IMG/VR virus record: IMGVR_UViG_3300025072_002799 | Location: 32,001 to 96,000 of that record | Source: a virus | Direction: 5' to 3' (one strand) | DNA length: 64,000 nt | Shown: in pieces, positions 1 through 64,000 of the stretch | How positions within the stretch are numbered: the first letter of the stretch is position 1 | Layout of the letters: each line of letters begins with the position of its first letter | Translations under genes and position numbers: made by a program | The notes under the pieces: model-generated | What the model saw: the letters and a program-made list of their open reading frames with translations, nothing else | What the model was told of the DNA's origin: nothing | The model's database searches: none

Positions 1-2
1 AT

Positions 3-1394
3 CCTCCAGACAATGCTGCTGTAATAAAGGGATTTCAATATTCTTTTAAGTGCAATGGAACTGGGGGCTGCTCGTGTGAATTAGAAATTCATGACACTCA
101 AGGAGGTAGCTTTGACACCTTTTTCAAAAAATTAAATAAGAAGAATAAAGATATTGCTAAAAATTACGATATGTCTGTCGAATTTGGGTGGGCTGGCCTA
201 AATTGCGATGGAGTATCTAGCGATCCTGTAGAGGCTCCCTGCACGAGTACATCTGCAAGACCTTTAAAGACTGGTAAAATATTCTTTATGCCCATGTCTA
301 TATCAACGAATTATGAAAGTGGCAAAATCAAGTTCATAATTGAAGGAGTAGACACAATGCAAAGAATGATTGACACAAGAGAAGATTCTCCGAAAGGAAG
401 CAATACAGACAAAGACAAAAAAGTGTCAATGCGTGAAGCCATAGTTCAAATGTTCGATGACAGGGGAGTTACTGTCAAATTTCAAAGAGTGACAAAGAAG
501 GGAAAGTTGGTCGATGTTGGATTTAAGCAAGTTGAAAATTCAAAACCTGACAGCATTGGTCCTGGTCATGGTGGCGCTCAGGGATTGTACAACACAAATA
601 ATAACGACCCATTTAGGGCTGCGCTTGAATGGTTGAAAGATGCGTTGTCAGAACATGGAGAACTGCCATTTGTTCCAATATGGGATGCATGCAAGGAAGA
701 TCCTACTTTAATATTCTTAGAAAGCCCTAAGCCATCATGTGATTGTAAGGGTGGATTGCAGAGAAATATGGGGACATATCTTGTAAATGGAGGAGGCGAA
801 AGTCCAGTAATATCATTTGCTCCAAAAATAAAATGGGCATATCAATACGCCAATCCGAGCGGAGGCGGTGATTCCACCGCGCAGGGCGGAGGAGCTACAA
901 AGGTTGATGGCTCAGAACCAGACTGTGATCTTCAAGAAGAAAATGGCATGCTTGTCAATCTAATTCCAACTGAACAATCTGGAACCCAACATGGAGGCAA
1001 ACAAAATGAAGAAAATGCAAAGATTGCTCCTAAATTAAACAGGGCTTGGATCAACAATGAGCCAATTTCTTGTCAGTTAACTGTTCAAGGAGATCCAGCA
1101 TTTTTTGCTCCTGTTCAAATGGTTGCAAACGCATTTTCAATAATAGTAGTAAATCCATATCACTATATTAAATCACCGTCTGGCGCAAGTGGAGACTGTG
1201 GAGAGTGGATTGCAGAGCCAACTGTAAATACCCATTTTAGTAACAAAAATTGGATAATAAAAGGTATCACTCATCAAATAAAAGAAGGATCATTCCAAAC
1301 GTTATTTGATATGTGGGTTGCAGCGCCGATGGTGAATATAAGTAAAGATCAGCCAATTGGATGCAAGGGGTCTGGCGGAGTGACAGTCAGTTAA
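3..1394 (+). CDS. Baseplate hub / tail-associated protein (gp27 or late-control-D-like), 5'-truncated
   Basis: The frame is open from base 3, upstream of the Met at 171. The C-terminal 'LTVQGDP...WIIKGITHQI..GSFQT' fits hub proteins, and the gene sits directly upstream of a gp5-like gene. Confidence 0.6.
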   Translation, partial: PPDNAAVIKGFQYSFKCNGTGGCSCELEIHDTQGGSFDTFFKKLNKKNKDIAKNYDMSVEFGWAGLNCDGVSSDPVEAPCTSTSARPLKTGKIFFMPMSISTNYESGKIKFIIEGVDTMQRMIDTREDSPKGSNTDKDKKVSMREAIVQMFDDRGVTVKFQRVTKKGKLVDVGFKQVENSKPDSIGPGHGGAQGLYNTNNNDPFRAALEWLKDALSEHGELPFVPIWDACKEDPTLIFLESPKPSCDCKGGLQRNMGTYLVNGGGESPVISFAPKIKWAYQYANPSGGGDSTAQGGGATKVDGSEPDCDLQEENGMLVNLIPTEQSGTQHGGKQNEENAKIAPKLNRAWINNEPISCQLTVQGDPAFFAPVQMVANAFSIIVVNPYHYIKSPSGASGDCGEWIAEPTVNTHFSNKNWIIKGITHQIKEGSFQTLFDMWVAAPMVNISKDQPIGCKGSGGVTVS

Positions 1395-1427
1395 AGAGGA
1401 TAGGTCAATTAAATAGGTTAAAAAATT

Positions 1428-3497
1428 ATGGCTAATGTAACAGAACTAAACAACAGGCTTAAGGTGTTGGAAGAAAGACTCCAATCTATGAACACTGACT
1501 TAAGTGCTGTTGTTCAGAGCGAATTCAAAAGAAGATTTAAAACAGATATTCAAAAGCCGATGCAATTTGGCATGTATCGCGCAATGTGCGTTCAAACTAT
1601 AGATCCACTTAAGCAAAACAGAGTTCAATTTTATTCTCCTCTTTGGACAGACGCAGATACGACAATTGATCAATTGCCATTTGCAAATCAAGTAAGCTCA
1701 ATGGGAGGATTTGATGATTGTGGATTAAATTGGGTTCCGCCAGCAAGTTCAACTTTATGTTTAATGTGTGAGGCTGGTGATCGTGATGCAATTTATTACA
1801 TTGGTACAATATGGACAAGAGATCGTGGTCCAGATGGATCTGAATGTAATGGCAATCCTCATAATTTCAATTTTCCGGTGGATGAATATGATTGCATTTG
1901 GGAAGGACACCGGAAAGGGTATTTGGTAGGTCCAAATGACGGATCTCAGATATTCCCGCCTTGGAACACAGAAAACTACAACAACTTTGATTCAGACACA
2001 GAAAGCGACTTTTATGAAGATGAAGCCGCACAAAGAAGCGTTACATGGCCTCACATTTACGGATTTAAAACTCCAGAAAAGCACATGCTTAAAATGGTAG
2101 ATGGAAATGCAAAATGCAATAGAAGATATAAAAGACTTGAATTAATGTCTGGCACTGGGAATTGGTTGATGTTCAAAGATGATCATCTTAGACCGTGCGG
2201 AGAATGGTCAAACACAAACATGGGACCTCCAGAACCTCCTAGATTTGCAGTTAGATGCCAAAACCTAGAAAGAGTAGCCTTAGGCAGTCCTGCCTCATGT
2301 GGCGAATCTGGGGAAGATAAGAGTGAATGTGATTCAAGTACAAACTTCCTTGATTGCGGTCAACCAAAACCAATTCTAGGTGATTGTCAAGCAAGAAGTG
2401 GCGAACAAATTAAAGAGGAAATGAACAAAGGAACAAATCCTTACTTCAAGCACGCCAGCGAATGCAGACCATATCGTGGTCCTGGCACACCATTGAACCC
2501 TAAATGTGCATTGCCGCAAAGTGGTTTTCAAATTCAATCTATCTCTGGTCATAATTTAGTTGCTGATGATTCAGTGGATATGCCAGAGGGATGCCCAGAA
2601 TGGGAAAGGTCTTTAGAATCATTTGGTTTTGGATCAAATGATTTATACAAGGGGAAAACTCATCTTCAGTCTGCTACTGGTCACATACTTGAAATGATGG
2701 ACACAGAAGATACTCCAAGCAACAGAGATAAAGATAATGGAATAAGAATTGAAACTGCTTCTGGCAATAGTATTAAATTAAATGACCATACAACCCCAGA
2801 ATGTACCGCTGGTGATGAGAGAGGAATATTCCTTAAAAGCACAAGCAGCCACACCATAGAAATGACAGATGTTACCGCAAAACAATGCAGCCCTCCAAGA
2901 GCAGACAAGGGACAGCCTGCTCCAACAGCCAAAAGCGACAGAAACTTCATTAAGTTGAGAACTGGATATGGTGTTCAAATTGAAATGAACGACTCCTTTA
3001 CCCAAAAACAAGAAACACAGCAGCAATTTCTTCAGCTTACAACTCCACAATATGATGCTTGTTGCGGTCCTCACTTCCTAAGAATGCAAGAGCTTCCGAA
3101 CTGCGGGTATGTATTTTTACGGGCTGCTGGAGACTATATTAGATCAACTGCTGGTGTGGACATTAATGTTGTTGGTGACAAGGAAGGATGTTTGGGACCA
3201 CAAAATAAATTCACCCTTGTGACAGACAACTTTTTGATTGACACAGATCAAGTTTATTTTAATCACGCTCAATTACACGTATTCTTCTCAGAATCATACA
3301 TATTATTATTAGCGGGAAGAGATTGCGAGGATTCAAATGGTGAGCCAACTCCTTGCATCTACCCCGTTATTGTAGGAAGATGCCCAAAAGTGTGTCCAAT
3401 GACAGGATTTGTTCACTGGACGGAGAAATCCATGAGCATGCGAGTATTCGCATCTGCCGACACTCAAGGACCTGAAGCCGCTGATGGCGGCTGTTAG
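1428..3497 (+). CDS. Baseplate spike protein (gp5/VgrG/GpV OB-fold), cysteine-rich
   Basis: OB-fold motif 'GMYRA.C...DP..NRV...GLNWVP...EAGD...YYIG', repeated '(S/T)GH.L.M.D' beta-helix-like motifs, and position just before gp25. Confidence 0.75.
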   Translation: MANVTELNNRLKVLEERLQSMNTDLSAVVQSEFKRRFKTDIQKPMQFGMYRAMCVQTIDPLKQNRVQFYSPLWTDADTTIDQLPFANQVSSMGGFDDCGLNWVPPASSTLCLMCEAGDRDAIYYIGTIWTRDRGPDGSECNGNPHNFNFPVDEYDCIWEGHRKGYLVGPNDGSQIFPPWNTENYNNFDSDTESDFYEDEAAQRSVTWPHIYGFKTPEKHMLKMVDGNAKCNRRYKRLELMSGTGNWLMFKDDHLRPCGEWSNTNMGPPEPPRFAVRCQNLERVALGSPASCGESGEDKSECDSSTNFLDCGQPKPILGDCQARSGEQIKEEMNKGTNPYFKHASECRPYRGPGTPLNPKCALPQSGFQIQSISGHNLVADDSVDMPEGCPEWERSLESFGFGSNDLYKGKTHLQSATGHILEMMDTEDTPSNRDKDNGIRIETASGNSIKLNDHTTPECTAGDERGIFLKSTSSHTIEMTDVTAKQCSPPRADKGQPAPTAKSDRNFIKLRTGYGVQIEMNDSFTQKQETQQQFLQLTTPQYDACCGPHFLRMQELPNCGYVFLRAAGDYIRSTAGVDINVVGDKEGCLGPQNKFTLVTDNFLIDTDQVYFNHAQLHVFFSESYILLLAGRDCEDSNGEPTPCIYPVIVGRCPKVCPMTGFVHWTEKSMSMRVFASADTQGPEAADGGC

Positions 3498-3521
3498 TTA
3501 ATTAATATATTTGGTAAATAA

Positions 3522-3947
3522 ATGGCAAAAAAATTCATTGGTGTTCCTTATCCAATTACTAAAAAACCAAGAGGACTGTTGCAAAGTTCCTCTGGCGTTG
3601 ATCAAATTAAAGCAGATCTTTTGCAATTACTTTTGACCAATCCTGGGGAAAGAGTGATGTTATTGGATTATGGCACTCCTCTAAAGGATCTAATGTTTGA
3701 GCCAAATGATGAAACTGTTCAAATTATGGCCAGAGAAATGATCATTAGAGCGATAGAACTTTGGGAACCACGAATAGCCGTCAATCAAATTGATGTTGGC
3801 GTAGGTCCTGAGTTTAAGGATTCCTTAAATCCTGCTCAAACATCTGATGACGAACTTCATATATTGTTTATTAGAATAAGTTTTTTCGACCCAGAAGAAA
3901 TACAGGAAGTTCAAGAATTAGTATTGCAAGTACCACTTGGAGGATAA
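3522..3947 (+). CDS. Baseplate wedge subunit (gp25/GpW family)
   Basis: 'LLLTNPGERVM..DYGT.L..LMFEP...IELWEPRI' signature. Confidence 0.92.
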   Translation: MAKKFIGVPYPITKKPRGLLQSSSGVDQIKADLLQLLLTNPGERVMLLDYGTPLKDLMFEPNDETVQIMAREMIIRAIELWEPRIAVNQIDVGVGPEFKDSLNPAQTSDDELHILFIRISFFDPEEIQEVQELVLQVPLGG

Positions 3948-5495
3948 ATGGCTGCTGATAATAATTGTCCCTTTGACGTAACACCACTAGGACAGTCCGA
4001 ACCTATAGAAAATCAAAATATAGTAAATCTAAATTACACTAATCAAAACTTTTGGTCAATGAAAAGTAGGTTGATTGATTTTATTAGAAATCGTTTTTCA
4101 ACAGATTTCAATGATTTCATTGAATCAGATTTGGCTCTTATGTTGATCGAGTCTTGGTCATTTATAGCAGATACACTCTCTTTCAAAACTGACCAAGTTG
4201 CCAATGAGATTTTCATTGACACCGTAACAGAAATAGAAAATGCCTTCAGACTTTCAAAATTAATGGGTTTTGAACCAACTCCGCCTATAGCAGCAACAAG
4301 TCAATGGAGTGCCGTAATCAATACTCCACTAACTACAGATCTTGTAATTGATGCCCCACTAATCGTAGACGTTGGAAATGTTAAGATAGAGTTATTTCCG
4401 GCAGATGCAAACAATAATCCAATATTTGACGATCCAATTATAATTACAGCAGGAAGCCTAGTTAACGACACAGTTATAGGAGTCGAAGGGAAAACATTTA
4501 CAGATATAGTTACAGGAACCGGAGAGGCAAATCAAACTATTCAGCTAGAGCAATCGCCAGTCATATTTGACTCAATCAGAGTTAGCGTAGACGGAATACC
4601 TTGGGAGCAAGTAGATTATTTCTCTGATTCACAGCCACGTAGAGAATTTAGGGTTGAATTTGATTCAGAATATAATGCTTTTGTTATTTTTGGAAATGAT
4701 ATTGCAGGGCTTTTGCCATCACGAAGTTCTACGATTGAAGCAACATATAGATCTGGTGGTGGCACAGCAGGTAATATTGTTACTGGATTTGCAGCAACAC
4801 AAAGAGGGTTTGATGTTCCAAACGTTCCATTTAGGGTTCCAGTATCATTTAGAAACTTTACCGCTGGCATTGGCGGATATGATGGGGATACCGTTGAAGA
4901 TATTAGAAGAAATCTTCCAAAATTCCTTAGAACACAAGATCGTGCAGTAACAGGGTTGGACTACAAAACATTAGCCGATCTTTTTGCTACTCCATATCAT
5001 GGTCAAGTTGGAAAGTCTACCGCTGTTTTAAGAAATCATGGGTGTGCTGGCAATGTTATTGATTTGTACATTTTGGCACGAGAAGGAGAAAACGGATTAG
5101 TCGAAGCTGGGAATGATCTAAAAGAAGATCTTGCCGATGAACTAGATGTTAAGAAAATGTTTACAGACTTTGTTTGCATCAGAAATGGAGAAGTGATTTT
5201 GTCCGATGTAAACATTGATGTTACTGTAAACAGGTTGCATAGAAACTTTGAAGATGAATTAAGAGAAAGGATTGACCGTCGCATAGATGGATTTTTCAAT
5301 TTAAATTCATGGGAATTCGGAGACAACCTAAAAGAAGCAGACATCATCAAAGCACTTTCTGATATGCGAGAACTAAGTGAAATTGATGTGACATTTACCA
5401 CTGATGACGAGGATAATTCTGGGGACATTGTTGTTGCCAGATACTTTGAAATAATAAGACCTGACACTGTTACAATAACATTTAATTTTGAATAA
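3948..5495 (+). CDS. Baseplate wedge protein (gp6 / baseplate J-like)
   Basis: 'DFNDF.ESD...', 'FGNDIAG..P', 'Y.SGGG.AGN' and 'QDRAVT..DY' motifs. Confidence 0.9.
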   Translation: MAADNNCPFDVTPLGQSEPIENQNIVNLNYTNQNFWSMKSRLIDFIRNRFSTDFNDFIESDLALMLIESWSFIADTLSFKTDQVANEIFIDTVTEIENAFRLSKLMGFEPTPPIAATSQWSAVINTPLTTDLVIDAPLIVDVGNVKIELFPADANNNPIFDDPIIITAGSLVNDTVIGVEGKTFTDIVTGTGEANQTIQLEQSPVIFDSIRVSVDGIPWEQVDYFSDSQPRREFRVEFDSEYNAFVIFGNDIAGLLPSRSSTIEATYRSGGGTAGNIVTGFAATQRGFDVPNVPFRVPVSFRNFTAGIGGYDGDTVEDIRRNLPKFLRTQDRAVTGLDYKTLADLFATPYHGQVGKSTAVLRNHGCAGNVIDLYILAREGENGLVEAGNDLKEDLADELDVKKMFTDFVCIRNGEVILSDVNIDVTVNRLHRNFEDELRERIDRRIDGFFNLNSWEFGDNLKEADIIKALSDMRELSEIDVTFTTDDEDNSGDIVVARYFEIIRPDTVTITFNFE

Positions 5496-8400
5496 TGGCT
5501 GATAAAAGAATAAACGAAAATCCGAAAAATACGGATACAGTAATTTTACAATTCAAAACTCCAGTTGATAACTGTTTTTTGGAAAATCCATACAAAGTGG
5601 ATGATGTAAAAATATACTTTGTTTCTAAGGACTTTACCGCAACAAACGCACAAGCATTTGATAAGCGAATACCAGATGAAACATTAGTGGAGGTTGCAGA
5701 AGCGGCAGAAGAGGCTTCTTGTGCTGATCCAGGCAATGAAGAATTGGAGTCCGAAGCAATAAAAAGGCGAAGTGAGGCTGATGCATCAGGAACAGTAAGT
5801 CAATTTTATTTCAACAATGCAGAAGCAGTAAAAGTTATTGGCAATTCTGTAAGACCAGCGTGGCTTTCTACTGGATCTGACGAAGACAATCAATTGATAT
5901 TGATTGACGAAGACGAAGATGGAAACACTCAATTTGGACACTTTGAATATCATTGGCAATCAAATGGTCAGGCTCGCCCTGGCGATTATTTCGTTTGTTG
6001 GAAATGGACCCCTCATATAGCTGGGGATAAGTGCAGTGACTTTTTTCACTTCACACTTCATGGAGACACATTACAAAGTACCGCTATACCAACCCATAGC
6101 ACTGATCCAGAAAAATATTCTACATTATTAAAAAACTACACCCCAACCATGTATTCGCAAATAATTTGCGACAATGACAAAACACCAGAAACAATAGAGA
6201 GGCTTAACAATTCTGTTGCAGATGGATTTACATTCATAGAAGACTTCACAAATCAAATGATTGATTTGTTAGACGCAAATGCTACCGAAACTGCGCTTCT
6301 CCCACTTCTAGCCAATCAATTTAATGTAAAGCTAAAAGGAAATGATGTAACTCGTTGGAGAAGGCAAATCAAAAACTCAGTCCCGTTGTATAAAAAGAAA
6401 GGAACAAAAGGCGGATTAGAAGAGGCATTTGATCAAGCTGGAATGAAATTGACAAAATGTACTGCTCTATGGCAAATTGTGTCACAATCAACATATTGTG
6501 AATCCTTTTTTGTAGAAGAAGACCAAACTGTGTTTGTTCTCGCCAACACTCCAATAGATCCAACTGTCACCGATACAGATAATTTTGCATTGTCCATTAG
6601 ACTTGATGGCACAACAGAGTTTTTAGATTTAACATCTGACTTTGTTACTTTTGGGACAAATGATGAAGGAGATCCTATCATGACATGGGTTGGCGATTCA
6701 CTGTCCGTTGACCCAATTATATTAGAAACGGACGACATTGTAAAAGTCCTTTACAAAATAGCCGAACCTGATAGTCAGTCTGTGGAAGATTACATTAGAG
6801 CATTAGATCTAATGGATCAAAAAGACGTTTCTATAGTGTATCCTCCCAAAAATTGGAATGTAAGAGTCCTAGAAGAAGACGATCCACTTTTCAGTGTTTT
6901 AATTCCAAGCGTTCACCCTTACGCAGATCCTATTGTTTGGGGACAAATTAGAACAGAGTTTCCGTTTTCGGAAAACCTTTACAATATGGAAGAATACAAT
7001 GGTAGCAAAAGGAACTCTAATGACCCATGCAACATTGATAAAGCCTTTGTAGACGAATGCAGTGCTTGTCGTAGTAGCAAATACATATTGGATGTAGAAA
7101 TAGATGACCTTACTGATGATAGAATATTAGAAGTCACTGACATTGCCGAAGAATATGCTCCATTCCATGCAGTTTTGCATAGAATTAACTTTACAGGGGC
7201 AATTAATGAATTTATAGGACCTCCAATTGAAGACATTTCCATTCTCGTGTACTGGAGCATTGAACAAACGGTTCTTTCCGCAAATGGCGCACAGACGATT
7301 TTCAGCAGATCTATGGACGACCCTCACAACCCTGATGTGCAGGTATTTAGAGGCGACCCAAGTGATGGAAACAGGTATTTAACAGAAAACTTTGAAGTGG
7401 CTGCAAGTGCATCAGGAGAAGACGCACAGAACATAGACATCGTTTTGTATTCTCCAGATCAAGACTTCACACTTAATGAAATTGATTTGGATTATTCCGC
7501 TACAGCCTATCCTCCACACACTTCTCATAACGTTGTAGAAATACTTTCTCCACACACACATTCGGGCGTTTATTTTGATGCATTGTCCGATCCTGGGCGT
7601 AATTTAATTAAATTCACTGGAGTCTCAGAGCCAATTACAACGTCAGAATTCACATACAACCTATCAAGTGTAATTTATGACAATGGTGGTGGTGCCACAT
7701 TAGTGAAAGACAATCTTTATATGCTATCAGATGAGAATTTAGATTTCTCTGATGTAAAAACTCAATGGGACGTAGACAATTCGCCGGAATACTCTGGCGG
7801 TGCTTGGCAAGTTTCAATTCTTGCATATTCTGCCACAGCTTACGACATTCAAGAAATCCTTCCAGATGGGTCGTTGCTTTTAGTAGACCATACACCTGGA
7901 AGCCTGCCATCCAGCGATACATCATCAGTGAGTTACGATTTATTAGATGACTCAGCAATGACCATTGATACAAGTTCAACTGGAGAAATGGAAGTAAAGT
8001 TAAGAGCAAGAGTTGAATTGGTCGATGCAACAATTGAAGACATTAGAAAGTATGTGAAGCCTGGGAACAATATGGCTTATCCAACAAGCGGAGATCCACT
8101 CCTTCAATATGAGGTTTTGGGATATGTGGAAGGAGAAACCAAACAATTCTATGTTTTGTCAGACTCAACATTAGACGCTGCTTTAGCCCCATCTGTTGGA
8201 AGTGTGACAATTTCAGTATTAAATAGAATCATTGATGGAAAAGCCGGGAGCCTAAATCACAGAGGTCACAAATTAACGACAACTGTTGACTACGAAAGTT
8301 CACTGGCAGTTATGAATGGATCAAATCCTCCTGGCACAGTGCTGGAAAGCAATGATTTCATGGAGAATTATTTAGCTGAAATCACAACCGGAAGTGAAGT

Positions 8401-8770
8401 AGATTACTATTCTATTAGTGGGTGGGACGGAACTGAAATTACCCTAATAGGACCTTTTAATTCTTGGGGAACAACCGCATCTGCAAACGTAGATATTCGT
8501 TTATTGAGATTTGTCAAAGTGGAAGACGTAGATATACCAGAGTCTCCTAGTTATGCAACACAGCCTGGGCATGTATTTGATTACATAGATCGTCGAGGAA
8601 ATGAGGTCATTACAATAACTGAGGAAGCTGCCGCTACTTATGTCCCAATGGATATGTTAGCAAAAGAATTAAACGCATCTGGTAGAGATCAGGTGGTAGA
8701 CGTAACTGGCCAACACGAAGATATACAAATGAGTATCGAATGGGCTACAAAGGAAAACAAAAATGATTGA
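5495..8770 (+). CDS. Large baseplate wedge protein with P2 gpI-like domain
   Basis: 'LLPLLANQF...RWRRQIKNSVPLYKKKGT..GL' is a tail-protein-I-like motif. The gene is translationally coupled to the gp6-like gene. Confidence 0.7.
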   Translation: MADKRINENPKNTDTVILQFKTPVDNCFLENPYKVDDVKIYFVSKDFTATNAQAFDKRIPDETLVEVAEAAEEASCADPGNEELESEAIKRRSEADASGTVSQFYFNNAEAVKVIGNSVRPAWLSTGSDEDNQLILIDEDEDGNTQFGHFEYHWQSNGQARPGDYFVCWKWTPHIAGDKCSDFFHFTLHGDTLQSTAIPTHSTDPEKYSTLLKNYTPTMYSQIICDNDKTPETIERLNNSVADGFTFIEDFTNQMIDLLDANATETALLPLLANQFNVKLKGNDVTRWRRQIKNSVPLYKKKGTKGGLEEAFDQAGMKLTKCTALWQIVSQSTYCESFFVEEDQTVFVLANTPIDPTVTDTDNFALSIRLDGTTEFLDLTSDFVTFGTNDEGDPIMTWVGDSLSVDPIILETDDIVKVLYKIAEPDSQSVEDYIRALDLMDQKDVSIVYPPKNWNVRVLEEDDPLFSVLIPSVHPYADPIVWGQIRTEFPFSENLYNMEEYNGSKRNSNDPCNIDKAFVDECSACRSSKYILDVEIDDLTDDRILEVTDIAEEYAPFHAVLHRINFTGAINEFIGPPIEDISILVYWSIEQTVLSANGAQTIFSRSMDDPHNPDVQVFRGDPSDGNRYLTENFEVAASASGEDAQNIDIVLYSPDQDFTLNEIDLDYSATAYPPHTSHNVVEILSPHTHSGVYFDALSDPGRNLIKFTGVSEPITTSEFTYNLSSVIYDNGGGATLVKDNLYMLSDENLDFSDVKTQWDVDNSPEYSGGAWQVSILAYSATAYDIQEILPDGSLLLVDHTPGSLPSSDTSSVSYDLLDDSAMTIDTSSTGEMEVKLRARVELVDATIEDIRKYVKPGNNMAYPTSGDPLLQYEVLGYVEGETKQFYVLSDSTLDAALAPSVGSVTISVLNRIIDGKAGSLNHRGHKLTTTVDYESSLAVMNGSNPPGTVLESNDFMENYLAEITTGSEVDYYSISGWDGTEITLIGPFNSWGTTASANVDIRLLRFVKVEDVDIPESPSYATQPGHVFDYIDRRGNEVITITEEAAATYVPMDMLAKELNASGRDQVVDVTGQHEDIQMSIEWATKENKND

Positions 8771-9239
8771 AAGTAAAATTAAGCCTAAAGGCGATATTGA
8801 ACTTGTTATTGAATATAAAAATACGCCCCAAAAAGAAGTCATAACCTTCCATAATGCAATTTTAGACACTGGAAGAGAGGCTTTGGCAAAAGTATTGGCT
8901 AATGAAGTCGGAGATGTATTTGAACTATACATAAGCAGATTGCTTTTTGGAAACGGAGGAACTGTCGGAGGAGTGCCACAAGTGGTAAACTCTAACCGAA
9001 CTGGTTTATTTGGCACGACAGTGGCAAATAAATCTGCGTCCTCTAATATTGATCAAAATGCTCCTTCTCAGGTTATTTTCAGTTCTGTATTAAAATTTGA
9101 CGATGCTAATGGGGAAGATATTAACGAAATAGCATTGCAGCTTGCTAATGGTGATCTTTACAGCATGGCAACGTTTGCTGGCGTGAGTAAGACTAGCGAC
9201 ATGCAGGTCACGTTTGGGTGGCGTCTCTCATTCGTCTGA
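8763..9239 (+). CDS. Baseplate / tail-collar fibre-attachment-like protein
   Basis: 'NAIL..GREALA...INEIAL...GDLYSMATF..V.K' pattern, in baseplate context. Confidence 0.6.
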   Translation: MIESKIKPKGDIELVIEYKNTPQKEVITFHNAILDTGREALAKVLANEVGDVFELYISRLLFGNGGTVGGVPQVVNSNRTGLFGTTVANKSASSNIDQNAPSQVIFSSVLKFDDANGEDINEIALQLANGDLYSMATFAGVSKTSDMQVTFGWRLSFV

Positions 9240-9245
9240 AAAATA

Positions 9246-9275
9246 TTGACCAAATTTTTGAAACTTAACTATATT
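9246..9275 (+). promoter_or_regulatory. Putative sigma70-type promoter for the endonuclease gene
   Basis: TTGACC-N18-TATATT upstream of the SD AAGGA and the ATG at 9307. Confidence 0.4.
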
Positions 9276-9306
9276 ATATTATACAACCTAAAACAAGGAT
9301 TTTATA

Positions 9307-10296
9307 ATGTTAAGTCAAAGACAAGAAGAAATTATTACTGGGTCACTGCTAGGAGATGGAACTATATGGACAAATTTTGTTGATCCACTAATGAAATTTC
9401 AATTGTCACAATCTAAAAAAGATTATGTGGGAGTGGATAAAAAACAATACATGGGCTGGTTTGTTTCAGAATTTATGGAAATAGGATGTTCCGTTAGACC
9501 AAAAAAAGTATACCCTGGTGGTGTAATAAAAGACAAAAACAAGGAATATCATCAATATGTATTCACGACAAAATGCAATGAGTTTTGGTGCAATTTAGAG
9601 AAAGAATGGTATGTTCCTAGAGGTGATCATTGGTTTTTCAAAAGAAGAAAAATTGTTCCCAATAACATTAAATTAACACCATTGACTCTATGCATATGGC
9701 ACATGGAAGATGGATCAAGTGACGCAAAAAGTGCCAATATGACGTTAGAGACTCAAAGTTTTACGGAAATTGAAGTTGAATTTTTGATTGAAAAACTAAA
9801 ACAAGATCTTGGAATTGATGCAAATAAGAAGAAAGCAAGAAACGGACAGTTTAGAATTTACATTGGTCGTAATAATTATTTCAAATTCATTGAAATAATT
9901 AAGCCTTTTGTCGAATGGGACTGTTTTCAATACAAAATAGACACTGAAACGTATGATAAAAAGCCTCATCGTGGAGAAGATCATTCAATGTCTAAGCTGA
10001 ATGAAGAAAAAATTAAGAAGATGTTTGAATTGAGAAAACAAGGAATGGAACACAAAGATATAGCCAAACAATTCAACATTACACCTGCCAATGTATCGTT
10101 AATACTGTCTGGGGACAGATGGAGTCATTTAGGGATTGAGCCAATCAAGGTATTAAGAAAACCAAGATTGTCAAAAGAAGGTAAAAAAGAAATAATAAAA
10201 CTCCACGAACAAGGTCTTGAACAACTAGAAATATCAAAAATCATGGATTGTCATCAAACTACTGTATCCAGAACACTGAGTGGCAAGCATAAATAA
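9307..10296 (+). mobile_element. Free-standing LAGLIDADG homing endonuclease with C-terminal HTH domains
   Basis: Two motifs, 'ITGSLLGDGTI' and 'LCIWHMEDGS'. The C-terminus has 'GEDHSMSKLNE..' followed by two HTH-like segments. Confidence 0.85.
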
Positions 10297-10317
10297 TGTT
10301 CAAGGAGAAACAGCACA

Positions 10318-11127
10318 ATGCCTAATATTGAATCAGTACCACAAGTATATTACGAACCGCTCCACGTATACCATTATGAATTTGACAATTTGCCTTTGCG
10401 CAACATCATATTCAGACAGCAAATTATAAATAGTGCTCTAGACCTGCAAATATCAGATATGTCAGCAGCTAGAGGCGATGCGGGCACATTAGAGAATCGT
10501 CTTGCACAATCTCTTAACGATTCAGGGCAATTAAAAGATACTGCCATTGATTTAGCTTTGCACAACATTGCAAGCCATACAGATGGAAGCATTGATATAA
10601 GTGGAACTCCTGTCAGCTTCGTTAGGATGCTTGATGACGAAAGAGACAAGCTTGCACTTATTACAGATGAAGCAACAAATTTTTCATTGAGATTTGAAAC
10701 TGTCGGTCCTAGTTTGACCCCAGTTACATTTGATGATGGCATTTTGCCAATTGAAGATTCCAGCACGGTTACGTGGAGGTTGGATTCAGGTGGTTCGATT
10801 TTAGCTGATATGGTTTTTCCAACTTCAGCCGCACACCAGCATGTTTACGATGCTGAAGCAATAAGTGCGAGTCTTTCCTCCCCTGATTATACTAATTATA
10901 AGTCAACCTCAATTTCAACAGCATACGTAGAGGACAGCCTTCGGGTTTACATAAATGGATCACGTTTGAGTCAGGACGAGTTAATTTACGCTCCTGGCCC
11001 CACACCAACAGACGATTTCGTTCTTATTGGCTACACGGAAAGCCCTTCAGCAGGAACGTTCGTTCTAACCACAGCTATTACGGCTAGTGACGTGATTCGA
11101 ATTGATTTTGATATAGCTTTAGCATGA
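10318..11127 (+). CDS. Putative virion structural protein
   Basis: Acidic and Ser/Thr-rich, with the 'LRVYING.RL' motif of phage structural domains and a strong SD. Confidence 0.5.
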   Translation: MPNIESVPQVYYEPLHVYHYEFDNLPLRNIIFRQQIINSALDLQISDMSAARGDAGTLENRLAQSLNDSGQLKDTAIDLALHNIASHTDGSIDISGTPVSFVRMLDDERDKLALITDEATNFSLRFETVGPSLTPVTFDDGILPIEDSSTVTWRLDSGGSILADMVFPTSAAHQHVYDAEAISASLSSPDYTNYKSTSISTAYVEDSLRVYINGSRLSQDELIYAPGPTPTDDFVLIGYTESPSAGTFVLTTAITASDVIRIDFDIALA

Positions 11128-11660
11128 TTTTTTATCCCAAAGACCTGGATGCAGGCTTTGTGATACTTTGCTTAGACGGGAATTCTGGTTATTTAGAACA
11201 TACCCTGAAATCTATACGATTTAGGTATGGAGATATTCCCTGCATTGCAATAGTGGAACAAGGGACATCCAAAAAACAAATAAAAAGAATGGAAGAACTG
11301 TGCCCAATTTATAGGGGCAAAAACACTGTAACTTCCTTAATCAATACCGGAATGAGAAACAGCGACAATGGATGGAATATGTTCCTTGTTGCTGGCGTCT
11401 GGCTAGGCGGAACTGAAATTAAAAGGATGTCTATTTTTGTGGAAAGCGAAAAAGACATTCTTTTCCCAGTAATTGACAAAGCGTTTAATTGGGAAAACTC
11501 TACCTTAAATGGGCTTTTGATGCACAAGACTTCTTTCAAAGAAGTTGGTCCATTTATAGACAACAATACTCCTTTAGATATGTGCAAGTTTATTTGGGGA
11601 GTGGAAGCTGAACAGCGAGGATGTAAATTTAAGTCCGTATTAGGACCTAAAATAATTTAG
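11124..11660 (+). CDS. Divergent GT-A (GT2-like) glycosyltransferase-fold protein
   Basis: 'FVIL...LEHTLKSI', 'LINTGMR', 'GLLMHK..FKEVGPF' resemble the GT2 core, but the DxD motif is not evident. Confidence 0.4.
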   Translation: MIFYPKDLDAGFVILCLDGNSGYLEHTLKSIRFRYGDIPCIAIVEQGTSKKQIKRMEELCPIYRGKNTVTSLINTGMRNSDNGWNMFLVAGVWLGGTEIKRMSIFVESEKDILFPVIDKAFNWENSTLNGLLMHKTSFKEVGPFIDNNTPLDMCKFIWGVEAEQRGCKFKSVLGPKII

Positions 11661-11671
11661 GAATAAATAAT

Positions 11672-12250
11672 ATGATTAATGAGTTTTTTAACTATCTGTT
11701 TAAAAACAACGATGATATAAATGAATCGCACAAAGATGCTGTTGAGTGCAAAAAAACTGGGATGGGAATTGGCGTACTTCCTGGTCCAGTTGAACGCAAG
11801 CACAGACACAGATGGACCTATACATGGCTTGACAAAGAAACCAAAGAACAAATTGTGTCTCCACAATTTGTTGAATTAACCGCAAGACCAAGCATGCGAT
11901 TTGAAGAAACAGAACTTAATTATTTGTCAGACAAATCAGAAAAATCATGGGTTCCTGGCAAAGCAACTTGGGACAAATTGACAATCAAGTACATAAACTG
12001 CGACAATGAATTGCAGGATGGTTTAAACGATGTATTTAATGAATGTTTTTATCCCGCCAATGATACATCAATGAAAACTCACGAAGGGTCATTACAATTA
12101 TGGGATAACGGTGGAAACCTACTTGAATCTTGGAAATTAAAAAATGCATTCCCTCAGGATATTTCATGGGAATTCAACATGGAAATTGGAAGTGTAGAAG
12201 TCGGAATTAGATTTAGTGACTCAGAATACAAAGCAGGTAATGATGAATAA
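11672..12250 (+). CDS. Tail tube (gp19-like) paralog 1
   Basis: 'RWTY...ARPS..FEETE.NY...W.PGKA.W..LTI.Y...LQLWD..G..LESW.LKNAFP' pattern. Confidence 0.7.
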   Translation: MINEFFNYLFKNNDDINESHKDAVECKKTGMGIGVLPGPVERKHRHRWTYTWLDKETKEQIVSPQFVELTARPSMRFEETELNYLSDKSEKSWVPGKATWDKLTIKYINCDNELQDGLNDVFNECFYPANDTSMKTHEGSLQLWDNGGNLLESWKLKNAFPQDISWEFNMEIGSVEVGIRFSDSEYKAGNDE

Positions 12251-12749
12251 TTTAAAAAATTATTGGCTATCGCATAAACTAAAAAATCCTAAAATACATC
12301 TTGGAATAATGACAACAAATGAAGTGAGATTCACAAGAAAGTTTAGATGGACTTATACATGGTTGGACAATGAAACTAAAGAAGAAATTGCAAAGGCTAG
12401 ATTTGTTAAATTAGATTCAAGACCTAATGTGAACTTTGAAGAAACAGAAATTAATTTTTTGTCAAACAAAACATGGATTCCAGGCAAAGCTAAGTGGAAA
12501 CCATTGGAATCCATCACTGTGACATACTTTGAAGGCATGGAAGATCTGTACGATCAATTTGAATACCTGCGATCAGAGCCAAAAAAGCATGAGGGATTGT
12601 TGCAATTATGGGATGGATGTGGAGGTCTTATTGAATCTTGGACGTTAAAAAATGCATTTCCATCATGCATTAATGGAGATCTTGATTATGTTGATATAAC
12701 AATTAAATATTTAGAATTACACTACAAGGCAGGTAATGATGAAAATTGA
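12240..12749 (+). CDS. Tail tube (gp19-like) paralog 2
   Basis: Same motif series as paralog 1. The likely start is the ATGATG at 12240, overlapping the end of the previous gene. Confidence 0.7.
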   Translation: MMNNLKNYWLSHKLKNPKIHLGIMTTNEVRFTRKFRWTYTWLDNETKEEIAKARFVKLDSRPNVNFEETEINFLSNKTWIPGKAKWKPLESITVTYFEGMEDLYDQFEYLRSEPKKHEGLLQLWDGCGGLIESWTLKNAFPSCINGDLDYVDITIKYLELHYKAGNDEN

Positions 12750-13077
12750 AACTAGAAGCAGTCACGGTCTAAAAGCGGAAATGACCGATGGCGTCACTGC
12801 AACGAATAATGATTACGAACAAAGAATAAGAGAAATTGCTGAATTGCTGTACAATGTCAGTCATGACATACACGATCATTCGGTTAGAGCTATATGGGAA
12901 GATGATTCCTGGGCTAAGACTGATAGCGTAATTCAAAATGGAATACGAGGGACGTTTTATGATAAAGCATTAAAGATGTGTGCGCATTATGAGACAAATG
13001 CAGAAATCAAACACATGGTAAGATTTTTAAATGAGGTAAATCCAAAGACTTTAAGACAACTAATTGAAGAACTTTAA
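12736..13077 (+). CDS. Hypothetical protein
   Basis: ORF coupled to the upstream gene through the same AGGTAATGATG junction. Confidence 0.55.
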   Translation: MMKIETRSSHGLKAEMTDGVTATNNDYEQRIREIAELLYNVSHDIHDHSVRAIWEDDSWAKTDSVIQNGIRGTFYDKALKMCAHYETNAEIKHMVRFLNEVNPKTLRQLIEEL

Positions 13078-13598
13078 ATTCTTCCGCACACTAGATCCCA
13101 TCTATCGTGAAGACCTTCATCGTTATTGTTAACTGAGTCCAAATAGTCGTATAAGCAATCCCAGCTAGAAAACATGAATTCAAGTGGTATGAATCCAAAA
13201 TACCACAAAGGCAAATAAGCAATGTCATCATTTGTTATAAGCAATGTTGGTTTTTTTGAGTCGTTGCTATTTATAATTTCATGATGAGTTCCAGTTGTAG
13301 GCATCTTATATGGAAGATAGGCAATTATAAAATCGCTTTTATCAACAACATCTAGGTCTTTTCTAACGAAGTCTCTAGCTATTTTTGATATTGTTTTATG
13401 ATCTTTTTCCTTTCTAGCCTTGTCTAACGATGGAACCCACTGCTGTTTTGGGTCATCAAAGGGATCAAATACATCAATTTTAAATCTATCATTTAAAACC
13501 TCTTTTGGCTCAATCCTCCAATTTACAACACTTTCTCCATCATGTTCAATTGCACCGCTAAGATAACATTTAGTTCCTTCAAGTGGTTTTTTATTCAT
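13074..13598 (-). CDS. Nucleoside 2-deoxyribosyltransferase-like protein
   Basis: 'YLSGAIE...WR...FDP...DLDVVDKSDFIIAY...GT.HE...KP' motif. Confidence 0.75.
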   Translation of the reverse strand: MNKKPLEGTKCYLSGAIEHDGESVVNWRIEPKEVLNDRFKIDVFDPFDDPKQQWVPSLDKARKEKDHKTISKIARDFVRKDLDVVDKSDFIIAYLPYKMPTTGTHHEIINSNDSKKPTLLITNDDIAYLPLWYFGFIPLEFMFSSWDCLYDYLDSVNNNDEGLHDRWDLVCGRI

Positions 13599-13656
13599 GT
13601 TATACTCCTCTTTACTCTATTAAATAACACTCATATTATCGTATAAAGGACGCAAA

Positions 13657-14358
13657 ATGTCAACAGAATTACAGAAAGCGGAAGATTTTTTAAAACAAGT
13701 AAATCTTCCAGACCGTCACAGCTATTTTCAACTAAGATATTTCGTAATCGGAAAAGAACCGACGATGCAAGGCAAGATGTGGCAATGCCTTAGGGAAATC
13801 AGGTCCAGAAAAGACGCATTGGAAAATATAGTCTGGGAAGAGGAAGAATTGAAGGATAATAAGGAATTGTCAGAAATTCAAATTAAAAAAATAGAACGTG
13901 CAACAGAACTTGCAGTCGATGAATTGGACGTAAAAGAGGGAGATATTCAAATTCGCAAAATTAAAAGACAACTTAAAAGCACCGAAAAAAAGGCTGAGGA
14001 GCTTGTCAGAAGGAAGAAAAACACCGAAGAAGAACTTAATTTCTTCGTTCAATCATTAGAAACCCTGATGAAAACAGAAAATTTAAAGTCTTATGATGAT
14101 TTAGAGGCTCAAACTGAGTATTGGGGTGCCAAACTGTCACAAAAATTGAACTTAGGCAATTTGTTGGGTGGAAAGCTTGATGTGGAACTAGTAGATACAG
14201 TATTGGCTCTACCAGATACGTCTCCAATTAAAAAAGAAGTCGTATATATGATAGAGAACATTCAAAACAGACTACTTGAAGAAAAAGCTGACAGTGAGGC
14301 TATGCTAAGAACCTCAAAAGAAGCCGAGAAAAACGCTAAAGCTTTAACGGAGGATTAA
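13657..14358 (+). CDS. Coiled-coil hypothetical protein
   Basis: Long Glu/Lys heptad region, SD AAGGA, coupled to the next gene. Confidence 0.6.
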   Translation: MSTELQKAEDFLKQVNLPDRHSYFQLRYFVIGKEPTMQGKMWQCLREIRSRKDALENIVWEEEELKDNKELSEIQIKKIERATELAVDELDVKEGDIQIRKIKRQLKSTEKKAEELVRRKKNTEEELNFFVQSLETLMKTENLKSYDDLEAQTEYWGAKLSQKLNLGNLLGGKLDVELVDTVLALPDTSPIKKEVVYMIENIQNRLLEEKADSEAMLRTSKEAEKNAKALTED

Positions 14359-15389
14359 TGACAAGAATTACAAGTCTTGATATTGGATATACAACTGGAG
14401 ATTTGTCGGTATATCCAGAGGCTATAGATTCTGTTGAGCAACTGTATGAAGCTCAAAACAATGCTGAAACAAAGCTGACAAATACGTTGACGTATGCCAG
14501 TCGTATTATCATTGTTGATGATACGACTGGCTTCCCTGATAAAGGCATATTGCGAGTAGGACCACCTGCTGGAACGCCTGGATCTCCAGAATTGATTTAT
14601 TATGGATCTAAAACATCATCAACATTTTTGAATCTGGTAAGAGGATACGCAGGATCTCAGCAAAACAAATGGCCTGCACAAAGTGATGTGGGGAATCCAG
14701 TTAACGCAGAACATCACAATGCTGCTAAAGATGCAATTCTAAATATACAAGCAAATCTTGGCATTGAAGAATCGGTTGCCACTCTTCCAACAGAAACGGG
14801 ACCTTTGAATGGAATATTGAAGGAAGTAGAAAACAAATTTCTATCTCCACGAGCTTTATTTAGAGCGACATATTTAGTTGGAGAGCCACCATTGACAGTG
14901 ACCTTTCAAAACATATCTACTGGGGACATTATTCGTTCTCTTTGGAACTTTGGTGATGGCGCAACATCAACAGACACAAATCCAACCCACACGTATACTG
15001 CTGTTGGATCATATACTGTTACGTTGGAAATAATCACATCTACAGGAGGAACTGGAACTTCTTCTAAATTCAACTACATAACTGTTGATGAAGAACATGG
15101 GTTTTCATTTTTTTACATTACGCCCTCAATAGGAGTATCTTCCGAAACTGCTACAGCCACCGCAACAAGTCCAACATCTTTTGAATTTGTTGATCAAACG
15201 GATGGTGATGTAGTTGCTAGGTTTTGGCTTTTTGGAGATGGAGAAAGTTTTGATCAAGATGACCCAAATGAACACACGGCAACTCACACTTATGCTATTC
15301 CTGGGACATACGAACCATCTGTATTGGTTCTTTTTAGCGACCAATCACTTCAAAGAATATTTTTACAAGAAACAATAACGGTTACTTAA
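14358..15389 (+). CDS. PKD-domain virion protein
   Basis: Two PKD motifs, 'WNFGDG.TS...PTHTY..VGSYTVTL' and 'WLFGDG...HTY..PGTY'. Confidence 0.8.
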   Translation: MTRITSLDIGYTTGDLSVYPEAIDSVEQLYEAQNNAETKLTNTLTYASRIIIVDDTTGFPDKGILRVGPPAGTPGSPELIYYGSKTSSTFLNLVRGYAGSQQNKWPAQSDVGNPVNAEHHNAAKDAILNIQANLGIEESVATLPTETGPLNGILKEVENKFLSPRALFRATYLVGEPPLTVTFQNISTGDIIRSLWNFGDGATSTDTNPTHTYTAVGSYTVTLEIITSTGGTGTSSKFNYITVDEEHGFSFFYITPSIGVSSETATATATSPTSFEFVDQTDGDVVARFWLFGDGESFDQDDPNEHTATHTYAIPGTYEPSVLVLFSDQSLQRIFLQETITVT

Positions 15390-15390
15390 T

Positions 15391-17631
15391 ATGGCTGAAC
15401 CTACAGTAAGCAATTTCCCAACATCATTAGACAATGATGAAAATCTATATGTTGTTCACGACAGCTTAAGACTTAGATTGGCAGAAGATTACACTCCAGG
15501 GGACACAACTATAACCGTAGATTTGAACACGCTGGTTATGGAAAACTTTCCTGATTCAGGGCTGATAACATTGACAGATCAATGTAGCGATCTTGCCATA
15601 AGAGCAATATCCTTTCATTATACAGCGAGGACAGAAACTACATTTACTGGCGTTACTGTAAAAGAAGGGTTTACTGATGTAGCCAAACAAAAGAAAATAA
15701 CAAACGTAACAATGAATGTTATGGAAGATCACCATAACAATTTAAAAGACGCTCTCATAGCCGCTGAAGAGTTCATTGGAATAAAAGGAACTATAGACGG
15801 ATCTCCATTTGGCGACACAATGGAGGGGCGTATTAATTTTTTACATAAAATTGCCTTACGCCCCCATGCTTGGTTTTCCGTGAACAAAAGGGTTGGCGTC
15901 ATTCCTTTAGAAATAGAGTTTACGGACTTAAGTTTAAGGACTGCCACTGGATGTGAGGTTGGCACTGTATCATATATATTTGATTTTGGTGATGGAACGA
16001 CATCAACGACCTCTGTAGAGTTTCCGTCTACCACTGAAAGTACGCTTTCTGTAACTGATCTCAATGGAGGCACCGTAAGCAAGATATACGCCGCACCTGG
16101 GATTTACAATGCCTCCTTGACCGTTATAGACAACTTTGGAACAGATACGATTGTTTTCCCTAATTTAATTAACGCAAGGCTAGAGGCTCCCTCAGAGGCA
16201 AATATAATAATTGTTCCAACTACGCAACAGACATTAGAGGATGATGTTCTTAGAACTGCCTCTGACACTCTTATAAACATTCAGATTTTAGAAGGAACAG
16301 ATCCAGGCACTTCAGATCCAGAAAGAACATATTCTGGCGAAGAGGTGGATGGCAATGGAGATCCTTTAGATCCAATTACAGTTTACACTTGGGACTTGTC
16401 TGATGATTTAGAGCATGAAAACACGCAGAACACCTTCGCCTCTTATAGTGTTGGCGGACTGTATGACATTGCATTGAGAGCGGACACTCAATTCGGCGCA
16501 TATAGAATTACATCTGTAGATAGTTCTATTGATGTTGTTGAGAATTCTAATTTATGGGTATGGACAGCACCAAGTTCATCGTTGCCAAATACAGTCCAAG
16601 CATATGAAATGGGACTCATAAGCGAAAGCTTCAAAGTTGGATCTGGTCAAACAGTTTCTTTAGATAGAGATGATTCATTCTTAGATGGAACAAACAATGA
16701 AACGCAAGCAAAAAGAGAATTTAACAGGAATAATGGATTTGCTTCTAGGCAAACAACTGGTTCTAACAAGACAGGATCTACAACATTAATTTATAACGCA
16801 ACAGGACGTACAGATGCAGAGCCATCTACATCTGAGGAAGTTGCATTCTTTTCCTACAATGGATTTCTAGACTCTTACACATCAGAGTCTTCAATAACTA
16901 GACCTTGGAACTGGGCTACATTTTCTTCAACAAGCAATGCATATTTGTTTTCTGGAACTGAATCAGGATCAATACCAGCAAACACTGCACCAACAAATCA
17001 ATTAAGGGCAGCAATTGATTTATCGACACTCTCTGCTTCAAACATAACATTTACATCTGGAAGTTACTTAAATGGTGCGGAAGAACTTGAAGAATACGTA
17101 GCAACGTTTGAAGAAGGCACAGTTCCAGATGATGGATATTTTGGAGTTCACAGAACTGCGTGGAAGGGTACGACAGGATATTTGATAAGAAACTCTGGTG
17201 TTGGTTCGTTTTTTAGACTATTGAACTTTTATCAAACAGACGGTACATTTTCAGATAACTTCACTCAAATGACAAAATTAACCGATATGCTTGGAACAGT
17301 AAAGTTAGAAGGGCAACTTGTTGACTTATCAGAGGGTGTTTATTTTTTCAATAACTCTGGAGCGATTTCTGCATACAATACAACAGATCAATCATGGCAT
17401 ACTGGTGGGAATGTCAACTCGGCAGCATTTGTATCACTTCAAGACGCCACAATATCTGGGTTTAGTAGTGCAGAAAACACGCTTTTGGCTACATCAAACG
17501 GAGACAGACTTGCATATCTGAGTTTTGACTATAGCCCTTCTGCTATGACTAAATTTAATGAAGTTGATACAACATTCACATCATTGGTTTCTAGACCTAG
17601 TGGAGATCAATGGTTAATGGGTATTTACTAA
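15391..17631 (+). CDS. PKD-domain virion protein (putative receptor-binding)
   Basis: 'FDFGDG...YAAPGIY', an N-terminal domain shared with its neighbours, and a beta-rich C-terminus. Confidence 0.7.
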   Translation: MAEPTVSNFPTSLDNDENLYVVHDSLRLRLAEDYTPGDTTITVDLNTLVMENFPDSGLITLTDQCSDLAIRAISFHYTARTETTFTGVTVKEGFTDVAKQKKITNVTMNVMEDHHNNLKDALIAAEEFIGIKGTIDGSPFGDTMEGRINFLHKIALRPHAWFSVNKRVGVIPLEIEFTDLSLRTATGCEVGTVSYIFDFGDGTTSTTSVEFPSTTESTLSVTDLNGGTVSKIYAAPGIYNASLTVIDNFGTDTIVFPNLINARLEAPSEANIIIVPTTQQTLEDDVLRTASDTLINIQILEGTDPGTSDPERTYSGEEVDGNGDPLDPITVYTWDLSDDLEHENTQNTFASYSVGGLYDIALRADTQFGAYRITSVDSSIDVVENSNLWVWTAPSSSLPNTVQAYEMGLISESFKVGSGQTVSLDRDDSFLDGTNNETQAKREFNRNNGFASRQTTGSNKTGSTTLIYNATGRTDAEPSTSEEVAFFSYNGFLDSYTSESSITRPWNWATFSSTSNAYLFSGTESGSIPANTAPTNQLRAAIDLSTLSASNITFTSGSYLNGAEELEEYVATFEEGTVPDDGYFGVHRTAWKGTTGYLIRNSGVGSFFRLLNFYQTDGTFSDNFTQMTKLTDMLGTVKLEGQLVDLSEGVYFFNNSGAISAYNTTDQSWHTGGNVNSAAFVSLQDATISGFSSAENTLLATSNGDRLAYLSFDYSPSAMTKFNEVDTTFTSLVSRPSGDQWLMGIY

Positions 17632-17657
17632 AATTGATGGAGAATCATAAATAAAGT

Positions 17658-19727
17658 ATGGCATCTATAGGCTTTCCACCCGAACCCGTATTCCCTAACG
17701 CAATTGATTCAGACAGAACGTTGTTTCTTGTGTATAATAGCACAGAAAGCATTCTTGCTGTGGACAATGAGCCTTGGTGTACGGAAATTGAAATAACACC
17801 AGTATTAGAAGATGATGACGATTTTTGGGCTGATAATGGATTTGGAAACATTGACGGAGAGCTTTTCTATTACGACAGCGTAGAAAAGGACTCTAATGGA
17901 AAGGTTTCCAAGTTACTAAAATGCGCCCGTAATTTGGGTGGGATACAAACTCACTTTGTTAAATCTGGTGGTAGCAACTGCCAAGTCAGATCATTTGTTG
18001 TTGCAGAGCATCACAATCAGTTAGTAAAGGCTATTTGCCAAGTAGAGAAGTTCGTTGGATTTAATTTCGACACAGACACAGACACCCTTGACTTTAGAAT
18101 CAGATGCCTAAGAGAAGTTCCAATCTGTCAAGATGACTTTAATTGCCCTGTTGTGACATTTAAGACCAGTGTTGTAGATGACGATCCTTGTGACGGAATT
18201 TTAATAGATTATGAAATAGACATAGATGGAGACTTCTCTGGCGTATTGATTAATTTTGGTGATGGAATAACCACAGATACAATTGTTGCTGGTCAGCATC
18301 GCTATCCGCCAGGAGTCTCAGTTGACCCTGTAGTGACCGTTACTAGCACAAATTGTCAGATTTGCGCTACGCCAAGTGAGAGAGAAGGTGACAATACATT
18401 ATGTGCAGTTGTTGTTCCTGAGCCGTTTACTATTCCGATACCAGAAGTGACGCTGCCAAATATAAGTTTTACAATACCTGAAATCCCAGCGCCACAAGTA
18501 GAGTTGCCTCCTGTAATTCTTCCGTGCGTAGAATTGTCCGTACCTGAGTTTCCAGAGTTTCCTGAAATTTCTATACCTGATTTTCCTGGCATAAGCATTT
18601 CTATTCCAGATATTGACATTCAAATTCCAAGCGTAATAACCATTGTGCCTGACACGATCAGCATTGTTCCAAATGAAATAACAATCAGTCCTTCTGTAAT
18701 TGAGTTTGGGAATGTCCCATTCATTCCAACTCAAATTGCATTTGTTAACAACCCAACAATTACATCTACAATTACATGGATTAACAACCCAACAATTACG
18801 TCTGTAATTTCATGGGCAGAGACACCTGTAATTCCAGACGTTTCATGGGCAACCACACCTGTAATTCCAGACGTTTCATGGGCAACCACACCTGTAATTC
18901 CAGACGTTTCATGGGCACCTACACCTACAATTCCAGACGTTGGATGGGCACCTACACCTTCAATTTCTGATGTTCAATTCGCAGATGCACCAGTAGTTTC
19001 AGTGGAGTGGGGAACGCCACCAGATTGTTCTTGTACTGTTGTCATTGAATGCCCAGCAACGAGCATTGCTGCTGGAATGAATGCAAAAAGAAACAGTGCA
19101 AGCGCTGCTTTTGACGAAGATTGGAGTAATCTCGTTGATTCTTGGGAAGACAATGATGAAGACAATTTGAAAATGCAAATGGACCTAAACAACATAGGCA
19201 TACCATCTGAAATTAAGGTCATTGCACCAGAAAGAATGCCAGATGTTAAGGTGTTTCATGATATTCCTGATGTAATTTCTGTTGAATTTCCAAAAATACC
19301 TACTGTTATAAATGTAGAGCATGATATACCACATAAGATTGAATTGATTGACAAGCTTCCAGAATTTATAAAACTTGAGGTTCCTGGTCCGATTAAGATT
19401 GATGCCTCTGATTTACCAGCATTAGTGTTAGAGTTGTCGGATAATTTTCCAAGTGTGTTCAAATTGGAAGCCATTGGAATACCAGACAAAATTCAAGTGG
19501 AAGGAATACCAGATACAATCGCAGTGTTGCATGATATTCCAGATGTAATTGAACTTATATTGCCTGGAGATCCAAAAGTTAGTTTGGTTATGCCAGATAA
19601 TCCAAAAATAGAAATGGTGTATGAAGGTGCTCCTATAGAAATGAAAGTCAAATTAGGAGTGGACACGGCGCTAGGTGGAGATGACGATGACAATCCTTGC
19701 GTCATGATTGTTCCATGCAATAAATAA
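17658..19727 (+). CDS. PKD-like virion protein with Pro/Ile-rich repeats
   Basis: Shared N-terminal domain ('FP..ID', 'AEHHN'), 'INFGDG', then Pro-rich, 11-aa and 'HDIP' repeats. Confidence 0.65.
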   Translation: MASIGFPPEPVFPNAIDSDRTLFLVYNSTESILAVDNEPWCTEIEITPVLEDDDDFWADNGFGNIDGELFYYDSVEKDSNGKVSKLLKCARNLGGIQTHFVKSGGSNCQVRSFVVAEHHNQLVKAICQVEKFVGFNFDTDTDTLDFRIRCLREVPICQDDFNCPVVTFKTSVVDDDPCDGILIDYEIDIDGDFSGVLINFGDGITTDTIVAGQHRYPPGVSVDPVVTVTSTNCQICATPSEREGDNTLCAVVVPEPFTIPIPEVTLPNISFTIPEIPAPQVELPPVILPCVELSVPEFPEFPEISIPDFPGISISIPDIDIQIPSVITIVPDTISIVPNEITISPSVIEFGNVPFIPTQIAFVNNPTITSTITWINNPTITSVISWAETPVIPDVSWATTPVIPDVSWATTPVIPDVSWAPTPTIPDVGWAPTPSISDVQFADAPVVSVEWGTPPDCSCTVVIECPATSIAAGMNAKRNSASAAFDEDWSNLVDSWEDNDEDNLKMQMDLNNIGIPSEIKVIAPERMPDVKVFHDIPDVISVEFPKIPTVINVEHDIPHKIELIDKLPEFIKLEVPGPIKIDASDLPALVLELSDNFPSVFKLEAIGIPDKIQVEGIPDTIAVLHDIPDVIELILPGDPKVSLVMPDNPKIEMVYEGAPIEMKVKLGVDTALGGDDDDNPCVMIVPCNK
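18808..18972 (+). repeat. 33-bp in-frame tandem repeat, 5 copies (SWATTPVIPDV)
   Basis: Unit TTTCATGGGCAACCACACCTGTAATTCCAGACG. Copies 2 and 3 are identical and the outer copies have diverged. Confidence 0.95.
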
Positions 19728-20587
19728 TGAGAATTAGAAAACACGAAAACAAAAACCATTACATACGAACTCCTGAAGGCGTATGGGTGAGAGACTTTAC
19801 GAAAGTCGGTGTCGTTCCAAAAGACATAAACAGCTTATCTAATCTTGACGATAAGAGAATTCTTCTGAAAAATGAGTTTGAAAACATAAGAAAAAAACTC
19901 AACATTGTAGAAGACATTAGACAAGTCTATAATAATGTAGTCATTGTTTCTGATGGAAACAAATTCAAAGAAAGACATCGCATAATTTCAGATATGCCTA
20001 CAGCAGTTCCAATAGGAGTCAATGGATCTCTCAGAAAATGGGAACTAGCTGGCGATGATTGCCCAGCAGAAAAGCAACGCAACATGTTTTATGTTGTAAA
20101 CAACCCATATGATGAATGCAATAAATATCTTCCTAACGATTCATTCTATCCAAACTGTTTGGCATCTTTAAGAACTAATCCAGATTTCATAAAAGCATAC
20201 AGAGGAGAAGTTTATAGATACTCAACAACGCCAGAAGTGAAGTTTCACAATCCATACAATGATGCAGAGTACACAATAGACGATTACAGAAACTCAATTT
20301 GTGCCGCCATTTGTTTTGCAAATGTGTTCAAAGTTAAAAAATTATTATTACTGTGTTGCGATGATTCATTCGAACAAGAAAGACCAGGATCTATCGAGAC
20401 TGGCAAAGGAACGTGGATGTATCCACAACAAAAAGAATTGCATAACATCATTGACGCTAATCTATTTTGGCTAAAACAAAACGATGTTGAAATTGCAGAA
20501 TATTCTGACGGACCTCATTATAATAACGCTACATACATACAGTCAGATGACGAAGCTATTCAATTTTTTAAGGATGACAATGAATAA
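19727..20587 (+). CDS. DUF115/Maf (sialyltransferase-like) fold protein
   Basis: 'VVIVSDG', 'IGVNGS' and 'NSICAAI.FA..F.VKKLLL.CCD' resemble the Maf/GT29/GT42-type pattern. Confidence 0.4.
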   Translation: MRIRKHENKNHYIRTPEGVWVRDFTKVGVVPKDINSLSNLDDKRILLKNEFENIRKKLNIVEDIRQVYNNVVIVSDGNKFKERHRIISDMPTAVPIGVNGSLRKWELAGDDCPAEKQRNMFYVVNNPYDECNKYLPNDSFYPNCLASLRTNPDFIKAYRGEVYRYSTTPEVKFHNPYNDAEYTIDDYRNSICAAICFANVFKVKKLLLLCCDDSFEQERPGSIETGKGTWMYPQQKELHNIIDANLFWLKQNDVEIAEYSDGPHYNNATYIQSDDEAIQFFKDDNE

Positions 20588-20873
20588 TAATAACAACGAA
20601 GGATTTTTTGACATTAATGAATTCAAGAAGTGGATGGAAGAAGATCCATCCAACAAACAAAAGAGATCTAAGTTCATTGGAATCCAAGTTGAGTCTAAAA
20701 TATCGTCAAGCAAGCTTGTAAACAAAATAGAAACCGAAAATGAAATTGATGAAGTAGTTGAAGACTTTATTGAAAACGGTGGTTTCATCACAAATGTTGA
20801 AGGCAATTGGTTTACAGTTGAAGTAAACTCTGGTGATTTTATTGTTCCAAGAAAATACGTTCGCCGTTCTTAA
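20580..20873 (+). CDS. Hypothetical protein
   Basis: ORF overlapping the upstream stop. It contains 'EFKKWMEE' near the N-terminus. Confidence 0.6.
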   Translation: MNNNNNEGFFDINEFKKWMEEDPSNKQKRSKFIGIQVESKISSSKLVNKIETENEIDEVVEDFIENGGFITNVEGNWFTVEVNSGDFIVPRKYVRRS

Positions 20874-21232
20874 CGACCCTTTCTTATCATAGTTTTTTGA
20901 TGTGGAAGCTTGTCCGTTTTAATGGATGGTGCTTCCATAATCTTTTTCAAATTCATTATAGACGCAGGCGACATAGGGATTTGCTTGTACCCTCTAGACG
21001 CAACAGCCTTTCTAAATTCTTGGTAAGACGAAGCACTCTCTGCCCACACTTCCCACATCATTCTGTTTTTGTGAATTATTGCTTCCATCTCTGACTCTAA
21101 ATCTTGAGGAAGTCCAAGAACCTTAGGGCTTTCCATCTTTGTTGGATTCACCTTTTGAGGAGCGTTTAATATCGCTACCACCTTCACTGCCTTCTTGTCT
21201 CTCCTCGCCAGATAAACGTATATCTTTTCCAT
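20870..21232 (-). CDS. Hypothetical basic protein
   Basis: ORF with SD GAGGA, convergent with the previous gene. Confidence 0.6.
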   Translation of the reverse strand: MEKIYVYLARRDKKAVKVVAILNAPQKVNPTKMESPKVLGLPQDLESEMEAIIHKNRMMWEVWAESASSYQEFRKAVASRGYKQIPMSPASIMNLKKIMEAPSIKTDKLPHQKTMIRKGR

Positions 21233-21354
21233 TTAATATTTCCTCTAAAAAGACTTCTAATACCACTCTTTTATAAACAGAGTTTTCTTTGCCAAGTAAA
21301 TCAAAGAAATTGACCAATCCCTCTGATGCTTCTACTTCTTTTTTTTGTTTTTTC

Positions 21355-21672
21355 ATGTTTATTACCGATTACATAAAAGTCAAAGACAAATACCTGCTAT
21401 GCTACTTTGGATCTGATGAAAAGTGCATAAACCAATTAATATATTTACGCCCACTGATTGAAAAAGAATTCCCAGGCATTACAATATTCCTATCATTCTC
21501 TGACAGGATACTAGAAAGCAATTTCATCAAAAGATCAAAAATAGATAAGTACGAATGCAAAAAATATGCTTATGTTAGATCTCTAAAAGGAGAAGATCCA
21601 ATAAGACAATTGTTGGAAGAGTCTCATTTATGCCATTTGAATAAAGAATTGCCAACTGAATTGCGTATATAA
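21355..21672 (+). CDS. Hypothetical protein
   Basis: ORF filling the gap. The ATG at 21355 is preferred over the TTG at 21289. Confidence 0.45.
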   Translation: MFITDYIKVKDKYLLCYFGSDEKCINQLIYLRPLIEKEFPGITIFLSFSDRILESNFIKRSKIDKYECKKYAYVRSLKGEDPIRQLLEESHLCHLNKELPTELRI

Positions 21673-21724
21673 ACTTGTAAGCTGGAGTATTAGTAAGGCT
21701 CAATTATTCACAGGGAGTATACAA

Positions 21725-22345
21725 ATGAGCGTATTTAGAGTAAAATTAAACAACACCGACCAGGGAGTAATGGATCTTGATCCAAGCACCGCATCTGCTG
21801 ACGTGTTGGGAAGTCAAATGGACCCTTCGATTCAACGTAGCGTATACGTAATGGGACCAAATCTAATCAATCGTCTTTTGGTTGATGGTTCAACTTTCAC
21901 CGACTGCAATTACTGGAAGCGTTTTGCGTATCCACAAGTTGCTTTGAATGAAGCAATTGTTGAAGTTGTAACCGATGACGGAAGCGTATATTCTGACGTT
22001 GCATCAGAAAACACCTTCCCAGTTGTGTATGATCGTAGCATTGCTGCGGCTGACACCTATGGTGACAACGAAATTGACATCGTAACTGATCATGGCGGAT
22101 ATGCTGTCTTCACCCAGATCACCAATCAGGAAACTGCTGGTGGCGGATTGGACATCAAGGTTGGTCTTAATGGTAGCGTTGGTACGCCAGCAGCCATCTT
22201 CGACCTAGTAGCTGGCGACACTCAGATTTTCAACGCTGGTGACTTGAGCGTAAGCTTGATCCAGTTTGATAATAGTGTTTCTGGTGCCGGTGGCCCAGTT
22301 GATGTTCAGGTTCTTCTATCTGTTCGTTCGGTATGCAATAGCTAA
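21725..22345 (+). CDS. Putative highly expressed virion protein
   Basis: Strong SD, a TATATAA box upstream, its own terminator, and acidic beta-rich composition. Confidence 0.5.
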   Translation: MSVFRVKLNNTDQGVMDLDPSTASADVLGSQMDPSIQRSVYVMGPNLINRLLVDGSTFTDCNYWKRFAYPQVALNEAIVEVVTDDGSVYSDVASENTFPVVYDRSIAAADTYGDNEIDIVTDHGGYAVFTQITNQETAGGGLDIKVGLNGSVGTPAAIFDLVAGDTQIFNAGDLSVSLIQFDNSVSGAGGPVDVQVLLSVRSVCNS

Positions 22346-22369
22346 ACCAAGCTATAAAACCAAAATAAG

Positions 22370-22397
22370 AAAGCTCAGCGAAAGCTGGGCTTTTTTT
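22370..22397 (+). terminator. Rho-independent terminator
   Basis: AAGCTCAGC-GAAA-GCTGGGCTT followed by a T-run. Confidence 0.85.
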
Positions 22398-22420
22398 ATG
22401 CACCAACATAAATAACTTTA

Positions 22421-22918
22421 ATGCATTATTATAAAATACTAGAAGTTCCAATTACGGCGACAACAGAAGAAATAAATGTTGCTTACAGAAATCTTGCAAT
22501 CAAATACCACCCAGATTCAAGCAAAGACCCAAATAGCGTTAAAAAATTCAAAGAAATAGCTGCCGCTCATGAAACCTTAAGTGACAAAGGAAAGCGTGCG
22601 CAATACAATCTGAGATATTCAATATTAATATCACCGCCTCCAAAACAAAGACCAGTTCAAAAACCTTCGTCCAAGCCAAAGCCAACTCCTAAGCCAACTC
22701 CTAAGCCAAAATCTGACCCTCAAAAACAGTATCCTCACAATGTCCATACAATTAATGATGCAAATAAACCAATACCACCGGATTTGAGAGGGACATCATT
22801 AAATGGAGATGTTGGAACTGTAGATTTATGGAAACAATCTGGGCTTGAGGAATATGAAAAGCCTGCCTTTCAATATTATAAAAAACAACCACGACAATCA
22901 AATTTCATTGATCCATAA
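22421..22918 (+). CDS. J-domain (DnaJ-like) protein with Pro/Lys linker
   Basis: 'YYKILEV...AYRNLAIKYHPD...FKEI..AHETLSD..KRAQY' with an intact HPD motif. Confidence 0.9.
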   Translation: MHYYKILEVPITATTEEINVAYRNLAIKYHPDSSKDPNSVKKFKEIAAAHETLSDKGKRAQYNLRYSILISPPPKQRPVQKPSSKPKPTPKPTPKPKSDPQKQYPHNVHTINDANKPIPPDLRGTSLNGDVGTVDLWKQSGLEEYEKPAFQYYKKQPRQSNFIDP

Positions 22919-22932
22919 ACTCTTTTAATTAC

Positions 22933-23889
22933 ATGATAATTAAGAGATCTCTGAAACAATCAAATAAACCAGAAGATTTATCTATAAAAGACTTTTACCA
23001 AATGAGAAACAAGGTATTGGTCTTAAGACAAACTGGTGGCATAGGAGACATTCTTATGCAAAGAATGATGTTTGAGGATTTTAAACGTATATTCCCAGAG
23101 TCGCACATAACTTATTCATGCCCAAGCAAGTACAAATCACTAGCAATGAATCACCCGTTCATTGATGAATGGCTTCCATCTGAAGATATTGACCTGTCAA
23201 AGTATCTACTGTATTTCAACATCACAACTGCATGTAATCGTCACGAAATGAGAGTTGCACCATTAAGCGATAAACATAGAAGCGATATATGGGCAAATAA
23301 TTGTGGAGCCATTCTATCTAACCACAATATGCACATTACAATTGAAGAAGAAAATAAAAAATACGCCCAAGAAAGGCTAAAAGAATTAAACACTGAAGGA
23401 AAACCAACCGTATGTTTTTGCCCAATATCTGCGATGTTGGGCAAAAACCTGCAAAGCGAGCAAATAACAGACACAGTTAAAGGTCTTTGGGATATGGGTC
23501 TTTTTGTTTATTCAACTCACATCAGAGATATTCCAGAACTTACTAAACTAAAAGTGCCAGTAATCAAGGATATATCCGTATCTCAGTGGATGGGAGTCAT
23601 TGATGCTGCTGACCATGTTGTTAGTGTTGATACTGGAGCATTTCATTTAAGTGGGGGACTCGGAAAGCCATTAGTTGGGGTTTTTGGATGGACTGATGGA
23701 AAGGTGTATGGGCGTTATTATAAATTCGCTTTGGTACAAAGACACAGAGATGATGGCGATTGGGATTGCGGACCTTGCTACAGTTGGCATGGATGTCCTA
23801 AGGAAAGGCAAAACAGAAGAAAACCCTGCATTACCAGCATTACGGCAGATAACATACTAAAAGCGACAGAGCAAATACTGGATAAATAG
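22933..23889 (+). CDS. Glycosyltransferase family 9 (heptosyltransferase-like)
   Basis: 'GGIGDILM', 'VSVDTGAFHLSGGLGKPLVGVFG' and a C-terminal 'CGPC...C...C'. Confidence 0.88.
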   Translation: MIIKRSLKQSNKPEDLSIKDFYQMRNKVLVLRQTGGIGDILMQRMMFEDFKRIFPESHITYSCPSKYKSLAMNHPFIDEWLPSEDIDLSKYLLYFNITTACNRHEMRVAPLSDKHRSDIWANNCGAILSNHNMHITIEEENKKYAQERLKELNTEGKPTVCFCPISAMLGKNLQSEQITDTVKGLWDMGLFVYSTHIRDIPELTKLKVPVIKDISVSQWMGVIDAADHVVSVDTGAFHLSGGLGKPLVGVFGWTDGKVYGRYYKFALVQRHRDDGDWDCGPCYSWHGCPKERQNRRKPCITSITADNILKATEQILDK

Positions 23890-23903
23890 CATATATAAGA
23901 ATT

Positions 23904-24146
23904 ATGGCTCAATTAGTAAAATCACAACAAGTACAGGTCACTACGTCTAAGGGCGAGTGTCACATCACTTTGGATATAAACATCACTCTTAACCACCAAG
24001 GATTAATCCAACAGGTTGGCGTAGATGCTACGGAAGCTACTATGATAGATAAGAAGGAAAAAAAGGACCCAGAAGAAGAGAAGTTCAAATGGGAAATACC
24101 CGATTTTGAAGATGGTCCATCAGAAAAAATTGATTTTGGTAAATGA
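23904..24146 (+). CDS. Small hypothetical protein upstream of the actin-like gene
   Basis: ORF preceded by an ATATATA box and co-oriented with the ATPase gene. Confidence 0.6.
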   Translation: MAQLVKSQQVQVTTSKGECHITLDINITLNHQGLIQQVGVDATEATMIDKKEKKDPEEEKFKWEIPDFEDGPSEKIDFGK

Positions 24147-24162
24147 TTAAAAGGAGATAGTT

Positions 24163-25173
24163 ATGAGTGCTCGCGGAATGGACATGGGGACGTACAATTT
24201 AATTGCTTGTCATCGTGATGATAATGGAGATTTCGTACACAAGAGGGAAATCAATGCTTTTTTGGAATTGCCACTAGAAGAAAGATTTGTTTTCAACATG
24301 ATGAAAAAGTCTGGCGTCCCTCTCATTGAACGTGAAAAGGTTGCATACGCTTTGGGCGAAGCTGCCGTAAAGATGGCTTATACAATGCCTAATATAGATT
24401 TAAAACGCCCAATGAAAGATGGGTGTTTGAATCCTCAAGAAAAAGATGCTATGAATATCATAAAAGTTATGATTCACAGTTTGATAGGCGAAATTGAAGA
24501 AGATGGAACATTAATTTATTACTCTATTCCGGCTAACGCCATCAACGAGGAAACCGATGCCGATTATCATTCAGAAGTTTTGGCTTCCATATTGAGATCT
24601 TATAGTTCATCAGATGGTTACAAACTAGATCCAAGACCAATCAATGAAGGTTTGGCTTTGGTGTTTTCTGAGTTGGGAGAAAAGCAATTTACGGGAATTG
24701 GAATTAGTTGTGGCGCAGGAATGGTGAACGTATGCTTTTCCGTATTTTCCCACCCAGTGTTTAGCTTCTCAATTGTCAATAGTGGAGACTGGATTGACAA
24801 GATGGCTGCTAAAGCGGCTGGAGAGAATGCAACATATATAAATCAAAGAAAAATGACTGTTGCCCTGGATAAAGAGCCAGAAGATATTGTTGAAAGAGCC
24901 ATTCAAACCCAATACAGATTGATGATTATGAATACAGTCAAACACATAAAGGAAGGTTTGTCCGATGCAGGCAAAAAGGCTCGTACTGGCGCACCAATAG
25001 ATATTGTTATCGCTGGTGGAACGTCTTCTCCTCAAGGATTCGACACATTGTTTGCAGAAGTCCTTAAAGAGATGGACCTGCCAATTGATGTAGGAAATAT
25101 AATTCGCCCCAAAGATCCGCTTTACAGTGTAGCGAAAGGTTGCTTAATTGCAGCAGAAAACTCTGTGTCTTAA
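24163..25173 (+). CDS. Actin-superfamily ATPase (volactin/MreB/ParM-like)
   Basis: Phosphate-1 'GMDMGT', connect-1 'PINEGLA', phosphate-2 'ISCGAGMVN', adenosine 'IAGGTS' and connect-2 'DPLYSVAKG'. Confidence 0.88.
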   Translation: MSARGMDMGTYNLIACHRDDNGDFVHKREINAFLELPLEERFVFNMMKKSGVPLIEREKVAYALGEAAVKMAYTMPNIDLKRPMKDGCLNPQEKDAMNIIKVMIHSLIGEIEEDGTLIYYSIPANAINEETDADYHSEVLASILRSYSSSDGYKLDPRPINEGLALVFSELGEKQFTGIGISCGAGMVNVCFSVFSHPVFSFSIVNSGDWIDKMAAKAAGENATYINQRKMTVALDKEPEDIVERAIQTQYRLMIMNTVKHIKEGLSDAGKKARTGAPIDIVIAGGTSSPQGFDTLFAEVLKEMDLPIDVGNIIRPKDPLYSVAKGCLIAAENSVS

Positions 25174-25199
25174 AGTCAATTAGAAAAGTAGGAGATAAG

Positions 25200-26051
25200 A
25201 TGGGAAATGAGAAAAAGGTGTATGTCGATGACATAAGTTGCATGCAGCCAAAGTTAAGAAAGTCATCAGTGATTTCTACAAGGGAATTCAATGATACCTT
25301 AAGTGATGAAGATGTTGACTATAACGAAAGGTTGGTTAAAGCATCATTGGAATTTAAGGTAACGCCAGAAAAAATAAAAAAAGTAATTTGTCCTGAGTTG
25401 TCGGCTAAAAAGATGTGTGAAAGTCCAGCTTATGAAAATTTTGGAGATTCGGAAAAGGATTTTGGAAAAGATGGTGTAATCGACTTAAACAAAGGCATTC
25501 CAATAACAGGTCACGATGGAGTGCCATCTCGTGATCCTGGCGGAGTATTGCCAGGAACGGGTGGAGGAACCACAGTAGATGAGTACGTCCATCTTAGAAA
25601 TTTGATTAAACATGCTTATGGACATAATTCAGCAACTATCATACCTGATAAAAAGCCAGAAATGTACGAATTCAAAGAATGGACTGAGGAAGAGTTGAAT
25701 TCACTTAAAGAAAAGGAGGGATATTTCGAATTGTCGATGACATATGAAAATGATGATGATTTATCAATGCATGAAATATTTGAAATTGCAAATGGTCCAG
25801 AAGACAGTGAATGTTACAAAAATTTGATTTCAGACTTAAATGAAGAGTTTCCAAAAATGGACTTTACGTGGATCTGCGCAGATCTATCAATTGAATGGAA
25901 GTCTGGGATATTGAATGGGAACAAAGTAATAACGGCTATCAATAAGCCTATTGTTGACGAACTAAAACAAACGCTTGAAAAGATAATGGATGATGAAACA
26001 AAAGTATACGATATTGTAAAGCGATCCATTATAGAAGCACTAGATTTTTAA
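25200..26051 (+). CDS. Hypothetical acidic protein
   Basis: ORF with SD GGAG and ATG at 25200. Confidence 0.55.
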   Translation: MGNEKKVYVDDISCMQPKLRKSSVISTREFNDTLSDEDVDYNERLVKASLEFKVTPEKIKKVICPELSAKKMCESPAYENFGDSEKDFGKDGVIDLNKGIPITGHDGVPSRDPGGVLPGTGGGTTVDEYVHLRNLIKHAYGHNSATIIPDKKPEMYEFKEWTEEELNSLKEKEGYFELSMTYENDDDLSMHEIFEIANGPEDSECYKNLISDLNEEFPKMDFTWICADLSIEWKSGILNGNKVITAINKPIVDELKQTLEKIMDDETKVYDIVKRSIIEALDF

Positions 26052-26069
26052 AGAAAGAAAGAGAAAGAA

Positions 26070-26525
26070 ATGGGAAAAGTTTATAAACACGTTAGCGACT
26101 TGGGAATGGCTGCTTATTTGTTGATGCATGGCTACGATGTGGCTGGCAAGAAAGGCAGATCATATTACTTCAATATCAATGAAGATGATGTAAAAGCATT
26201 AGATGATTTAACATTGGATTATTTCAATGAGAGAAACTATCATCTATTTGATCACTGCATCATGTCTATGAAGAAAGTCCTTGAAGTTAAAATGTCATCC
26301 AATTCACTTAAGTCTGTAAATGACTTAGGATTGGCTGCTTATATCTTTATGCATGATTTTGATATTGCTGGAAGACAGGGAGGGAGCTTCTTTTTCAAGG
26401 TAGAAGATAATGAATTAGAAGAAAAATTCAATAAATTGACAATGGAATATTTGTCGAGTCAATTTCATAGATTTGATCATTGCATCATGGCACTGAAAAA
26501 AGTCCCTGAGTATTCTCCTAAATAA
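26070..26525 (+). CDS. Tandem DUF5659-like domain protein
   Basis: Internal duplication of 'DLG.AAY..MH..D.AG..G.S..F...FDHCIM..KK'. Confidence 0.6.
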   Translation: MGKVYKHVSDLGMAAYLLMHGYDVAGKKGRSYYFNINEDDVKALDDLTLDYFNERNYHLFDHCIMSMKKVLEVKMSSNSLKSVNDLGLAAYIFMHDFDIAGRQGGSFFFKVEDNELEEKFNKLTMEYLSSQFHRFDHCIMALKKVPEYSPK

Positions 26526-26563
26526 AGAATATGCGACTCATATATAAATGAAAAGGGACAATT

Positions 26564-28054
26564 ATGAGAACTTTCGGACAATATCTTGAAGAAAATGCAC
26601 CTGAAGAACCAGTTATGGCCACTGCTGTGGAGCCAGTTGACTTAGATGCAAGCTTGGATGCAATGGTAAACTCTTTAGTAGTAGACCTTAAAAAACGCAT
26701 TAAATCCGCAATTCCACAAAGGGAAAAGAAGAAAAACCTTTTTGACCGATTTGGGAAGTGGTGGAAAGATATGAACGACCCAAATTATGAGACGCCCTAC
26801 ACACCTGGACATCGCATGAATCAAAATCGTGCTGCTGGGCTTCATACTGGGCAAGCCAGCGATTTGGGAGAGTCCGTGATCCCTATTGAGGTTTATAATT
26901 TCTTTAAGGAGTCTGCCGAGAAGATTTGCGAAGCAGAAGCTCATGACATAGATTCGCCAAATTTGCATGGAGATCCAAGCAGATATGGAACTTATGAATT
27001 TAGCCCAAATCCAGAAGTTGCAGCAGCAGCTAGAGCGGGAAGACAGCCTCCACAATCATCTCAGCACTTAGGTCCTGGCATGACTCATGTTGGAGGGAAT
27101 TATTATCACAATCAAGAAACAGGGAAGACTCAACAGATCAATCCAGTGGCTCAGTTGGGAATTTATTTAGATGGTGAATTTAAGAAAAAATTGAAGGGAA
27201 TATTAAGCGCCCATATGAAAAACGCACAAAGCAACAAAGACATAGAAGCTGGAAACATACCTGCCGCACCAAAAGCGCCTCAGGCTGCTGGTCCAAATGA
27301 TCCACCGACAGCACCAACAGCACCAAAGTTTTCTGATGGACCCGCTTCTGAAAGACCTCCTGTTGGACCTGGACCTTCATTAACAGATGACAAAGCAACT
27401 TCCGCTTCTTCTGCAAAGCCAGTTTTAAGTCCAAATGACGATCACAAAAAACTAGTGGCTTCTGCCGACAGCAAAAAAACAGACGAAGAAAAGGCTGAAG
27501 TGTATTTGCCAAATTACAAACAAAATCACACTGCACAAGAAGTAATGGATGCTGTAGATAAACTTATGGATGGTGGAAAAGCTTTTGATGATACAATTGT
27601 AAGTGTGCAAGATTTTAGAGATGACTTAAAAACTGTGTTAGGTGTCAAAATAAAACCTAAATCAACCCCATCTGACTTCAATCAAGTTGATGAAGATGAA
27701 AGTAGCAGTAAGTTAATCAACATGCTTGGGAACAAAAGTGATGAACAACAGGCTGAATTGCTTTCTCCTGGTTATGAAGAAAAAGGTTATAAAGTTGATG
27801 ATATTTTGCAAGGCGCTAAGAGTCTTCAACAACATGACAAGAAGAAGAAAACTGTTAAGCAATTCCGTGATGGACTTGATCAATATCTTGGATTGACAAT
27901 TGGACACGCTGAATCCAATATGGTTGACAGATACAAGCAAATGTTGAGAGAGCAAGATCTAAAAGGCTACATGACACCAGTGGTAAGATGGAAAGTGGAC
28001 GATTTGCCCGTTTCTGAACGAGCAAATTATTACCGTCAACTAATGCGTAATTAA
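26564..28054 (+). CDS. Putative internal head protein (N-terminal capsid-targeting-like tag)
   Basis: Starts MRTFGQYLEE, has a Pro-rich disordered middle, and an ATATATA box upstream. Confidence 0.5.
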   Translation: MRTFGQYLEENAPEEPVMATAVEPVDLDASLDAMVNSLVVDLKKRIKSAIPQREKKKNLFDRFGKWWKDMNDPNYETPYTPGHRMNQNRAAGLHTGQASDLGESVIPIEVYNFFKESAEKICEAEAHDIDSPNLHGDPSRYGTYEFSPNPEVAAAARAGRQPPQSSQHLGPGMTHVGGNYYHNQETGKTQQINPVAQLGIYLDGEFKKKLKGILSAHMKNAQSNKDIEAGNIPAAPKAPQAAGPNDPPTAPTAPKFSDGPASERPPVGPGPSLTDDKATSASSAKPVLSPNDDHKKLVASADSKKTDEEKAEVYLPNYKQNHTAQEVMDAVDKLMDGGKAFDDTIVSVQDFRDDLKTVLGVKIKPKSTPSDFNQVDEDESSSKLINMLGNKSDEQQAELLSPGYEEKGYKVDDILQGAKSLQQHDKKKKTVKQFRDGLDQYLGLTIGHAESNMVDRYKQMLREQDLKGYMTPVVRWKVDDLPVSERANYYRQLMRN

Positions 28055-28977
28055 TTTCCGTGTTCTGCCGTAACCCATCTGATAGTTTTGCTTTCAGATC
28101 TCATGAACACTGAGTTAGTGGTCGGTTTCGCTCTATTCCACTTAACACCTCTCAACAGACTGCCATCGGTGATTCCCGTTCCAGCAAACGCACACTCTCC
28201 TTTAACTAATTCATTTTCATCCAAAATAGGCTCAGAAGACTCTCCTTCTTTAGTGCATTCTTGACCTTGTAGCCCTCCACCCAAGCATTTGATCGCACAA
28301 GCGGACAGAATAGCCTCTGGCGAGCCTCCAATGCCATAAAGGATGTCTATGTCACTATCTGGAAGGCAAGCCGCAACAGCCCCAGAAACGTCACAATCTT
28401 GAATTAATTTAATTCTGCACCCTAGTTCTCTTAATTCTTTGATTGCCTCATGATGTCGTGGTCGATCTAAAATGCATACCAACACCTGTTCTGGCTCCTT
28501 TCCTGTTGCCGAACAAACCAATTCTATGGTTCTTTCTAGTGGGTCGTTTAATTTTAATTCTACTTTACTTGCTATTTCAGGTCCGTATGCCAACTTTCTC
28601 ATATAATACGAAGACGGACTAAACATAGCTCCTTCTAGTGCGACAGAAATGACGCTCATAGCTTCTGGTCCAGAAGTTACAGTTGGAGTTGTTCCTTCAA
28701 TTGGATCTATTGCTATATCATTGAATTTTCCGTGGTATCCATCGCATGACCCCCACCTACTTCCGATTTTCTCTCCTGCGAACAAGCCATATGACTTATC
28801 CTTTTCTCCTTCGCCTATTACAATCTTTCCAGCAAAGTCCATTCCATTAAGACGATCTCTCATTGCATCAGTAGCGGCTTTATCTGATTCTAGTTTATTT
28901 CCGCTTCCGACCCACTTTGAGCCTGCTATTGCTCCTGCTTCTGTAACTCTAATTAAATCAAGGCTTATATGTTTCAT
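28051..28977 (-). CDS. glpX: Class II fructose-1,6-bisphosphatase
   Basis: 'RVTEA.AI', 'VIGEGEKD', 'DIAIDPIEGT', 'LDRPRH', 'GIGGSPE' and 'TGITDGSLLRGV'. Confidence 0.95.
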   Translation of the reverse strand: MKHISLDLIRVTEAGAIAGSKWVGSGNKLESDKAATDAMRDRLNGMDFAGKIVIGEGEKDKSYGLFAGEKIGSRWGSCDGYHGKFNDIAIDPIEGTTPTVTSGPEAMSVISVALEGAMFSPSSYYMRKLAYGPEIASKVELKLNDPLERTIELVCSATGKEPEQVLVCILDRPRHHEAIKELRELGCRIKLIQDCDVSGAVAACLPDSDIDILYGIGGSPEAILSACAIKCLGGGLQGQECTKEGESSEPILDENELVKGECAFAGTGITDGSLLRGVKWNRAKPTTNSVFMRSESKTIRWVTAEHGN

Positions 28978-29192
28978 TGTTGTTCCGTTAATGAGTATGT
29001 TTTATTTCTAAATCGGTCACATGAAACCCAAAAGTTTCTAACGCCATCAACAACAGGAAGATGACCAGAACTTGGATGTATCCAATATTTTATTCCTGGC
29101 TTAGGATTAGACCAACATGTGTGTGGATAACCAGGAAGTATTATGCCGGGACTTGTTGTGTTTGAAGGTGGAAACCCTTTCAGAATTGCCAT
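28974..29192 (-). CDS. Hypothetical protein
   Basis: Coupled small ORF with SD GGAGGA. Confidence 0.5.
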   Translation of the reverse strand: MAILKGFPPSNTTSPGIILPGYPHTCWSNPKPGIKYWIHPSSGHLPVVDGVRNFWVSCDRFRNKTYSLTEQQ

Positions 29193-29656
29193 TAATCCTC
29201 CTCTTTGAATTTCTTAGCCAGATTAGATAGTTGATTAACATCTACAAATGGACTTTTATTTTCTGGTTCTTCTTCATCCAGCCAAGTTGGTTCTTTTTCT
29301 ATCTTTGGCATTTCAGGCTTTTGTTCTTCACGATGTGCGAATTTAGCGCCTTTCTTTTCTTCCATTTTCTTTTCATATTCATCCATGATTGCATCATAAT
29401 TGGGGTCATCTTTTTTAAGAACTTGTTCCTCTGCGAATCCGATGAGATGCGTCCAGGTGTAGAAATTCTTGCTCAAAGTTGTTGGGTGCGTAAGCCAAAT
29501 TCCCAATTCACAAATATAGTCCACTCTTCCAACGAAGTAGTCTGTCATTTGTGAATCTTTGAAGTCCCAATTTATATTAGCAACAAACATTGTTACAACT
29601 TTTCCAACAAAATAGTTGGATAAGCGATTTAGTTCTGTTTCGTTTGGTGTTTCCAT
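29192..29656 (-). CDS. Hypothetical protein
   Basis: ORF in an operon with the primase gene. Confidence 0.6.
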   Translation of the reverse strand: METPNETELNRLSNYFVGKVVTMFVANINWDFKDSQMTDYFVGRVDYICELGIWLTHPTTLSKNFYTWTHLIGFAEEQVLKKDDPNYDAIMDEYEKKMEEKKGAKFAHREEQKPEMPKIEKEPTWLDEEEPENKSPFVDVNQLSNLAKKFKEED

Positions 29657-29663
29657 AATTTCC

Positions 29664-30686
29664 TTATCTAGGATTTGGCCATTTAGTGAACGGCACTGTT
29701 GTCTTGTTGATGTATTGTTTTATTGTTTCTGGATTTATGACCTGCAACATAGCATTCCAATCTTTGAATCCTTCTGGTGGCGAAACCTGTCTAACTTCTA
29801 TTCCATTGGAATTCAAAGAATCACCAATAACCTTTAGAGCACTTTTGCCAGCACTGTCATTGTCTAATGCAATGCATACATTGAACCCACGCAACATCTC
29901 TAGCTGCTTAGGAGTTAATGTTTTGCCTCCACAGGCAACAGAGGCACGCCCACAAGCTATTGTCAGGCTAATGGAGTCCAATTCTCCTTCGGTCAAGAAT
30001 ACCCAACCATCATTCGGCCAATAAGTAAAAAATAAAACGTCTCTTTTTCCAACTCCATAGACCTCTTCTTCTGGACCGAGGTACTTTGGCTTGGCACTAT
30101 CTGAAAGATGTCTTCCATTCCAATAAATTAAATTTCCATCTTTATCGTAATATGGAATGATGATTCTATTTCTGTACTTGTCTTGAGTGCAGAATTCTAT
30201 ATTAAACTTTTCGTAATCTATTTTCCTAGATTCAAGATAGGCAATTGCTTCTGAACCTTTATAGTGTTGTGTCAATTGAGACAAAGGATATGTGAATGGA
30301 GGAAGCCTCATGTGTGGAGGCTTTTCTGGATCAATCTCTATCTTCGCTGGCTTTTTGTCAGACTTTTTATTCGCATTAAAAAAATCGTCTAGATCGCTGT
30401 AGACTTTTGACATTTCTGTTTCGCCACGGATTTGATAAACAGCCTCTTCGTAAGGCAATCCATCAACCTTCATGACTAAACCAACTAAGGTTCCTCTCTT
30501 GTCACTCTTCCAGCACCTAAACACGCCGTCTTCTCTGCCATTCTTTCCCCCATCGACATTACACCAGAGGTGATTTTTATTGTCGTCCGCAAAGGGGCTA
30601 TTAACCATGATCTCTCGACCATTGGTTTTTACATTGTCAAAACGGCTCTCAGCCCATGACAGAAAAGCATCGTAATCTATTGACAT
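29664..30686 (-). CDS. DNA primase (DnaG/gp61-like, TOPRIM)
   Basis: 'YLESRKI', 'RNRIIIPY', 'PKYL', 'LTEGELD', 'ALDNDSAG' and 'KDWN'. Confidence 0.9.
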   Translation of the reverse strand: MSIDYDAFLSWAESRFDNVKTNGREIMVNSPFADDNKNHLWCNVDGGKNGREDGVFRCWKSDKRGTLVGLVMKVDGLPYEEAVYQIRGETEMSKVYSDLDDFFNANKKSDKKPAKIEIDPEKPPHMRLPPFTYPLSQLTQHYKGSEAIAYLESRKIDYEKFNIEFCTQDKYRNRIIIPYYDKDGNLIYWNGRHLSDSAKPKYLGPEEEVYGVGKRDVLFFTYWPNDGWVFLTEGELDSISLTIACGRASVACGGKTLTPKQLEMLRGFNVCIALDNDSAGKSALKVIGDSLNSNGIEVRQVSPPEGFKDWNAMLQVINPETIKQYINKTTVPFTKWPNPR

Positions 30687-30691
30687 AATTT

Positions 30692-31057
30692 TTACTCTGT
30701 GAAGCCAGATTCCAAACTTATGAAATTGATGTCTGAACTAGAAGCCCTAACTGGGAGCAAAAATATAGCAATATCGTCAGGAAGTTTTTTGTTTGCTTTT
30801 TCTAGATCTCCAAGCAATTTATCTTTCATTCTCTCCGCAAGATTAATACCCTTTTCTGAAGAAAGTGTACCAATATTTACATTCATTGCTAAAATGCCTC
30901 TGATCTCTGTTGGATTTGCGGCATAGGGTTTGTCGTCTTCGTGCATATTTGCATCCATCTTTGCCTCCTCTTGACAATATCCGTCTGGTCTGCAATTAAA
31001 TTCTTCACCCACATATAATTCGCCACCAACGCCATTATTCAAATTTTCTGCTGCCAT
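30692..31057 (-). CDS. Hypothetical protein
   Basis: ORF between the methyltransferase and primase genes. Confidence 0.5.
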   Translation of the reverse strand: MAAENLNNGVGGELYVGEEFNCRPDGYCQEEAKMDANMHEDDKPYAANPTEIRGILAMNVNIGTLSSEKGINLAERMKDKLLGDLEKANKKLPDDIAIFLLPVRASSSDINFISLESGFTE

Positions 31058-32022
31058 AATCTTTCCTCTATTTGTTTGATATAATCTTCGTATAGCTCAA
31101 ATCCAGTATACAATCTTTTTAAGCCAATGCAAGCCAATGCTGTAGTTCCTGAACCCATAAATGGATCAAGAACCAAGTCTCCTTCGTCTGTGGTTAAAAG
31201 TATTAATTTCTCCACAATTTCAAGGGGATAAATTGCTGGATGCTTGGTTCCTTTAATGCTCTCAACGGGGCATTCTATTATATCTTTTAACATAGTCTTG
31301 CCAGATAATCTAATTACAGAAAAGCCGTTGTTTTTTATCTGGTTATTGCGACCGCCCTCCTGTCCACCAAACGCCAAAGCGTGAATGCCTCTGACTTTCA
31401 TCCTAAACCCACTGATTTTGCCACTTTTGACTTCATCTATGACAGCACCTAACTCATTAATAGCATTGCACTTCTCTTCTTCAGATAAATCAGAATTTTC
31501 TATAATTTTAAAATATTTACGCCCCACTTTAGTATCGGGATTTGGCTTATTTTCTTTAACCTTAGTCAACCTATCTCCGTAATACTTGTATTTGTTAGAT
31601 TTCACAAAATGAAAGAATGGTTCATGTGATGACACCATTCTTCGATTGAATTGACGTGGAACAGGGTTTGATTTAGACCAAGATATGTTGTTAATTAAAA
31701 TGGCGTCAGTTTCGTCTACCACTTTGGCTGCGAATCTATAAGGTGCCAATTGTAGCGAACTATTCAAATATTTATCGCCCATATTCCATATGATGCTTCC
31801 ATCTTCTTTTGTGACTCTAAGACACTCTCTGAACACTTCCAATAAAACATCAAGATATTCATCTAAATCACCCTCTTGACCTATCTCTTCTTTGTCTCCA
31901 TATTCTCTTTGTAAAAAATATGGTGGACTGGTAATTGTCAAATCAACTGTGTTGGTCGTTAAATTTTTAATTAGTTGACGGCAATCGCCTTGGATTATTT
32001 TATTTTTCACTATAGATTTCAC
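31039..32022 (-). CDS. DNA methyltransferase, beta class (SPPY, N4-C-like)
   Basis: 'ITSPPY' catalytic motif precedes 'HPA.YP...VLDPFMGSGTT'. Confidence 0.92.
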   Translation of the reverse strand: MKSIVKNKIIQGDCRQLIKNLTTNTVDLTITSPPYFLQREYGDKEEIGQEGDLDEYLDVLLEVFRECLRVTKEDGSIIWNMGDKYLNSSLQLAPYRFAAKVVDETDAILINNISWSKSNPVPRQFNRRMVSSHEPFFHFVKSNKYKYYGDRLTKVKENKPNPDTKVGRKYFKIIENSDLSEEEKCNAINELGAVIDEVKSGKISGFRMKVRGIHALAFGGQEGGRNNQIKNNGFSVIRLSGKTMLKDIIECPVESIKGTKHPAIYPLEIVEKLILLTTDEGDLVLDPFMGSGTTALACIGLKRLYTGFELYEDYIKQIEERLWQQKI

Positions 32023-32036
32023 TTTTTAATTACGAT

Positions 32037-32819
32037 ATGATTGACAACATGAATATAAATCACATATCTGTTTCAAGAGATTCTACTTGGAAACAATGCC
32101 AATATCAATATAAATTTAGATACCATGAAAAAATTCCTCGTCCTGGTGAAGAACCATTTTATTTCGTGTTTGGAAAACTTGTTCATAAGATATTAGAATT
32201 GTACGTAGAAGGCAAAGGTGAAGTTTCATCTGAGGAATGCACTCGTATGGTTTTAGAGGGGGAAGCAGAGCTTGAGCCAAATAAATTTGCGCCCCCTCTT
32301 AACGAATGGGCAAAAGGATACAAACCAAGACTTCCTCGTTGTGTTGCAAATGGAGTAAAACTAGCTGACAAAATGGGTTTTGGAAATGACATTCTAGAAC
32401 ACAAATTCCATTATGACCTAGATGGCGAAGGTCGTCACGTTATGGGATTCATTGATTGGCTAAAAGATCATGGAGATGGAAAATACACAGTCATTGATTA
32501 CAAAACCACAAAAAAAGGTCCGTTTAGGGAAACTGCTCAAACAGTGACCAAGAATCTTCAGCTTCGCACATACGCTCGCGTGGTACAAAAGGAATTTGGT
32601 GCCAAACCCGAAGATATACGTTGTGCTTTGTATTATCTTGAAGACGCTTCATTAATTGCTGCCAAGTTCAATGAAGAGTCGTTAGAGTTTGCAGAAAAGC
32701 AACTTTTGGAAGCATACAAGCAAATTGAACAAACTACCGCTGAAAAGGCTTGGCCAAATGTAGGTCGTCATTGCTCAAGATGCGATTACAAAACTTTATG
32801 CATGCATTACAATGTGTAA
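32037..32819 (+). CDS. PD-(D/E)XK nuclease, Cas4/RecB/AddB-like, with probable Fe-S cysteines
   Basis: 'GFID...VIDYKT', 'QL.TY', an N-terminal Cys and C-terminal 'C..C.Y...C'. Confidence 0.85.
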   Translation: MIDNMNINHISVSRDSTWKQCQYQYKFRYHEKIPRPGEEPFYFVFGKLVHKILELYVEGKGEVSSEECTRMVLEGEAELEPNKFAPPLNEWAKGYKPRLPRCVANGVKLADKMGFGNDILEHKFHYDLDGEGRHVMGFIDWLKDHGDGKYTVIDYKTTKKGPFRETAQTVTKNLQLRTYARVVQKEFGAKPEDIRCALYYLEDASLIAAKFNEESLEFAEKQLLEAYKQIEQTTAEKAWPNVGRHCSRCDYKTLCMHYNV

Positions 32820-33218
32820 TTACATGCCTTGTTGCATTGGTGGCAACTGAGCGTTCTGCGTAGGAATTTGTCCAGGCTGTTGCTGACCTTGCTGCTGTTG
32901 GTTTGGCTGCTGTTGCTGTTGCTGCTGTTGCTGCTGTTGTTGCTGTTGCTTCATCATTGCTTCAACTTCATGTTTTGGAAAGACAGCTTTGAATATATCA
33001 TCATAAACTGCTTTGTCCCCATATTGTTGAATCTGGCTCTGGAGAAAACCCTCTCTTTCTCTTCTAGCGACTTCATTGCTGAATAGGCTGTATTTGTTTG
33101 ACTGCGTGATCATCTGCTGTTGAGCGGGCGGCAATCCTTCAAATGCAGTCTTGGAGCTTTGTCCTATCTGACTTCCAGATAATTCTTGTTCTGTTAGAAA
33201 TGTTTTCCAGTTTAGCAT
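32820..33218 (-). CDS. Poly-Gln protein with capsid-targeting-like N-terminus
   Basis: Starts MLNWKTFLTE, has a long CAG/CAA tract, and CATAAATA upstream. Confidence 0.6.
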   Translation of the reverse strand: MLNWKTFLTEQELSGSQIGQSSKTAFEGLPPAQQQMITQSNKYSLFSNEVARREREGFLQSQIQQYGDKAVYDDIFKAVFPKHEVEAMMKQQQQQQQQQQQQQQPNQQQQGQQQPGQIPTQNAQLPPMQQGM

Positions 33219-33270
33219 GTTTTAGTCCTTTTGCAGAATCCTTTATTTATGCATCTAACTACATTATTGC

Positions 33271-34140
33271 ATGGCTAAAAATAACAGAACTATAATCCTA
33301 ACAGATGAAGACAGAAAACGTCTAAAGCCCCAAATTGGGCGTAATATTTTTAATTATGATTGCATGGAAATGGAATGGGAGAAAGATTCCATAGACATGT
33401 TGTTTTTGGACCCTCCCTACAATATGTCCAAAGACTTTGGGAAGATTAAATTCAAAAAACGAACTATAAATGATTATGGTGATTACACACATGCCATTAT
33501 AAATCATTTTTATCCTGCCATCAAAGAAGGCGGTTCAATCTTCTTTTGTGGAGATTGGCAAATGAGTTATAATATTTTCGAGGCGATGAACTCCCGTTTT
33601 GAAGTCAGAAATCGTCTTACGTGGCAACGTGAAAAAGGCAGAGGAAGCAAAACTAACTGGAAGGCTGGATGCGAAGACATTTGGTGGGCGACCAAAGGAA
33701 AAGATTATAAGTTTTATCCAGACCGCATAAAAGTTAGAAAACAAGTCATAGCTCCTTACAAAGAAGATGGGAAAGCCAAGGATTGGGATGAAAAAACAGG
33801 ATTCAGGGATACTGGGGCGTCAAATTTTTTAAATATATTTTCCGTCCCATTTTGGTCGATGCCAGAGAATACGCCACACAAAACCCAAAAACCTGAAAAA
33901 CTTTTGGCAATGCTTATGTTGGCTGTTACAGATGAGGGTGATACGGTTGTAGATCCATTTTTAGGGTCTGGAACCACTGCTGTCGTCTCTCAGAAACTTA
34001 ATCGCAATTTCTCAGGGTGTGACATTGATGAAGATTGGTGTCTTTATGCTCTAAAGCGCATGGAGTCTGAAGATAAATCCATTCAAGGATACAATGATGG
34101 CGTGTTTTGGGAAAGAAATACTTTAAAGTATCAAAAATAA
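33271..34140 (+). CDS. DNA adenine methyltransferase, beta class (DPPY)
   Basis: 'FLDPPYN', 'HKTQKPE' and 'VVDPFLGSGTT'. Confidence 0.92.
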   Translation: MAKNNRTIILTDEDRKRLKPQIGRNIFNYDCMEMEWEKDSIDMLFLDPPYNMSKDFGKIKFKKRTINDYGDYTHAIINHFYPAIKEGGSIFFCGDWQMSYNIFEAMNSRFEVRNRLTWQREKGRGSKTNWKAGCEDIWWATKGKDYKFYPDRIKVRKQVIAPYKEDGKAKDWDEKTGFRDTGASNFLNIFSVPFWSMPENTPHKTQKPEKLLAMLMLAVTDEGDTVVDPFLGSGTTAVVSQKLNRNFSGCDIDEDWCLYALKRMESEDKSIQGYNDGVFWERNTLKYQK

Positions 34141-34142
34141 AA

Positions 34143-34265
34143 CTACTTTGGCGTTTTATTTTTAGCTATTCTTGCCTTATGCTCTAAAAGCTTCTTTTTT
34201 GAGGTTGGCTTCTTAGTTTTCCTACTTCTTCCTCTTCCGCCTCCTCCGCCTTTGCCACAACACAT
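34143..34265 (-). CDS. Small basic protein, 40 aa (not in the ORF track)
   Basis: Manual translation gives MCCGKGGGGGRGRSRKTKKPTSKKKLLEHKARIAKNKTPK, with AAGGA upstream. Confidence 0.45.
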   Translation of the reverse strand: MCCGKGGGGGRGRSRKTKKPTSKKKLLEHKARIAKNKTPK

Positions 34266-34370
34266 ATATTTGCCATTCCTTATCTCTGAGCGTCCCATAT
34301 GGGGCGTTTAATTAATTATTTGGAATCCTAGAGGTAAATTAGCCGAATCGCTCATATGGGGCTTCTGGGG

Positions 34371-34571
34371 TCATTTTTTGCTTTGTTTCTTCTTTTGCTT
34401 CTTTTTCATTGCTTTTTCGTTCCCTGGCAATGGTTCCATGTCATATTGGGGCATTGCTCCCGTTCCTTTCTTGGCTTGATCTCTAACTATGCGATCTGGT
34501 CTTTGCTGCGGTGGAGCAAGCCCATAGTTATCACCAATTTCCAACTTAATTAGCCATTTTTTGAATTCCAT
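34371..34571 (-). CDS. Small basic protein with capsid-targeting-like N-terminus
   Basis: Starts MEFKKWLIKLE and has a Lys-rich C-terminus. Confidence 0.55.
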   Translation of the reverse strand: MEFKKWLIKLEIGDNYGLAPPQQRPDRIVRDQAKKGTGAMPQYDMEPLPGNEKAMKKKQKKKQSKK

Positions 34572-34587
34572 AACTTTATATATAATT

Positions 34588-35091
34588 ATGGCAGACTTTC
34601 ACTTAATGACAATTTTGGAAATAGAGCAGATCCGTGATGGCAAAGTCATCTGGCAAGCTCAAAATTTAAAAAACGTTCTTCATGACTTGGGCGAAAAATA
34701 TATTTTAGATGCAGCATTTACAGACACCACTGTTGTGCCAACTAATTTCTATTTTGGTTTAGACAATCGCACATCTGTAGATGCATCAGATACTATGGCT
34801 GATTTGACTGATGAGCCAAGCACTAATGGATATGCAAGACAGTCTATTAGTTCCGATGGAGAATTCACTGTTGCCCTGAATGACAGCAGCATTTATGAGG
34901 CAACCAGTCCCATAATTAACTTTTCCGCTTCAGGAGGTTCGTGGGGTCCAGTTAATGCTTTGTTTTTAACTACGTCCGCTACTGGTAGTGGGATTTTAAT
35001 TGCGACCGTAAGTTTAACTTCATCGTTAACTGCGAACAGTGGAGATTCTTTCAATATGAGATTAGGCTTAGCCCTTAGTGGCGGATCTTAA
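34588..35091 (+). CDS. Minor tail / structural protein
   Basis: 'EPS.NGYARQ.I...INF.ASGGSWG.V' motif, common in phage tail proteins. Confidence 0.65.
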   Translation: MADFHLMTILEIEQIRDGKVIWQAQNLKNVLHDLGEKYILDAAFTDTTVVPTNFYFGLDNRTSVDASDTMADLTDEPSTNGYARQSISSDGEFTVALNDSSIYEATSPIINFSASGGSWGPVNALFLTTSATGSGILIATVSLTSSLTANSGDSFNMRLGLALSGGS

Positions 35092-35591
35092 AAGCAAAGC
35101 GACTCTTCTAGATCTGTTACATCTTTGATTTCTACATAATTCTTAATCATAAGCATCTTTTCACTTTTGATTCTTTTATTATGCTGAGTCCAATGTAGAT
35201 GTTTTCCTCCTCCATCAATTGGATCAAGAAGGAATTCGCTATTAAGTGGTATTTTGTTATCTGTATACCATTCGCTTCTCTCTTCCTCTGACATACTCCT
35301 CCACTTATCTAAGGGGACTTGATCTCTTTTGAAATTTTCTGGGAGTTGCGGAAGATTGAATTGATAGCCATCTTTTATTGTGTAAATGATAGGATCGTCT
35401 TCTTTTTTGTTTTCTATAATATATCTACAAAAAACTTCCGTGGCTGGTTCAGAAGTGTTGCCACGATAAAACCAAACAGGCAGTGAAACTCCTGTAGCTT
35501 CAACTCTTACGCCTTTGTGCAACGCATAGCGATCTTGTTTTGTAAGATATATGTAATGAGACAGTGATAATACTATTTGCTTTCTTGCCAT
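35088..35591 (-). CDS. Hypothetical protein
   Basis: ORF with CATAAATA 13 nt upstream. Confidence 0.55.
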   Translation of the reverse strand: MARKQIVLSLSHYIYLTKQDRYALHKGVRVEATGVSLPVWFYRGNTSEPATEVFCRYIIENKKEDDPIIYTIKDGYQFNLPQLPENFKRDQVPLDKWRSMSEEERSEWYTDNKIPLNSEFLLDPIDGGGKHLHWTQHNKRIKSEKMLMIKNYVEIKDVTDLEESLCF

Positions 35592-35696
35592 TATCTAATG
35601 TAGTTATTTATGCTTCATTCATAAAATAAACAGCGCACACATATGCCAAAATACATATATACTATGTTATTATGGCAATTAAAGAGGTGGTAGAAT

Positions 35697-36614
35697 ATGA
35701 AGAAATATAAAGAATGGACTCTAGGCGTTATTTCTATTTTAGGTCTTATTATTTTAAGCGTTGCATTTGCACCTGATGAAAACAAAATACTTTACAATCA
35801 CCCTCTTGACAACATGCCAGTTGTTGACGGTCCTGTCTACAAAACAAACACTGTTGCCCCACAGGAAGATAGAGGAGAAGAATATCGCACATGGCTTGCA
35901 GCCAGTGTAAGAGTTAAGGTTGGCAAATTTTATGGCTCTGGAACAATCTGTTATTACGATGCAGAAAAAAAGGAAGCGTGGGTCATTTCATGTGGTCACT
36001 TATGGAGTGGAACAAAAAATGCTGGCGCTTTAAATATGGGTACGGCAGAAATATCTGCTTGGTATCACAATGAAAAAAAGCTTGCTTTTCCAAAAAAGTA
36101 TAAAGCGAAAGTAATCTTTTACAGTAACACAAAAGGATATGATGTATCGTTGCTGAAATTCACTCCAGATTGGGAACCCGAATATTTTACAATTGCTCAA
36201 TCAGATTATAAAATTGAAGTCGGCAAAACATATCATTCTACAGGATGTGATTCAAGCAAAGAGGTCGCAAGATATGAAGTTGAAATTTTAACAGTTGGAT
36301 CTCGACCTGGAGTTGACACAAGAGCAAAAAAAAATAGCCCACGACCTGGAAGATCAGGAGGGGGGCTACTTACAAATGATGGATATTACATTGGCACATG
36401 TTGGGGAACAACGGATAAAGTAAATGGAAACGGACAAGGAATATTCACATCAATACCTTCGATTAGGAAACATTTCAAAAGTCAGGGATATGAATGGTTA
36501 TTGAATTTAACGCCACCTAATGGCGCTAGAACAATTCCTATAATAGACAGGAACAATCCTGGCGCAAGGTTTCCAATAGATTATATTCCATTTCCATTCA
36601 GGAATATGTTTTAG
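35697..36614 (+). CDS. Exported trypsin-like (S1) serine protease
   Basis: N-terminal hydrophobic segment and catalytic triad motifs 'SCGHL', 'DVSLL' and 'GRSGGGL'. Confidence 0.88.
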   Translation: MKKYKEWTLGVISILGLIILSVAFAPDENKILYNHPLDNMPVVDGPVYKTNTVAPQEDRGEEYRTWLAASVRVKVGKFYGSGTICYYDAEKKEAWVISCGHLWSGTKNAGALNMGTAEISAWYHNEKKLAFPKKYKAKVIFYSNTKGYDVSLLKFTPDWEPEYFTIAQSDYKIEVGKTYHSTGCDSSKEVARYEVEILTVGSRPGVDTRAKKNSPRPGRSGGGLLTNDGYYIGTCWGTTDKVNGNGQGIFTSIPSIRKHFKSQGYEWLLNLTPPNGARTIPIIDRNNPGARFPIDYIPFPFRNMF

Positions 36615-36838
36615 TCCCAGTTGTCGGTATCATCGCCGTGCCAATATATATCTTCGTCAAAATCGTCATCATCATCGTCGTCGTCGTTCCAATCGTCCTC
36701 TGATTCATCGTCTAAATCGTCTTCGTCTTCATCTTCGTCATCTTCTAGATCCTCATCATCTTCCTCAATCCAATCATCGTCATCTGAGCAACGAATTGCA
36801 CCTTTTTGCCAATTACCAAATTCTTCTTCATACTTCAT
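36611..36838 (-). CDS. Very acidic small protein
   Basis: 75 aa dominated by Asp/Glu with spaced Trp residues. Confidence 0.55.
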   Translation of the reverse strand: MKYEEEFGNWQKGAIRCSDDDDWIEEDDEDLEDDEDEDEDDLDDESEDDWNDDDDDDDDFDEDIYWHGDDTDNWD

Positions 36839-36891
36839 AGTTTTGTATCCTAAATATCACGAGACGCTAATTTTACATATAGGGAGTTTTT

Positions 36892-37317
36892 ATGAAAAAT
36901 TTTTCAACAATTTTTATACTTTTTTTAGCCTTAACCGTATCAGGATGCGGCTTTGAATTCATTGCAGCGCCTATAATTAGCGGTGTAATCATGTGGTATG
37001 AGGGCGAAGCAAATAAATATTATAACTATGAGTCTGAGGTAATGTACAGGGCTGTTAAGAGAACTGCGGAAGAATTAAATTTCGAAATACATGAGAATAG
37101 ATCGCCTGATTCTGATGGAGATTCTTATGTTGCTGTAGGAGAAAATGACAGATTCAAGATAACAATTAGTAAAATTGAATCAAACATAACACTTGTTGCA
37201 ATTAGAATAAATTTTATGGGTGACAAACCTTATGCAGAGTTGTTTTACGAAAGATTAGACAATCAGGTTAATACTATTGCATTCGAAAATGGAGTTCCAG
37301 TTGCTAATAAACATTAA
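36892..37317 (+). CDS. Lipoprotein, DUF3568-like
   Basis: Lipobox 'LTVSGC', with 'YRAVKR...ELN...KITI..I..NIT.V.IRIN.MGD' downstream. Confidence 0.65.
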   Translation: MKNFSTIFILFLALTVSGCGFEFIAAPIISGVIMWYEGEANKYYNYESEVMYRAVKRTAEELNFEIHENRSPDSDGDSYVAVGENDRFKITISKIESNITLVAIRINFMGDKPYAELFYERLDNQVNTIAFENGVPVANKH

Positions 37318-37323
37318 TGTTTA

Positions 37324-37530
37324 TTAGCAACCTCTGATTCTAGCATTGCAGCAAGACTTGATTGTTTTGCCACAACAAGATTTAATGCTAATAGAACATC
37401 CTCGTTTAACTGGGGATGAATCAGTTTCTTCTTTTTCGTCTGTCTTTCCGCAACAACCAGTGTTGTTTGCTGATTTGTATTCTCCCTCAGACATCCCTTT
37501 TCCAACGCCAGTAATTGATGTTGCACCCAT
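37324..37530 (-). CDS. Small Cys-rich protein
   Basis: MGATSITGVG...GCCG...SCCG...SCC...GC, coupled by TAATG to the metalloprotease gene. Confidence 0.55.
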   Translation of the reverse strand: MGATSITGVGKGMSEGEYKSANNTGCCGKTDEKEETDSSPVKRGCSISIKSCCGKTIKSCCNARIRGC

Positions 37531-38975
37531 TAGTGTCCTCCGCAATTGCAAACAATTAAATTTCTGTTTATTTTATTTTCTACAATCTCAAACATTGAAT
37601 CTTCGCCATTAACTAGATCATGCTGAGATATGAAGTTTAAGCAGTTTGATGCATCACTGACAATTTCTCTGTCTGAACTTTGCAAGTGATGAATTAATTG
37701 TCCATTCTCGTCAACATCATAATAAATGTCTCCAGCCACTTCTATTTCACAATCATATAAAGGATTATGAACCATGGCTGATATTCCCAACTTGTCGGAC
37801 AACCTAATTGTTGTGTTTCTCTGACATCTAACGATCTTTCCATGCTCGCCTTCAATAACATCTGTTCCTTGAGCAAGAAGGTATTCCATTTTTTGTCCAT
37901 CTATTTTTTTTGCCAACATCTTTATTTGTGGGCGTAAAATTTTTCTTTTTATAAACACACCCTGCAATATATTTTTGTGTTCCCCGCCTTCGATACGAGA
38001 AACTGAAACCATCGCATTTGCAATTGCATTATAAAATTTTGTAGTTCTTGGAGCAACTTTTAACCCCTCTACAACATACCCATATGCTGCACTTACGGCA
38101 ACTTTCATGGCTTCCTTTTGCGACATTCTTTTTGACTCAAATTCATAAATCCCTACCATAATGTCGTACCACGCCGCAACAAACAATCTTCCGAAGTTAT
38201 GGCATTCGCCACCAAGCTTGTCTTGTCCAGGGTTATGTGGCAACTTGTGTGGAGGTGCATAAGTGAAATTGTTGATTGCATTTCGCAACGCTCCTGGCTT
38301 GAAGCCCCTTCTGGAATATGCTATAGCATTTCCCATTTCTTCTGCGATTCTAGATATGACATTGTGTTTTCTCAAATCTCCTTTAGTTTCTTTAAGAGCA
38401 TGTTCTAGAACGCCATCATAAAGCATGACGGTTGCAATCGCATTAATATCTCCAAATGCTTCGTGGAATGCCCATATTTCACTTGCTTGCACGTTCCAAA
38501 AATCGGGGCGCATTGAATCCAATAAAGCGTGACCCAATTCATGTGCAACAACATCAACTGAATCTGCCGTAAACACATCTTTCCCATTGACTTTCTTATG
38601 AAAGAATTTCAAGTTTTTTCGATCATAAAATGCATTCAATTGCTTTCCTGCGGTTGGGTGAACTTTAAGCAGTTTGGTTGCTGCCCATTTTTTAGTTTTT
38701 TCTCTATAGCTAGAAAAATGATCAATAGAGTTTACCATTGTTGCGTAAACATTCGCCGCTCTACCATGCGAAGTTCCAGCCTCTAGGTGCTTCGGATTGA
38801 ATCCATTAACTTTGAAATTTAGTATATTTGGCTTCTTTGGAACTGGAATTTCAACCGTTAGTCCTGGGGTTGTTGGGTCATTTAATTGATAATTAATCAT
38901 ATCTTTGTTGACATGAGCCGCAACATCTGTCTTGTTTTCGCAACAAGAGAACATATTTTTAAAAATTTCTAGCAT
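37530..38975 (-). CDS. Thermolysin/fungalysin-like (M4/M36) zinc metalloprotease
   Basis: 'NAFY', 'DVVAHELGH', third ligand 'AFHEAFGD', and 'ECH'. Confidence 0.85.
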   Translation of the reverse strand: MLEIFKNMFSCCENKTDVAAHVNKDMINYQLNDPTTPGLTVEIPVPKKPNILNFKVNGFNPKHLEAGTSHGRAANVYATMVNSIDHFSSYREKTKKWAATKLLKVHPTAGKQLNAFYDRKNLKFFHKKVNGKDVFTADSVDVVAHELGHALLDSMRPDFWNVQASEIWAFHEAFGDINAIATVMLYDGVLEHALKETKGDLRKHNVISRIAEEMGNAIAYSRRGFKPGALRNAINNFTYAPPHKLPHNPGQDKLGGECHNFGRLFVAAWYDIMVGIYEFESKRMSQKEAMKVAVSAAYGYVVEGLKVAPRTTKFYNAIANAMVSVSRIEGGEHKNILQGVFIKRKILRPQIKMLAKKIDGQKMEYLLAQGTDVIEGEHGKIVRCQRNTTIRLSDKLGISAMVHNPLYDCEIEVAGDIYYDVDENGQLIHHLQSSDREIVSDASNCLNFISQHDLVNGEDSMFEIVENKINRNLIVCNCGGH

Positions 38976-39020
38976 AATTACCTCGATAAGTGATCTATTT
39001 TATATGTAGGGGTAATAAGA

Positions 39021-39542
39021 GTGTTTGAGTGGCTTAGAGTCAGAAGAAAAAAACAAATCAATTCAATAGGTCGTGCTAAGAATGAGTTTGAGAGAGAGAT
39101 AGAAAATCTAATAGGCAAAAAAGAATACGATGAATTCAAAAAATTTGCCTTCAAAAAAAGCATGACAGAGATGGCAATTGCCTTCATGTTAGGCGCTGCT
39201 TTTAAGAAGCTGATAACTTCTCTCTCCGACAACTTGGTAATGCCCCTTGTGAATTTTATAATCGCCGCAACTGGAGAAGATTGGAGATTATGGGAGTTTG
39301 CTCCAATAGAAGGTCTGACATTTGAGACAGGGCAGTTTTTAGGATCTTTTGTTGATTTCATTCTTTTATCAATAATTCTATATTTACTTTATAGAAAATT
39401 TATCGCCCCAATATTGGCAGAGGAAGAGAAAAACGAAATAACTGTAGTGGACACAATTGAATGTCCCAACTGTTACGAGAGAGTTTTCTACAAATCAAAA
39501 GTATGCAAATTTTGCACTAGAGAAATCAAGTTGTTTGATTAG
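39021..39542 (+). CDS. mscL: Large-conductance mechanosensitive channel with C-terminal Zn ribbon
   Basis: 'EFKKFAFK....MAIAFMLGAAF.KL..SL..NLVMP', 'GQFLG..VDF' and 'CP.C...C.FC'. Confidence 0.85.
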   Translation: MFEWLRVRRKKQINSIGRAKNEFEREIENLIGKKEYDEFKKFAFKKSMTEMAIAFMLGAAFKKLITSLSDNLVMPLVNFIIAATGEDWRLWEFAPIEGLTFETGQFLGSFVDFILLSIILYLLYRKFIAPILAEEEKNEITVVDTIECPNCYERVFYKSKVCKFCTREIKLFD

Positions 39543-39550
39543 GTAATAAT

Positions 39551-40108
39551 ATGAGTCAGTACGAAGAACAAATACGTAAGGAAAGGACTTTTGAGGCCAT
39601 TAGAAAGAATTTAATGGGCAAAAGTGGCAAAGTAAGTGCCATCGCAATGATTATGGGATCTCCGATGATTGCAGATGGAGGATCTGACATGACGTTTATG
39701 GATAAGCCTTGGGAGGACATGGACGACAATGCCATCCCATACTTTGGGGATTCATCGTCTTATTTAAGAGGATGGATATGGGATGGACTAAGAGAAGGAA
39801 TTCACATGGAGATAAAAGTGGACGGATATTGCGATGAATTTGACCGACCAGACAAATTCATACTAAGCGAAATAAAAGTATCATTTGAGGGATACCCTGT
39901 ATATCACGAAAGTAGTGGAACGCTACAACTCTACACGCCTAAGCATCCCATAGTTGGATTGTGGGAAGGAAATATTGATCGACTTTATGAAAGGGCTTTG
40001 ACAATGCGAAAAAGAAATGTCAAACTTAGCGAAACTGAAGAGAAGGCGAAAGAAAAAAGTTTCGCTGCCAAGATGTTGGAAAAGCTTACAATGAAGTGGG
40101 GCGATTAA
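39551..40108 (+). CDS. Hypothetical protein
   Basis: ORF with SD AGGT, followed by a terminator. Confidence 0.6.
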   Translation: MSQYEEQIRKERTFEAIRKNLMGKSGKVSAIAMIMGSPMIADGGSDMTFMDKPWEDMDDNAIPYFGDSSSYLRGWIWDGLREGIHMEIKVDGYCDEFDRPDKFILSEIKVSFEGYPVYHESSGTLQLYTPKHPIVGLWEGNIDRLYERALTMRKRNVKLSETEEKAKEKSFAAKMLEKLTMKWGD

Positions 40109-40137
40109 AAAACCCTATTGTTTCCAATAGGGTTTTT
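40107..40137. terminator. Bidirectional terminator
   Basis: AAAAACCCTATTG-TTTC-CAATAGGGTTTTT between convergent genes. Confidence 0.85.
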
Positions 40138-40236
40138 GCATCAAATATCTGCTTTTCTTAAAGTGTGTGACTTTTGCAGATTTACTTACATAGACGATAA
40201 ATTTATCAAAGTTGTGAAGTTTATATTCTCCCCAAT

Positions 40237-40764
40237 CTAGATACACATCCAAACAAATATCGCTGCTTCTACGACAATCAGTACGGCCAATGTCCATGTG
40301 AACCACTTGCCTCCACCTGTGGAATTGTCTTGTGTTGCACAATGTTGTGCTATTTTAGCCTGTGGTCTAACCCTAGTATCGTTGTTTGCATTGTTTGCAT
40401 TGATTGCATGCATCAATTCTTCTCTGGTTACACAATTGCAGTCAGAAGACTTGGCTTCTTCTACGATTGGCTTGCTGTTAATGTGTTCAACCATTTTCAT
40501 CCTTGAATCCATTGGGTCAACGGATTCAACTCTGCGGTCTACTACATTGCCGCTTTCATCTACTACGTCAATTGTTCTTTCGTAGACTTCTGCACGATAA
40601 TGCTCAGTAACGACTTCTTCCAACTTCAAGTCACTTTTTGGCTCAATGTATAGTTTGGTAACTACAGTTTTGTTGCCTTTGTCGTCCAATGAAGTGGTTA
40701 CGTGTCTCTCGCCACAACGATCATCTTCGGTCTTTATTTTTTTAATATGTCCATTATCTGTCAT
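40237..40764 (-). CDS. C-terminally membrane-anchored hypothetical protein
   Basis: Hydrophobic C-terminus 'WFTWTLAVLIVVEAAIFVW' and SD GGGAG. Confidence 0.6.
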   Translation of the reverse strand: MTDNGHIKKIKTEDDRCGERHVTTSLDDKGNKTVVTKLYIEPKSDLKLEEVVTEHYRAEVYERTIDVVDESGNVVDRRVESVDPMDSRMKMVEHINSKPIVEEAKSSDCNCVTREELMHAINANNANNDTRVRPQAKIAQHCATQDNSTGGGKWFTWTLAVLIVVEAAIFVWMCI

Positions 40765-40841
40765 AATTGCTCCCTATGTTTAGAAGTCCAGTCTTCTATT
40801 ATATATGGAAAACAATTATTTTAAATAAAGGTTTCAGAAAC

Positions 40842-41750
40842 TTATGGAGTGACTAAATCGCCACTTGCTAGTGTGTATGGTATTTCTGTAGTTTGGTCTG
40901 GAAACGTGTTTGTGCTTGTGTAGGTGTTTGTTGTCTTGCGAGCCAAGTCACCAACGCCAGCCCCAGCCTGATATTCAATGATCTCTGTGATTCTGTCGCT
41001 TCCATCAACCGTTATTTTCTTGAATGTATATAAGCCAGATCTTCCATTCAATAATTGGTAATCGGCTTGCACCGTGGTAGAATCAAGTCCCAACGAAGAT
41101 CCATTTTTGTCTGTCGCCTCATCAACTACATCATCATCTACGTTTGAATTGGAATTATCTAATCCAATTATTAAAGAGGCACAGTCTGTGTACTCAAACC
41201 TATCGTTTGTCAACACAAGTTCGCCATCAGATGAATTATATGCGCCGATTCTATGACGATCAAAATATGTTGGAATCTCTTTGACGCCAGCACGAGCATT
41301 GAATTTGAGCAATGTTTCTGCTTTACCATTGTGAATAAAGAACTTAATCTTGGTTGAATCAAGATCAGTCGTTATCATCAGACGATCTACTCCATTGTTG
41401 AATTTAGCGACAGAAGCGGTGAAGTAGCTCGCAAATACCGAGTCTGCGTTTAGGTCAGTAACAATTTCACGAACCGTAACAGCAGAGCTTGACGATGGGG
41501 TTATTGTAACCGTATGTGTAGCCCATCTTTGGAACTCAGCATCAATAGCCCAACTATAGGTTAGATCTAACTCGCTGTTGCTGTCGCCATCATTGCCACT
41601 CATGTCATATGGCCCTTCAGCATATGATACAACAATAGTCTCACTACGACCAGTGTTTGGTGGTACATCGAAAACTAAACTCTGGCTTCTGTCGCCAAGA
41701 ACCCAGTTTCCTCTAAATTCTACGCTGAATGGATTTTGAAAGAAGGTCAT
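40842..41750 (-). CDS. Putative virion structural protein
   Basis: Thr/Ser/Asp-rich beta composition and SD GAGGA. Confidence 0.5.
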   Translation of the reverse strand: MTFFQNPFSVEFRGNWVLGDRSQSLVFDVPPNTGRSETIVVSYAEGPYDMSGNDGDSNSELDLTYSWAIDAEFQRWATHTVTITPSSSSAVTVREIVTDLNADSVFASYFTASVAKFNNGVDRLMITTDLDSTKIKFFIHNGKAETLLKFNARAGVKEIPTYFDRHRIGAYNSSDGELVLTNDRFEYTDCASLIIGLDNSNSNVDDDVVDEATDKNGSSLGLDSTTVQADYQLLNGRSGLYTFKKITVDGSDRITEIIEYQAGAGVGDLARKTTNTYTSTNTFPDQTTEIPYTLASGDLVTP

Positions 41751-41786
41751 ATTTCCTCACTGAACCGTTAAAACTTGATCTTGTAT

Positions 41787-42449
41787 TTAGTCTTTTTTAG
41801 GCAATTTAGGAGGAGGCAGTTCATAAAACTGTATATCGCCAGGGATTTTATAGTTATAACTCCCACTTCCTTGCCCTTGCCCATCGCCTTTTCCGTCGCC
41901 TTTGCCCTCTCCATCGCCATCTCCATCGCCATCTCCTTCTCCTTCCATGCCACCATCTTTGCCACGCTTGCCATAAAATTTCTTGCCCTTAGCAATTCCT
42001 TTCTTCAACTTATTTATTTGCTCTCTAGCCTCTTTGGAATAAGGGAGTTTATGCAATCTTGGCTCATTTCTTGATTTGGGAGAAAAATTAATTAGATATT
42101 TTTCTAGAAAAGAGTCTTCTTCATAAGACTCGTCTGGAGTTTCATCGTCTTTGTCTTTTTCAATCTTTATTTCCTTGACCCAAACATAAACCGCTCCTGG
42201 CGTTCCATTTCTCTTATTTGGCTCTTTAACTTCTGCCCAATAAATTCTAAATGTTTGGGGAAGAGGACTATCTGAAGGCCACCCAAACAAATTGCCAACC
42301 GAGTTAAATACGGCGAAACTAAAATATAGAGAAAGAACAATGAATGCACACTTCAACCACCACCATCCCCTTGCGCCAATGATTAGCCATAAAGCCATTA
42401 CCACCAAAACTACAAAAGAAAGCGGTATTCCAACTGTATCAAAATTCAT
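41787..42449 (-). CDS. Two-TM membrane protein with Gly-rich spacer; third gene of the MotA/ExbB-like operon
   Basis: Two N-terminal TM segments, 'GWPS', 'EPR..KLPY', (GD/GE)n repeats and a Pro-rich C-terminus. Confidence 0.65.
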   Translation of the reverse strand: MNFDTVGIPLSFVVLVVMALWLIIGARGWWWLKCAFIVLSLYFSFAVFNSVGNLFGWPSDSPLPQTFRIYWAEVKEPNKRNGTPGAVYVWVKEIKIEKDKDDETPDESYEEDSFLEKYLINFSPKSRNEPRLHKLPYSKEAREQINKLKKGIAKGKKFYGKRGKDGGMEGEGDGDGDGDGEGKGDGKGDGQGQGSGSYNYKIPGDIQFYELPPPKLPKKD

Positions 42450-42453
42450 CTTA

Positions 42454-43149
42454 CTATCCTTCTAAATTGTTGTATTCTTCATATTCTTCACTTTCTTCAC
42501 TTTCTTCACCCTCTTCAATTGATGGCGGCTCTATACCTCCGTCGAAGTCTTCGCCATTGTTCTGAGATCGTTGTATTATATTTTTGGGATCTTCATTCAC
42601 ATCAGTTATATTCCCATCTTTATCTACACTAAAACGAAACGCAGTTCTTGAATCACCATTTTTGGCTAAAGTAACAGTCCTAGATGCAATCAAAGACAGG
42701 CTTGGATTTATTTTCTCCGCGATTATTGTGACCTCCACCGGCCTCTTGTCACGCTTGGTGTAGGCATGAACGTTGACGACATACTCTCCAGGGACGACTC
42801 CACGTAATGTTATTATTTCCCTGTTCTCTTTATATTCAACTACGGTTCCATGAGGAGTATAGACCCTATCATTCCTGTTTCCTAAATCATCTCTATCCAA
42901 GTGCATTAGACCAGCTTCTCTACTATTGAAGTAAACAATTTCGCCATTTGGATCTTCCATGTAAATATCAATGTCATCATTGAATTCAACTGGCCATGTC
43001 ATGCTGATTATGAAATCGGCAAATACATTGACTTTTTTATCATCCTCAGATGGATTGATGAGCAAAAAGGAAATTAAAAATAACGCCCCAAACACCAATA
43101 TAGTTCCAAACAAAAGATCAATTAGGGGCGTATTATTTTGATTATTCAT
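42454..43149 (-). CDS. ExbD/TolR/MotB-like single-TM protein with YfaP-like periplasmic domain
   Basis: 'TPLIDLLF' TM segment with the conserved Asp, then 'W....DDIDIY..DP...LDRDD.G...E.I......GEY.VNVH.Y'. Confidence 0.65.
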   Translation of the reverse strand: MNNQNNTPLIDLLFGTILVFGALFLISFLLINPSEDDKKVNVFADFIISMTWPVEFNDDIDIYMEDPNGEIVYFNSREAGLMHLDRDDLGNRNDRVYTPHGTVVEYKENREIITLRGVVPGEYVVNVHAYTKRDKRPVEVTIIAEKINPSLSLIASRTVTLAKNGDSRTAFRFSVDKDGNITDVNEDPKNIIQRSQNNGEDFDGGIEPPSIEEGEESEESEEYEEYNNLEG

Positions 43150-43152
43150 GAA

Positions 43153-43665
43153 TTAAATATCTTTGTTTAATGACTTGTGTGTTTTGATAGATTGTCCCAA
43201 GATGAAATATTGTAGTTGCAACAACATTCCACAAATTAGACCACTTGCAGTCGTATAAAATGCGGTAGAAGCACCAAGCCCAATTGTTTGCAACAAATTG
43301 ATTTTGGCTTCTGCCGTAGTCAAATCCATTTCATCAAAAGATGAGAACATGATGGTAAGTCCAATGATGGTTCCTAACATTCCCAACTGGAAAAAGGCAC
43401 CACACACAAAATTGCCCACCTCCTCCAGCCTCTCAAATTTAACTACCATCTCATCTTCAATATAAATGTCTTGTCTTCCCCACACCCAAACTTTCCATCC
43501 ACACCAAGTTGTCATAAGACCAAATATTGCTGCAATTGCAAAGCTTATTTTAGTGGCATCTTTTTCCCAAACAATTTCTGCCAATCCAGACTGCCAAAAA
43601 GCAATTGCACCAATCGAAATAAGTACAACTAACAACCACCATTTTAAAAATAAAGCGTATTTCAT
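43153..43665 (-). CDS. MotA/TolQ/ExbB ion-channel family protein
   Basis: Four hydrophobic segments, 'LGMLGTIIG' and 'STAFYTT.SGL'. The ATG at 43665 follows GGAG. Confidence 0.85.
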   Translation of the reverse strand: MKYALFLKWWLLVVLISIGAIAFWQSGLAEIVWEKDATKISFAIAAIFGLMTTWCGWKVWVWGRQDIYIEDEMVVKFERLEEVGNFVCGAFFQLGMLGTIIGLTIMFSSFDEMDLTTAEAKINLLQTIGLGASTAFYTTASGLICGMLLQLQYFILGQSIKTHKSLNKDI

Positions 43666-43676
43666 AAGTTTTCTCC

Positions 43677-43710
43677 AAAAAAAAAGCCTGCCCAATAGTG
43701 GGCAGGCTTT
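43677..43710 (-). terminator. Rho-independent terminator
   Basis: AAAGCCTGCCCA-CTAT-TGGGCAGGC followed by a T-run on the minus strand. Confidence 0.85.
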
Positions 43711-43734
43711 ACGTAAATGACTGGTAGGGGGTGA

Positions 43735-44070
43735 CTATACGCCGCTCACTACAAGGTCTATCAGTCCACTACGAGTTAATGTAGTATTGGCATTACGATT
43801 TTGTCGCTTGGATCTAGATTTGTTGTCCATGCGAAGTTCACCGTAGGTGGCAATATTTTCTCTTGAGAAAGACCGAATTGGTGCATTCTCTGCTTTCAAG
43901 ACTTTCGATCCACTACGCAATTCATATCCCTTAATGATCTTAGATGTTTGTTCAACAACTAAAACAGTTCTACGAATTGGATGGCTGTGATTGCCTTTGT
44001 AATAAAATCTTGCGACTGGAAGATTTCTAACAGGGTTGTAACGAAGGTTCGTCATTTTTAATGTCTCCAC
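43735..44070 (-). CDS. WYL-like small basic protein
   Basis: 'F.Y.....RR.V......GYE.......RSF...I' resembles the WYL/SH3 core. Confidence 0.4.
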   Translation of the reverse strand: METLKMTNLRYNPVRNLPVARFYYKGNHSHPIRRTVLVVEQTSKIIKGYELRSGSKVLKAENAPIRSFSRENIATYGELRMDNKSRSKRQNRNANTTLTRSGLIDLVVSGV

Positions 44071-44137
44071 GTTTAATAAAGGTTGTTTTTGTTACTCTTT
44101 CAATTATCTACATTTTCTAATCGAAAGCAATATCAAT

Positions 44138-44443
44138 TTATTGAATTTCATCATTTTTTTCTACTTCATAAAATAATGTTTCACCATCATCTGAAACATT
44201 CAACTTAATCCGTCCAGCTAATACGCCTTGCAGTAGCAGGTGATTTGTTCTAGCCATAGTTGCCCATTTGACAACAGAGCAAACATCTTCTGCGCTAATA
44301 TCTTTAGGCATTTCATCTTTGTCTAAGATGGCAGCAGTTATTACTTTTTCAATTTCTTCGTCACTTAAAGCAACGTATTTATTTTCGTCTTCATTCCAGT
44401 ACAAATCGTCTATTTTTAAGCATTCGTTAATCATTTTCCACAC
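44138..44443 (-). CDS. Hypothetical protein
   Basis: ORF in a minus-strand run. Confidence 0.5.
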   Translation of the reverse strand: MWKMINECLKIDDLYWNEDENKYVALSDEEIEKVITAAILDKDEMPKDISAEDVCSVVKWATMARTNHLLLQGVLAGRIKLNVSDDGETLFYEVEKNDEIQ

Positions 44444-44447
44444 CTAT

Positions 44448-45620
44448 TTAATTATGGTTGTGTTCCTCGCCACCAAAAGGAGATTCTGGGTGGCCGTGAT
44501 CATGCGTGTATTCCATTTCTTCGAATGAAGCATGGTCAAATACAGGAGTTTTTTCTGATTGACATATTTGCCAAATCAAATCAAAGCAATATTTAGAAAC
44601 TTGCTCTACTCCCTGATAATCTATCTTATCAGCAGTATCATCTGGCGTGTGGTAATATCGGTGAAGCCCCGTATGCAAAAAAGCCACTGGGACTCTTTTA
44701 TTATAGAAGGAGGCATGGTCCGATCCTCCACCCTTTCTGCTGGTGATCTGTTTTGCAAAAGCGTACTTGCTGTTGAGTCCATCAATTATACGACTTATAT
44801 CAACAGAACTATCTCCTCCATGAAACCCTGCAAAGTAAGCTCCCTTACCAAGATAACCAACCATGTCTAGATTAACCATCGCAACATGCTTTGTCATACT
44901 AGGTGAGTTTATCGGAAATTTAGGATTGTTGCAATAAAATCTAGAACCATGTAATCCCATTTCTTCGGCTGAGTACCACTGAAACACAATGGTTCTTTTG
45001 TTTTTGCCTTTAAGGATTGAAACCGCTTTTGCCATTGCAAGCAAAGCCGTAGATCCTGATGCATTATCGTCCGCACCATGATGAACTTCTGTGGTTCTTC
45101 CGCGAGACATGGACGGACCATATCCTACGTGATCTAGATGAGCGCCAACAACAACGATTTCGTCTTTTAATTCTGGGTCGTTTCCTTCAACCCACGCATA
45201 TACGTTATTGCACCAATCGTCGCCCACTTCTCTGTTCGGTCCAGGGTTTATTCCGCTAATCCTACGTCCAATATCTTTGGATGTGAATTTGTGGAACATA
45301 ACATTCAGTCCCCATTCTTCGCACTTTTTCTTTACGAAGTCTTCTGCTTTCCTATGACCCCTCTTTCCAGTCATTCGACCTTCAAGATCATCTGATGCTA
45401 AGTAATAAAGATTTTTCTTTATTTCATCTTCTTTGATAGAATCTAAAGCATCGGAAAAGGTCTTTGGCTTAGGAACTTCAACCTCAACTTCAGGAGTAAC
45501 CTCTGGAGTGACTTGAGGAGGATCAACAACATCAACCCTATTCATTAAAGCCATGCCAACAATGCCGATTGCTAGTAAAACAACTACCAATAACAACTGA
45601 TTTTTATTTACGCCCATCAT
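44448..45620 (-). CDS. Membrane-anchored M28 metallopeptidase
   Basis: 'LEGR.TG', 'GAHLDH', 'GADDNASG', 'AEEMGL', 'NLDMVG', 'SDH' and 'YH...D', with an N-terminal TM segment. Confidence 0.93.
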   Translation of the reverse strand: MMGVNKNQLLLVVVLLAIGIVGMALMNRVDVVDPPQVTPEVTPEVEVEVPKPKTFSDALDSIKEDEIKKNLYYLASDDLEGRMTGKRGHRKAEDFVKKKCEEWGLNVMFHKFTSKDIGRRISGINPGPNREVGDDWCNNVYAWVEGNDPELKDEIVVVGAHLDHVGYGPSMSRGRTTEVHHGADDNASGSTALLAMAKAVSILKGKNKRTIVFQWYSAEEMGLHGSRFYCNNPKFPINSPSMTKHVAMVNLDMVGYLGKGAYFAGFHGGDSSVDISRIIDGLNSKYAFAKQITSRKGGGSDHASFYNKRVPVAFLHTGLHRYYHTPDDTADKIDYQGVEQVSKYCFDLIWQICQSEKTPVFDHASFEEMEYTHDHGHPESPFGGEEHNHN

Positions 45621-45682
45621 TACTCCGTTTCTGTTGTGGATTTAGGAGTAAATTCTATCGAGCGCAGGATAGAGAATCAATG

Positions 45683-45871
45683 CTATTTTTCTTTTTTCCA
45701 TAAGTTTTTTAAAATATTCCATCCTTTCTTAAAGATGTTCACCGCAATAAAGCTAATTACTGCTTTAATTCCTTCTAAAAAAATGAAAGTAATAACCGCA
45801 ATTGTTGTTGGAGATGAAATAAATTCCTTCTTTTCCAATTCATTTTCTTCGTTTAAGTGTTCGTCTGCCAT
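45683..45871 (-). CDS. Small membrane protein
   Basis: Hydrophobic core, basic tail and SD AGGAGG. Confidence 0.55.
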   Translation of the reverse strand: MADEHLNEENELEKKEFISSPTTIAVITFIFLEGIKAVISFIAVNIFKKGWNILKNLWKKEK

Positions 45872-45938
45872 TTGTCCTCCTTAAAAGTGGCTTTACATAC
45901 GCATATATAAGTATTAACGTTTATGAAAGGACGATAGC

Positions 45939-47870
45939 ATGACAAATGAGAAAATTGAAAATAATGACGATGGGCATATCCCACGTCATGCGCCACCCGT
46001 AGATAACGGCAAAGACTGGGCAAAATTAGGATTTCGTAGATTCGAGTCTTTTGCGGAGAAGTGGGAAGACTATTACGACTCTTTAGAAGATTTCTATACT
46101 AGCGAATTTGATCCAAATTATTTTAAATTTGAGCAATGGGAACTAGAAATTGATCCCAAAGAAACTGAAGATGATGTTGAAGCTTACGCTGATTATGACA
46201 GACATGGAGAAGTCATTGAAACTGATAAAACAAGGGAAGAATGGCAAAAGTGCGCACAAAGCTTTCCTTACTTTTGTCATAAGTACGTAAAGATTGGGCA
46301 CCCTAAAAGGGGGTTAGTTCCATTTAGGCTGTACAATTATCAGCGTCGAGTAATTGGAGAATACGACCAGCATCAGTTTAATATCATCTCAAAATTCCGA
46401 CAAGGTGGATTAACGACAGTATCTTCTCTGTGGGGACTGTGGAGATGCATGTTTCGATTAGACCAAAATATTATGGTCTTATCAAAAACAGATCGTGAAG
46501 CTATTGCTGCTGGAGAAATTGCTGCTAGAGCTTTGGAACACCTTCCGAAGTGGCTGAAGCCAAAATTTGGAAAAAACAATGACCACCAGCGACAATTTAA
46601 GGAAACTGGTTGCTGGCTTTATTTCTACACGCCCGAAGCTGCTCGTGGTAAATCTATTACATATTTGATCATTGACGAAGCTGCGTTCATTAACGATATG
46701 CATAGACACTGGAAATCCATGTATCCAACGCTCTCGACTGGGGGTAACTGTATTGTTGTCTCAACGGTTAATGGTATTGGTAATTGGTATGAAGACACCT
46801 ACACAAGAGCAAAAGAGGGTCGAAATGAATTTAATATTATCGACCTTGATTATTACGAACATCCTGACTATCACGATGATGACTGGGTTCGAAAGACAAA
46901 GGCAAACTTAGGAGAAAAAGGTTGGAAGCAGGAAGTCCTTAGACACTTCCTTGGATCTGGTGAAACCTATATCAATAGCGAAATCATTGGCGAGTTGATG
47001 CAATTAACTCAGAAAACGCCACCATCGAGAAAATTATTTACTAAATTCACCAATGCCGACAAAGACATTGATTACATGGATGAATTCAATCGTGGAGCAT
47101 TATGGGTGTGGAAGGAGCCAATAGATGGTCATGAATATATAATGGGAGTAGATTGCGCAGAGGGAATTGGAGAAGATAATGACAATAGCACATTTCAAAT
47201 ACTTGATATGTCAACATTGGAACAAGTAGCAGAATTTTATTCAAATGTTACACCTCCTCATGTATTTGCACAAATAGTTAATGAAGTTGGAGTTATGTAC
47301 AATACAGCAATTGTTGTTGTTGAAGCTGCTGCCCCTGCTGGTGGTGCCGTACTAAATAGCCTTCACCATAAATTATATTATGAAAACCTTTATTGGGACA
47401 CCGGAAAAACAAGAGCTTCCGGTCCTGGCTTAAAGTCAAACCAAGCTGTACGACCAGTTATTTTGGAATGCATGTCATCTAGACTTCTTGACAAAACTCT
47501 AAAACTATATAGCACGCGATTAGTTGATGAAATAAAGACATTTATCTACAATGGTCAAAAAAGAAGGGCTGAGGCTTTGGCTGGTAAGCACGATGATGCA
47601 ATTATGGCTTTATGCATTGCATTGTATGCTAGAGAGTCCATGTCAAGGGACGTTCCAGTTGGATCAGAGATGCCAGATGAACTTCAAAGTGTTTTGGACT
47701 CGTCAGTTTACAAAGAAATTAAAGAAGAGTTGAAACGTGGCGCTCCTATAAATTGGCTAGAAGATGATGGATCGGACGAAGATTTACTCGGATATAATGA
47801 AGATCAGAACGCACTTTGGGATTATAAGCCTAAATATCATAAACTACTTAGAGAATTTGGATGGTGGTAA
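45939..47870 (+). CDS. Terminase large subunit (gp17-like)
   Basis: 'LYNYQ', Walker A variant 'KFRQGGLTT', Walker B 'LIIDEAAF', 'VST.NG', 'MGVD.AEG' and 'HDDAIMA'. Confidence 0.95.
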   Translation: MTNEKIENNDDGHIPRHAPPVDNGKDWAKLGFRRFESFAEKWEDYYDSLEDFYTSEFDPNYFKFEQWELEIDPKETEDDVEAYADYDRHGEVIETDKTREEWQKCAQSFPYFCHKYVKIGHPKRGLVPFRLYNYQRRVIGEYDQHQFNIISKFRQGGLTTVSSLWGLWRCMFRLDQNIMVLSKTDREAIAAGEIAARALEHLPKWLKPKFGKNNDHQRQFKETGCWLYFYTPEAARGKSITYLIIDEAAFINDMHRHWKSMYPTLSTGGNCIVVSTVNGIGNWYEDTYTRAKEGRNEFNIIDLDYYEHPDYHDDDWVRKTKANLGEKGWKQEVLRHFLGSGETYINSEIIGELMQLTQKTPPSRKLFTKFTNADKDIDYMDEFNRGALWVWKEPIDGHEYIMGVDCAEGIGEDNDNSTFQILDMSTLEQVAEFYSNVTPPHVFAQIVNEVGVMYNTAIVVVEAAAPAGGAVLNSLHHKLYYENLYWDTGKTRASGPGLKSNQAVRPVILECMSSRLLDKTLKLYSTRLVDEIKTFIYNGQKRRAEALAGKHDDAIMALCIALYARESMSRDVPVGSEMPDELQSVLDSSVYKEIKEELKRGAPINWLEDDGSDEDLLGYNEDQNALWDYKPKYHKLLREFGWW

Positions 47871-48055
47871 TGAGATCATATGACGAATGGATTAATGAAA
47901 ATACAGAAATTGGGGGCGTAAATTTATCTTTAAATAATGTCCATAGAGCCATTTCAAACATATCTAATCCTGGGTTAAAATCAGAGGTTACGGAAGAGTT
48001 GAACAAATTTCAAGAATCGCTCAACAGACTGATGGAGAAATATTCCCAACAATGA
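47870..48055 (+). CDS. Small protein with capsid-targeting-like N-terminus
   Basis: Starts MRSYDEWINE and is coupled to the terminase stop (TAATG). Confidence 0.55.
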   Translation: MRSYDEWINENTEIGGVNLSLNNVHRAISNISNPGLKSEVTEELNKFQESLNRLMEKYSQQ

Positions 48056-48381
48056 AAAATAACACAGAATCCTCTAAATCTAAACTTTTGAGTGCAATAC
48101 AGTCATTGCCACAAGACTTCGCATTGACTGAAGCAAGACAGTTAATGAACTCGGCGCTTCAAAAGATTGAGATTGTAGAACAAAAAAGATCAAAAAGAGA
48201 ATTAAAAAATACGCCCCACGCAGAGTGGCAGGGGTCTATTTCTAACGGCATAACCAATCCTCTTGACTACAATCAAACTGTTCAAACAATTGACCAGATG
48301 ATTGCAGAAGAGAAGGCTAAATTAGAAACTCTGAAAGAGAACAGAAAGAATGTTGGTGATGAAGGGCAAATCAATGATTAA
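48052..48381 (+). CDS. Hypothetical helical protein
   Basis: ORF overlapping the upstream stop (ATGA). Confidence 0.55.
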   Translation: MKNNTESSKSKLLSAIQSLPQDFALTEARQLMNSALQKIEIVEQKRSKRELKNTPHAEWQGSISNGITNPLDYNQTVQTIDQMIAEEKAKLETLKENRKNVGDEGQIND

Positions 48382-48383
48382 TC

Positions 48384-48698
48384 CTACAGTTCATGATATG
48401 TTGTATGATGTCTAATTTCTAGAAACTTAATTCCTTCTTCTTTTAGCAACTTATTCAACTCAATTACTTCTTCTCTTTGGATGAAAATAAAACTTATACA
48501 AATGGCGTCTATTACTTTAATGTCAGTATCTAAATGTTCGCAAAATTCATCAGATTTGATTCGTGAATCTAACCATCCTTCTTTAGAACCAAATGTAGTT
48601 AGTTTATACCCAGTTCTTAGGTCGCTTAACCCTTTGATATGATCTCTGTTCAATTTGCTTATTGTTAAAGCCAATTTGTTAATATTCATTTCATTCAT
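48384..48698 (-). CDS. Hypothetical protein
   Basis: ORF coupled to the phosphatase gene. Confidence 0.5.
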   Translation of the reverse strand: MNEMNINKLALTISKLNRDHIKGLSDLRTGYKLTTFGSKEGWLDSRIKSDEFCEHLDTDIKVIDAICISFIFIQREEVIELNKLLKEEGIKFLEIRHHTTYHEL

Positions 48699-49248
48699 TT
48701 TGCGCCTTTTTCATAATTCCATGAACTAATATGTTGGGCGAATAAAGTTTATCGAAGAATTTAGAAAACTCTGGCTGTAATTCTTCAGACATCGCCTTTC
48801 CCACTGCTGTGGACCTAGAAACTCCAGCATTGCAGTGAATCATCAGCAAATCAACTGAATCCCAATTCTTGCGTACAAATGATACGATCTCATTGGCTTG
48901 TTCATCTGAAATTTGTTGCATATTAGGTCGCGGCAAATCTATGTCATCAAATTCCAACCTAAGAAGATCTATACGATTTTCTTCGCTAATGGGCAATTTA
49001 TTGTGAGGCATATCACCTCCTGGGTCTGAAATACTTATGCAAGCCCATGGCTTATCGTATTTGAACTTTGTTGCTGAACGTCTATTTAAAATTAAAATTT
49101 TGCCTAGAACACGCCTTTCAAAAAAGACTGGGGCGTTAATTAATTTCTTTTCCAATTCCTTTTCAGCTTCTTCCATAAGAACTAATTTCCTTTCTGCCTT
49201 TTCTGACAGTTGTTTAATTATATCCAACTCTTCTTCTGAAAACATCAC
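48691..49248 (-). CDS. Cys-based protein-tyrosine / dual-specificity phosphatase-like protein
   Basis: P-loop 'IHCNAGVSRS' (HCX5R), plus 'ISISDP' and 'FDD'. Confidence 0.85.
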   Translation of the reverse strand: MMFSEEELDIIKQLSEKAERKLVLMEEAEKELEKKLINAPVFFERRVLGKILILNRRSATKFKYDKPWACISISDPGGDMPHNKLPISEENRIDLLRLEFDDIDLPRPNMQQISDEQANEIVSFVRKNWDSVDLLMIHCNAGVSRSTAVGKAMSEELQPEFSKFFDKLYSPNILVHGIMKKAQNE

Positions 49249-49838
49249 ACCATCCTCAAATCTAATTTTCTCATATAGCCATAATATTTTTCATAAGCCT
49301 TTTGTGCTTTGTCTATAAAGGACTTATGAATAGTGCCACTCATTTCTCTTGGCTCAAGATCCATATATTCCAATGGTTCTTCAAGTTCCAAATATTCTTC
49401 AACAAGATTTAATCCTTCTTTCTTTACTAGATTATTCCATGTGAGAAACACGGCACCAGGAGTCATTTCTGCTAGTTGAGCAATTCTTCTCATGCGAAAC
49501 AGATAGTGATTTAATGCTGACGTTGGCGTATGTGTGCCAAAATCCACCATTTCATGCAATGAATTCAATGGTGGACGTATGAAGTAGACGAATTTTGAAA
49601 AATCGACAACACCTTTATGAGAAAGCATTGAATTCATCAAAAGAGGGGTCATATAAGTTGCCAATGGGCTGTCACTTTTGTGTTCATTCATCATTAGAAG
49701 TCCCATAATTTCGTTGGGGTGTGAGAATGTATATTCAGTGATAATTGTTTGAACTAATGGGTTCCTATCCATTAGCTCAAATATAGCCTCATAGCCCGAT
49801 CCGAAGTGGCTGGTAATAAATAAAAGTCTTTTCATCAA
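49245..49838 (-). CDS. Sulfotransferase-fold (P-loop-like) protein, divergent
   Basis: 'FITSHFGSG...L..NP', 'YFIR.P' and 'LTW..L' mirror the sulfotransferase motif order. Confidence 0.4.
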   Translation of the reverse strand: MMKRLLFITSHFGSGYEAIFELMDRNPLVQTIITEYTFSHPNEIMGLLMMNEHKSDSPLATYMTPLLMNSMLSHKGVVDFSKFVYFIRPPLNSLHEMVDFGTHTPTSALNHYLFRMRRIAQLAEMTPGAVFLTWNNLVKKEGLNLVEEYLELEEPLEYMDLEPREMSGTIHKSFIDKAQKAYEKYYGYMRKLDLRMV

Positions 49839-49891
49839 AATAAAGGAGTATTTTAATAACTATATTAGTCAATTAGAAAAAGGAAAATATT

Positions 49892-52537
49892 ATGGCTTGG
49901 TGGGATTTCTACAAATTATGGTCTTATACTAGAAGACAAGACCCGTTTTCACAAAAACTTCAAAACATAAACATTAGCGGTGCAGGCGTAACACAGCCTG
50001 ACGCTATACCAGATGTTCGTCAAGGTGGCGAATTCTGGAGTGGTTCAAAAGGAGTCATCCGTATGCGGGACTCCAATGATTTTGTTGATTTATCTACGGT
50101 TCAGAATCGCGTTTCTAGATATAAAGAATACGAACGATTAAGAGCAATGCCTGAAATAGAGACTGTAATGCAGATCTTTTCAGACGAAGCATGTGTGGCT
50201 GGCAATACTAAAATTGCCACCCTTGAGCATGGACTCAAGACAATTGCATGGCTTGAAGAACACAAAAGAGGCGAAAGATTCCCTGTTTACTGCTGGGATT
50301 TCTCAAAAGGAGATTACACAATCGGTTGGGCTTCCGAACCTCGTGTTGTAAAAGAAGCGGAGACAGTAAGAGTTAAATTTGATAATGGAGATGCAATTGT
50401 CTGTACCAAAGACCACAGATTCCTCTTAAGAGATGGAACATGGGCAGAGGCAGGCGATTTGGGCTTGGGATCTGAAACCATGCCATTCTACAGACTCAAG
50501 GCTGATACGTTCCTAACAGAAAATAAAAGAAGACAATTTCCTCGCATCTTTACATTCAAAGATGGATGGAAGCATGAGAGATGGTTTGTAAATCAGTGGA
50601 GAGATGGAGAGGTTGACCCACATACTCAAAAGTTGATGGAAATCATACAGATGATTGGTGCTGGGCTTAATACCCGTCAAATAGAAGCAAAGACAAGTCA
50701 CCAATGGTGTACAATTAAAAAATGGCTAGAAAAAGAAGGCTTTAATTGGAAAGACCTACAGATCCTTTACAAAAAGAAGGACCGTCGTAGAGTTATAGAT
50801 GTAGAGCCTTGGACAACTCAAAAGGTTTATGATCTCTCAGTTGAAAAGCATGAAAACTTCTGTACTGACTCTTGCGTTTTGCACAATTGCCAGAAAAATG
50901 ATGAAGGACATGTAATTGACATACACTGTTCGAATAAGAAAATAAAAGATGAACTAGAGTTCCTTTTCTACCATCGAGACATGTTGAACATCAATCGAAG
51001 GTTGTGGAGTTGGGCGAAAAATTTATTTATCTTTGGCGATTTCTTTATTGAATGCATATTGAATCCAGACAACCCTAAGGCTGGAATATTAAAGGTTCTG
51101 CCCTTACCTCCTGAAAGTGTATTCAGAATTGAAACCACAAAAGGAAAGTTGATTGAATTTCAACAAGGAAAAGAAGGTCCAGACTTCCAAGCGTTAACAA
51201 GAGCGCCTATTACGCAATCTACGGAGGCAGAACTTCAACAGTCAACAGCATTAAGATTCCATCCAGACCAAATCATCCATATGAAAATTGGCGAAGATAG
51301 AAACGCATTTTATCCATACGGAGTGTCTTTGGTCGAATCCGCAAGGGGTCCAGCACATCAATTGAGATTGATGGAAGATGCTATGGTCGTATATCGCCTC
51401 ACGAGAGCGCCTGAAAGACGTGTATTTTACGTTGATGTCGGTCAATTGCCTCCATTTAAAGCAGAAGCTTTCATGGAACGCATGAAAGACATGTATCGTA
51501 AAAAGAAGGTTACTGGAAGAGGAAACAGAGAAGGTGGAAATGCTGTCGAAGAAAGATGGCACGCACCCGCTCAAGATGAAGATTTCTGGATTCCAATTAG
51601 ACCAAATACAAACACTCGTGTTGAAACTCTCCCAGGTGCTCAAAACTTAGGAGAAATTGACGATGCAGTTTACTTTAGAAATAAATTATTCACCGCTTTG
51701 CAATTCCCAAAAAATTACTTAACTCAGGAAGACCCTGGACAGACAAGAATTACACTTTCTGCGCAAGATGTTAAATTTGCTCGAACTGTGGAAAGATTGC
51801 AAGATCCTATGACTGATGGACTAGTAGAAATTGCTCACAGACACTTGAGTTTGCGCGGGTTCCCAGAAGAAATGTTCGATGATTTGAAAATTAAAATGAC
51901 GCCCCCATCTGATTGGCGAGAGCTAAGTAGAGCGGAAGTTATTACAAATCGTTTGAACAATGCAAGTAATCTCAAGGGATCTCAATTAATGCCTGACTAT
52001 GATATTTATATCGACTGGCTTAAGTTAGCACCTGAGGAAGCAGAAGAAAAATTGTCTCGTCTTAAGATCCAAAAACTTGAAGATCTAAAACTTCAAGTTC
52101 TGGCTTCTAATCCAGCACTATTAGGTGTTGGACAGCCTGGACAAAGCGATATGGAAGTTGGGGCTGATGGAGCAGGACCAAACCCAATGATGGGACCAGA
52201 AGGGGGAATGCCACCAGGAGGAGAAATGGGTGGGATGCCAGGAATGCCACCAGGAGGAGGAGGAATGCCACCTGGAGGACCGCCGCCTACAATGGCTATG
52301 TCTGATGGTGGACCACCTCCTGTGCCAGGAGCAGAGGGACAAGATCCTAATCAAATGCCGCCTGATCCTAATATGCAAGATCCAAACCAGCAAATGCCAC
52401 AAGGACCTGGAACAATGCCAGCACAGCCAATAGCTTTGCCTGATGTCGAAAAAGAAGACATAAAGAAATATGATCTTGAAATTCAAGATTATGAGTCTGA
52501 GCAGGATGCTGAAGATGTTGATTATAGCGAAATGTAA
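49892..52537 (+). CDS. Portal protein (gp20-like) with intein and Pro/Gly/Met-rich tail
   Basis: 'QLRLMEDAMVVYRLTRAPERRVFYVDVG.LP..KAE', 'EDFWIP.R', 'TLPGAQNLGEIDD..YF..KL'. Confidence 0.95.
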   Translation: MAWWDFYKLWSYTRRQDPFSQKLQNINISGAGVTQPDAIPDVRQGGEFWSGSKGVIRMRDSNDFVDLSTVQNRVSRYKEYERLRAMPEIETVMQIFSDEACVAGNTKIATLEHGLKTIAWLEEHKRGERFPVYCWDFSKGDYTIGWASEPRVVKEAETVRVKFDNGDAIVCTKDHRFLLRDGTWAEAGDLGLGSETMPFYRLKADTFLTENKRRQFPRIFTFKDGWKHERWFVNQWRDGEVDPHTQKLMEIIQMIGAGLNTRQIEAKTSHQWCTIKKWLEKEGFNWKDLQILYKKKDRRRVIDVEPWTTQKVYDLSVEKHENFCTDSCVLHNCQKNDEGHVIDIHCSNKKIKDELEFLFYHRDMLNINRRLWSWAKNLFIFGDFFIECILNPDNPKAGILKVLPLPPESVFRIETTKGKLIEFQQGKEGPDFQALTRAPITQSTEAELQQSTALRFHPDQIIHMKIGEDRNAFYPYGVSLVESARGPAHQLRLMEDAMVVYRLTRAPERRVFYVDVGQLPPFKAEAFMERMKDMYRKKKVTGRGNREGGNAVEERWHAPAQDEDFWIPIRPNTNTRVETLPGAQNLGEIDDAVYFRNKLFTALQFPKNYLTQEDPGQTRITLSAQDVKFARTVERLQDPMTDGLVEIAHRHLSLRGFPEEMFDDLKIKMTPPSDWRELSRAEVITNRLNNASNLKGSQLMPDYDIYIDWLKLAPEEAEEKLSRLKIQKLEDLKLQVLASNPALLGVGQPGQSDMEVGADGAGPNPMMGPEGGMPPGGEMGGMPGMPPGGGGMPPGGPPPTMAMSDGGPPPVPGAEGQDPNQMPPDPNMQDPNQQMPQGPGTMPAQPIALPDVEKEDIKKYDLEIQDYESEQDAEDVDYSEM
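50192..50887 (+). mobile_element. Intein (232 aa) in the portal
   Basis: Block A 'CVAGNT', block B 'CTKDHRFL', block F 'VYDLSV..HENF' and block G 'VLHN' followed by Cys+1. Confidence 0.92.
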
Positions 52538-52582
52538 AAAAAAATTGGGGGGCGTAAAATTAAAATTAAAACGCCCCCCTTT
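52536..52582. terminator. Bidirectional terminator-like hairpin
   Basis: GGGGGGCGT...ACGCCCCCC stem flanked by an A-run and a T-run, between convergent genes. Confidence 0.7.
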
Positions 52583-52587
52583 TGATT

Positions 52588-54222
52588 TTAAAGATTAATT
52601 CCTCTCCAACTAGCTTGTTCTATAACTTCGTCATTGAAGTGTTCTTCGTCGAATTCATAATGTTCACGATCATCGAACGAAAATTTCATCGTACTTGCCA
52701 CATCGTGTTCATCTGCGTCGAAATTAGGGCTGTTATAAATTTCTTTCAATGAATCTACATTTACACAAAGCTCGAAAGGATATTCTCGCCCCTTCTTCGT
52801 AACTTGGTATCCATCTTTGAAAATTCTAACATAAAAATGTCCATCTAAATCTTCCAATTGCTTAACTGCATCACTATATTCAGCCGCTTGTGACCCCCAT
52901 TCCCATCCACGATAGGCAGCATCTTTTATGGCAGATTCAAGATCATCATCTTCCGCTATCTTCTCTTCTAAGCTTATATCATCATTCCAGAACTCTATAT
53001 CTCCATCTTTCTCTTTTTGATCTAGGTAAGATTCAATTTTCTTTATATTTTCTTTGCTCAAATTTCCAATAGCTTCACTCATGTCAACATCATACCGTCT
53101 GTCAAAATTCGGGTTATCAAGATTGCTTAAATTAGATCTAAAATTAGCCCCATGACCTTCAAGACCTTTTTGGGTGTCTTCCCAATCCGACCAACTATCA
53201 AGCACAACAAATCTTTCTTTTCCTACAGTCCTAACGTTTTCCATAGATGTGCCTGGGAACAGATTTTGTATCCTGCCCATAAGATCTTCATCATTTTTTG
53301 AAGATCCCATCAAATAATCAAAAGGCTGATCCATATAAGGCTTTGCTTTAATAATTTTGTTTCTAATGACTTCATCTAAATCATTCATTCCAAAATTAGC
53401 CTCTGGCATATATCCTCCACCTTTAATAGATTCCACATATTTCGACATTAACAATGGAACAATCGCTGGGTGAAATTGGGGTGATGGCTTGTGGTTTCCA
53501 TGCCCTTTCATCTCTCCAAGGACTTTATTATTCACAATAAAGGTCAAATGAACTCTATTTCCTTCATCCCTCAAAGAAAGTATGTTATCTCCTTCTCTTT
53601 CGCCAGCATTTCCGCAATGACCTCCTGCGTCAGCTTCATATCTGCAAGAGCCTCTACCTAAAGACAGCCATTTCCAACCTTTGAAGCCGGGGACTTTATC
53701 GAGGTTTATGATTGTATTCCCTTCACCGCCGGGAATTCTTTTTTTGGACGCCAACAATTCGTGCCAATGCTTGGAATCAGCACTCAGCATTTCTGGGGCG
53801 TATGATGGGTCGTTTAATTTTGATAGTGCCGCAGCGTTCCCTGTATTGATTGCGTTAATAAGATAGTCCCCACTTTCTTCCATCCAACGCCTTGCACTAT
53901 TGTAGCCTACAGCAGAGATAGCTCGAAACATCTCTTCTATCTTGGAGGGGTCTTTCTCTTGTTGAAGAGACTGTAAAAATTCATTATTATTTAAAGAAAA
54001 ATAGTGCAAAGACCAATACACGTAATAATTTACAAGTTTATCAAGCTGTTTTATGGCTGCTGGCTGCTTTAGAGCAGGGTATGCTGCCATTAAGTTGTTC
54101 CTATATTCCTTCCTAAGAACCTTAACTCCTGCAACTGGCCACTGTTTAGATGTTTTAAGAAGTTGCGAAATAGCCTGAGATTCTATTAAAAATTGTTTAA
54201 AATTAAGCTCAAGGGAAAACAT
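52588..54222 (-). CDS. PcfJ-like domain protein with capsid-targeting-like N-terminus
   Basis: 'E...GHCG....ILSLRD....H.T.......EMKG..N.KP'. The N-terminus contains 'LNFKQFLIE' and the ATG at 54222 follows the upstream stop. Confidence 0.6.
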   Translation of the reverse strand: MFSLELNFKQFLIESQAISQLLKTSKQWPVAGVKVLRKEYRNNLMAAYPALKQPAAIKQLDKLVNYYVYWSLHYFSLNNNEFLQSLQQEKDPSKIEEMFRAISAVGYNSARRWMEESGDYLINAINTGNAAALSKLNDPSYAPEMLSADSKHWHELLASKKRIPGGEGNTIINLDKVPGFKGWKWLSLGRGSCRYEADAGGHCGNAGEREGDNILSLRDEGNRVHLTFIVNNKVLGEMKGHGNHKPSPQFHPAIVPLLMSKYVESIKGGGYMPEANFGMNDLDEVIRNKIIKAKPYMDQPFDYLMGSSKNDEDLMGRIQNLFPGTSMENVRTVGKERFVVLDSWSDWEDTQKGLEGHGANFRSNLSNLDNPNFDRRYDVDMSEAIGNLSKENIKKIESYLDQKEKDGDIEFWNDDISLEEKIAEDDDLESAIKDAAYRGWEWGSQAAEYSDAVKQLEDLDGHFYVRIFKDGYQVTKKGREYPFELCVNVDSLKEIYNSPNFDADEHDVASTMKFSFDDREHYEFDEEHFNDEVIEQASWRGINL

Positions 54223-54223
54223 T

Positions 54224-54565
54224 TTATTCTCCTTCTCCTCCGCCATCTCCTTGATCCCCAGCATTGTCAACCGAAGATGGTACTATCTCATCATCGGGTG
54301 GTCCGTTTTCTTTGTTGTTTGCTCCAGAGACATCGCCTAATCCCTTCTCAGAATCTTCTAATTCCCTATTTATTTCCTCATCTCCAAGGCTTTTAAGAAA
54401 GTCAACAGTCTTGTTTTTATATCCCTTTTTGACCGCCAATTCTATAACACTATTGAGACAATCTGAATTTTCATTCGCTGTCTCTATTCTCTGATCATTG
54501 TTCTGGAACTCGTCATTTTCATATAAACAGTCCATTGAGACAACGTATTGCGTAAAGGATTTCAT
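54224..54565 (-). CDS. Small acidic protein with capsid-targeting-like N-terminus
   Basis: Starts MKSFTQYV...LYE. Confidence 0.55.
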   Translation of the reverse strand: MKSFTQYVVSMDCLYENDEFQNNDQRIETANENSDCLNSVIELAVKKGYKNKTVDFLKSLGDEEINRELEDSEKGLGDVSGANNKENGPPDDEIVPSSVDNAGDQGDGGGEGE

Positions 54566-54712
54566 AGTATTTCCGTTCGTTTTTGGGCTTACATGCATAC
54601 TATATATGTAGCGAAAGTTTTGGTATTAAATTAATATTCATAAAAACACGCACAAATTAAAACACAGTTGCTTTAATATATTGAAAACAATCCGGCGAGG
54701 AGTTAAAAAGCT

Positions 54713-56566
54713 ATGAAAAGAACGCTTATAAATTTTGACGTGCTGAAGCGCATGGAAGAGGACTCCTTATCATCAGCAGAGGCAGAATTGGCCTTAGCCG
54801 AAGATATTGTAAGTTCCGCCCTAGATCAGGACATTTCTGGTCTGCACAGTTTCACTCGTGAAGAAGTCATTTACGAAACAAGAGATGGTAACTTCATACA
54901 CGCAAATTACAAAATCGACAACGATAGCATTTTGCTTGAGAATATCGAAGAACTTGTAATTGATGAAGAATCAGAAAAACAAGAGGCAAGACAAGCACTT
55001 GCTAAAATGGTTGAAATGATATTAGACGGAAAGGATGAAGAAGCAAGCGAAGCGTTTGCTGAATACATCAACCTACCTTTCGTTGAAAGATCTTTCAACG
55101 AAGGCTTTAAGGTCGTAAAGTCCAATCCAACAGGAGGTCGAAGCAAGCTTTTCGGCAAGAAGCAATCTACTTCATTGATTAATGCCAGAACAAGAGGCAG
55201 AAAGAAGTCTTTGGCAAAAAGAAGCCCAGGTCAAAAAGCTGCTGCAAAGCGTGCAAGAGACAGAGTTAAGGGCAGTCTTGGCGGAAACAAGAGAGCAAGA
55301 GCTATCTTGCGTTGGGACAAGCCAAAGAAGAAAAAGATGGTCAGCGAATGTTTGAACCTGTGTGAAAGCGTTACAGATTACATCAACTATCGCGAGTTTG
55401 GACCTGTATTGGACATTGTTCAATCAAGACTTGATGAAAGCAGTAATGTCGAAGCGTTGAAAATTCCTACTTACAAAGTAAGAAACGAAGCTAGAATTCT
55501 TAGCTTCAACTGGAAAACTTTGGATCACAAAGTTAAAAGACATCGCAGTGCTGGCAAAAACCTATCTGAAGACAACAACTTCTGCAAAGCAGTTGCCGAT
55601 CTAAAGAGAAGTAATGCAATTTCCGACATGGACGCAATCGAAGAATCCATTGACACAATCGTGGCACAATGGGCAAACGTTCTTTACTTAACTCAAAATG
55701 AGTTGTCCAACATCATCGGTGAAGCACTTCACACGACTGGTGCTAAAAATTATGACGACGACATGTGCAACTTCATGGCTGAGGGAATCCTCAGAAAAGC
55801 TCACGAAGCTTATACCGAAAAAGTTGACACAATCACAAAGTTGTCTGGGACTACTCTTAAGTCAGAAGAAAATCAAGACGCTTACGAACAATTCCGTGGT
55901 TTGGTAGATGGTTTTTATCCGACCCTTGACGAAAACGCTTCTAACGAAATGCAGGTCTTTGTTGACCTTTATAATGCAGTTCGTGACGTACACGAAGAAG
56001 CAGTAAGTCAACGAAACGATTTTGTTGCAGAGGAAGCCGAAGATCATCTAAGAGAACTTGGTGCAGTTGTTTCACAACAAATAAATCCTGATATTGAGCT
56101 TGCTGAAGAAGTAAGCGATTGGCTTTATGACTTGCTAGAAACCAACTTGGGAAGTAGCGACTGGAATGTGAGCAATAAGCCTCATATGACAGTAAGTGGC
56201 GACCACCCAGATATGGCTAAGAAAGCTTCTCAAGGATACTCTCCTAAGGGCGACTTCTCTGGCGACTGGGGAGATTCTGCTCCTGTAAGCGATGGCAAGA
56301 GTTACAAAAATGGTCTTGCTGACCAAATGAGAAATAGATCATGGGGAAATGTTGGCGACAACACAGACCCAGGAATCAGCAATCCATACATCCCAGCAGG
56401 TGGAGATTTCACCATGAAGGGAGAGCCTGGAGTTGACAAGTCTCAAGACGGACTTGTTTACAAGTCTGGCAACACTTGGCCAGAACTTCAAAACCCATAC
56501 AGTCCTTCAGCACCGGGTGCAGATGGATGGAGAATGAAGTCCGACAACTTAGTTATTGATCAATAA
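54713..56566 (+). CDS. Prohead core protein (gp67/gp68-like position)
   Basis: Lies immediately upstream of the protease gene. It is acidic with many L/I-x-E sites and one Arg/Lys-rich segment. Confidence 0.6.
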   Translation: MKRTLINFDVLKRMEEDSLSSAEAELALAEDIVSSALDQDISGLHSFTREEVIYETRDGNFIHANYKIDNDSILLENIEELVIDEESEKQEARQALAKMVEMILDGKDEEASEAFAEYINLPFVERSFNEGFKVVKSNPTGGRSKLFGKKQSTSLINARTRGRKKSLAKRSPGQKAAAKRARDRVKGSLGGNKRARAILRWDKPKKKKMVSECLNLCESVTDYINYREFGPVLDIVQSRLDESSNVEALKIPTYKVRNEARILSFNWKTLDHKVKRHRSAGKNLSEDNNFCKAVADLKRSNAISDMDAIEESIDTIVAQWANVLYLTQNELSNIIGEALHTTGAKNYDDDMCNFMAEGILRKAHEAYTEKVDTITKLSGTTLKSEENQDAYEQFRGLVDGFYPTLDENASNEMQVFVDLYNAVRDVHEEAVSQRNDFVAEEAEDHLRELGAVVSQQINPDIELAEEVSDWLYDLLETNLGSSDWNVSNKPHMTVSGDHPDMAKKASQGYSPKGDFSGDWGDSAPVSDGKSYKNGLADQMRNRSWGNVGDNTDPGISNPYIPAGGDFTMKGEPGVDKSQDGLVYKSGNTWPELQNPYSPSAPGADGWRMKSDNLVIDQ

Positions 56567-56574
56567 GGAGTAGC

Positions 56575-57276
56575 ATGAATCACTTGCTAGAATATGGCGT
56601 TGGTGAAAGCTCAATGCTACTCGTTGACTGTTGTGCCAGTGGAACTGACTTTCAATATGAACTTATTGAAAGTAATAGTTCCAACGGAAACTCAAAGTTC
56701 CGTGGAAAATTGCAAGAGGCAGACGCAGTTAACAAAAACAAAAGAATGTATCCTTTTGACGTGCTTAACAGCAATGTTTCAAGGTTGAATGAAGTGGTTG
56801 ATGCAAGGGGTTTGATTGGTGAGTTAGATCATCCGTCAGATTCCATCATCCACTTTGAAAAAGCTTCTCACTTAATTACTAAGTTATGGTGGGAAAACAA
56901 AGTCTTGATGGGTGAAGGAGAAATCCTTAATACCCCTCATGGAAAGGTTTTGAAAAGCCTCATGGAAAGCGGTGTCCGTATTGGCATGAGCAGCAGAGGC
57001 GTAGGAAACGGAACTTCAAATGAAAGTGGAGTTTTCGTTATTGGAGAAAGTTATAAGTTGATAACTTTCGATGCTGTAGCAGACCCAAGTACGTTTGCTG
57101 CTTTCCAAGAAAAGGTGGTAAAAGGCAAGCAAGAGAGTATTGCTTCGCAAAATATCACAGTTGAGTCGCCCAAAAATGAAGCCACGCGCATAGATATTAA
57201 CAAAGATGTAGTTAAGGCTTTACTAGGCGGAATAATTAAAGAACATACCAAAGAAGCAAAAGCGAGGTTAGGTTAA
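56575..57276 (+). CDS. Prohead core protease (gp21-like)
   Basis: 'NKNKRMYP', 'GELDHP', 'SH.I', 'TPHG', 'GMSSRGVG' and 'FD.VADPS'. Confidence 0.95.
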   Translation: MNHLLEYGVGESSMLLVDCCASGTDFQYELIESNSSNGNSKFRGKLQEADAVNKNKRMYPFDVLNSNVSRLNEVVDARGLIGELDHPSDSIIHFEKASHLITKLWWENKVLMGEGEILNTPHGKVLKSLMESGVRIGMSSRGVGNGTSNESGVFVIGESYKLITFDAVADPSTFAAFQEKVVKGKQESIASQNITVESPKNEATRIDINKDVVKALLGGIIKEHTKEAKARLG

Positions 57277-58208
57277 TGGACAAAATCATTGAGGCTCTTA
57301 CAAAGTTGCTTCCTGAAGATCAAGTGAGTGAAGTTTCCGAAGCTGTTACTGACATGATTGATGAATCAAAAGAGGAGCTTAACAAAGAGTACAACGATAA
57401 GCTAGAAGAAGCTTACGCTCAGCTTTCCAAAGAGCTAAAAGACGCCGAATCTGTCGCGGTTCAGGGCTATGAAGAAGCTTACGGAATCATCAATGATTTG
57501 CGTAATCGCCTTGAAATGCAGCGAGAGGAATACGAGGCCGCTCTTAAAGAAGGCTACCAAGAAGCATACGATATGCTTGTTGATGAGCGTGGCAAAAATG
57601 AAAATCTTGAAGTTGGTGTTTACGAAGAATACGAAGAAAAGCTTGGCGAAATGAAAGGCTACATCGTTGACAAAGTAGACCAATTTCTACACTACAAAGG
57701 TCAGGAAATTTACGAGAACGCTAAGCGAGATGTGCTAAGCGACCCACGTATGGCTGAACACAAAGTCGTGCTTGATAAAATCGTAGACTTGACTTCAGGT
57801 TACTTGTCTGAAGAAGAAGCAGTCTTGGCAACTAGCGCTAAGCTAGATAATGCAAACAAGATTGTTGAAGAACTAAAAGGACACAAGAAAATTCTTGAAT
57901 CCAAAGTTGTCAGACTAGACAGAGAAAGAAAAGAGCTTACGGAAGCTGTTGCTGTTGGTTCAAAGTTGTTGGCTGAAGCTAATGACAACCAAGAGTCAGT
58001 TGTTCTTGAGCAAAAAGAAAGAATACAGAAAGCTAAGGACATAGAAGGAAAAGGTAGTGGACACAATGGTCCGGTAGAAGTTATTGCCGAACACAATGAA
58101 GCCACTTCAGATAATGCCGACCAGAACGAAGACACTATCGTAGAAAGTGTTGGAGGAATTGATCTAGATCAACTCGCCGTACTTTCTGGTCTTAAAAAAG
58201 AAAACTAA
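57276..58208 (+). CDS. Prohead scaffolding protein (gp22-like)
   Basis: Acidic coiled coil between the protease and capsid genes, ending 'LAVLSGLK'. Confidence 0.8.
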   Translation: MDKIIEALTKLLPEDQVSEVSEAVTDMIDESKEELNKEYNDKLEEAYAQLSKELKDAESVAVQGYEEAYGIINDLRNRLEMQREEYEAALKEGYQEAYDMLVDERGKNENLEVGVYEEYEEKLGEMKGYIVDKVDQFLHYKGQEIYENAKRDVLSDPRMAEHKVVLDKIVDLTSGYLSEEEAVLATSAKLDNANKIVEELKGHKKILESKVVRLDRERKELTEAVAVGSKLLAEANDNQESVVLEQKERIQKAKDIEGKGSGHNGPVEVIAEHNEATSDNADQNEDTIVESVGGIDLDQLAVLSGLKKEN

Positions 58209-58233
58209 ATTAGATTCATAGAGGTATATTATT

Positions 58234-59688
58234 ATGATGAGTGCTAACTCCGCGTTCCTAAACGAAGCAAAGGAACTAGAGAAGCGCTGGGCGAAGACGA
58301 ATCTTCTTGAGGGCATTGACAACACATATGTTCGCAAGACGGCTTCTGTTCTTCTAGAAAATCAGCGTTTAATGAACGAGGTTTCCACCGATACTGGAGA
58401 CGTTGCTCAATTTAAGAGAATCAGCATCCCGTTGGTTCGCAGAATTTATCCCCAGTTGATCGCAAACAAGATCGTATCAGTTCAGCCACTACTTGGCCCA
58501 ACTGGCTTGGTCTACTACTTGCGTTTCCGCTACTCCAGCAACAAGGGTGCCATCCGTGGTGCAGATAACAATGCTGGATTCCCAGGTGATGACGCTAACT
58601 CCTTGCAGCAACTTGCAAGTGGTGACGCTAACTTGGACATTTTCTACAGTCATCAGTTCGTACAGAACGAAACCAGCAGCACTGATGCTGGTGGAACCGC
58701 TTCTGGTCACGTTTCTGTGTTTGCTCCCCTAGAGCATACTCCAGTTTTGGCTGGAACAATGACTGGAACTTTGTTCCGTGGTGCTACTGCTGTTCAGACT
58801 TTCGTAGTCGCCAGCGATGGAACCTACACCTTTACCGACATCGGTGCCCCAACCATTCAGGCTGTTAGCGGTACTCTTGATGTCAACACTGGCGAAATGA
58901 CTTTGACTTGGGACACCGATGGTGATCCAACTGCAAACCATGTTGTCGTGTCTTACGAATACAATCTTGAATGTCAGCAAGACCTTCCTGAAATCAACCT
59001 AGTTGTTGAAAGTGAAGAGATTGCAGCCAAGACTCGTAAGCTAAAGGCTGTTTGGTCATACGAAGCTCAACAAGACCTTCGTTCACAGCACAACCTCGAT
59101 GCCGAAGCTGAATTGACTGCCGTACTCGCGCAGGAAATCAACCTTGAAATCGACCGTGAAGTCTTGACTGACTTGCGTAACAATGCTGGAACCGTGGCGA
59201 CATGGGACTTCAACACCGCTTTGGGTGACACAATCAAAGAAAAGTATGAAGCTCTTTACGTGAAAATCGTAGAAGTTTCAAACGTCGTACACCGTAAGAC
59301 TCTACGTGGTGGTTGTAACTGGATCGTAACTTCTCCTGAAGTTGCTTCGATCTTCGAAACAGCAACCGCAGGTTTTGCTCCTGCTTCAAGTGAAACTTTC
59401 ACTTCCAGCTTGGGTATCCAGTACGTCGGTACTATCAACAACCGTTGGAGATTGTACAAAGATCCATTGTTCCCAACCGGACAATTGCTAATGGGTTACA
59501 AGGGCGACTCTTACATGGATAGTGGATACTTCTACTGCCCATACGTGCCGCTAACACAAACCCCAGTAGTCTTGGACCCAGAATCCTTTTGCCCACGCAA
59601 AGGAATTTTGACGCGCTATGGCAAGAAATTGCTTAGAGAAGGTGCCAAATTCTACGCGAGAGTCACGATTGCTAATTTTGTTATATGA
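58234..59688 (+). CDS. Major capsid protein (gp23-like)
   Basis: 'PLVRR..P.LIA..IVSVQP..GPTG', 'KTRKLKA.W..E..QDL...H..DAE', 'EIDRE' and 'FYCPYVPL'. Confidence 0.97.
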   Translation: MMSANSAFLNEAKELEKRWAKTNLLEGIDNTYVRKTASVLLENQRLMNEVSTDTGDVAQFKRISIPLVRRIYPQLIANKIVSVQPLLGPTGLVYYLRFRYSSNKGAIRGADNNAGFPGDDANSLQQLASGDANLDIFYSHQFVQNETSSTDAGGTASGHVSVFAPLEHTPVLAGTMTGTLFRGATAVQTFVVASDGTYTFTDIGAPTIQAVSGTLDVNTGEMTLTWDTDGDPTANHVVVSYEYNLECQQDLPEINLVVESEEIAAKTRKLKAVWSYEAQQDLRSQHNLDAEAELTAVLAQEINLEIDREVLTDLRNNAGTVATWDFNTALGDTIKEKYEALYVKIVEVSNVVHRKTLRGGCNWIVTSPEVASIFETATAGFAPASSETFTSSLGIQYVGTINNRWRLYKDPLFPTGQLLMGYKGDSYMDSGYFYCPYVPLTQTPVVLDPESFCPRKGILTRYGKKLLREGAKFYARVTIANFVI

Positions 59689-59732
59689 TTTTTACCATAC
59701 AAAAGTAAAGCAAGCGTAAGATTTTTTGAAAC

Positions 59733-59765
59733 AAAAACGTCCTCAGAAATGGGGGCGTTTTTTTT
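59733..59765 (+). terminator. Rho-independent terminator after the capsid gene
   Basis: ACGTCCTCA-GAAA-TGGGGGCGT followed by a T-run. Confidence 0.85.
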
Positions 59766-59785
59766 ATTTAAACAAAAATCAACGC

Positions 59786-59814
59786 TTGACTTACTAACTA
59801 AGGTATGCTAAGCT
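59786..59814 (+). promoter_or_regulatory. Putative sigma70 promoter with extended -10
   Basis: TTGACT-N17-TAAGCT with TG upstream of the -10 box. Confidence 0.5.
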
Positions 59815-59840
59815 ACAATGTTCAATAAAAAGGAAATATT

Positions 59841-61028
59841 ATGTATTTGCAAAGTCAAGAAGGCATTTTGCCAAGTCAAAAAATAAAGATAAAATATGAT
59901 TGCAGTAGTGGATTTGAACGTTGTGGAAAAGAGTGGGAAATAAAATTAAAAGATGCATTAAAAAATGAGCAAAAAAATAAAGGAAAGCACATTTGTAGAA
60001 AATGCACATTAAAATGTAACAACCCCATGAAGAATAAAGAAAACATTGAAAAAATAAAGAGGACAAATTTGAAAAAATATGGAATGGAACATCCATTAAA
60101 TTCAAAAAAAGAAATTGATAAGCGAAAAGAATTAATGAAAGATCCAGAATTTAAAAAGAAATGGATAGAAAGTAAAAAGCAAGGATCTATTAAAAAGTAT
60201 GGAGTAGATCATCCTATGAAAAGTGATATATGCAAAAAGAATTTAGTTAACACCATGCAAAAAAGATATGGCGTTGATCATATGTTGCAAGATCCTGAAG
60301 CTGTCAAAAGGATGCAGGAGACTAACGTTAAGAAGTATGGCGTTAAAAATGTGGCATCTTTGCCAGAAGTTCGTGATAAAATGAAAAAAACAATGTCGGA
60401 AAGATATGGAGTTAATCATTACAATCAACTTCCAGAAATGAAAAAATACTTACGAGAAAATTGCCGTGAGTGGTTGTCAGAAAGTTACAAAAACCCTTGG
60501 GCAAAAGGAATTACAAGACCAAAGGAATGGAATGAAAAGCAAAGTGTATCCATGAACAATTTGATTGAGAGCGGACAATGGAAAGGAGGCGGAAATAACA
60601 CTTACAAAGGAACTTATGATTCCACAAAATGCATAAGAGGAAAGTCCATTTACAGGTCAGGGTATGAACTACAAACGCATGTTCATTTAGATAATGATGA
60701 AAACGTAGAATTTTATGATTATGAGCCATTTCAAATTCCATATTATGACACGGAAGATCACAAAAGATATTACACCATTGATTTTATAATCAAGTATAAA
60801 TCAGGAGGTTTATTAGCAGTTGAAGTTAAAAACAACTACACTAAAGAAGAATTTCTTAATCACAACAAGTATAAAGCAGCTAAGTCTTTGTTCGAAGAGG
60901 AAAAAATTGAATTTGAAATTTGGACAAATGATAAAATAGAAAGTTTAGGTTTAACTTTATCAGATTTATTGGAAGATGATCGAGTGAATTCAATAAGCGT
61001 TCCAAAGACTAAAACTGAAATAACTTAA
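59841..61028 (+). mobile_element. Free-standing TnsA-like PD-(D/E)XK (homing) endonuclease with KYGV repeats
   Basis: Five 'K/RYG(V/M)' repeats and C-terminal 'YRS.YE...LD......YEP..IPY...Y..DF...VEVK'. Confidence 0.75.
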
Positions 61029-61831
61029 AAATCAAACTCTTTCTGTTTAAGCTTAGGTTCTTCGCCTTCTGGTGTATCTACATCAAAAGCTATTTTCTTT
61101 AATCTATTCAATGCTGGCCAAGCGGCATGTTTGAACTGTGCGATTATTTTTTTAAGATCTAATGATGGATGCGCATAATACGTGTATCTTTTCCCGTTTA
61201 TCACAACGACAATAGAGTACACGCCTGCATATTGTGATTTGCTAACAATAAATGGTTTATTATTTTCTGTGTTTTCATTTAGATCTGGGAATTGCTGTTT
61301 TATCTTATCAATGTTTTGATGAACCCATGACATGAATTTTCTTTCTTCACCTTCTGGTCCTTGCTCAAAAGTTTGACCCTTTGTTTCTCTTTCTATTTCA
61401 TGAGTAGCTTCATGAATAATTGTGGAAGCGATCTGAATAACTGCCTCCCAATCACTCTTTGCCTGCGACAGTATCCTATTTACGTTAACGTGAATGGTAT
61501 CACCACGCCTGATTGTTCTTTCATCTATGTCTGGGAAGTATTGTTTAATTACAGAAGTTGGGACATTGCCTATATTGTCTTTTGTTACATTTCCACGATA
61601 TATTAAATTCTGTTCTACGTCAGGAGGCATAATTTTTTTATTCTCTCCTGAGTTATACATCCCATAAGCCCCAGATGCTAGATTGGCAATTGTAGAGATA
61701 TTTTCCAAAAACTTAGGATCATACATTCTAACAACATTTATAGCAATTTTTGCTTTGTCGTATAGATGCTCTATTTCATGAGAATCCACGTTTTGATCTT
61801 GTTGTGTTACAAATTCTTTAAAATTAATCAT
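61025..61831 (-). CDS. HExxH putative metalloprotease with capsid-targeting-like N-terminus
   Basis: Starts MINFKEFV and contains 'STIIHEATHE'. Confidence 0.6.
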   Translation of the reverse strand: MINFKEFVTQQDQNVDSHEIEHLYDKAKIAINVVRMYDPKFLENISTIANLASGAYGMYNSGENKKIMPPDVEQNLIYRGNVTKDNIGNVPTSVIKQYFPDIDERTIRRGDTIHVNVNRILSQAKSDWEAVIQIASTIIHEATHEIERETKGQTFEQGPEGEERKFMSWVHQNIDKIKQQFPDLNENTENNKPFIVSKSQYAGVYSIVVVINGKRYTYYAHPSLDLKKIIAQFKHAAWPALNRLKKIAFDVDTPEGEEPKLKQKEFDF

Positions 61832-61842
61832 AAATATCTTTT

Positions 61843-62085
61843 ATGGATTACGGTGAAAAACTACAAGTTTATATACCCAATGAACGAACAGAAATTTTAA
61901 TGAAAGAGTGTGGGTACAAGGATTGCTCAAAGTTCCTTGATGACTCTTTATCAATCATAGAGTGGTTGGTGTCACACAAGCGTCAAGGAATGTGTGTTGG
62001 TGCGTTTACGCATGAGAACAAGAGATATTCTAAGATGTATCATCCAATGCTAGAAACAGTGTCAGCAAAAGCCTCAGAGGACTAG
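61843..62085 (+). CDS. Small hypothetical protein
   Basis: ORF with CATAAATA 6 nt upstream. Confidence 0.5.
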   Translation: MDYGEKLQVYIPNERTEILMKECGYKDCSKFLDDSLSIIEWLVSHKRQGMCVGAFTHENKRYSKMYHPMLETVSAKASED

Positions 62086-62456
62086 TCCCAATCAGGTCGC
62101 CAATACATTGAGGAAGCAAAAGCTTTTGCAAGAGAATAATCTTGGTAACGACCCTTATTGTTTACAAATCCTGCGTTTTTGTAAAACCTTTGCAAAGCGG
62201 CCTTTTTTCGCGGCTCGGCTTCTGGTGCTAAAACTATTGGCTTTCCCACAGAAGCGGCATATTTTTTGAATCTATTCAAGACTTCAGACCCAACTCCTTT
62301 GCCTTGCACATCTGGGTATACCTTAATCGCACTAATTTCTATGCGACTGTCTGTTTCCCAAGCATATAGATCTTCAAGTTGAGGAAACTCTTTCTTGAGA
62401 GAATCAACAAGCTGATCTAATGCCCCAGTGTTTTCAAGCCAAATTCTAAATTCCAT
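62082..62456 (-). CDS. GNAT acetyltransferase with capsid-targeting-like N-terminus
   Basis: Acetyl-CoA loop 'V.PDVQGKGVGS' and 'RFYKNAGF'. Starts MEFRIWLE. Confidence 0.8.
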   Translation of the reverse strand: MEFRIWLENTGALDQLVDSLKKEFPQLEDLYAWETDSRIEISAIKVYPDVQGKGVGSEVLNRFKKYAASVGKPIVLAPEAEPRKKAALQRFYKNAGFVNNKGRYQDYSLAKAFASSMYWRPDWD

Positions 62457-62520
62457 AATTTTATTCATACCGCCCTTGAAATCCATACTGTATTTAGGCA
62501 AAATGAGCAAAGACTTACGG

Positions 62521-62548
62521 TTGACATATCAATTTTGTAGTCTACAAT
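62521..62548 (+). promoter_or_regulatory. Near-consensus sigma70 promoter
   Basis: TTGACA-N16-TACAAT. Confidence 0.7.
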
Positions 62549-62600
62549 TGTTTGATCGGGCATTTTCCCGATAATTCTCGTTATTACCAGGAGTTAAAAG

Positions 62601-62945
62601 ATGAAAGCTTTTGTATTGTTTTGTGCTGTTGTTGGATGTTCGATGTTTGCAATGCCATCACAGGCTGATGCTGGATGTGTAGTACGCAGACCAGTCGTAA
62701 ACACTGTTAGGTTCTTTAAGAACAAGAAGCCAGTTCGCACAGTAGCCAAGAATGTTGGCGTTAAAGTGAAGAATGTTGGCGTTAAAGTGAAGAATGTTGG
62801 CGTTAAAGTGAAGAATGTTGGCGTTAAAGTGAAGAATGTTGGCGTTAAAGTGAAGAATGTTGGCGTTAAAGTGAAGAATGTCGCTAAAGCAGCTAAGAAG
62901 GTCGTCTTCCGTAAGGTTGTCTTCCGTGGTTGTGGTTGTCGCTAA
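62601..62945 (+). CDS. Secreted cationic repeat protein
   Basis: Signal peptide ending in A-D-A, then (KNVGVKV)6 and a Cys-containing C-terminus. SD AGGAG. Confidence 0.75.
   Translation: MKAFVLFCAVVGCSMFAMPSQADAGCVVRRPVVNTVRFFKNKKPVRTVAKNVGVKVKNVGVKVKNVGVKVKNVGVKVKNVGVKVKNVGVKVKNVAKAAKKVVFRKVVFRGCGCR
62748..62873 (+). repeat. Perfect 21-bp tandem repeat, 6 copies
   Basis: AAGAATGTTGGCGTTAAAGTG repeated six times, plus a partial seventh copy. Confidence 0.97.
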
Positions 62946-62950
62946 ACTTT

Positions 62951-62982
62951 AAAAAAACGCCCCTTCGGGGGCGTTTTTTTTT
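62951..62982 (+). terminator. Rho-independent terminator
   Basis: AAAAAAACGCCCC-TTCG-GGGGCGTTTTTTT. Confidence 0.9.
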
Positions 62983-63032
62983 ATCTTTTTCAGATACATA
63001 TCGTGTACTTATTTTTTAGCAAAGATCAAGCA

Positions 63033-63281
63033 ATGATTGAAAACCCTTCTGAGAATCACAGGATTATAATGGATAGAATTGAACAAAATGAGCGAAAGTC
63101 AAATTGGGCAATGTTCAAAATCGCCCTATGTCTTTGGAGTTGTTGGTGCATCAGTGCTTTGTTTCTAAACCCAGTGTTATTGATATATCCTGCCGCTTGG
63201 CTGACAATCCTTAGTGGCTTCTTCATTTTCAATGCTGTTTACAACAAAGTGTCCAAGATAAGAAGCAGACCTACTTCTTAG
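63033..63281 (+). CDS. Small two-TM membrane protein
   Basis: Two hydrophobic segments and a basic C-terminus. Confidence 0.5.
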   Translation: MIENPSENHRIIMDRIEQNERKSNWAMFKIALCLWSCWCISALFLNPVLLIYPAAWLTILSGFFIFNAVYNKVSKIRSRPTS

Positions 63282-63402
63282 GTTTTTTCTTCTTTTTCTT
63301 CTTTTTCTTTTTATCTTTACTTCCAAACGCCAACTCCCAGTTAGATGCGTACTTCTCATAAGAAACAAAGCTTTTTCTTGTTTTGTCGCCTTTTCCGTTC
63401 AT
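63271..63402 (-). CDS. Small Lys-tailed protein, 43 aa (not in the ORF track)
   Basis: Manual translation gives MNGKGDKTRKSFVSYEKYASNWELAFGSKD(K)10PKK, with SD GGAG. Confidence 0.6.
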   Translation of the reverse strand: MNGKGDKTRKSFVSYEKYASNWELAFGSKDKKKKKKKKKKPKK

Positions 63403-63442
63403 TTACTTCTCCTTTTTAACGATTTATATAAAGGAGTGTTGT

Positions 63443-63655
63443 ATGGACAATCTTGACTTGCATGGCATTCGTCACCATGAAGTGGAAAGAGAAGTAGAGA
63501 ATTTTGTCCTCACATGCCACTTCCCTTCTAGGATCGTAACTGGAAACAGTATTACCATGAAACGTATTGTGGAAAATGTTCTTGAAAGGTATAATCTTGT
63601 TGGAGATCCAGAAAGCGACTGGAATTTGGGATCATTAATTATTAAGGAAAGCTAA
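63443..63655 (+). CDS. Stand-alone Smr-like domain protein
   Basis: 'LDLHG' and 'IVTG' motifs, SD AAGGAG. Confidence 0.7.
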   Translation: MDNLDLHGIRHHEVEREVENFVLTCHFPSRIVTGNSITMKRIVENVLERYNLVGDPESDWNLGSLIIKES

Positions 63656-63656
63656 C

Positions 63657-64000
63657 ATGCTTCATGGTTTTGACTGGGACTTCGGACAGTTTTCTGTTGC
63701 TGATTATAGCACATTAGACTTTTTGATAAAAATGCACGCTTCTGACTTTTCATTTTACCACACTGGTAGTAGGTTTTTGAAAAGCGATTTAGTAATGAAT
63801 AATACTGATTATGATTTTTTCATAAAGAGGGATGGTTTTATAAGTGAAATTGCCATACAAAGATTTCTTGAAAATTTAAGACATCCATCAGTTTGTCATT
63901 ATTCATTTAGGGAGCTAAGATTTCACCGCACCAACAATAATGGTGGATACTATATGGGAATAAGATTTAGAGCAGACACACACCCTTCAATAGATGTTTT
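63657..64000 (+). CDS. Putative nucleotidyltransferase-fold protein, 3'-truncated
   Basis: The frame is open to the window end, with 'TGSR.......TDYDFF' and a later 'IDV'. Confidence 0.5.
   Translation, partial: MLHGFDWDFGQFSVADYSTLDFLIKMHASDFSFYHTGSRFLKSDLVMNNTDYDFFIKRDGFISEIAIQRFLENLRHPSVCHYSFRELRFHRTNNNGGYYMGIRFRADTHPSIDV

Follow-up and report, generated by a model that had tools for sequence, protein, structure and literature searches.

A volactin-family actin and its small neighbours in a clade of huge phages

Which cytoskeletons do phages make for themselves? Two kinds are known: a tubulin, PhuZ, which in phiKZ-like jumbo phages forms the spindle that positions the replication compartment (PMC4244570, PMC7950403), and one prophage actin, AlpC. 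AlpC, from prophage CGP3 of Corynebacterium glutamicum, is an actin-like protein on which efficient replication and transport of viral DNA depend, and it works with a small adjacent DNA-binding adaptor, AlpA, and with alpS sites (PMC4446434, PMC5539076). Among cellular actins, volactin (VolA) of Haloferax volcanii, the one member of its family for which this has been shown, forms dynamic filaments that span the cytoplasm in vivo, with dynamics that resemble ParM more than MreB (PMC10869688). Here we describe a phage-encoded member of the volactin family, for which we found no published description in the literature searched. The gene is intact, strongly conserved, and accompanied by small companion genes, from which we infer that filaments of a phage-made actin probably form in the hosts of these huge phages.

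The actin gene and its family

The window analyzed here (the whole stretch of 64,000 nucleotides) is a fragment of a tailed marine bacteriophage of ~500 kb, taken from a 111-kb IMG/VR virus record with a CheckV completeness of 22%. Genes for a terminase (45939-47870), a portal (49892-52537), and a baseplate wedge (3948-5495) confirm its phage origin. The clade to which it belongs is widespread and consists of huge, tailed, T4-like phages of about 350-670 kb, whose structural modules are of the lytic type.

What does the ORF at 24163..25173 (+ strand) encode? It is preceded by a Shine-Dalgarno element, AAAGGAG at 24150..24156 (+), read from the sequence and located 6 nt 5' of the ATG; a similar element, TAAAAGGAGA, stands before another ORF (repeat D4). 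Its product is a compact 336-aa protein that has the actin fold and in which the phosphate-1, connect-1, phosphate-2, adenosine, and connect-2 elements are all intact, and a first-pass annotation that had reported five actin motifs and no Hsp70 substrate-binding domain is confirmed at the level of ORF and motifs. That annotation had named volactin, and Pfam agrees: PF25216 (Volactin) matches over profile positions 2-321 of 321 with 233.6 bits (E 5.4e-69; cut-off 35 bits; 233.2 bits on the whole record), whereas MreB_Mbl (PF06723) matches residues 52-113 only, at 29.6 bits. These were the only Pfam matches, with none to the ParM family. PHROGs had no family for any protein of the module, and a PDB search with the single sequence gave no match.

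The strings on which the volactin call had been based, PINEGLAL...FTGIGISCGAGMVNVC, SGDWIDK, AGGTSSPQGF, and DPLYSVAKGC, are present in the protein and conserved family-wide. The protein also carries the family signatures S/G-G-D-W-I-D and G-I-S-x-G-A-G, the latter with a Ser in place of the Asp of other actins. The phosphate-2 residue, S182, is Ser in 180/180 family rows versus Asp in 6/6 MreB rows, the cellular rows of this count having been collected by a pattern that itself contains GISxGA; 41 deep-search rows free of pattern selection agree on the family signatures in at least 90%. GDWID is likewise conserved across family rows. Overall, the sequence predicts a filament-forming, nucleotide-binding ATPase of the volactin family.

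The actin fold also has non-polymerizing members, which counts against a filament. Could this protein be one of them, a chaperone- or enzyme-like ASKHA ATPase such as an Hsp70-NBD-like partner of a nearby J-domain protein? The ASKHA superfamily has many ATPases that form no filaments, a DnaJ-domain gene (22421-22918; Pfam E 1.3e-22) lies two genes 5' of the 80-aa gene described below, and the nearest matches in BFVD, a viral structure library, are mostly Hsp70 homologs. However, with a TM of about 0.55-0.6 and 10-15% identity, the BFVD matches are weak; they mirror that library's contents, and Pfam returns Volactin, not HSP70. A structure search, which the earlier annotation had suggested as a check, places filament-state MamK first, with no Hsp70 or kinase among the top 50 matches. 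The DnaJ gene is present in this window only (0/82 related loci), and its link to the actin was rejected. We consider a non-polymerizing ATPase very improbable.

How is the phage protein related to cellular actins? In a rooted tree (a quick IQ-TREE with SH-aLRT support), the phage copies branch together as a separate clade within the volactin family, with the window's actin in it at support 99. They stand apart from all sampled archaeal and bacterial members, a biased and incomplete sample found by one pattern, [FY]TG[IVM]GISxGA, and without Haloferax. The phage clade is deep, includes metagenomic sequences, and is nested in no cellular group; its actin is ~35-40% identical to cellular members. 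In the phylogeny against MreB that had been called for, six true MreB sequences separate from the volactin family with a support of 100. Bacterial genomes with a volactin-family gene also have a true MreB, and the two are therefore paralogs. A class-level search recovered the family in 15 of 61 genomes, and a metagenome scan yielded one sister-group locus (L192). No match came from a scan of cellular genomes with a single acidic representative or from a viral scan with the sister sequence P0128.

These relationships bear on a second alternative, in which MreB- or volactin-like filaments would alter the shape, size, or wall synthesis of the host and would move no phage cargo; a cell enlarged in this way could, for instance, accommodate a large burst of huge virions. 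Volactin has a role in the rod-to-disk shape transition, which need not hold for the phage actin. The protein is not an MreB, given its separate clade and its partial match, and a phage clade nested in no cellular group does not indicate mimicry of a particular host protein. Moreover, Pfam and PHROG searches found no RodZ/MreC/MreD-like partner, and volactin filaments span the cytoplasm with dynamics closer to those of ParM than of MreB. Manipulation of host shape or envelope is thus, in our estimate, unlikely, if the least so of the alternatives considered here.

Across at least 81 related viral contigs, the longest of 533 kb, the actin gene is intact, present as a single copy, and conserved better than any of its neighbors; within the clade it also surpasses DNA primase in conservation. 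Hundreds of related phages carry a gene of this type. It is a strongly conserved core gene of an abundant, globally distributed clade of huge phages.

Small genes beside the actin

Immediately upstream, an ORF at 23904..24146 (+) encodes an acidic 80-aa protein (pI 4.8), a candidate accessory factor of the actin. HMM matches to it occur in 76/81 clade loci, and the distance between its stop and the start of the actin is -4 to +20 nt in most loci; it is absent 5' of the actin in the closest relative (L002). A conserved beta-like N-terminal segment, QLIKP..V.V.TK.GE...I.LDLNINLN, is joined through a variable linker to a second conserved stretch, the C-terminal motif W-x-I-P-D-F-x(3-6)-K-I-x-F-G-K, in which F78 and G79 are invariant and I65, P66, and F68 occur in at least 90% of rows. 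Neither Pfam nor PHROG gave a match, and an atlas search gave no usable one. A complex prediction with the actin (score 0.02; mark 0.32) weighs neither for nor against contact. The I-P-x-F of the motif resembles D-I-P-x-F-L-R, the FtsZ C-terminal peptide that binds FtsA, so that either the phage actin or division proteins of the host might be the partner of the 80-aa protein.

Downstream, the interval that had been proposed as one system also contains a gene left undiscussed there. This gene (25200..26051, +; Shine-Dalgarno plus ATG at 25200, repeat D8) encodes a 283-aa acidic protein without a Pfam or PHROG match. As a variable insert that separates the actin from the next gene, it lies outside the conserved module: a similar sequence occurs in only 1 of 82 loci (L002), and the gap that it fills measures about 0 to 2.4 kb, depending on the locus.

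The next ORF (26070..26525, +) encodes a 151-aa protein in which a ~75-aa alpha+beta domain occurs twice, each copy with a predicted order of beta-alpha-beta-beta-alpha-alpha (AF2 pLDDT 93.5 for the 151-aa protein). The internal duplication noticed at first sight is borne out by DNA repeats D1/D2 (spaced 225 nt, 78% identity) and by 30 invariant alignment columns mirrored between the halves. Domain HMM matches were found in 78/81 loci, as a single domain in ~30 and in tandem in ~48. The label "DUF5659-like" falls below threshold: PF18903 scores 13.7 bits against a cut-off of 23.6 (E 0.059), and 0/31 orthologs reach E 0.01. One atlas cluster has 30% DUF5659 members at a score of 0.82, which is only a lead. 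Pfam's LidA_Long_CC matches half of the orthologs (best E 6e-9), and we take this to be a compositional or helical artifact. Foldseek and a wider structure search found no convincing relative.

Beyond it, an ORF at 26564..28054 (+) encodes a charged, partly low-complexity protein of 496 aa for which BLAST and phmmer found no relatives. Its N-terminal ~100 residues are a domain that opens the gene directly 3' of the tandem-domain gene in ~32 loci, followed by a tail variable in length and sequence. An HMM of this domain trained without the window picked out, from all six-frame ORFs of the window, the 496-aa ORF only (residues about 26-125; E 8.1e-07, 27.8 bits), and 27 of its 31 matches in other loci lie directly 3' of the tandem-domain gene. 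More broadly, this slot holds a charged ORF of 139-1253 aa in 72/78 loci.

Are these neighbors partners of the actin? The 80-aa and 75-aa-domain genes travel with it inside a colinear clade, and both are absent beside six more distant viral/metagenomic volactin genes; the conservation of the neighborhood, which the first-pass annotation had set as a check, holds within the colinear clade and not beside distant phage volactins. The lack of the 80-aa gene upstream in L002 and the inserts of up to 2.4 kb between actin and downstream gene also count against a partnership. Because the clade's whole region is colinear, with g206, GT9, primase, and p154 also syntenic, the linkage may simply be inherited gene order.

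The first-pass annotation had also proposed the two small proteins as adaptor and DNA binder. Their co-occurrence with the actin in the clade is consistent with this, but the 151-aa protein matches no RHH, HTH, or other DNA-binding fold and is near-neutral in charge, the upstream protein is acidic, and no centromere-like or other iterated repeats occur in 20500-30800 apart from the intragenic duplication. These findings weigh against a ParMRC/AlpAC-like segregation system, in which actin, adaptor, and centromere would segregate the genomes of the phage, whether replicating copies or an episomal prophage, and a small neighbor would serve as the DNA-binding adaptor, as do the lack of a ParM Pfam match and the T4-like, lytic-type structural modules of these genomes. 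On the other side, an actin with a small downstream gene recalls ParM-ParR and AlpC-AlpA (PMC4446434, PMC5539076), volactin dynamics resemble ParM, and a tandem or dimerizing small domain could bind repeated DNA. On balance, segregation appears rather improbable. Most plausibly, if speculatively, the small, probably co-transcribed genes encode clade-specific regulators or linkers of the filament.

Proposed role and known cytoskeletal systems

The explanation that we favor, and regard as reasonably probable, is that the 336-aa protein is a functional, filament-forming actin of the volactin family, a core gene product whose cytoskeletal filament organizes infection. Its established footing is the family assignment, the intact motifs, the fold, the strong conservation, the phage context, and the gene order. 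By homology to volactin, MamK, MreB, and BeeR, the phage actin would polymerize inside the infected cell, where very large virions have to be assembled. The resulting filament may position replicating DNA or assembly sites, or move cargo, although any particular cargo is speculative. It would then be an actin-based counterpart of the PhuZ tubulin spindle, perhaps regulated or linked by the 80-aa and 75-aa-domain proteins, joined in some members of the clade by the protein with the N-domain and long charged tail.

A more far-reaching version is that this is a clade-wide actin cytoskeleton with its own accessory proteins, independently evolved as a counterpart of the PhuZ spindle in huge phages that lack tubulin; we hold this tentatively, as distinctly less probable. 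Under it, the invariant W-x-I-P-D-F motif at the C-terminus of the small protein would dock on its actin-fold partner, and the 75-aa-domain protein would act as a dimer or tandem. The long charged linker might tie filaments to cargo, as MamJ, an acidic linker that works with MamK in magnetotactic bacteria, ties magnetosomes to MamK; this last step is argued by analogy.

If the favored explanation is right, a recently named and different actin family would join the known phage cytoskeletons as a conserved single-copy core gene of a tubulin-less huge-phage clade, and heterologous expression offers a direct way to test for such an actin-based viral cytoskeleton. Because the actin is compact, folds well, and comes with candidate regulators, it is also useful material for studies of how actin filament systems evolve.

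How does the locus compare with described systems? MreB/Mbl forms a separate clade (support 100) and has Asp at phosphate-2 where the phage actin has Ser, and MamK belongs to another Pfam family and is 16-18% identical. ParMRC likewise couples an actin-fold ATPase to a small adjacent gene; unlike ParMRC, the phage module showed no ParM family match and no centromere repeats in 20500-30800, and the fold searches detected no RHH/HTH adaptor. AlpC/AlpA is the precedent for a phage actin cytoskeleton, although the phage volactin belongs to a different family: AlpC comes from a temperate actinobacterial prophage, whereas the present phages are huge and T4-like, and neither a repeat site nor a DNA-binding partner turned up beside their actin gene. 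PhuZ, a phage-encoded cytoskeletal NTPase, is the proposed functional analogy, although its fold is that of tubulin/FtsZ, and PF00091 is missing from all five clade records searched, four of them near-complete (97-100%). Closest is volactin itself (VolA, HVO_2015), with whose Pfam family the phage protein agrees over the full length and in signature motifs that include the phosphate-2 Ser and GDWID; in the tree, the phage protein groups with archaeal and bacterial members of the family against MreB. Volactin is cellular, whereas its homolog here is encoded by bacteriophages, occupies a deep clade of its own, and has clade-specific small neighbors. The family, known from haloarchaea, thereby extends to many other archaea, to several phyla of bacteria, and to phages.

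A Volactin-Family Actin in a Phage Gene Block

Five tightly packed ORFs, all on the + strand with intergenic spacing of 14–38 nt, occupy 23904–28054: an 80-aa ORF (23904–24146), a 336-aa putative actin (24163–25173), and ORFs of 283 aa (25200–26051), 151 aa (26070–26525), and 496 aa (26564–28054), the last just past the interval singled out in the first-pass annotation, which ended at 26525. A Shine–Dalgarno sequence (AAAGGAG) lies 6 nt upstream of the actin ATG, and a consensus scan found no promoter or terminator signals above chance inside the block. Genes for a large terminase, a portal, and baseplate wedge proteins of the T4 type identify the window as phage DNA; its parent IMG/VR virus record spans 111 kb at a CheckV completeness of 22%, so the full genome should measure about 500 kb. 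Marine metagenomes of several studies contain near-identical DNA, and seven runs each have half or more of the sampled words. IMG/VR classes five records (G000, G070, and G072–G074) as “provirus,” including CheckV-complete records of 390–533 kb; they nonetheless carry T4-like structural modules, and the label may be an artifact of host-region calling.

Upstream of the actin module are genes for a DnaJ (J-domain) protein of 165 aa with a Pro/Lys-rich tail (22421–22918, +), found in 0 of 82 related loci, and for a glycosyltransferase family 9 (GT9; heptosyltransferase-like) protein (22933–23889, +), syntenic in 57 loci, which could modify host envelope or phage glycans. On the – strand at 28051–28977, a full-length GlpX-type fructose-1,6-bisphosphatase (PF03320, E 5e-99), also present in 12 related loci at 49–62% identity, is likely an auxiliary metabolic gene.

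Is the 336-aa protein a volactin, as first proposed? The Pfam Volactin model (PF25216) matches it end to end (E 5.4e-69; 233.6 bits, cut-off 35), whereas the MreB_Mbl match is limited to a 60-residue stretch; the identification was thus correct. The motif strings quoted in its favor are all in the protein and are conserved across a family alignment of 41 sequences, in which the nucleotide-binding residues form the invariant columns. The phosphate-2 residue—Asp in MreB, ParM, and actin—is Ser in 180 of 180 family members vs. Asp in six of six MreB paralogues; since all of these members share it, the Ser marks the volactin family as a whole and is not a lesion. In several phage and metagenomic volactin homologues of ~700 aa, some of them close (such as P0121, 61% identical), the phosphate-2 nucleotide-binding motif (G-I-S|C-G-A-G) is interrupted by an intein that contains a LAGLIDADG homing endonuclease; further carriers are the proteins P0126 and P0129 and, on a contig of 231 kb, a sister-group gene (L192:4408–6462).

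An AlphaFold2 model built from the alignment is very confident (pLDDT 95.1, pTM 0.92). Its best Foldseek matches are Mbl/MreB, MamK, and BeeR, then eukaryotic actins, and a sequence profile searched against the PDB ranks MamK first (3.5e-14). The best matches are thus not the non-polymerizing ASKHA enzymes that the first-pass annotation had held up against a cytoskeletal role, and a non-polymerizing ATPase seems very improbable. In vivo, the Haloferax member assembles into dynamic filaments (PMC10869688), and we infer polymerization of the phage actin by homology.

Distribution and Phylogeny

Where else does the family occur? A phage reference collection held only two relatives, both from huge uncultured phages (595 and 485 kb), and IMG/VR at least 96 contigs with copies 56–70% identical, many of them 300–533 kb. 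A large protein collection yielded 1694 homologues on contigs of up to 673 kb; some bear the automatic JGI pipeline label “actin-like ATPase involved in cell morphogenesis.” An exhaustive HMMER search returned 959 clusters at 50% identity, with the huge-phage clade as one representative and its next relatives at most 45% identical. Cellular members, retrieved by one motif pattern only, include archaea (Archaeoglobaceae, Methanosarcina, Methanolobus, Thermoplasmatales, and Halobacteriales MAGs) and bacteria (Planctomycetota, Omnitrophota, Patescibacteria, Desulfobacterales, and others). Five bacterial genomes with a volactin-family gene also have a true MreB. Two Halobacteriales-labelled MAGs carry volactin paralogues as tandem pairs ~1.1–1.3 kb apart (G006:C41:12357–15409 and G007:C12:7111–10289), and four family proteins of 669–908 aa (P0122, P0135, P0142, and P0146) are fused forms, with N-terminal extensions of 340–580 residues that have no Pfam match.

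We built a maximum-likelihood tree (quick search, SH-aLRT support) rooted on the MreBs of those five bacterial genomes, without ParM, AlfA, AlpC, or HVO_2015 reference sequences. Support values, which in a quick search are less trustworthy on long branches, are 100 for the split between the volactin family and MreB, 99 for a single clade of huge-phage sequences, and 100 for a larger group joining that clade to four metagenomic sequences; all cellular members, sampled through the single motif pattern, fall outside this group. Five other phage volactin-like genes are scattered over bacterial and metagenomic branches away from the huge-phage clade, which suggests that phages acquired such genes separately.

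The Actin and Its Neighbors across the Clade

Several features speak for the importance of the actin gene to the phage. All 81 copies in the clade are intact (312–363 aa). Compared with the window copy, the actin has a median identity of 62%, against 41% for both the DNA primase and the GT9-like gene and 36–45% for the small neighbors. In five genomes, four of them 97–100% complete, the actin is single copy, and none has a tubulin/FtsZ-family gene.

Are the neighbors partners of the actin? Within the clade, HMMs built from it detect the two candidate partners, the 80-aa and the 151-aa gene, in 76 and 78 of 81 loci, respectively. Beyond it, neither small gene lies beside the volactin gene of the sister-group locus or those of five phage loci that are more distant. 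Moreover, gene order throughout this region is colinear among clade members, with g206, GT9, p154 (the 154-aa protein), and the primase likewise syntenic. Together, this colinearity and the missing small genes at distant loci weaken the functional link. DNA segregation of the ParMRC/AlpAC type is distinctly unlikely: the 5 kb on each side contain no centromere-like repeat array, no DNA-binding fold was recognized, and the small proteins are acidic to neutral (pI 4.8 for the 80-aa and 6.1 for the 151-aa protein) rather than basic.

Five loci lack the 80-aa gene, and in four of them the contig leaves little or no flank on that side (0–1,194 nt). In the fifth, L002, which is the closest relative of the window, the 1.7 kb upstream of the actin holds other genes: a 270-aa sulfotransferase-like gene and, abutting the actin start, an unrelated gene of 119 aa (L002:523–1731). 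The distance from the 80-aa stop to the actin start is –4 to +20 nt in most loci and 600–800 nt in about a dozen. In the protein, a variable linker joins a conserved N-terminal segment to the C-terminal motif W-x-I-P-D-F...K-I-x-F-G-K, which is nearly invariant; its I-P-x-F part may resemble the C-terminal peptide by which FtsZ binds FtsA.

Downstream, the three loci without the 151-aa gene all have little or no flank on that side (0–1,194 nt). The Pfam model LidA_Long_CC matches 16 of 31 aligned orthologues of this tandem-domain protein below or near threshold (best E 6e-9), a similarity that may be helical or compositional. The 283-aa gene, seen in 1 of 82 loci, is a variable insert. For the 496-aa gene, no conservation was apparent by BLAST. 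However, when an N-terminal profile was trained on the genes next to the tandem-domain gene on its downstream side, using other loci and leaving the window sequence out, the one window ORF that it matched was this one (E 8e-7, 27.8 bits), and 27 of its 31 matches elsewhere lie directly after the tandem-domain gene. In part of the clade, the block thus includes a fourth, fast-evolving gene, which pairs a conserved N-domain with a charged tail of widely varying length; by analogy, the charged protein might be likened to MamJ. In five loci with a single-domain downstream gene (L023, L024, L045, L053, and L070), the next + strand ORF (139–142 aa), at ~+1270 relative to the start of the actin, is similar to a 154-aa protein that the window encodes on the – strand (29192–29656), which suggests that this gene has been rearranged locally.

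A Candidate Phage Cytoskeleton

What might the actin do? Manipulation of host shape seems to us unlikely. The best-supported reading, which we consider fairly probable, is a filament-forming actin that organizes infection in a clade of tubulin-less huge phages with clade-specific accessory proteins. Cargo and partner roles are speculative. Our literature search found nothing that connects huge phages with homologues of volactin, MreB, or actin; in the founding paper on huge phages, tubulin is mentioned and actin never is. Known phage cytoskeletal proteins are the tubulin PhuZ and AlpC, the actin of prophage CGP3; volactin itself is known from Haloferax.

Follow-up and report, generated by a model that had tools for sequence, protein, structure and literature searches.

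The window analysed here, a stretch of 64,000 nucleotides (positions 32,001 to 96,000 of the IMG/VR record IMGVR_UViG_3300025072_002799), is phage DNA with a cluster of three adjacent genes, here termed A, B, and C. On balance, we read the products of this trio as a divergent and minimal ion-driven envelope motor of the MotA/ExbB class, and the phage copy as an auxiliary module derived from the host. The trio is a cellular system in origin that was borrowed by phages, and not a phage invention.

The three genes are tightly spaced (Table 1), as an earlier note made from the letters of the sequence had described: in the raw sequence, A and B are separated by 3 nt (TAA ttc ATG), and B and C by 4 nt (TAG taag ATG). 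For A, the ATG at 43665 was preferred over an upstream TTG as the start codon because of the GGAG ribosome-binding site 8 nt in front of it. The hairpin in front of A terminates the preceding gene, and no space is left for a separate promoter before the ribosome-binding site of A. On the 3' side of C, the next gene (41750-40842, 302 aa) starts 36 nt away with its own ribosome-binding site; no family match was obtained for its product. We take A, B, and C to be real genes rather than chance open reading frames, since B has hundreds to thousands of relatives (one search gave 986 at E<=1e-3, another gave 2115 representatives of clusters at 50% identity).

Table 1. Features of the trio locus, with positions given in the window.
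Feature	Position	Strand	Description	Evidence
Gene A	43153..43665	-	170 aa; minimal MotA/TolQ/ExbB-family channel subunit	PF01618, hhalign, conservation
Gene B	42454..43149	-	231 aa; TM helix 7-31, beta-sandwich 44-185	Alignments, AlphaFold, TerD neighbours
Gene C	41787..42449	-	220 aa; TM hairpin 3-25 + 30-54	Phage/bacterial alignments, AlphaFold
GGAG ribosome-binding site of A	43673..43676	-	8 nt 5' of ATG	Direct sequence reading
Terminator-like hairpin	43683..43710	-	12-bp stem, 7 G-C pairs, T run; directly upstream of A	Scan and sequence

Genes for the large terminase, the portal, and the major head protein are located 2-17 kb from the trio. The 111-kb IMG/VR record is a virus record, listed as a provirus for which CheckV gives 22% completeness, and five marine metagenome runs contain at least 88% of the words sampled from the stretch. 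The surroundings of the trio are rich in envelope-directed genes, namely M28, M4-like, and trypsin-like peptidases and MscL. Such a setting would suit a lysis-timing or depolarising device, with the A/B channel acting as a holin-like controlled proton leak or disrupting the envelope together with the proteases; unplugged MotAB-type channels do leak protons. However, these envelope-gene neighbours are not kept in other phage loci, the trio of the Rhizobium phages is surrounded by DNA-metabolism genes, and homologous trios are stable on the chromosomes of free-living bacteria. A lysis device is therefore highly improbable in our view.

Protein A, which had been recognized as a MotA/TolQ/ExbB protein without database searches, matches the Pfam family MotA_ExbB (PF01618) at 30.9 bits, above the curated cut-off of 22.9. 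Of the four hydrophobic or amphipathic segments of A, two are strongly hydrophobic on the Kyte-Doolittle scale. Segments 2 and 3 are only about 25 residues apart, and hence the cytoplasmic part of the protein is predicted to be minimal. The last two TM helices align to those of E. coli TolQ (hhalign E 2.3e-6, 89% probability) and ExbB (hhalign E 4.6e-5), and T99 and T139 of A fall on the channel-lining Thr columns of these hhalign alignments (T148/T181 in ExbB and T145/T178 in TolQ). Conservation was assessed in 14 phage and bacterial sequences, in which W9, D36, G95, G98, G102, A135, T138, T139, G142, L143, and Q152 are invariant and T99 is near-invariant (at least 90%). The MotA/ExbB family has conserved TM prolines; as read from the sequence, A lacks the TM prolines typical of the family.

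Protein B is composed of a short N-terminus, a single TM helix with Asp11, a beta-sandwich, and an acidic disordered tail, as deduced from alignments and an AlphaFold model (pLDDT 75). The TM aspartate of its TPLID motif, pointed out in the earlier note, proved to be strictly conserved: within the N-terminal motif TPLIDLLF, D11 is invariant across 23 phage sequences, and the examined relatives from bacteria retain the Asp within FTDLLF, FYDMLF, or FLDLLF. D11 is in register with D25 of ExbD (E 0.059) and D23 of TolR (E 0.016) in a short and weak match of 16-18 TM residues that is not significant. The outer part is of a different kind, as had also been claimed. B showed no match to PF02472 (ExbD/TolR) at E<=1, its model is an all-beta sandwich, and the OmpA-like peptidoglycan-binding domain is absent from B by Pfam. 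No Pfam, NCBIfam, or PADLOC family was found for B.

The outer domain of B contains the invariant acidic motifs DxDxY..DP and LDRDDxG, and its top conserved residues are acidic (D59, D61, and L84-D85-R86-D87-D88-x-G90); these acidic residues are predicted to bind metal. The best neighbours of this domain among solved structures are the Ca-binding TerD proteins (2qz7_B with Z 8.6 and an rmsd of 3.8 across 124 residues, and 2kxt with Z 8.0), the Foldseek E values range from 1e-3 to 8e-3, and no Pfam TerD match was obtained. A YfaP-type sandwich had been proposed for this domain, but the likeness is weak. B is slightly similar to E. coli YfaP (BLASTP E 0.003; hhalign E 0.0029 at 10.7% probability), the pattern W..DxDL.V..P.G......D...G..E......G.Y.V is common to both proteins, and the Atlas score of the outer domain with YfaP/DUF2135 is 0.84. 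For DUF2135 (PF09906), two bacterial relatives of B gave sub-threshold matches (E 0.0085 and 0.31) and B of the window gave none; the best solved-structure neighbour is TerD. The B profile had a single weak match among PDB sequences, to a virion structural protein (E 0.3).

For protein C, the model and the sequence agree with the earlier description of a two-TM protein with a Gly-rich spacer and a Pro-rich end. In the AlphaFold model (pLDDT 75), the two predicted TM helices lead into a small domain of the alpha/beta type (66-162), in which a phage-specific insert is poorly modelled; a Gly-rich disordered linker (167-197) comes next, and the last strand (200-210) packs back onto the domain. The protein of the window ends with '...FYELPPPKLPKKD', and the conserved C-terminal motif is F.xLPxPxLPxK (LPPxxLPxK). 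In an alignment of 31 sequences from phages and bacteria, G56, P64, P77, G155, and K219 are invariant; W57 and P58 (which form GWP with G56), E76 (EP), R131 (PRxY), Y137, and the prolines of LPxPxLPxK are conserved in at least 90%. The membrane topology of C is predicted from the positive-inside rule alone. No family match was found for C in Pfam or NCBIfam. Fold searches with its soluble part gave no clear match: the VIA rows cover the helical hairpin alone, and all Foldseek E values exceed 1. In a complex prediction of A, B, and C (1:1:1, with C as the partner), the score was 0.00 and the mark 0.32, which counts neither for nor against binding.

The synteny search suggested in the earlier note was performed, and the trio was found to be kept as a unit. 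The A-B-C order is present in all 10 complete IMG/VR phage loci found via B; the genes common to the window and these loci are A, B, and C only, plus one protease shared with two of the loci. When all fetched loci of phages and bacteria are counted, the order is kept in 85 of 93, several exceptions being cut contigs, and most of the 80 bacterial loci retain it. C is very likely a part of the system, since it is strictly co-inherited with A and B. Among cultured phages, B is encoded in 23 Rhizobium phage records, and RHph_N3_19, RHph_Y68, and P10VF are among the cultured Rhizobium phages that carry the trio; in the two records looked at in detail, the three genes lie side by side, each with the annotation 'hypothetical'. 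B is also present on a 389-kb contig. At the level of direct searches, cultured phages searched by blastn with the trio and phages searched by tblastn with C gave no match, and tblastn of A against phages gave a weak match to one Rhizobium phage only.

A scan with one genome per species revealed relatives of B in at least 583 bacterial species, with carriers in the Alpha-, Beta-, and Gammaproteobacteria; the isolates among them include Devosia sp. Root635, Sphaerotilus mobilis, Azohydromonas, Ideonella, and Ca. Thiodiazotropha. In an even sample of Pseudomonadota, 12 of 401 genomes (about 3%) had a B match. The bacterial trios are chromosomal and reside among housekeeping genes, such as the Suf genes and genes for ABC transporters, hydrogenase maturation, and thiol-disulfide proteins, and one of the carrier genomes is a streamlined genome of 1.1 Mb. 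Since the trio is found in this setting on the chromosomes of many members of the three proteobacterial classes, it is not phage-specific. With this distribution, a function borrowed from the host is more plausible than a device made specifically for exclusion or interference, and the earlier suggestion of a phage tool for superinfection exclusion or for interference with host Ton, Tol, or Zorya systems is not supported in the form given.

The carrier bacteria also possess from 2 to 8 canonical MotA_ExbB/ExbD pairs, and in each carrier genome A of the trio is either the weakest PF01618 match or below the listing threshold. Because the canonical pairs are retained, A is an additional, divergent paralogue and not a replacement of Ton or Tol, and the trio would be an extra motor class. 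The presence of these pairs beside a divergent A, together with two proteins (B and C) that match no Pfam or NCBIfam family, agrees with the earlier proposal of a distinct and unclassified motor subfamily.

A role in conflict was considered in a wider sense, including superinfection exclusion, defence or counter-defence, Zorya-like sensing of the envelope, and disturbance of host uptake that depends on Ton or Tol. The patchy distribution in bacteria (the 12 of 401 genomes) combined with phage carriage, and the occurrence of the trio in unrelated phage groups, are consistent with such a role. TerD-family proteins, moreover, occur in operons tied to phage inhibition. A also matches ZorA models, although weakly (best PADLOC E 5.8e-6; NCBIfam E 0.003, with 16 bits against cut-offs of 100-500). 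On the other hand, A lacks the long ZorA tail, B and C match no PADLOC model, and ZorB, ZorC, and ZorD were not found; profile searches across the 111-kb record likewise revealed no TonB_C (PF03544), ExbD, or OmpA domains, in line with the absence of TonB and Zor partner genes stated earlier. The bacterial copies are located among housekeeping genes and in the 1.1-Mb genome rather than in defence islands, and no effector domain was found in A, B, C, or the additional protein D described below. We consider a conflict system unlikely.

One gene of many bacterial loci is absent from the phage ones. A gene for a lipoprotein-like protein, here termed D, directly follows C in 37-38 of the 80 bacterial loci; its product has a weak DUF3108-like match (25 bits against a cut-off of 27). 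At E<=0.01, neither the window nor any of the phage loci yielded a copy of D. Approximately 17-22 of the 80 loci, from three distinct lineages, have the trio next to the ABC transporter that is associated with PQQ-alcohol dehydrogenases (TIGR03861, 03863, 03864, and 03866), a transporter of the Ped/Lut type linked to lanthanide uptake (PMC7391723). This neighbourhood, the Ca-binding TerD proteins as the closest fold of B, and the location of the most conserved residues of B in the acidic clusters of its outer domain could be explained by a static complex without motor function, that is, a Ca2+/lanthanide sensor or a scaffold for periplasmic metal handling in which the sandwich of B is the working part and A is a mere anchor. 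The TM Asp of B and the Thr and Gly residues of A are, however, invariant or nearly so over phages and three proteobacterial classes, which is hard to square with a passive anchor, and the lut cluster of M. extorquens contains no MotA-like gene. A static complex thus appears quite improbable.

A broader proposal includes the metal link within a motor. The trio, with D where it is present, may represent a hitherto unrecognised class of periplasm-directed 5:2 motors beside Ton, Tol, and Gld/Por, with a Ca- or lanthanide-binding sandwich as the axle and C as the transducer. In bacteria, it might then be connected with the provision of metal or cofactor to periplasmic PQQ dehydrogenases, and large phages might carry the trio to keep this process of the outer envelope powered while they infect the cell. 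We consider this proposal less likely than not.

The origin of the phage copies was addressed with a tree of B built by a quick maximum-likelihood search in IQ-TREE, in which the phage branches are long. The window groups with the IMG/VR phage loci in a single clade (SH-aLRT 96), which is sister (SH-aLRT 98) to copies from marine alphaproteobacterial MAGs. The phage clade also includes a 6.6-kb contig of a 'Rokuibacteriota' MAG, probably a mis-binned phage fragment. The copies of the Rhizobium phages are placed apart from the main phage clade, on long branches. The pattern of the tree would fit an old acquisition followed by retention, and not a recent accident.

By analogy with ExbBD, TolQR, and MotAB, the motor proposed here as the preferred reading would operate as follows: (i) the A subunits would make up a channel ring that encloses the TM helices of a B dimer, with an assumed A:B stoichiometry of 5:2, (ii) protons (or Na+) would pass via Asp11 of B and the conserved Thr residues of A (T99/T139), and (iii) the ion flow would drive movement of B relative to A. 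The work would be directed outward, via the acidic and probably Ca-binding sandwich of B and via C, as A has no cytoplasmic domain to act on. A lineage of large marine phages, to which the window belongs, and the Rhizobium phages carry A-B-C without D; in an infected cell, the phage copy may keep or boost a periplasmic or outer-membrane process that is coupled to the proton-motive force. We favour this auxiliary role of the phage copy on the grounds of context, because the phage copies stem from a host system in a housekeeping context and no effector was found. Points that speak against the motor reading are the TM prolines missing from A, the short and non-significant match of B to ExbD and TolR, and the lack of TonB/TolA hallmarks in C.

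Comparison of the trio with the known systems revealed both common and distinct features. As in ExbB-ExbD-TonB and TolQ-TolR-TolA, three inner-membrane genes are adjacent. A resembles TolQ and ExbB in its two final TM helices and in the Thr residues of the channel, B resembles ExbD and TolR in the short cytoplasmic N-terminus and the position of the TM Asp, and C resembles TonB and TolA as a membrane-anchored protein with a flexible linker; the lipoprotein-like D, found in many bacterial loci, recalls Pal. In contrast to TolQ and ExbB, A is short and almost devoid of a cytoplasmic domain, and its PF01618 score of 31 bits compares with 85-140 bits for the canonical copies in the carriers. Instead of the alpha/beta domain of ExbD and TolR, B has a beta-sandwich outside the range of the PF02472 profile. 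The TM helix of TonB and TolA carries an SHLS-type motif, whereas C has two TM helices, with no His in either of them, and has neither a TonB_C domain nor any Pfam match. These features do not support the transducer role that the earlier note gave to C.

The MotA_ExbB core of A is a feature common with MotAB/PomAB and ZorAB, and its four-segment topology resembles MotA; the weak ZorA profile matches are a further likeness to ZorAB. Unlike MotA, A has no cytoplasmic domain for interaction with FliG, and no flagellar genes lie by the trio. Unlike MotB and ZorB, B has no OmpA-type domain for binding of peptidoglycan. The Zorya system differs in the long tail of ZorA, in the presence of ZorC and ZorD, and in the partner proteins covered by PADLOC models. 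A likeness to GldLM/PorLM is suggested by the arrangement of a single-pass axle with beta-rich periplasmic domains that delivers work outward, as described for GldM (PMC9389320). GldM is far longer than B and has several domains, and GldLM is found in Bacteroidota, whereas the trio is found in Proteobacteria and phages; no Pfam match to the GldL or GldM families was obtained among the trio and the bacterial-relative proteins searched. TerD, the fold neighbour of the outer domain of B, is a soluble cytoplasmic protein, whereas the domain of B is tethered to a motor-type TM helix. The likeness to YfaP lies in the common sequence pattern, with DUF2135 reached only below threshold (E 0.0085).

Only a few kinds of 5:2 motor driven by ions are known, namely the flagellar, Ton, Tol, gliding/T9SS, and Zorya motors, and, as far as we know, each new partner architecture has so far uncovered a new envelope process. 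Full-text literature searches yielded no description of the trio, of a partner protein bearing a sandwich, or of phage carriage. The literature that reviews or surveys 5:2 motors and force transducers speaks of uncharacterised 'generic ion transporters' and of new vWA transducers (PMC9389320, PMC12505986, PMC12204202), and one paper names a phage 'ExbB' among putative auxiliary genes but does not analyse it (PMC11361711). The family is extensive (2115 clusters at 50% identity), and both partner proteins are unnamed. It is retained by streamlined marine bacteria, and in phages the trio has persisted over a long divergence in two groups or more. Its function would reveal the benefit to a phage of supplying an envelope motor of its own, and this function is directly testable, as cultured carriers are available among both phages (the Rhizobium phages) and bacteria (Devosia, Sphaerotilus, Ideonella, and Azohydromonas).

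About 17-22 of the 80 bacterial loci have the trio directly adjoining genes of a PQQ-alcohol-dehydrogenase-system ABC transporter, together with a binding protein and a beta-propeller protein; the families in this neighborhood are TIGR03861, 03863, 03864, and 03866. The arrangement was observed in marine Alphaproteobacteria, in Sphaerotilaceae, and in one Magnetospiraceae MAG. The adjoining transporter is of the Ped/Lut type, which is tied to lanthanide uptake (PMC7391723), and the bacterial trio may be functionally linked to it.

Another component of the bacterial loci is gene D, which lies 3' of gene C in 37-38 of the 80 loci. The encoded protein is lipoprotein-like, measures about 233-259 aa and shows a weak DUF3108-like match. 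Carriers of the gene are many Beta- and Gammaproteobacteria and some Alphaproteobacteria; gene D was found neither in any phage trio locus nor in the marine alphaproteobacterial clade closest to the phage copies. The 6.6-kb contig L023, assigned to a 'Rokuibacteriota' MAG, has a B copy inside the phage clade, and the Gly-rich linker of its C protein is of the phage type; most likely this contig comes from a phage and was binned into a bacterial MAG.

The sandwich domain of B (residues 42-190) matches an internal region of phrog_1735, a phage protein family without assigned function (E 6.5e-7), and weakly matches the solved 'virion structural protein' 11pb_C in PDB (E 0.3; motif DDVDIYVKGPNG). 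Based on these two similarities, B-type sandwich domains may also be present in phage particle proteins.

In the window, a strong terminator-like hairpin stops a few bases 5' of the gene A ribosome-binding site, and thus transcription of the trio would have to read through the hairpin or start at a promoter that overlaps the preceding gene. A phage-encoded MscL homologue is located 2 kb away from the trio. Among the three flanking peptidase genes, only the trypsin-like one has a counterpart close to the trio elsewhere among the phage loci, at 48% identity in L010 and L011. The parent record of the window (G000) is labeled a provirus in IMG/VR, with a CheckV completeness of 22%; the same B protein is also encoded on a 389-kb contig, compared with 111 kb for G000.

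Coordinates of features in and around the trio loci
Feature	Location	Strand	Remark
Terminator-like hairpin	window 43683-43710	-	
Trypsin-like peptidase	window 35697-36614		flanks trio
M4-like peptidase	window 37530-38975		flanks trio
MscL homologue	window 39021-39542	+	Pfam MscL, E 2.8e-18
M28 peptidase	window 44448-45620		flanks trio
GlpX-type fructose-1,6-bisphosphatase	L010:6317-7252		adjoins trio; related 81-kb phage contig
PQQ-alcohol-dehydrogenase-associated transporter genes	L016:1555-5336		beside trio
PQQ-alcohol-dehydrogenase-associated transporter genes	L072:2307-5255		beside trio
Gene D	L072:7117-7896		
Gene D	L071:7079-7780
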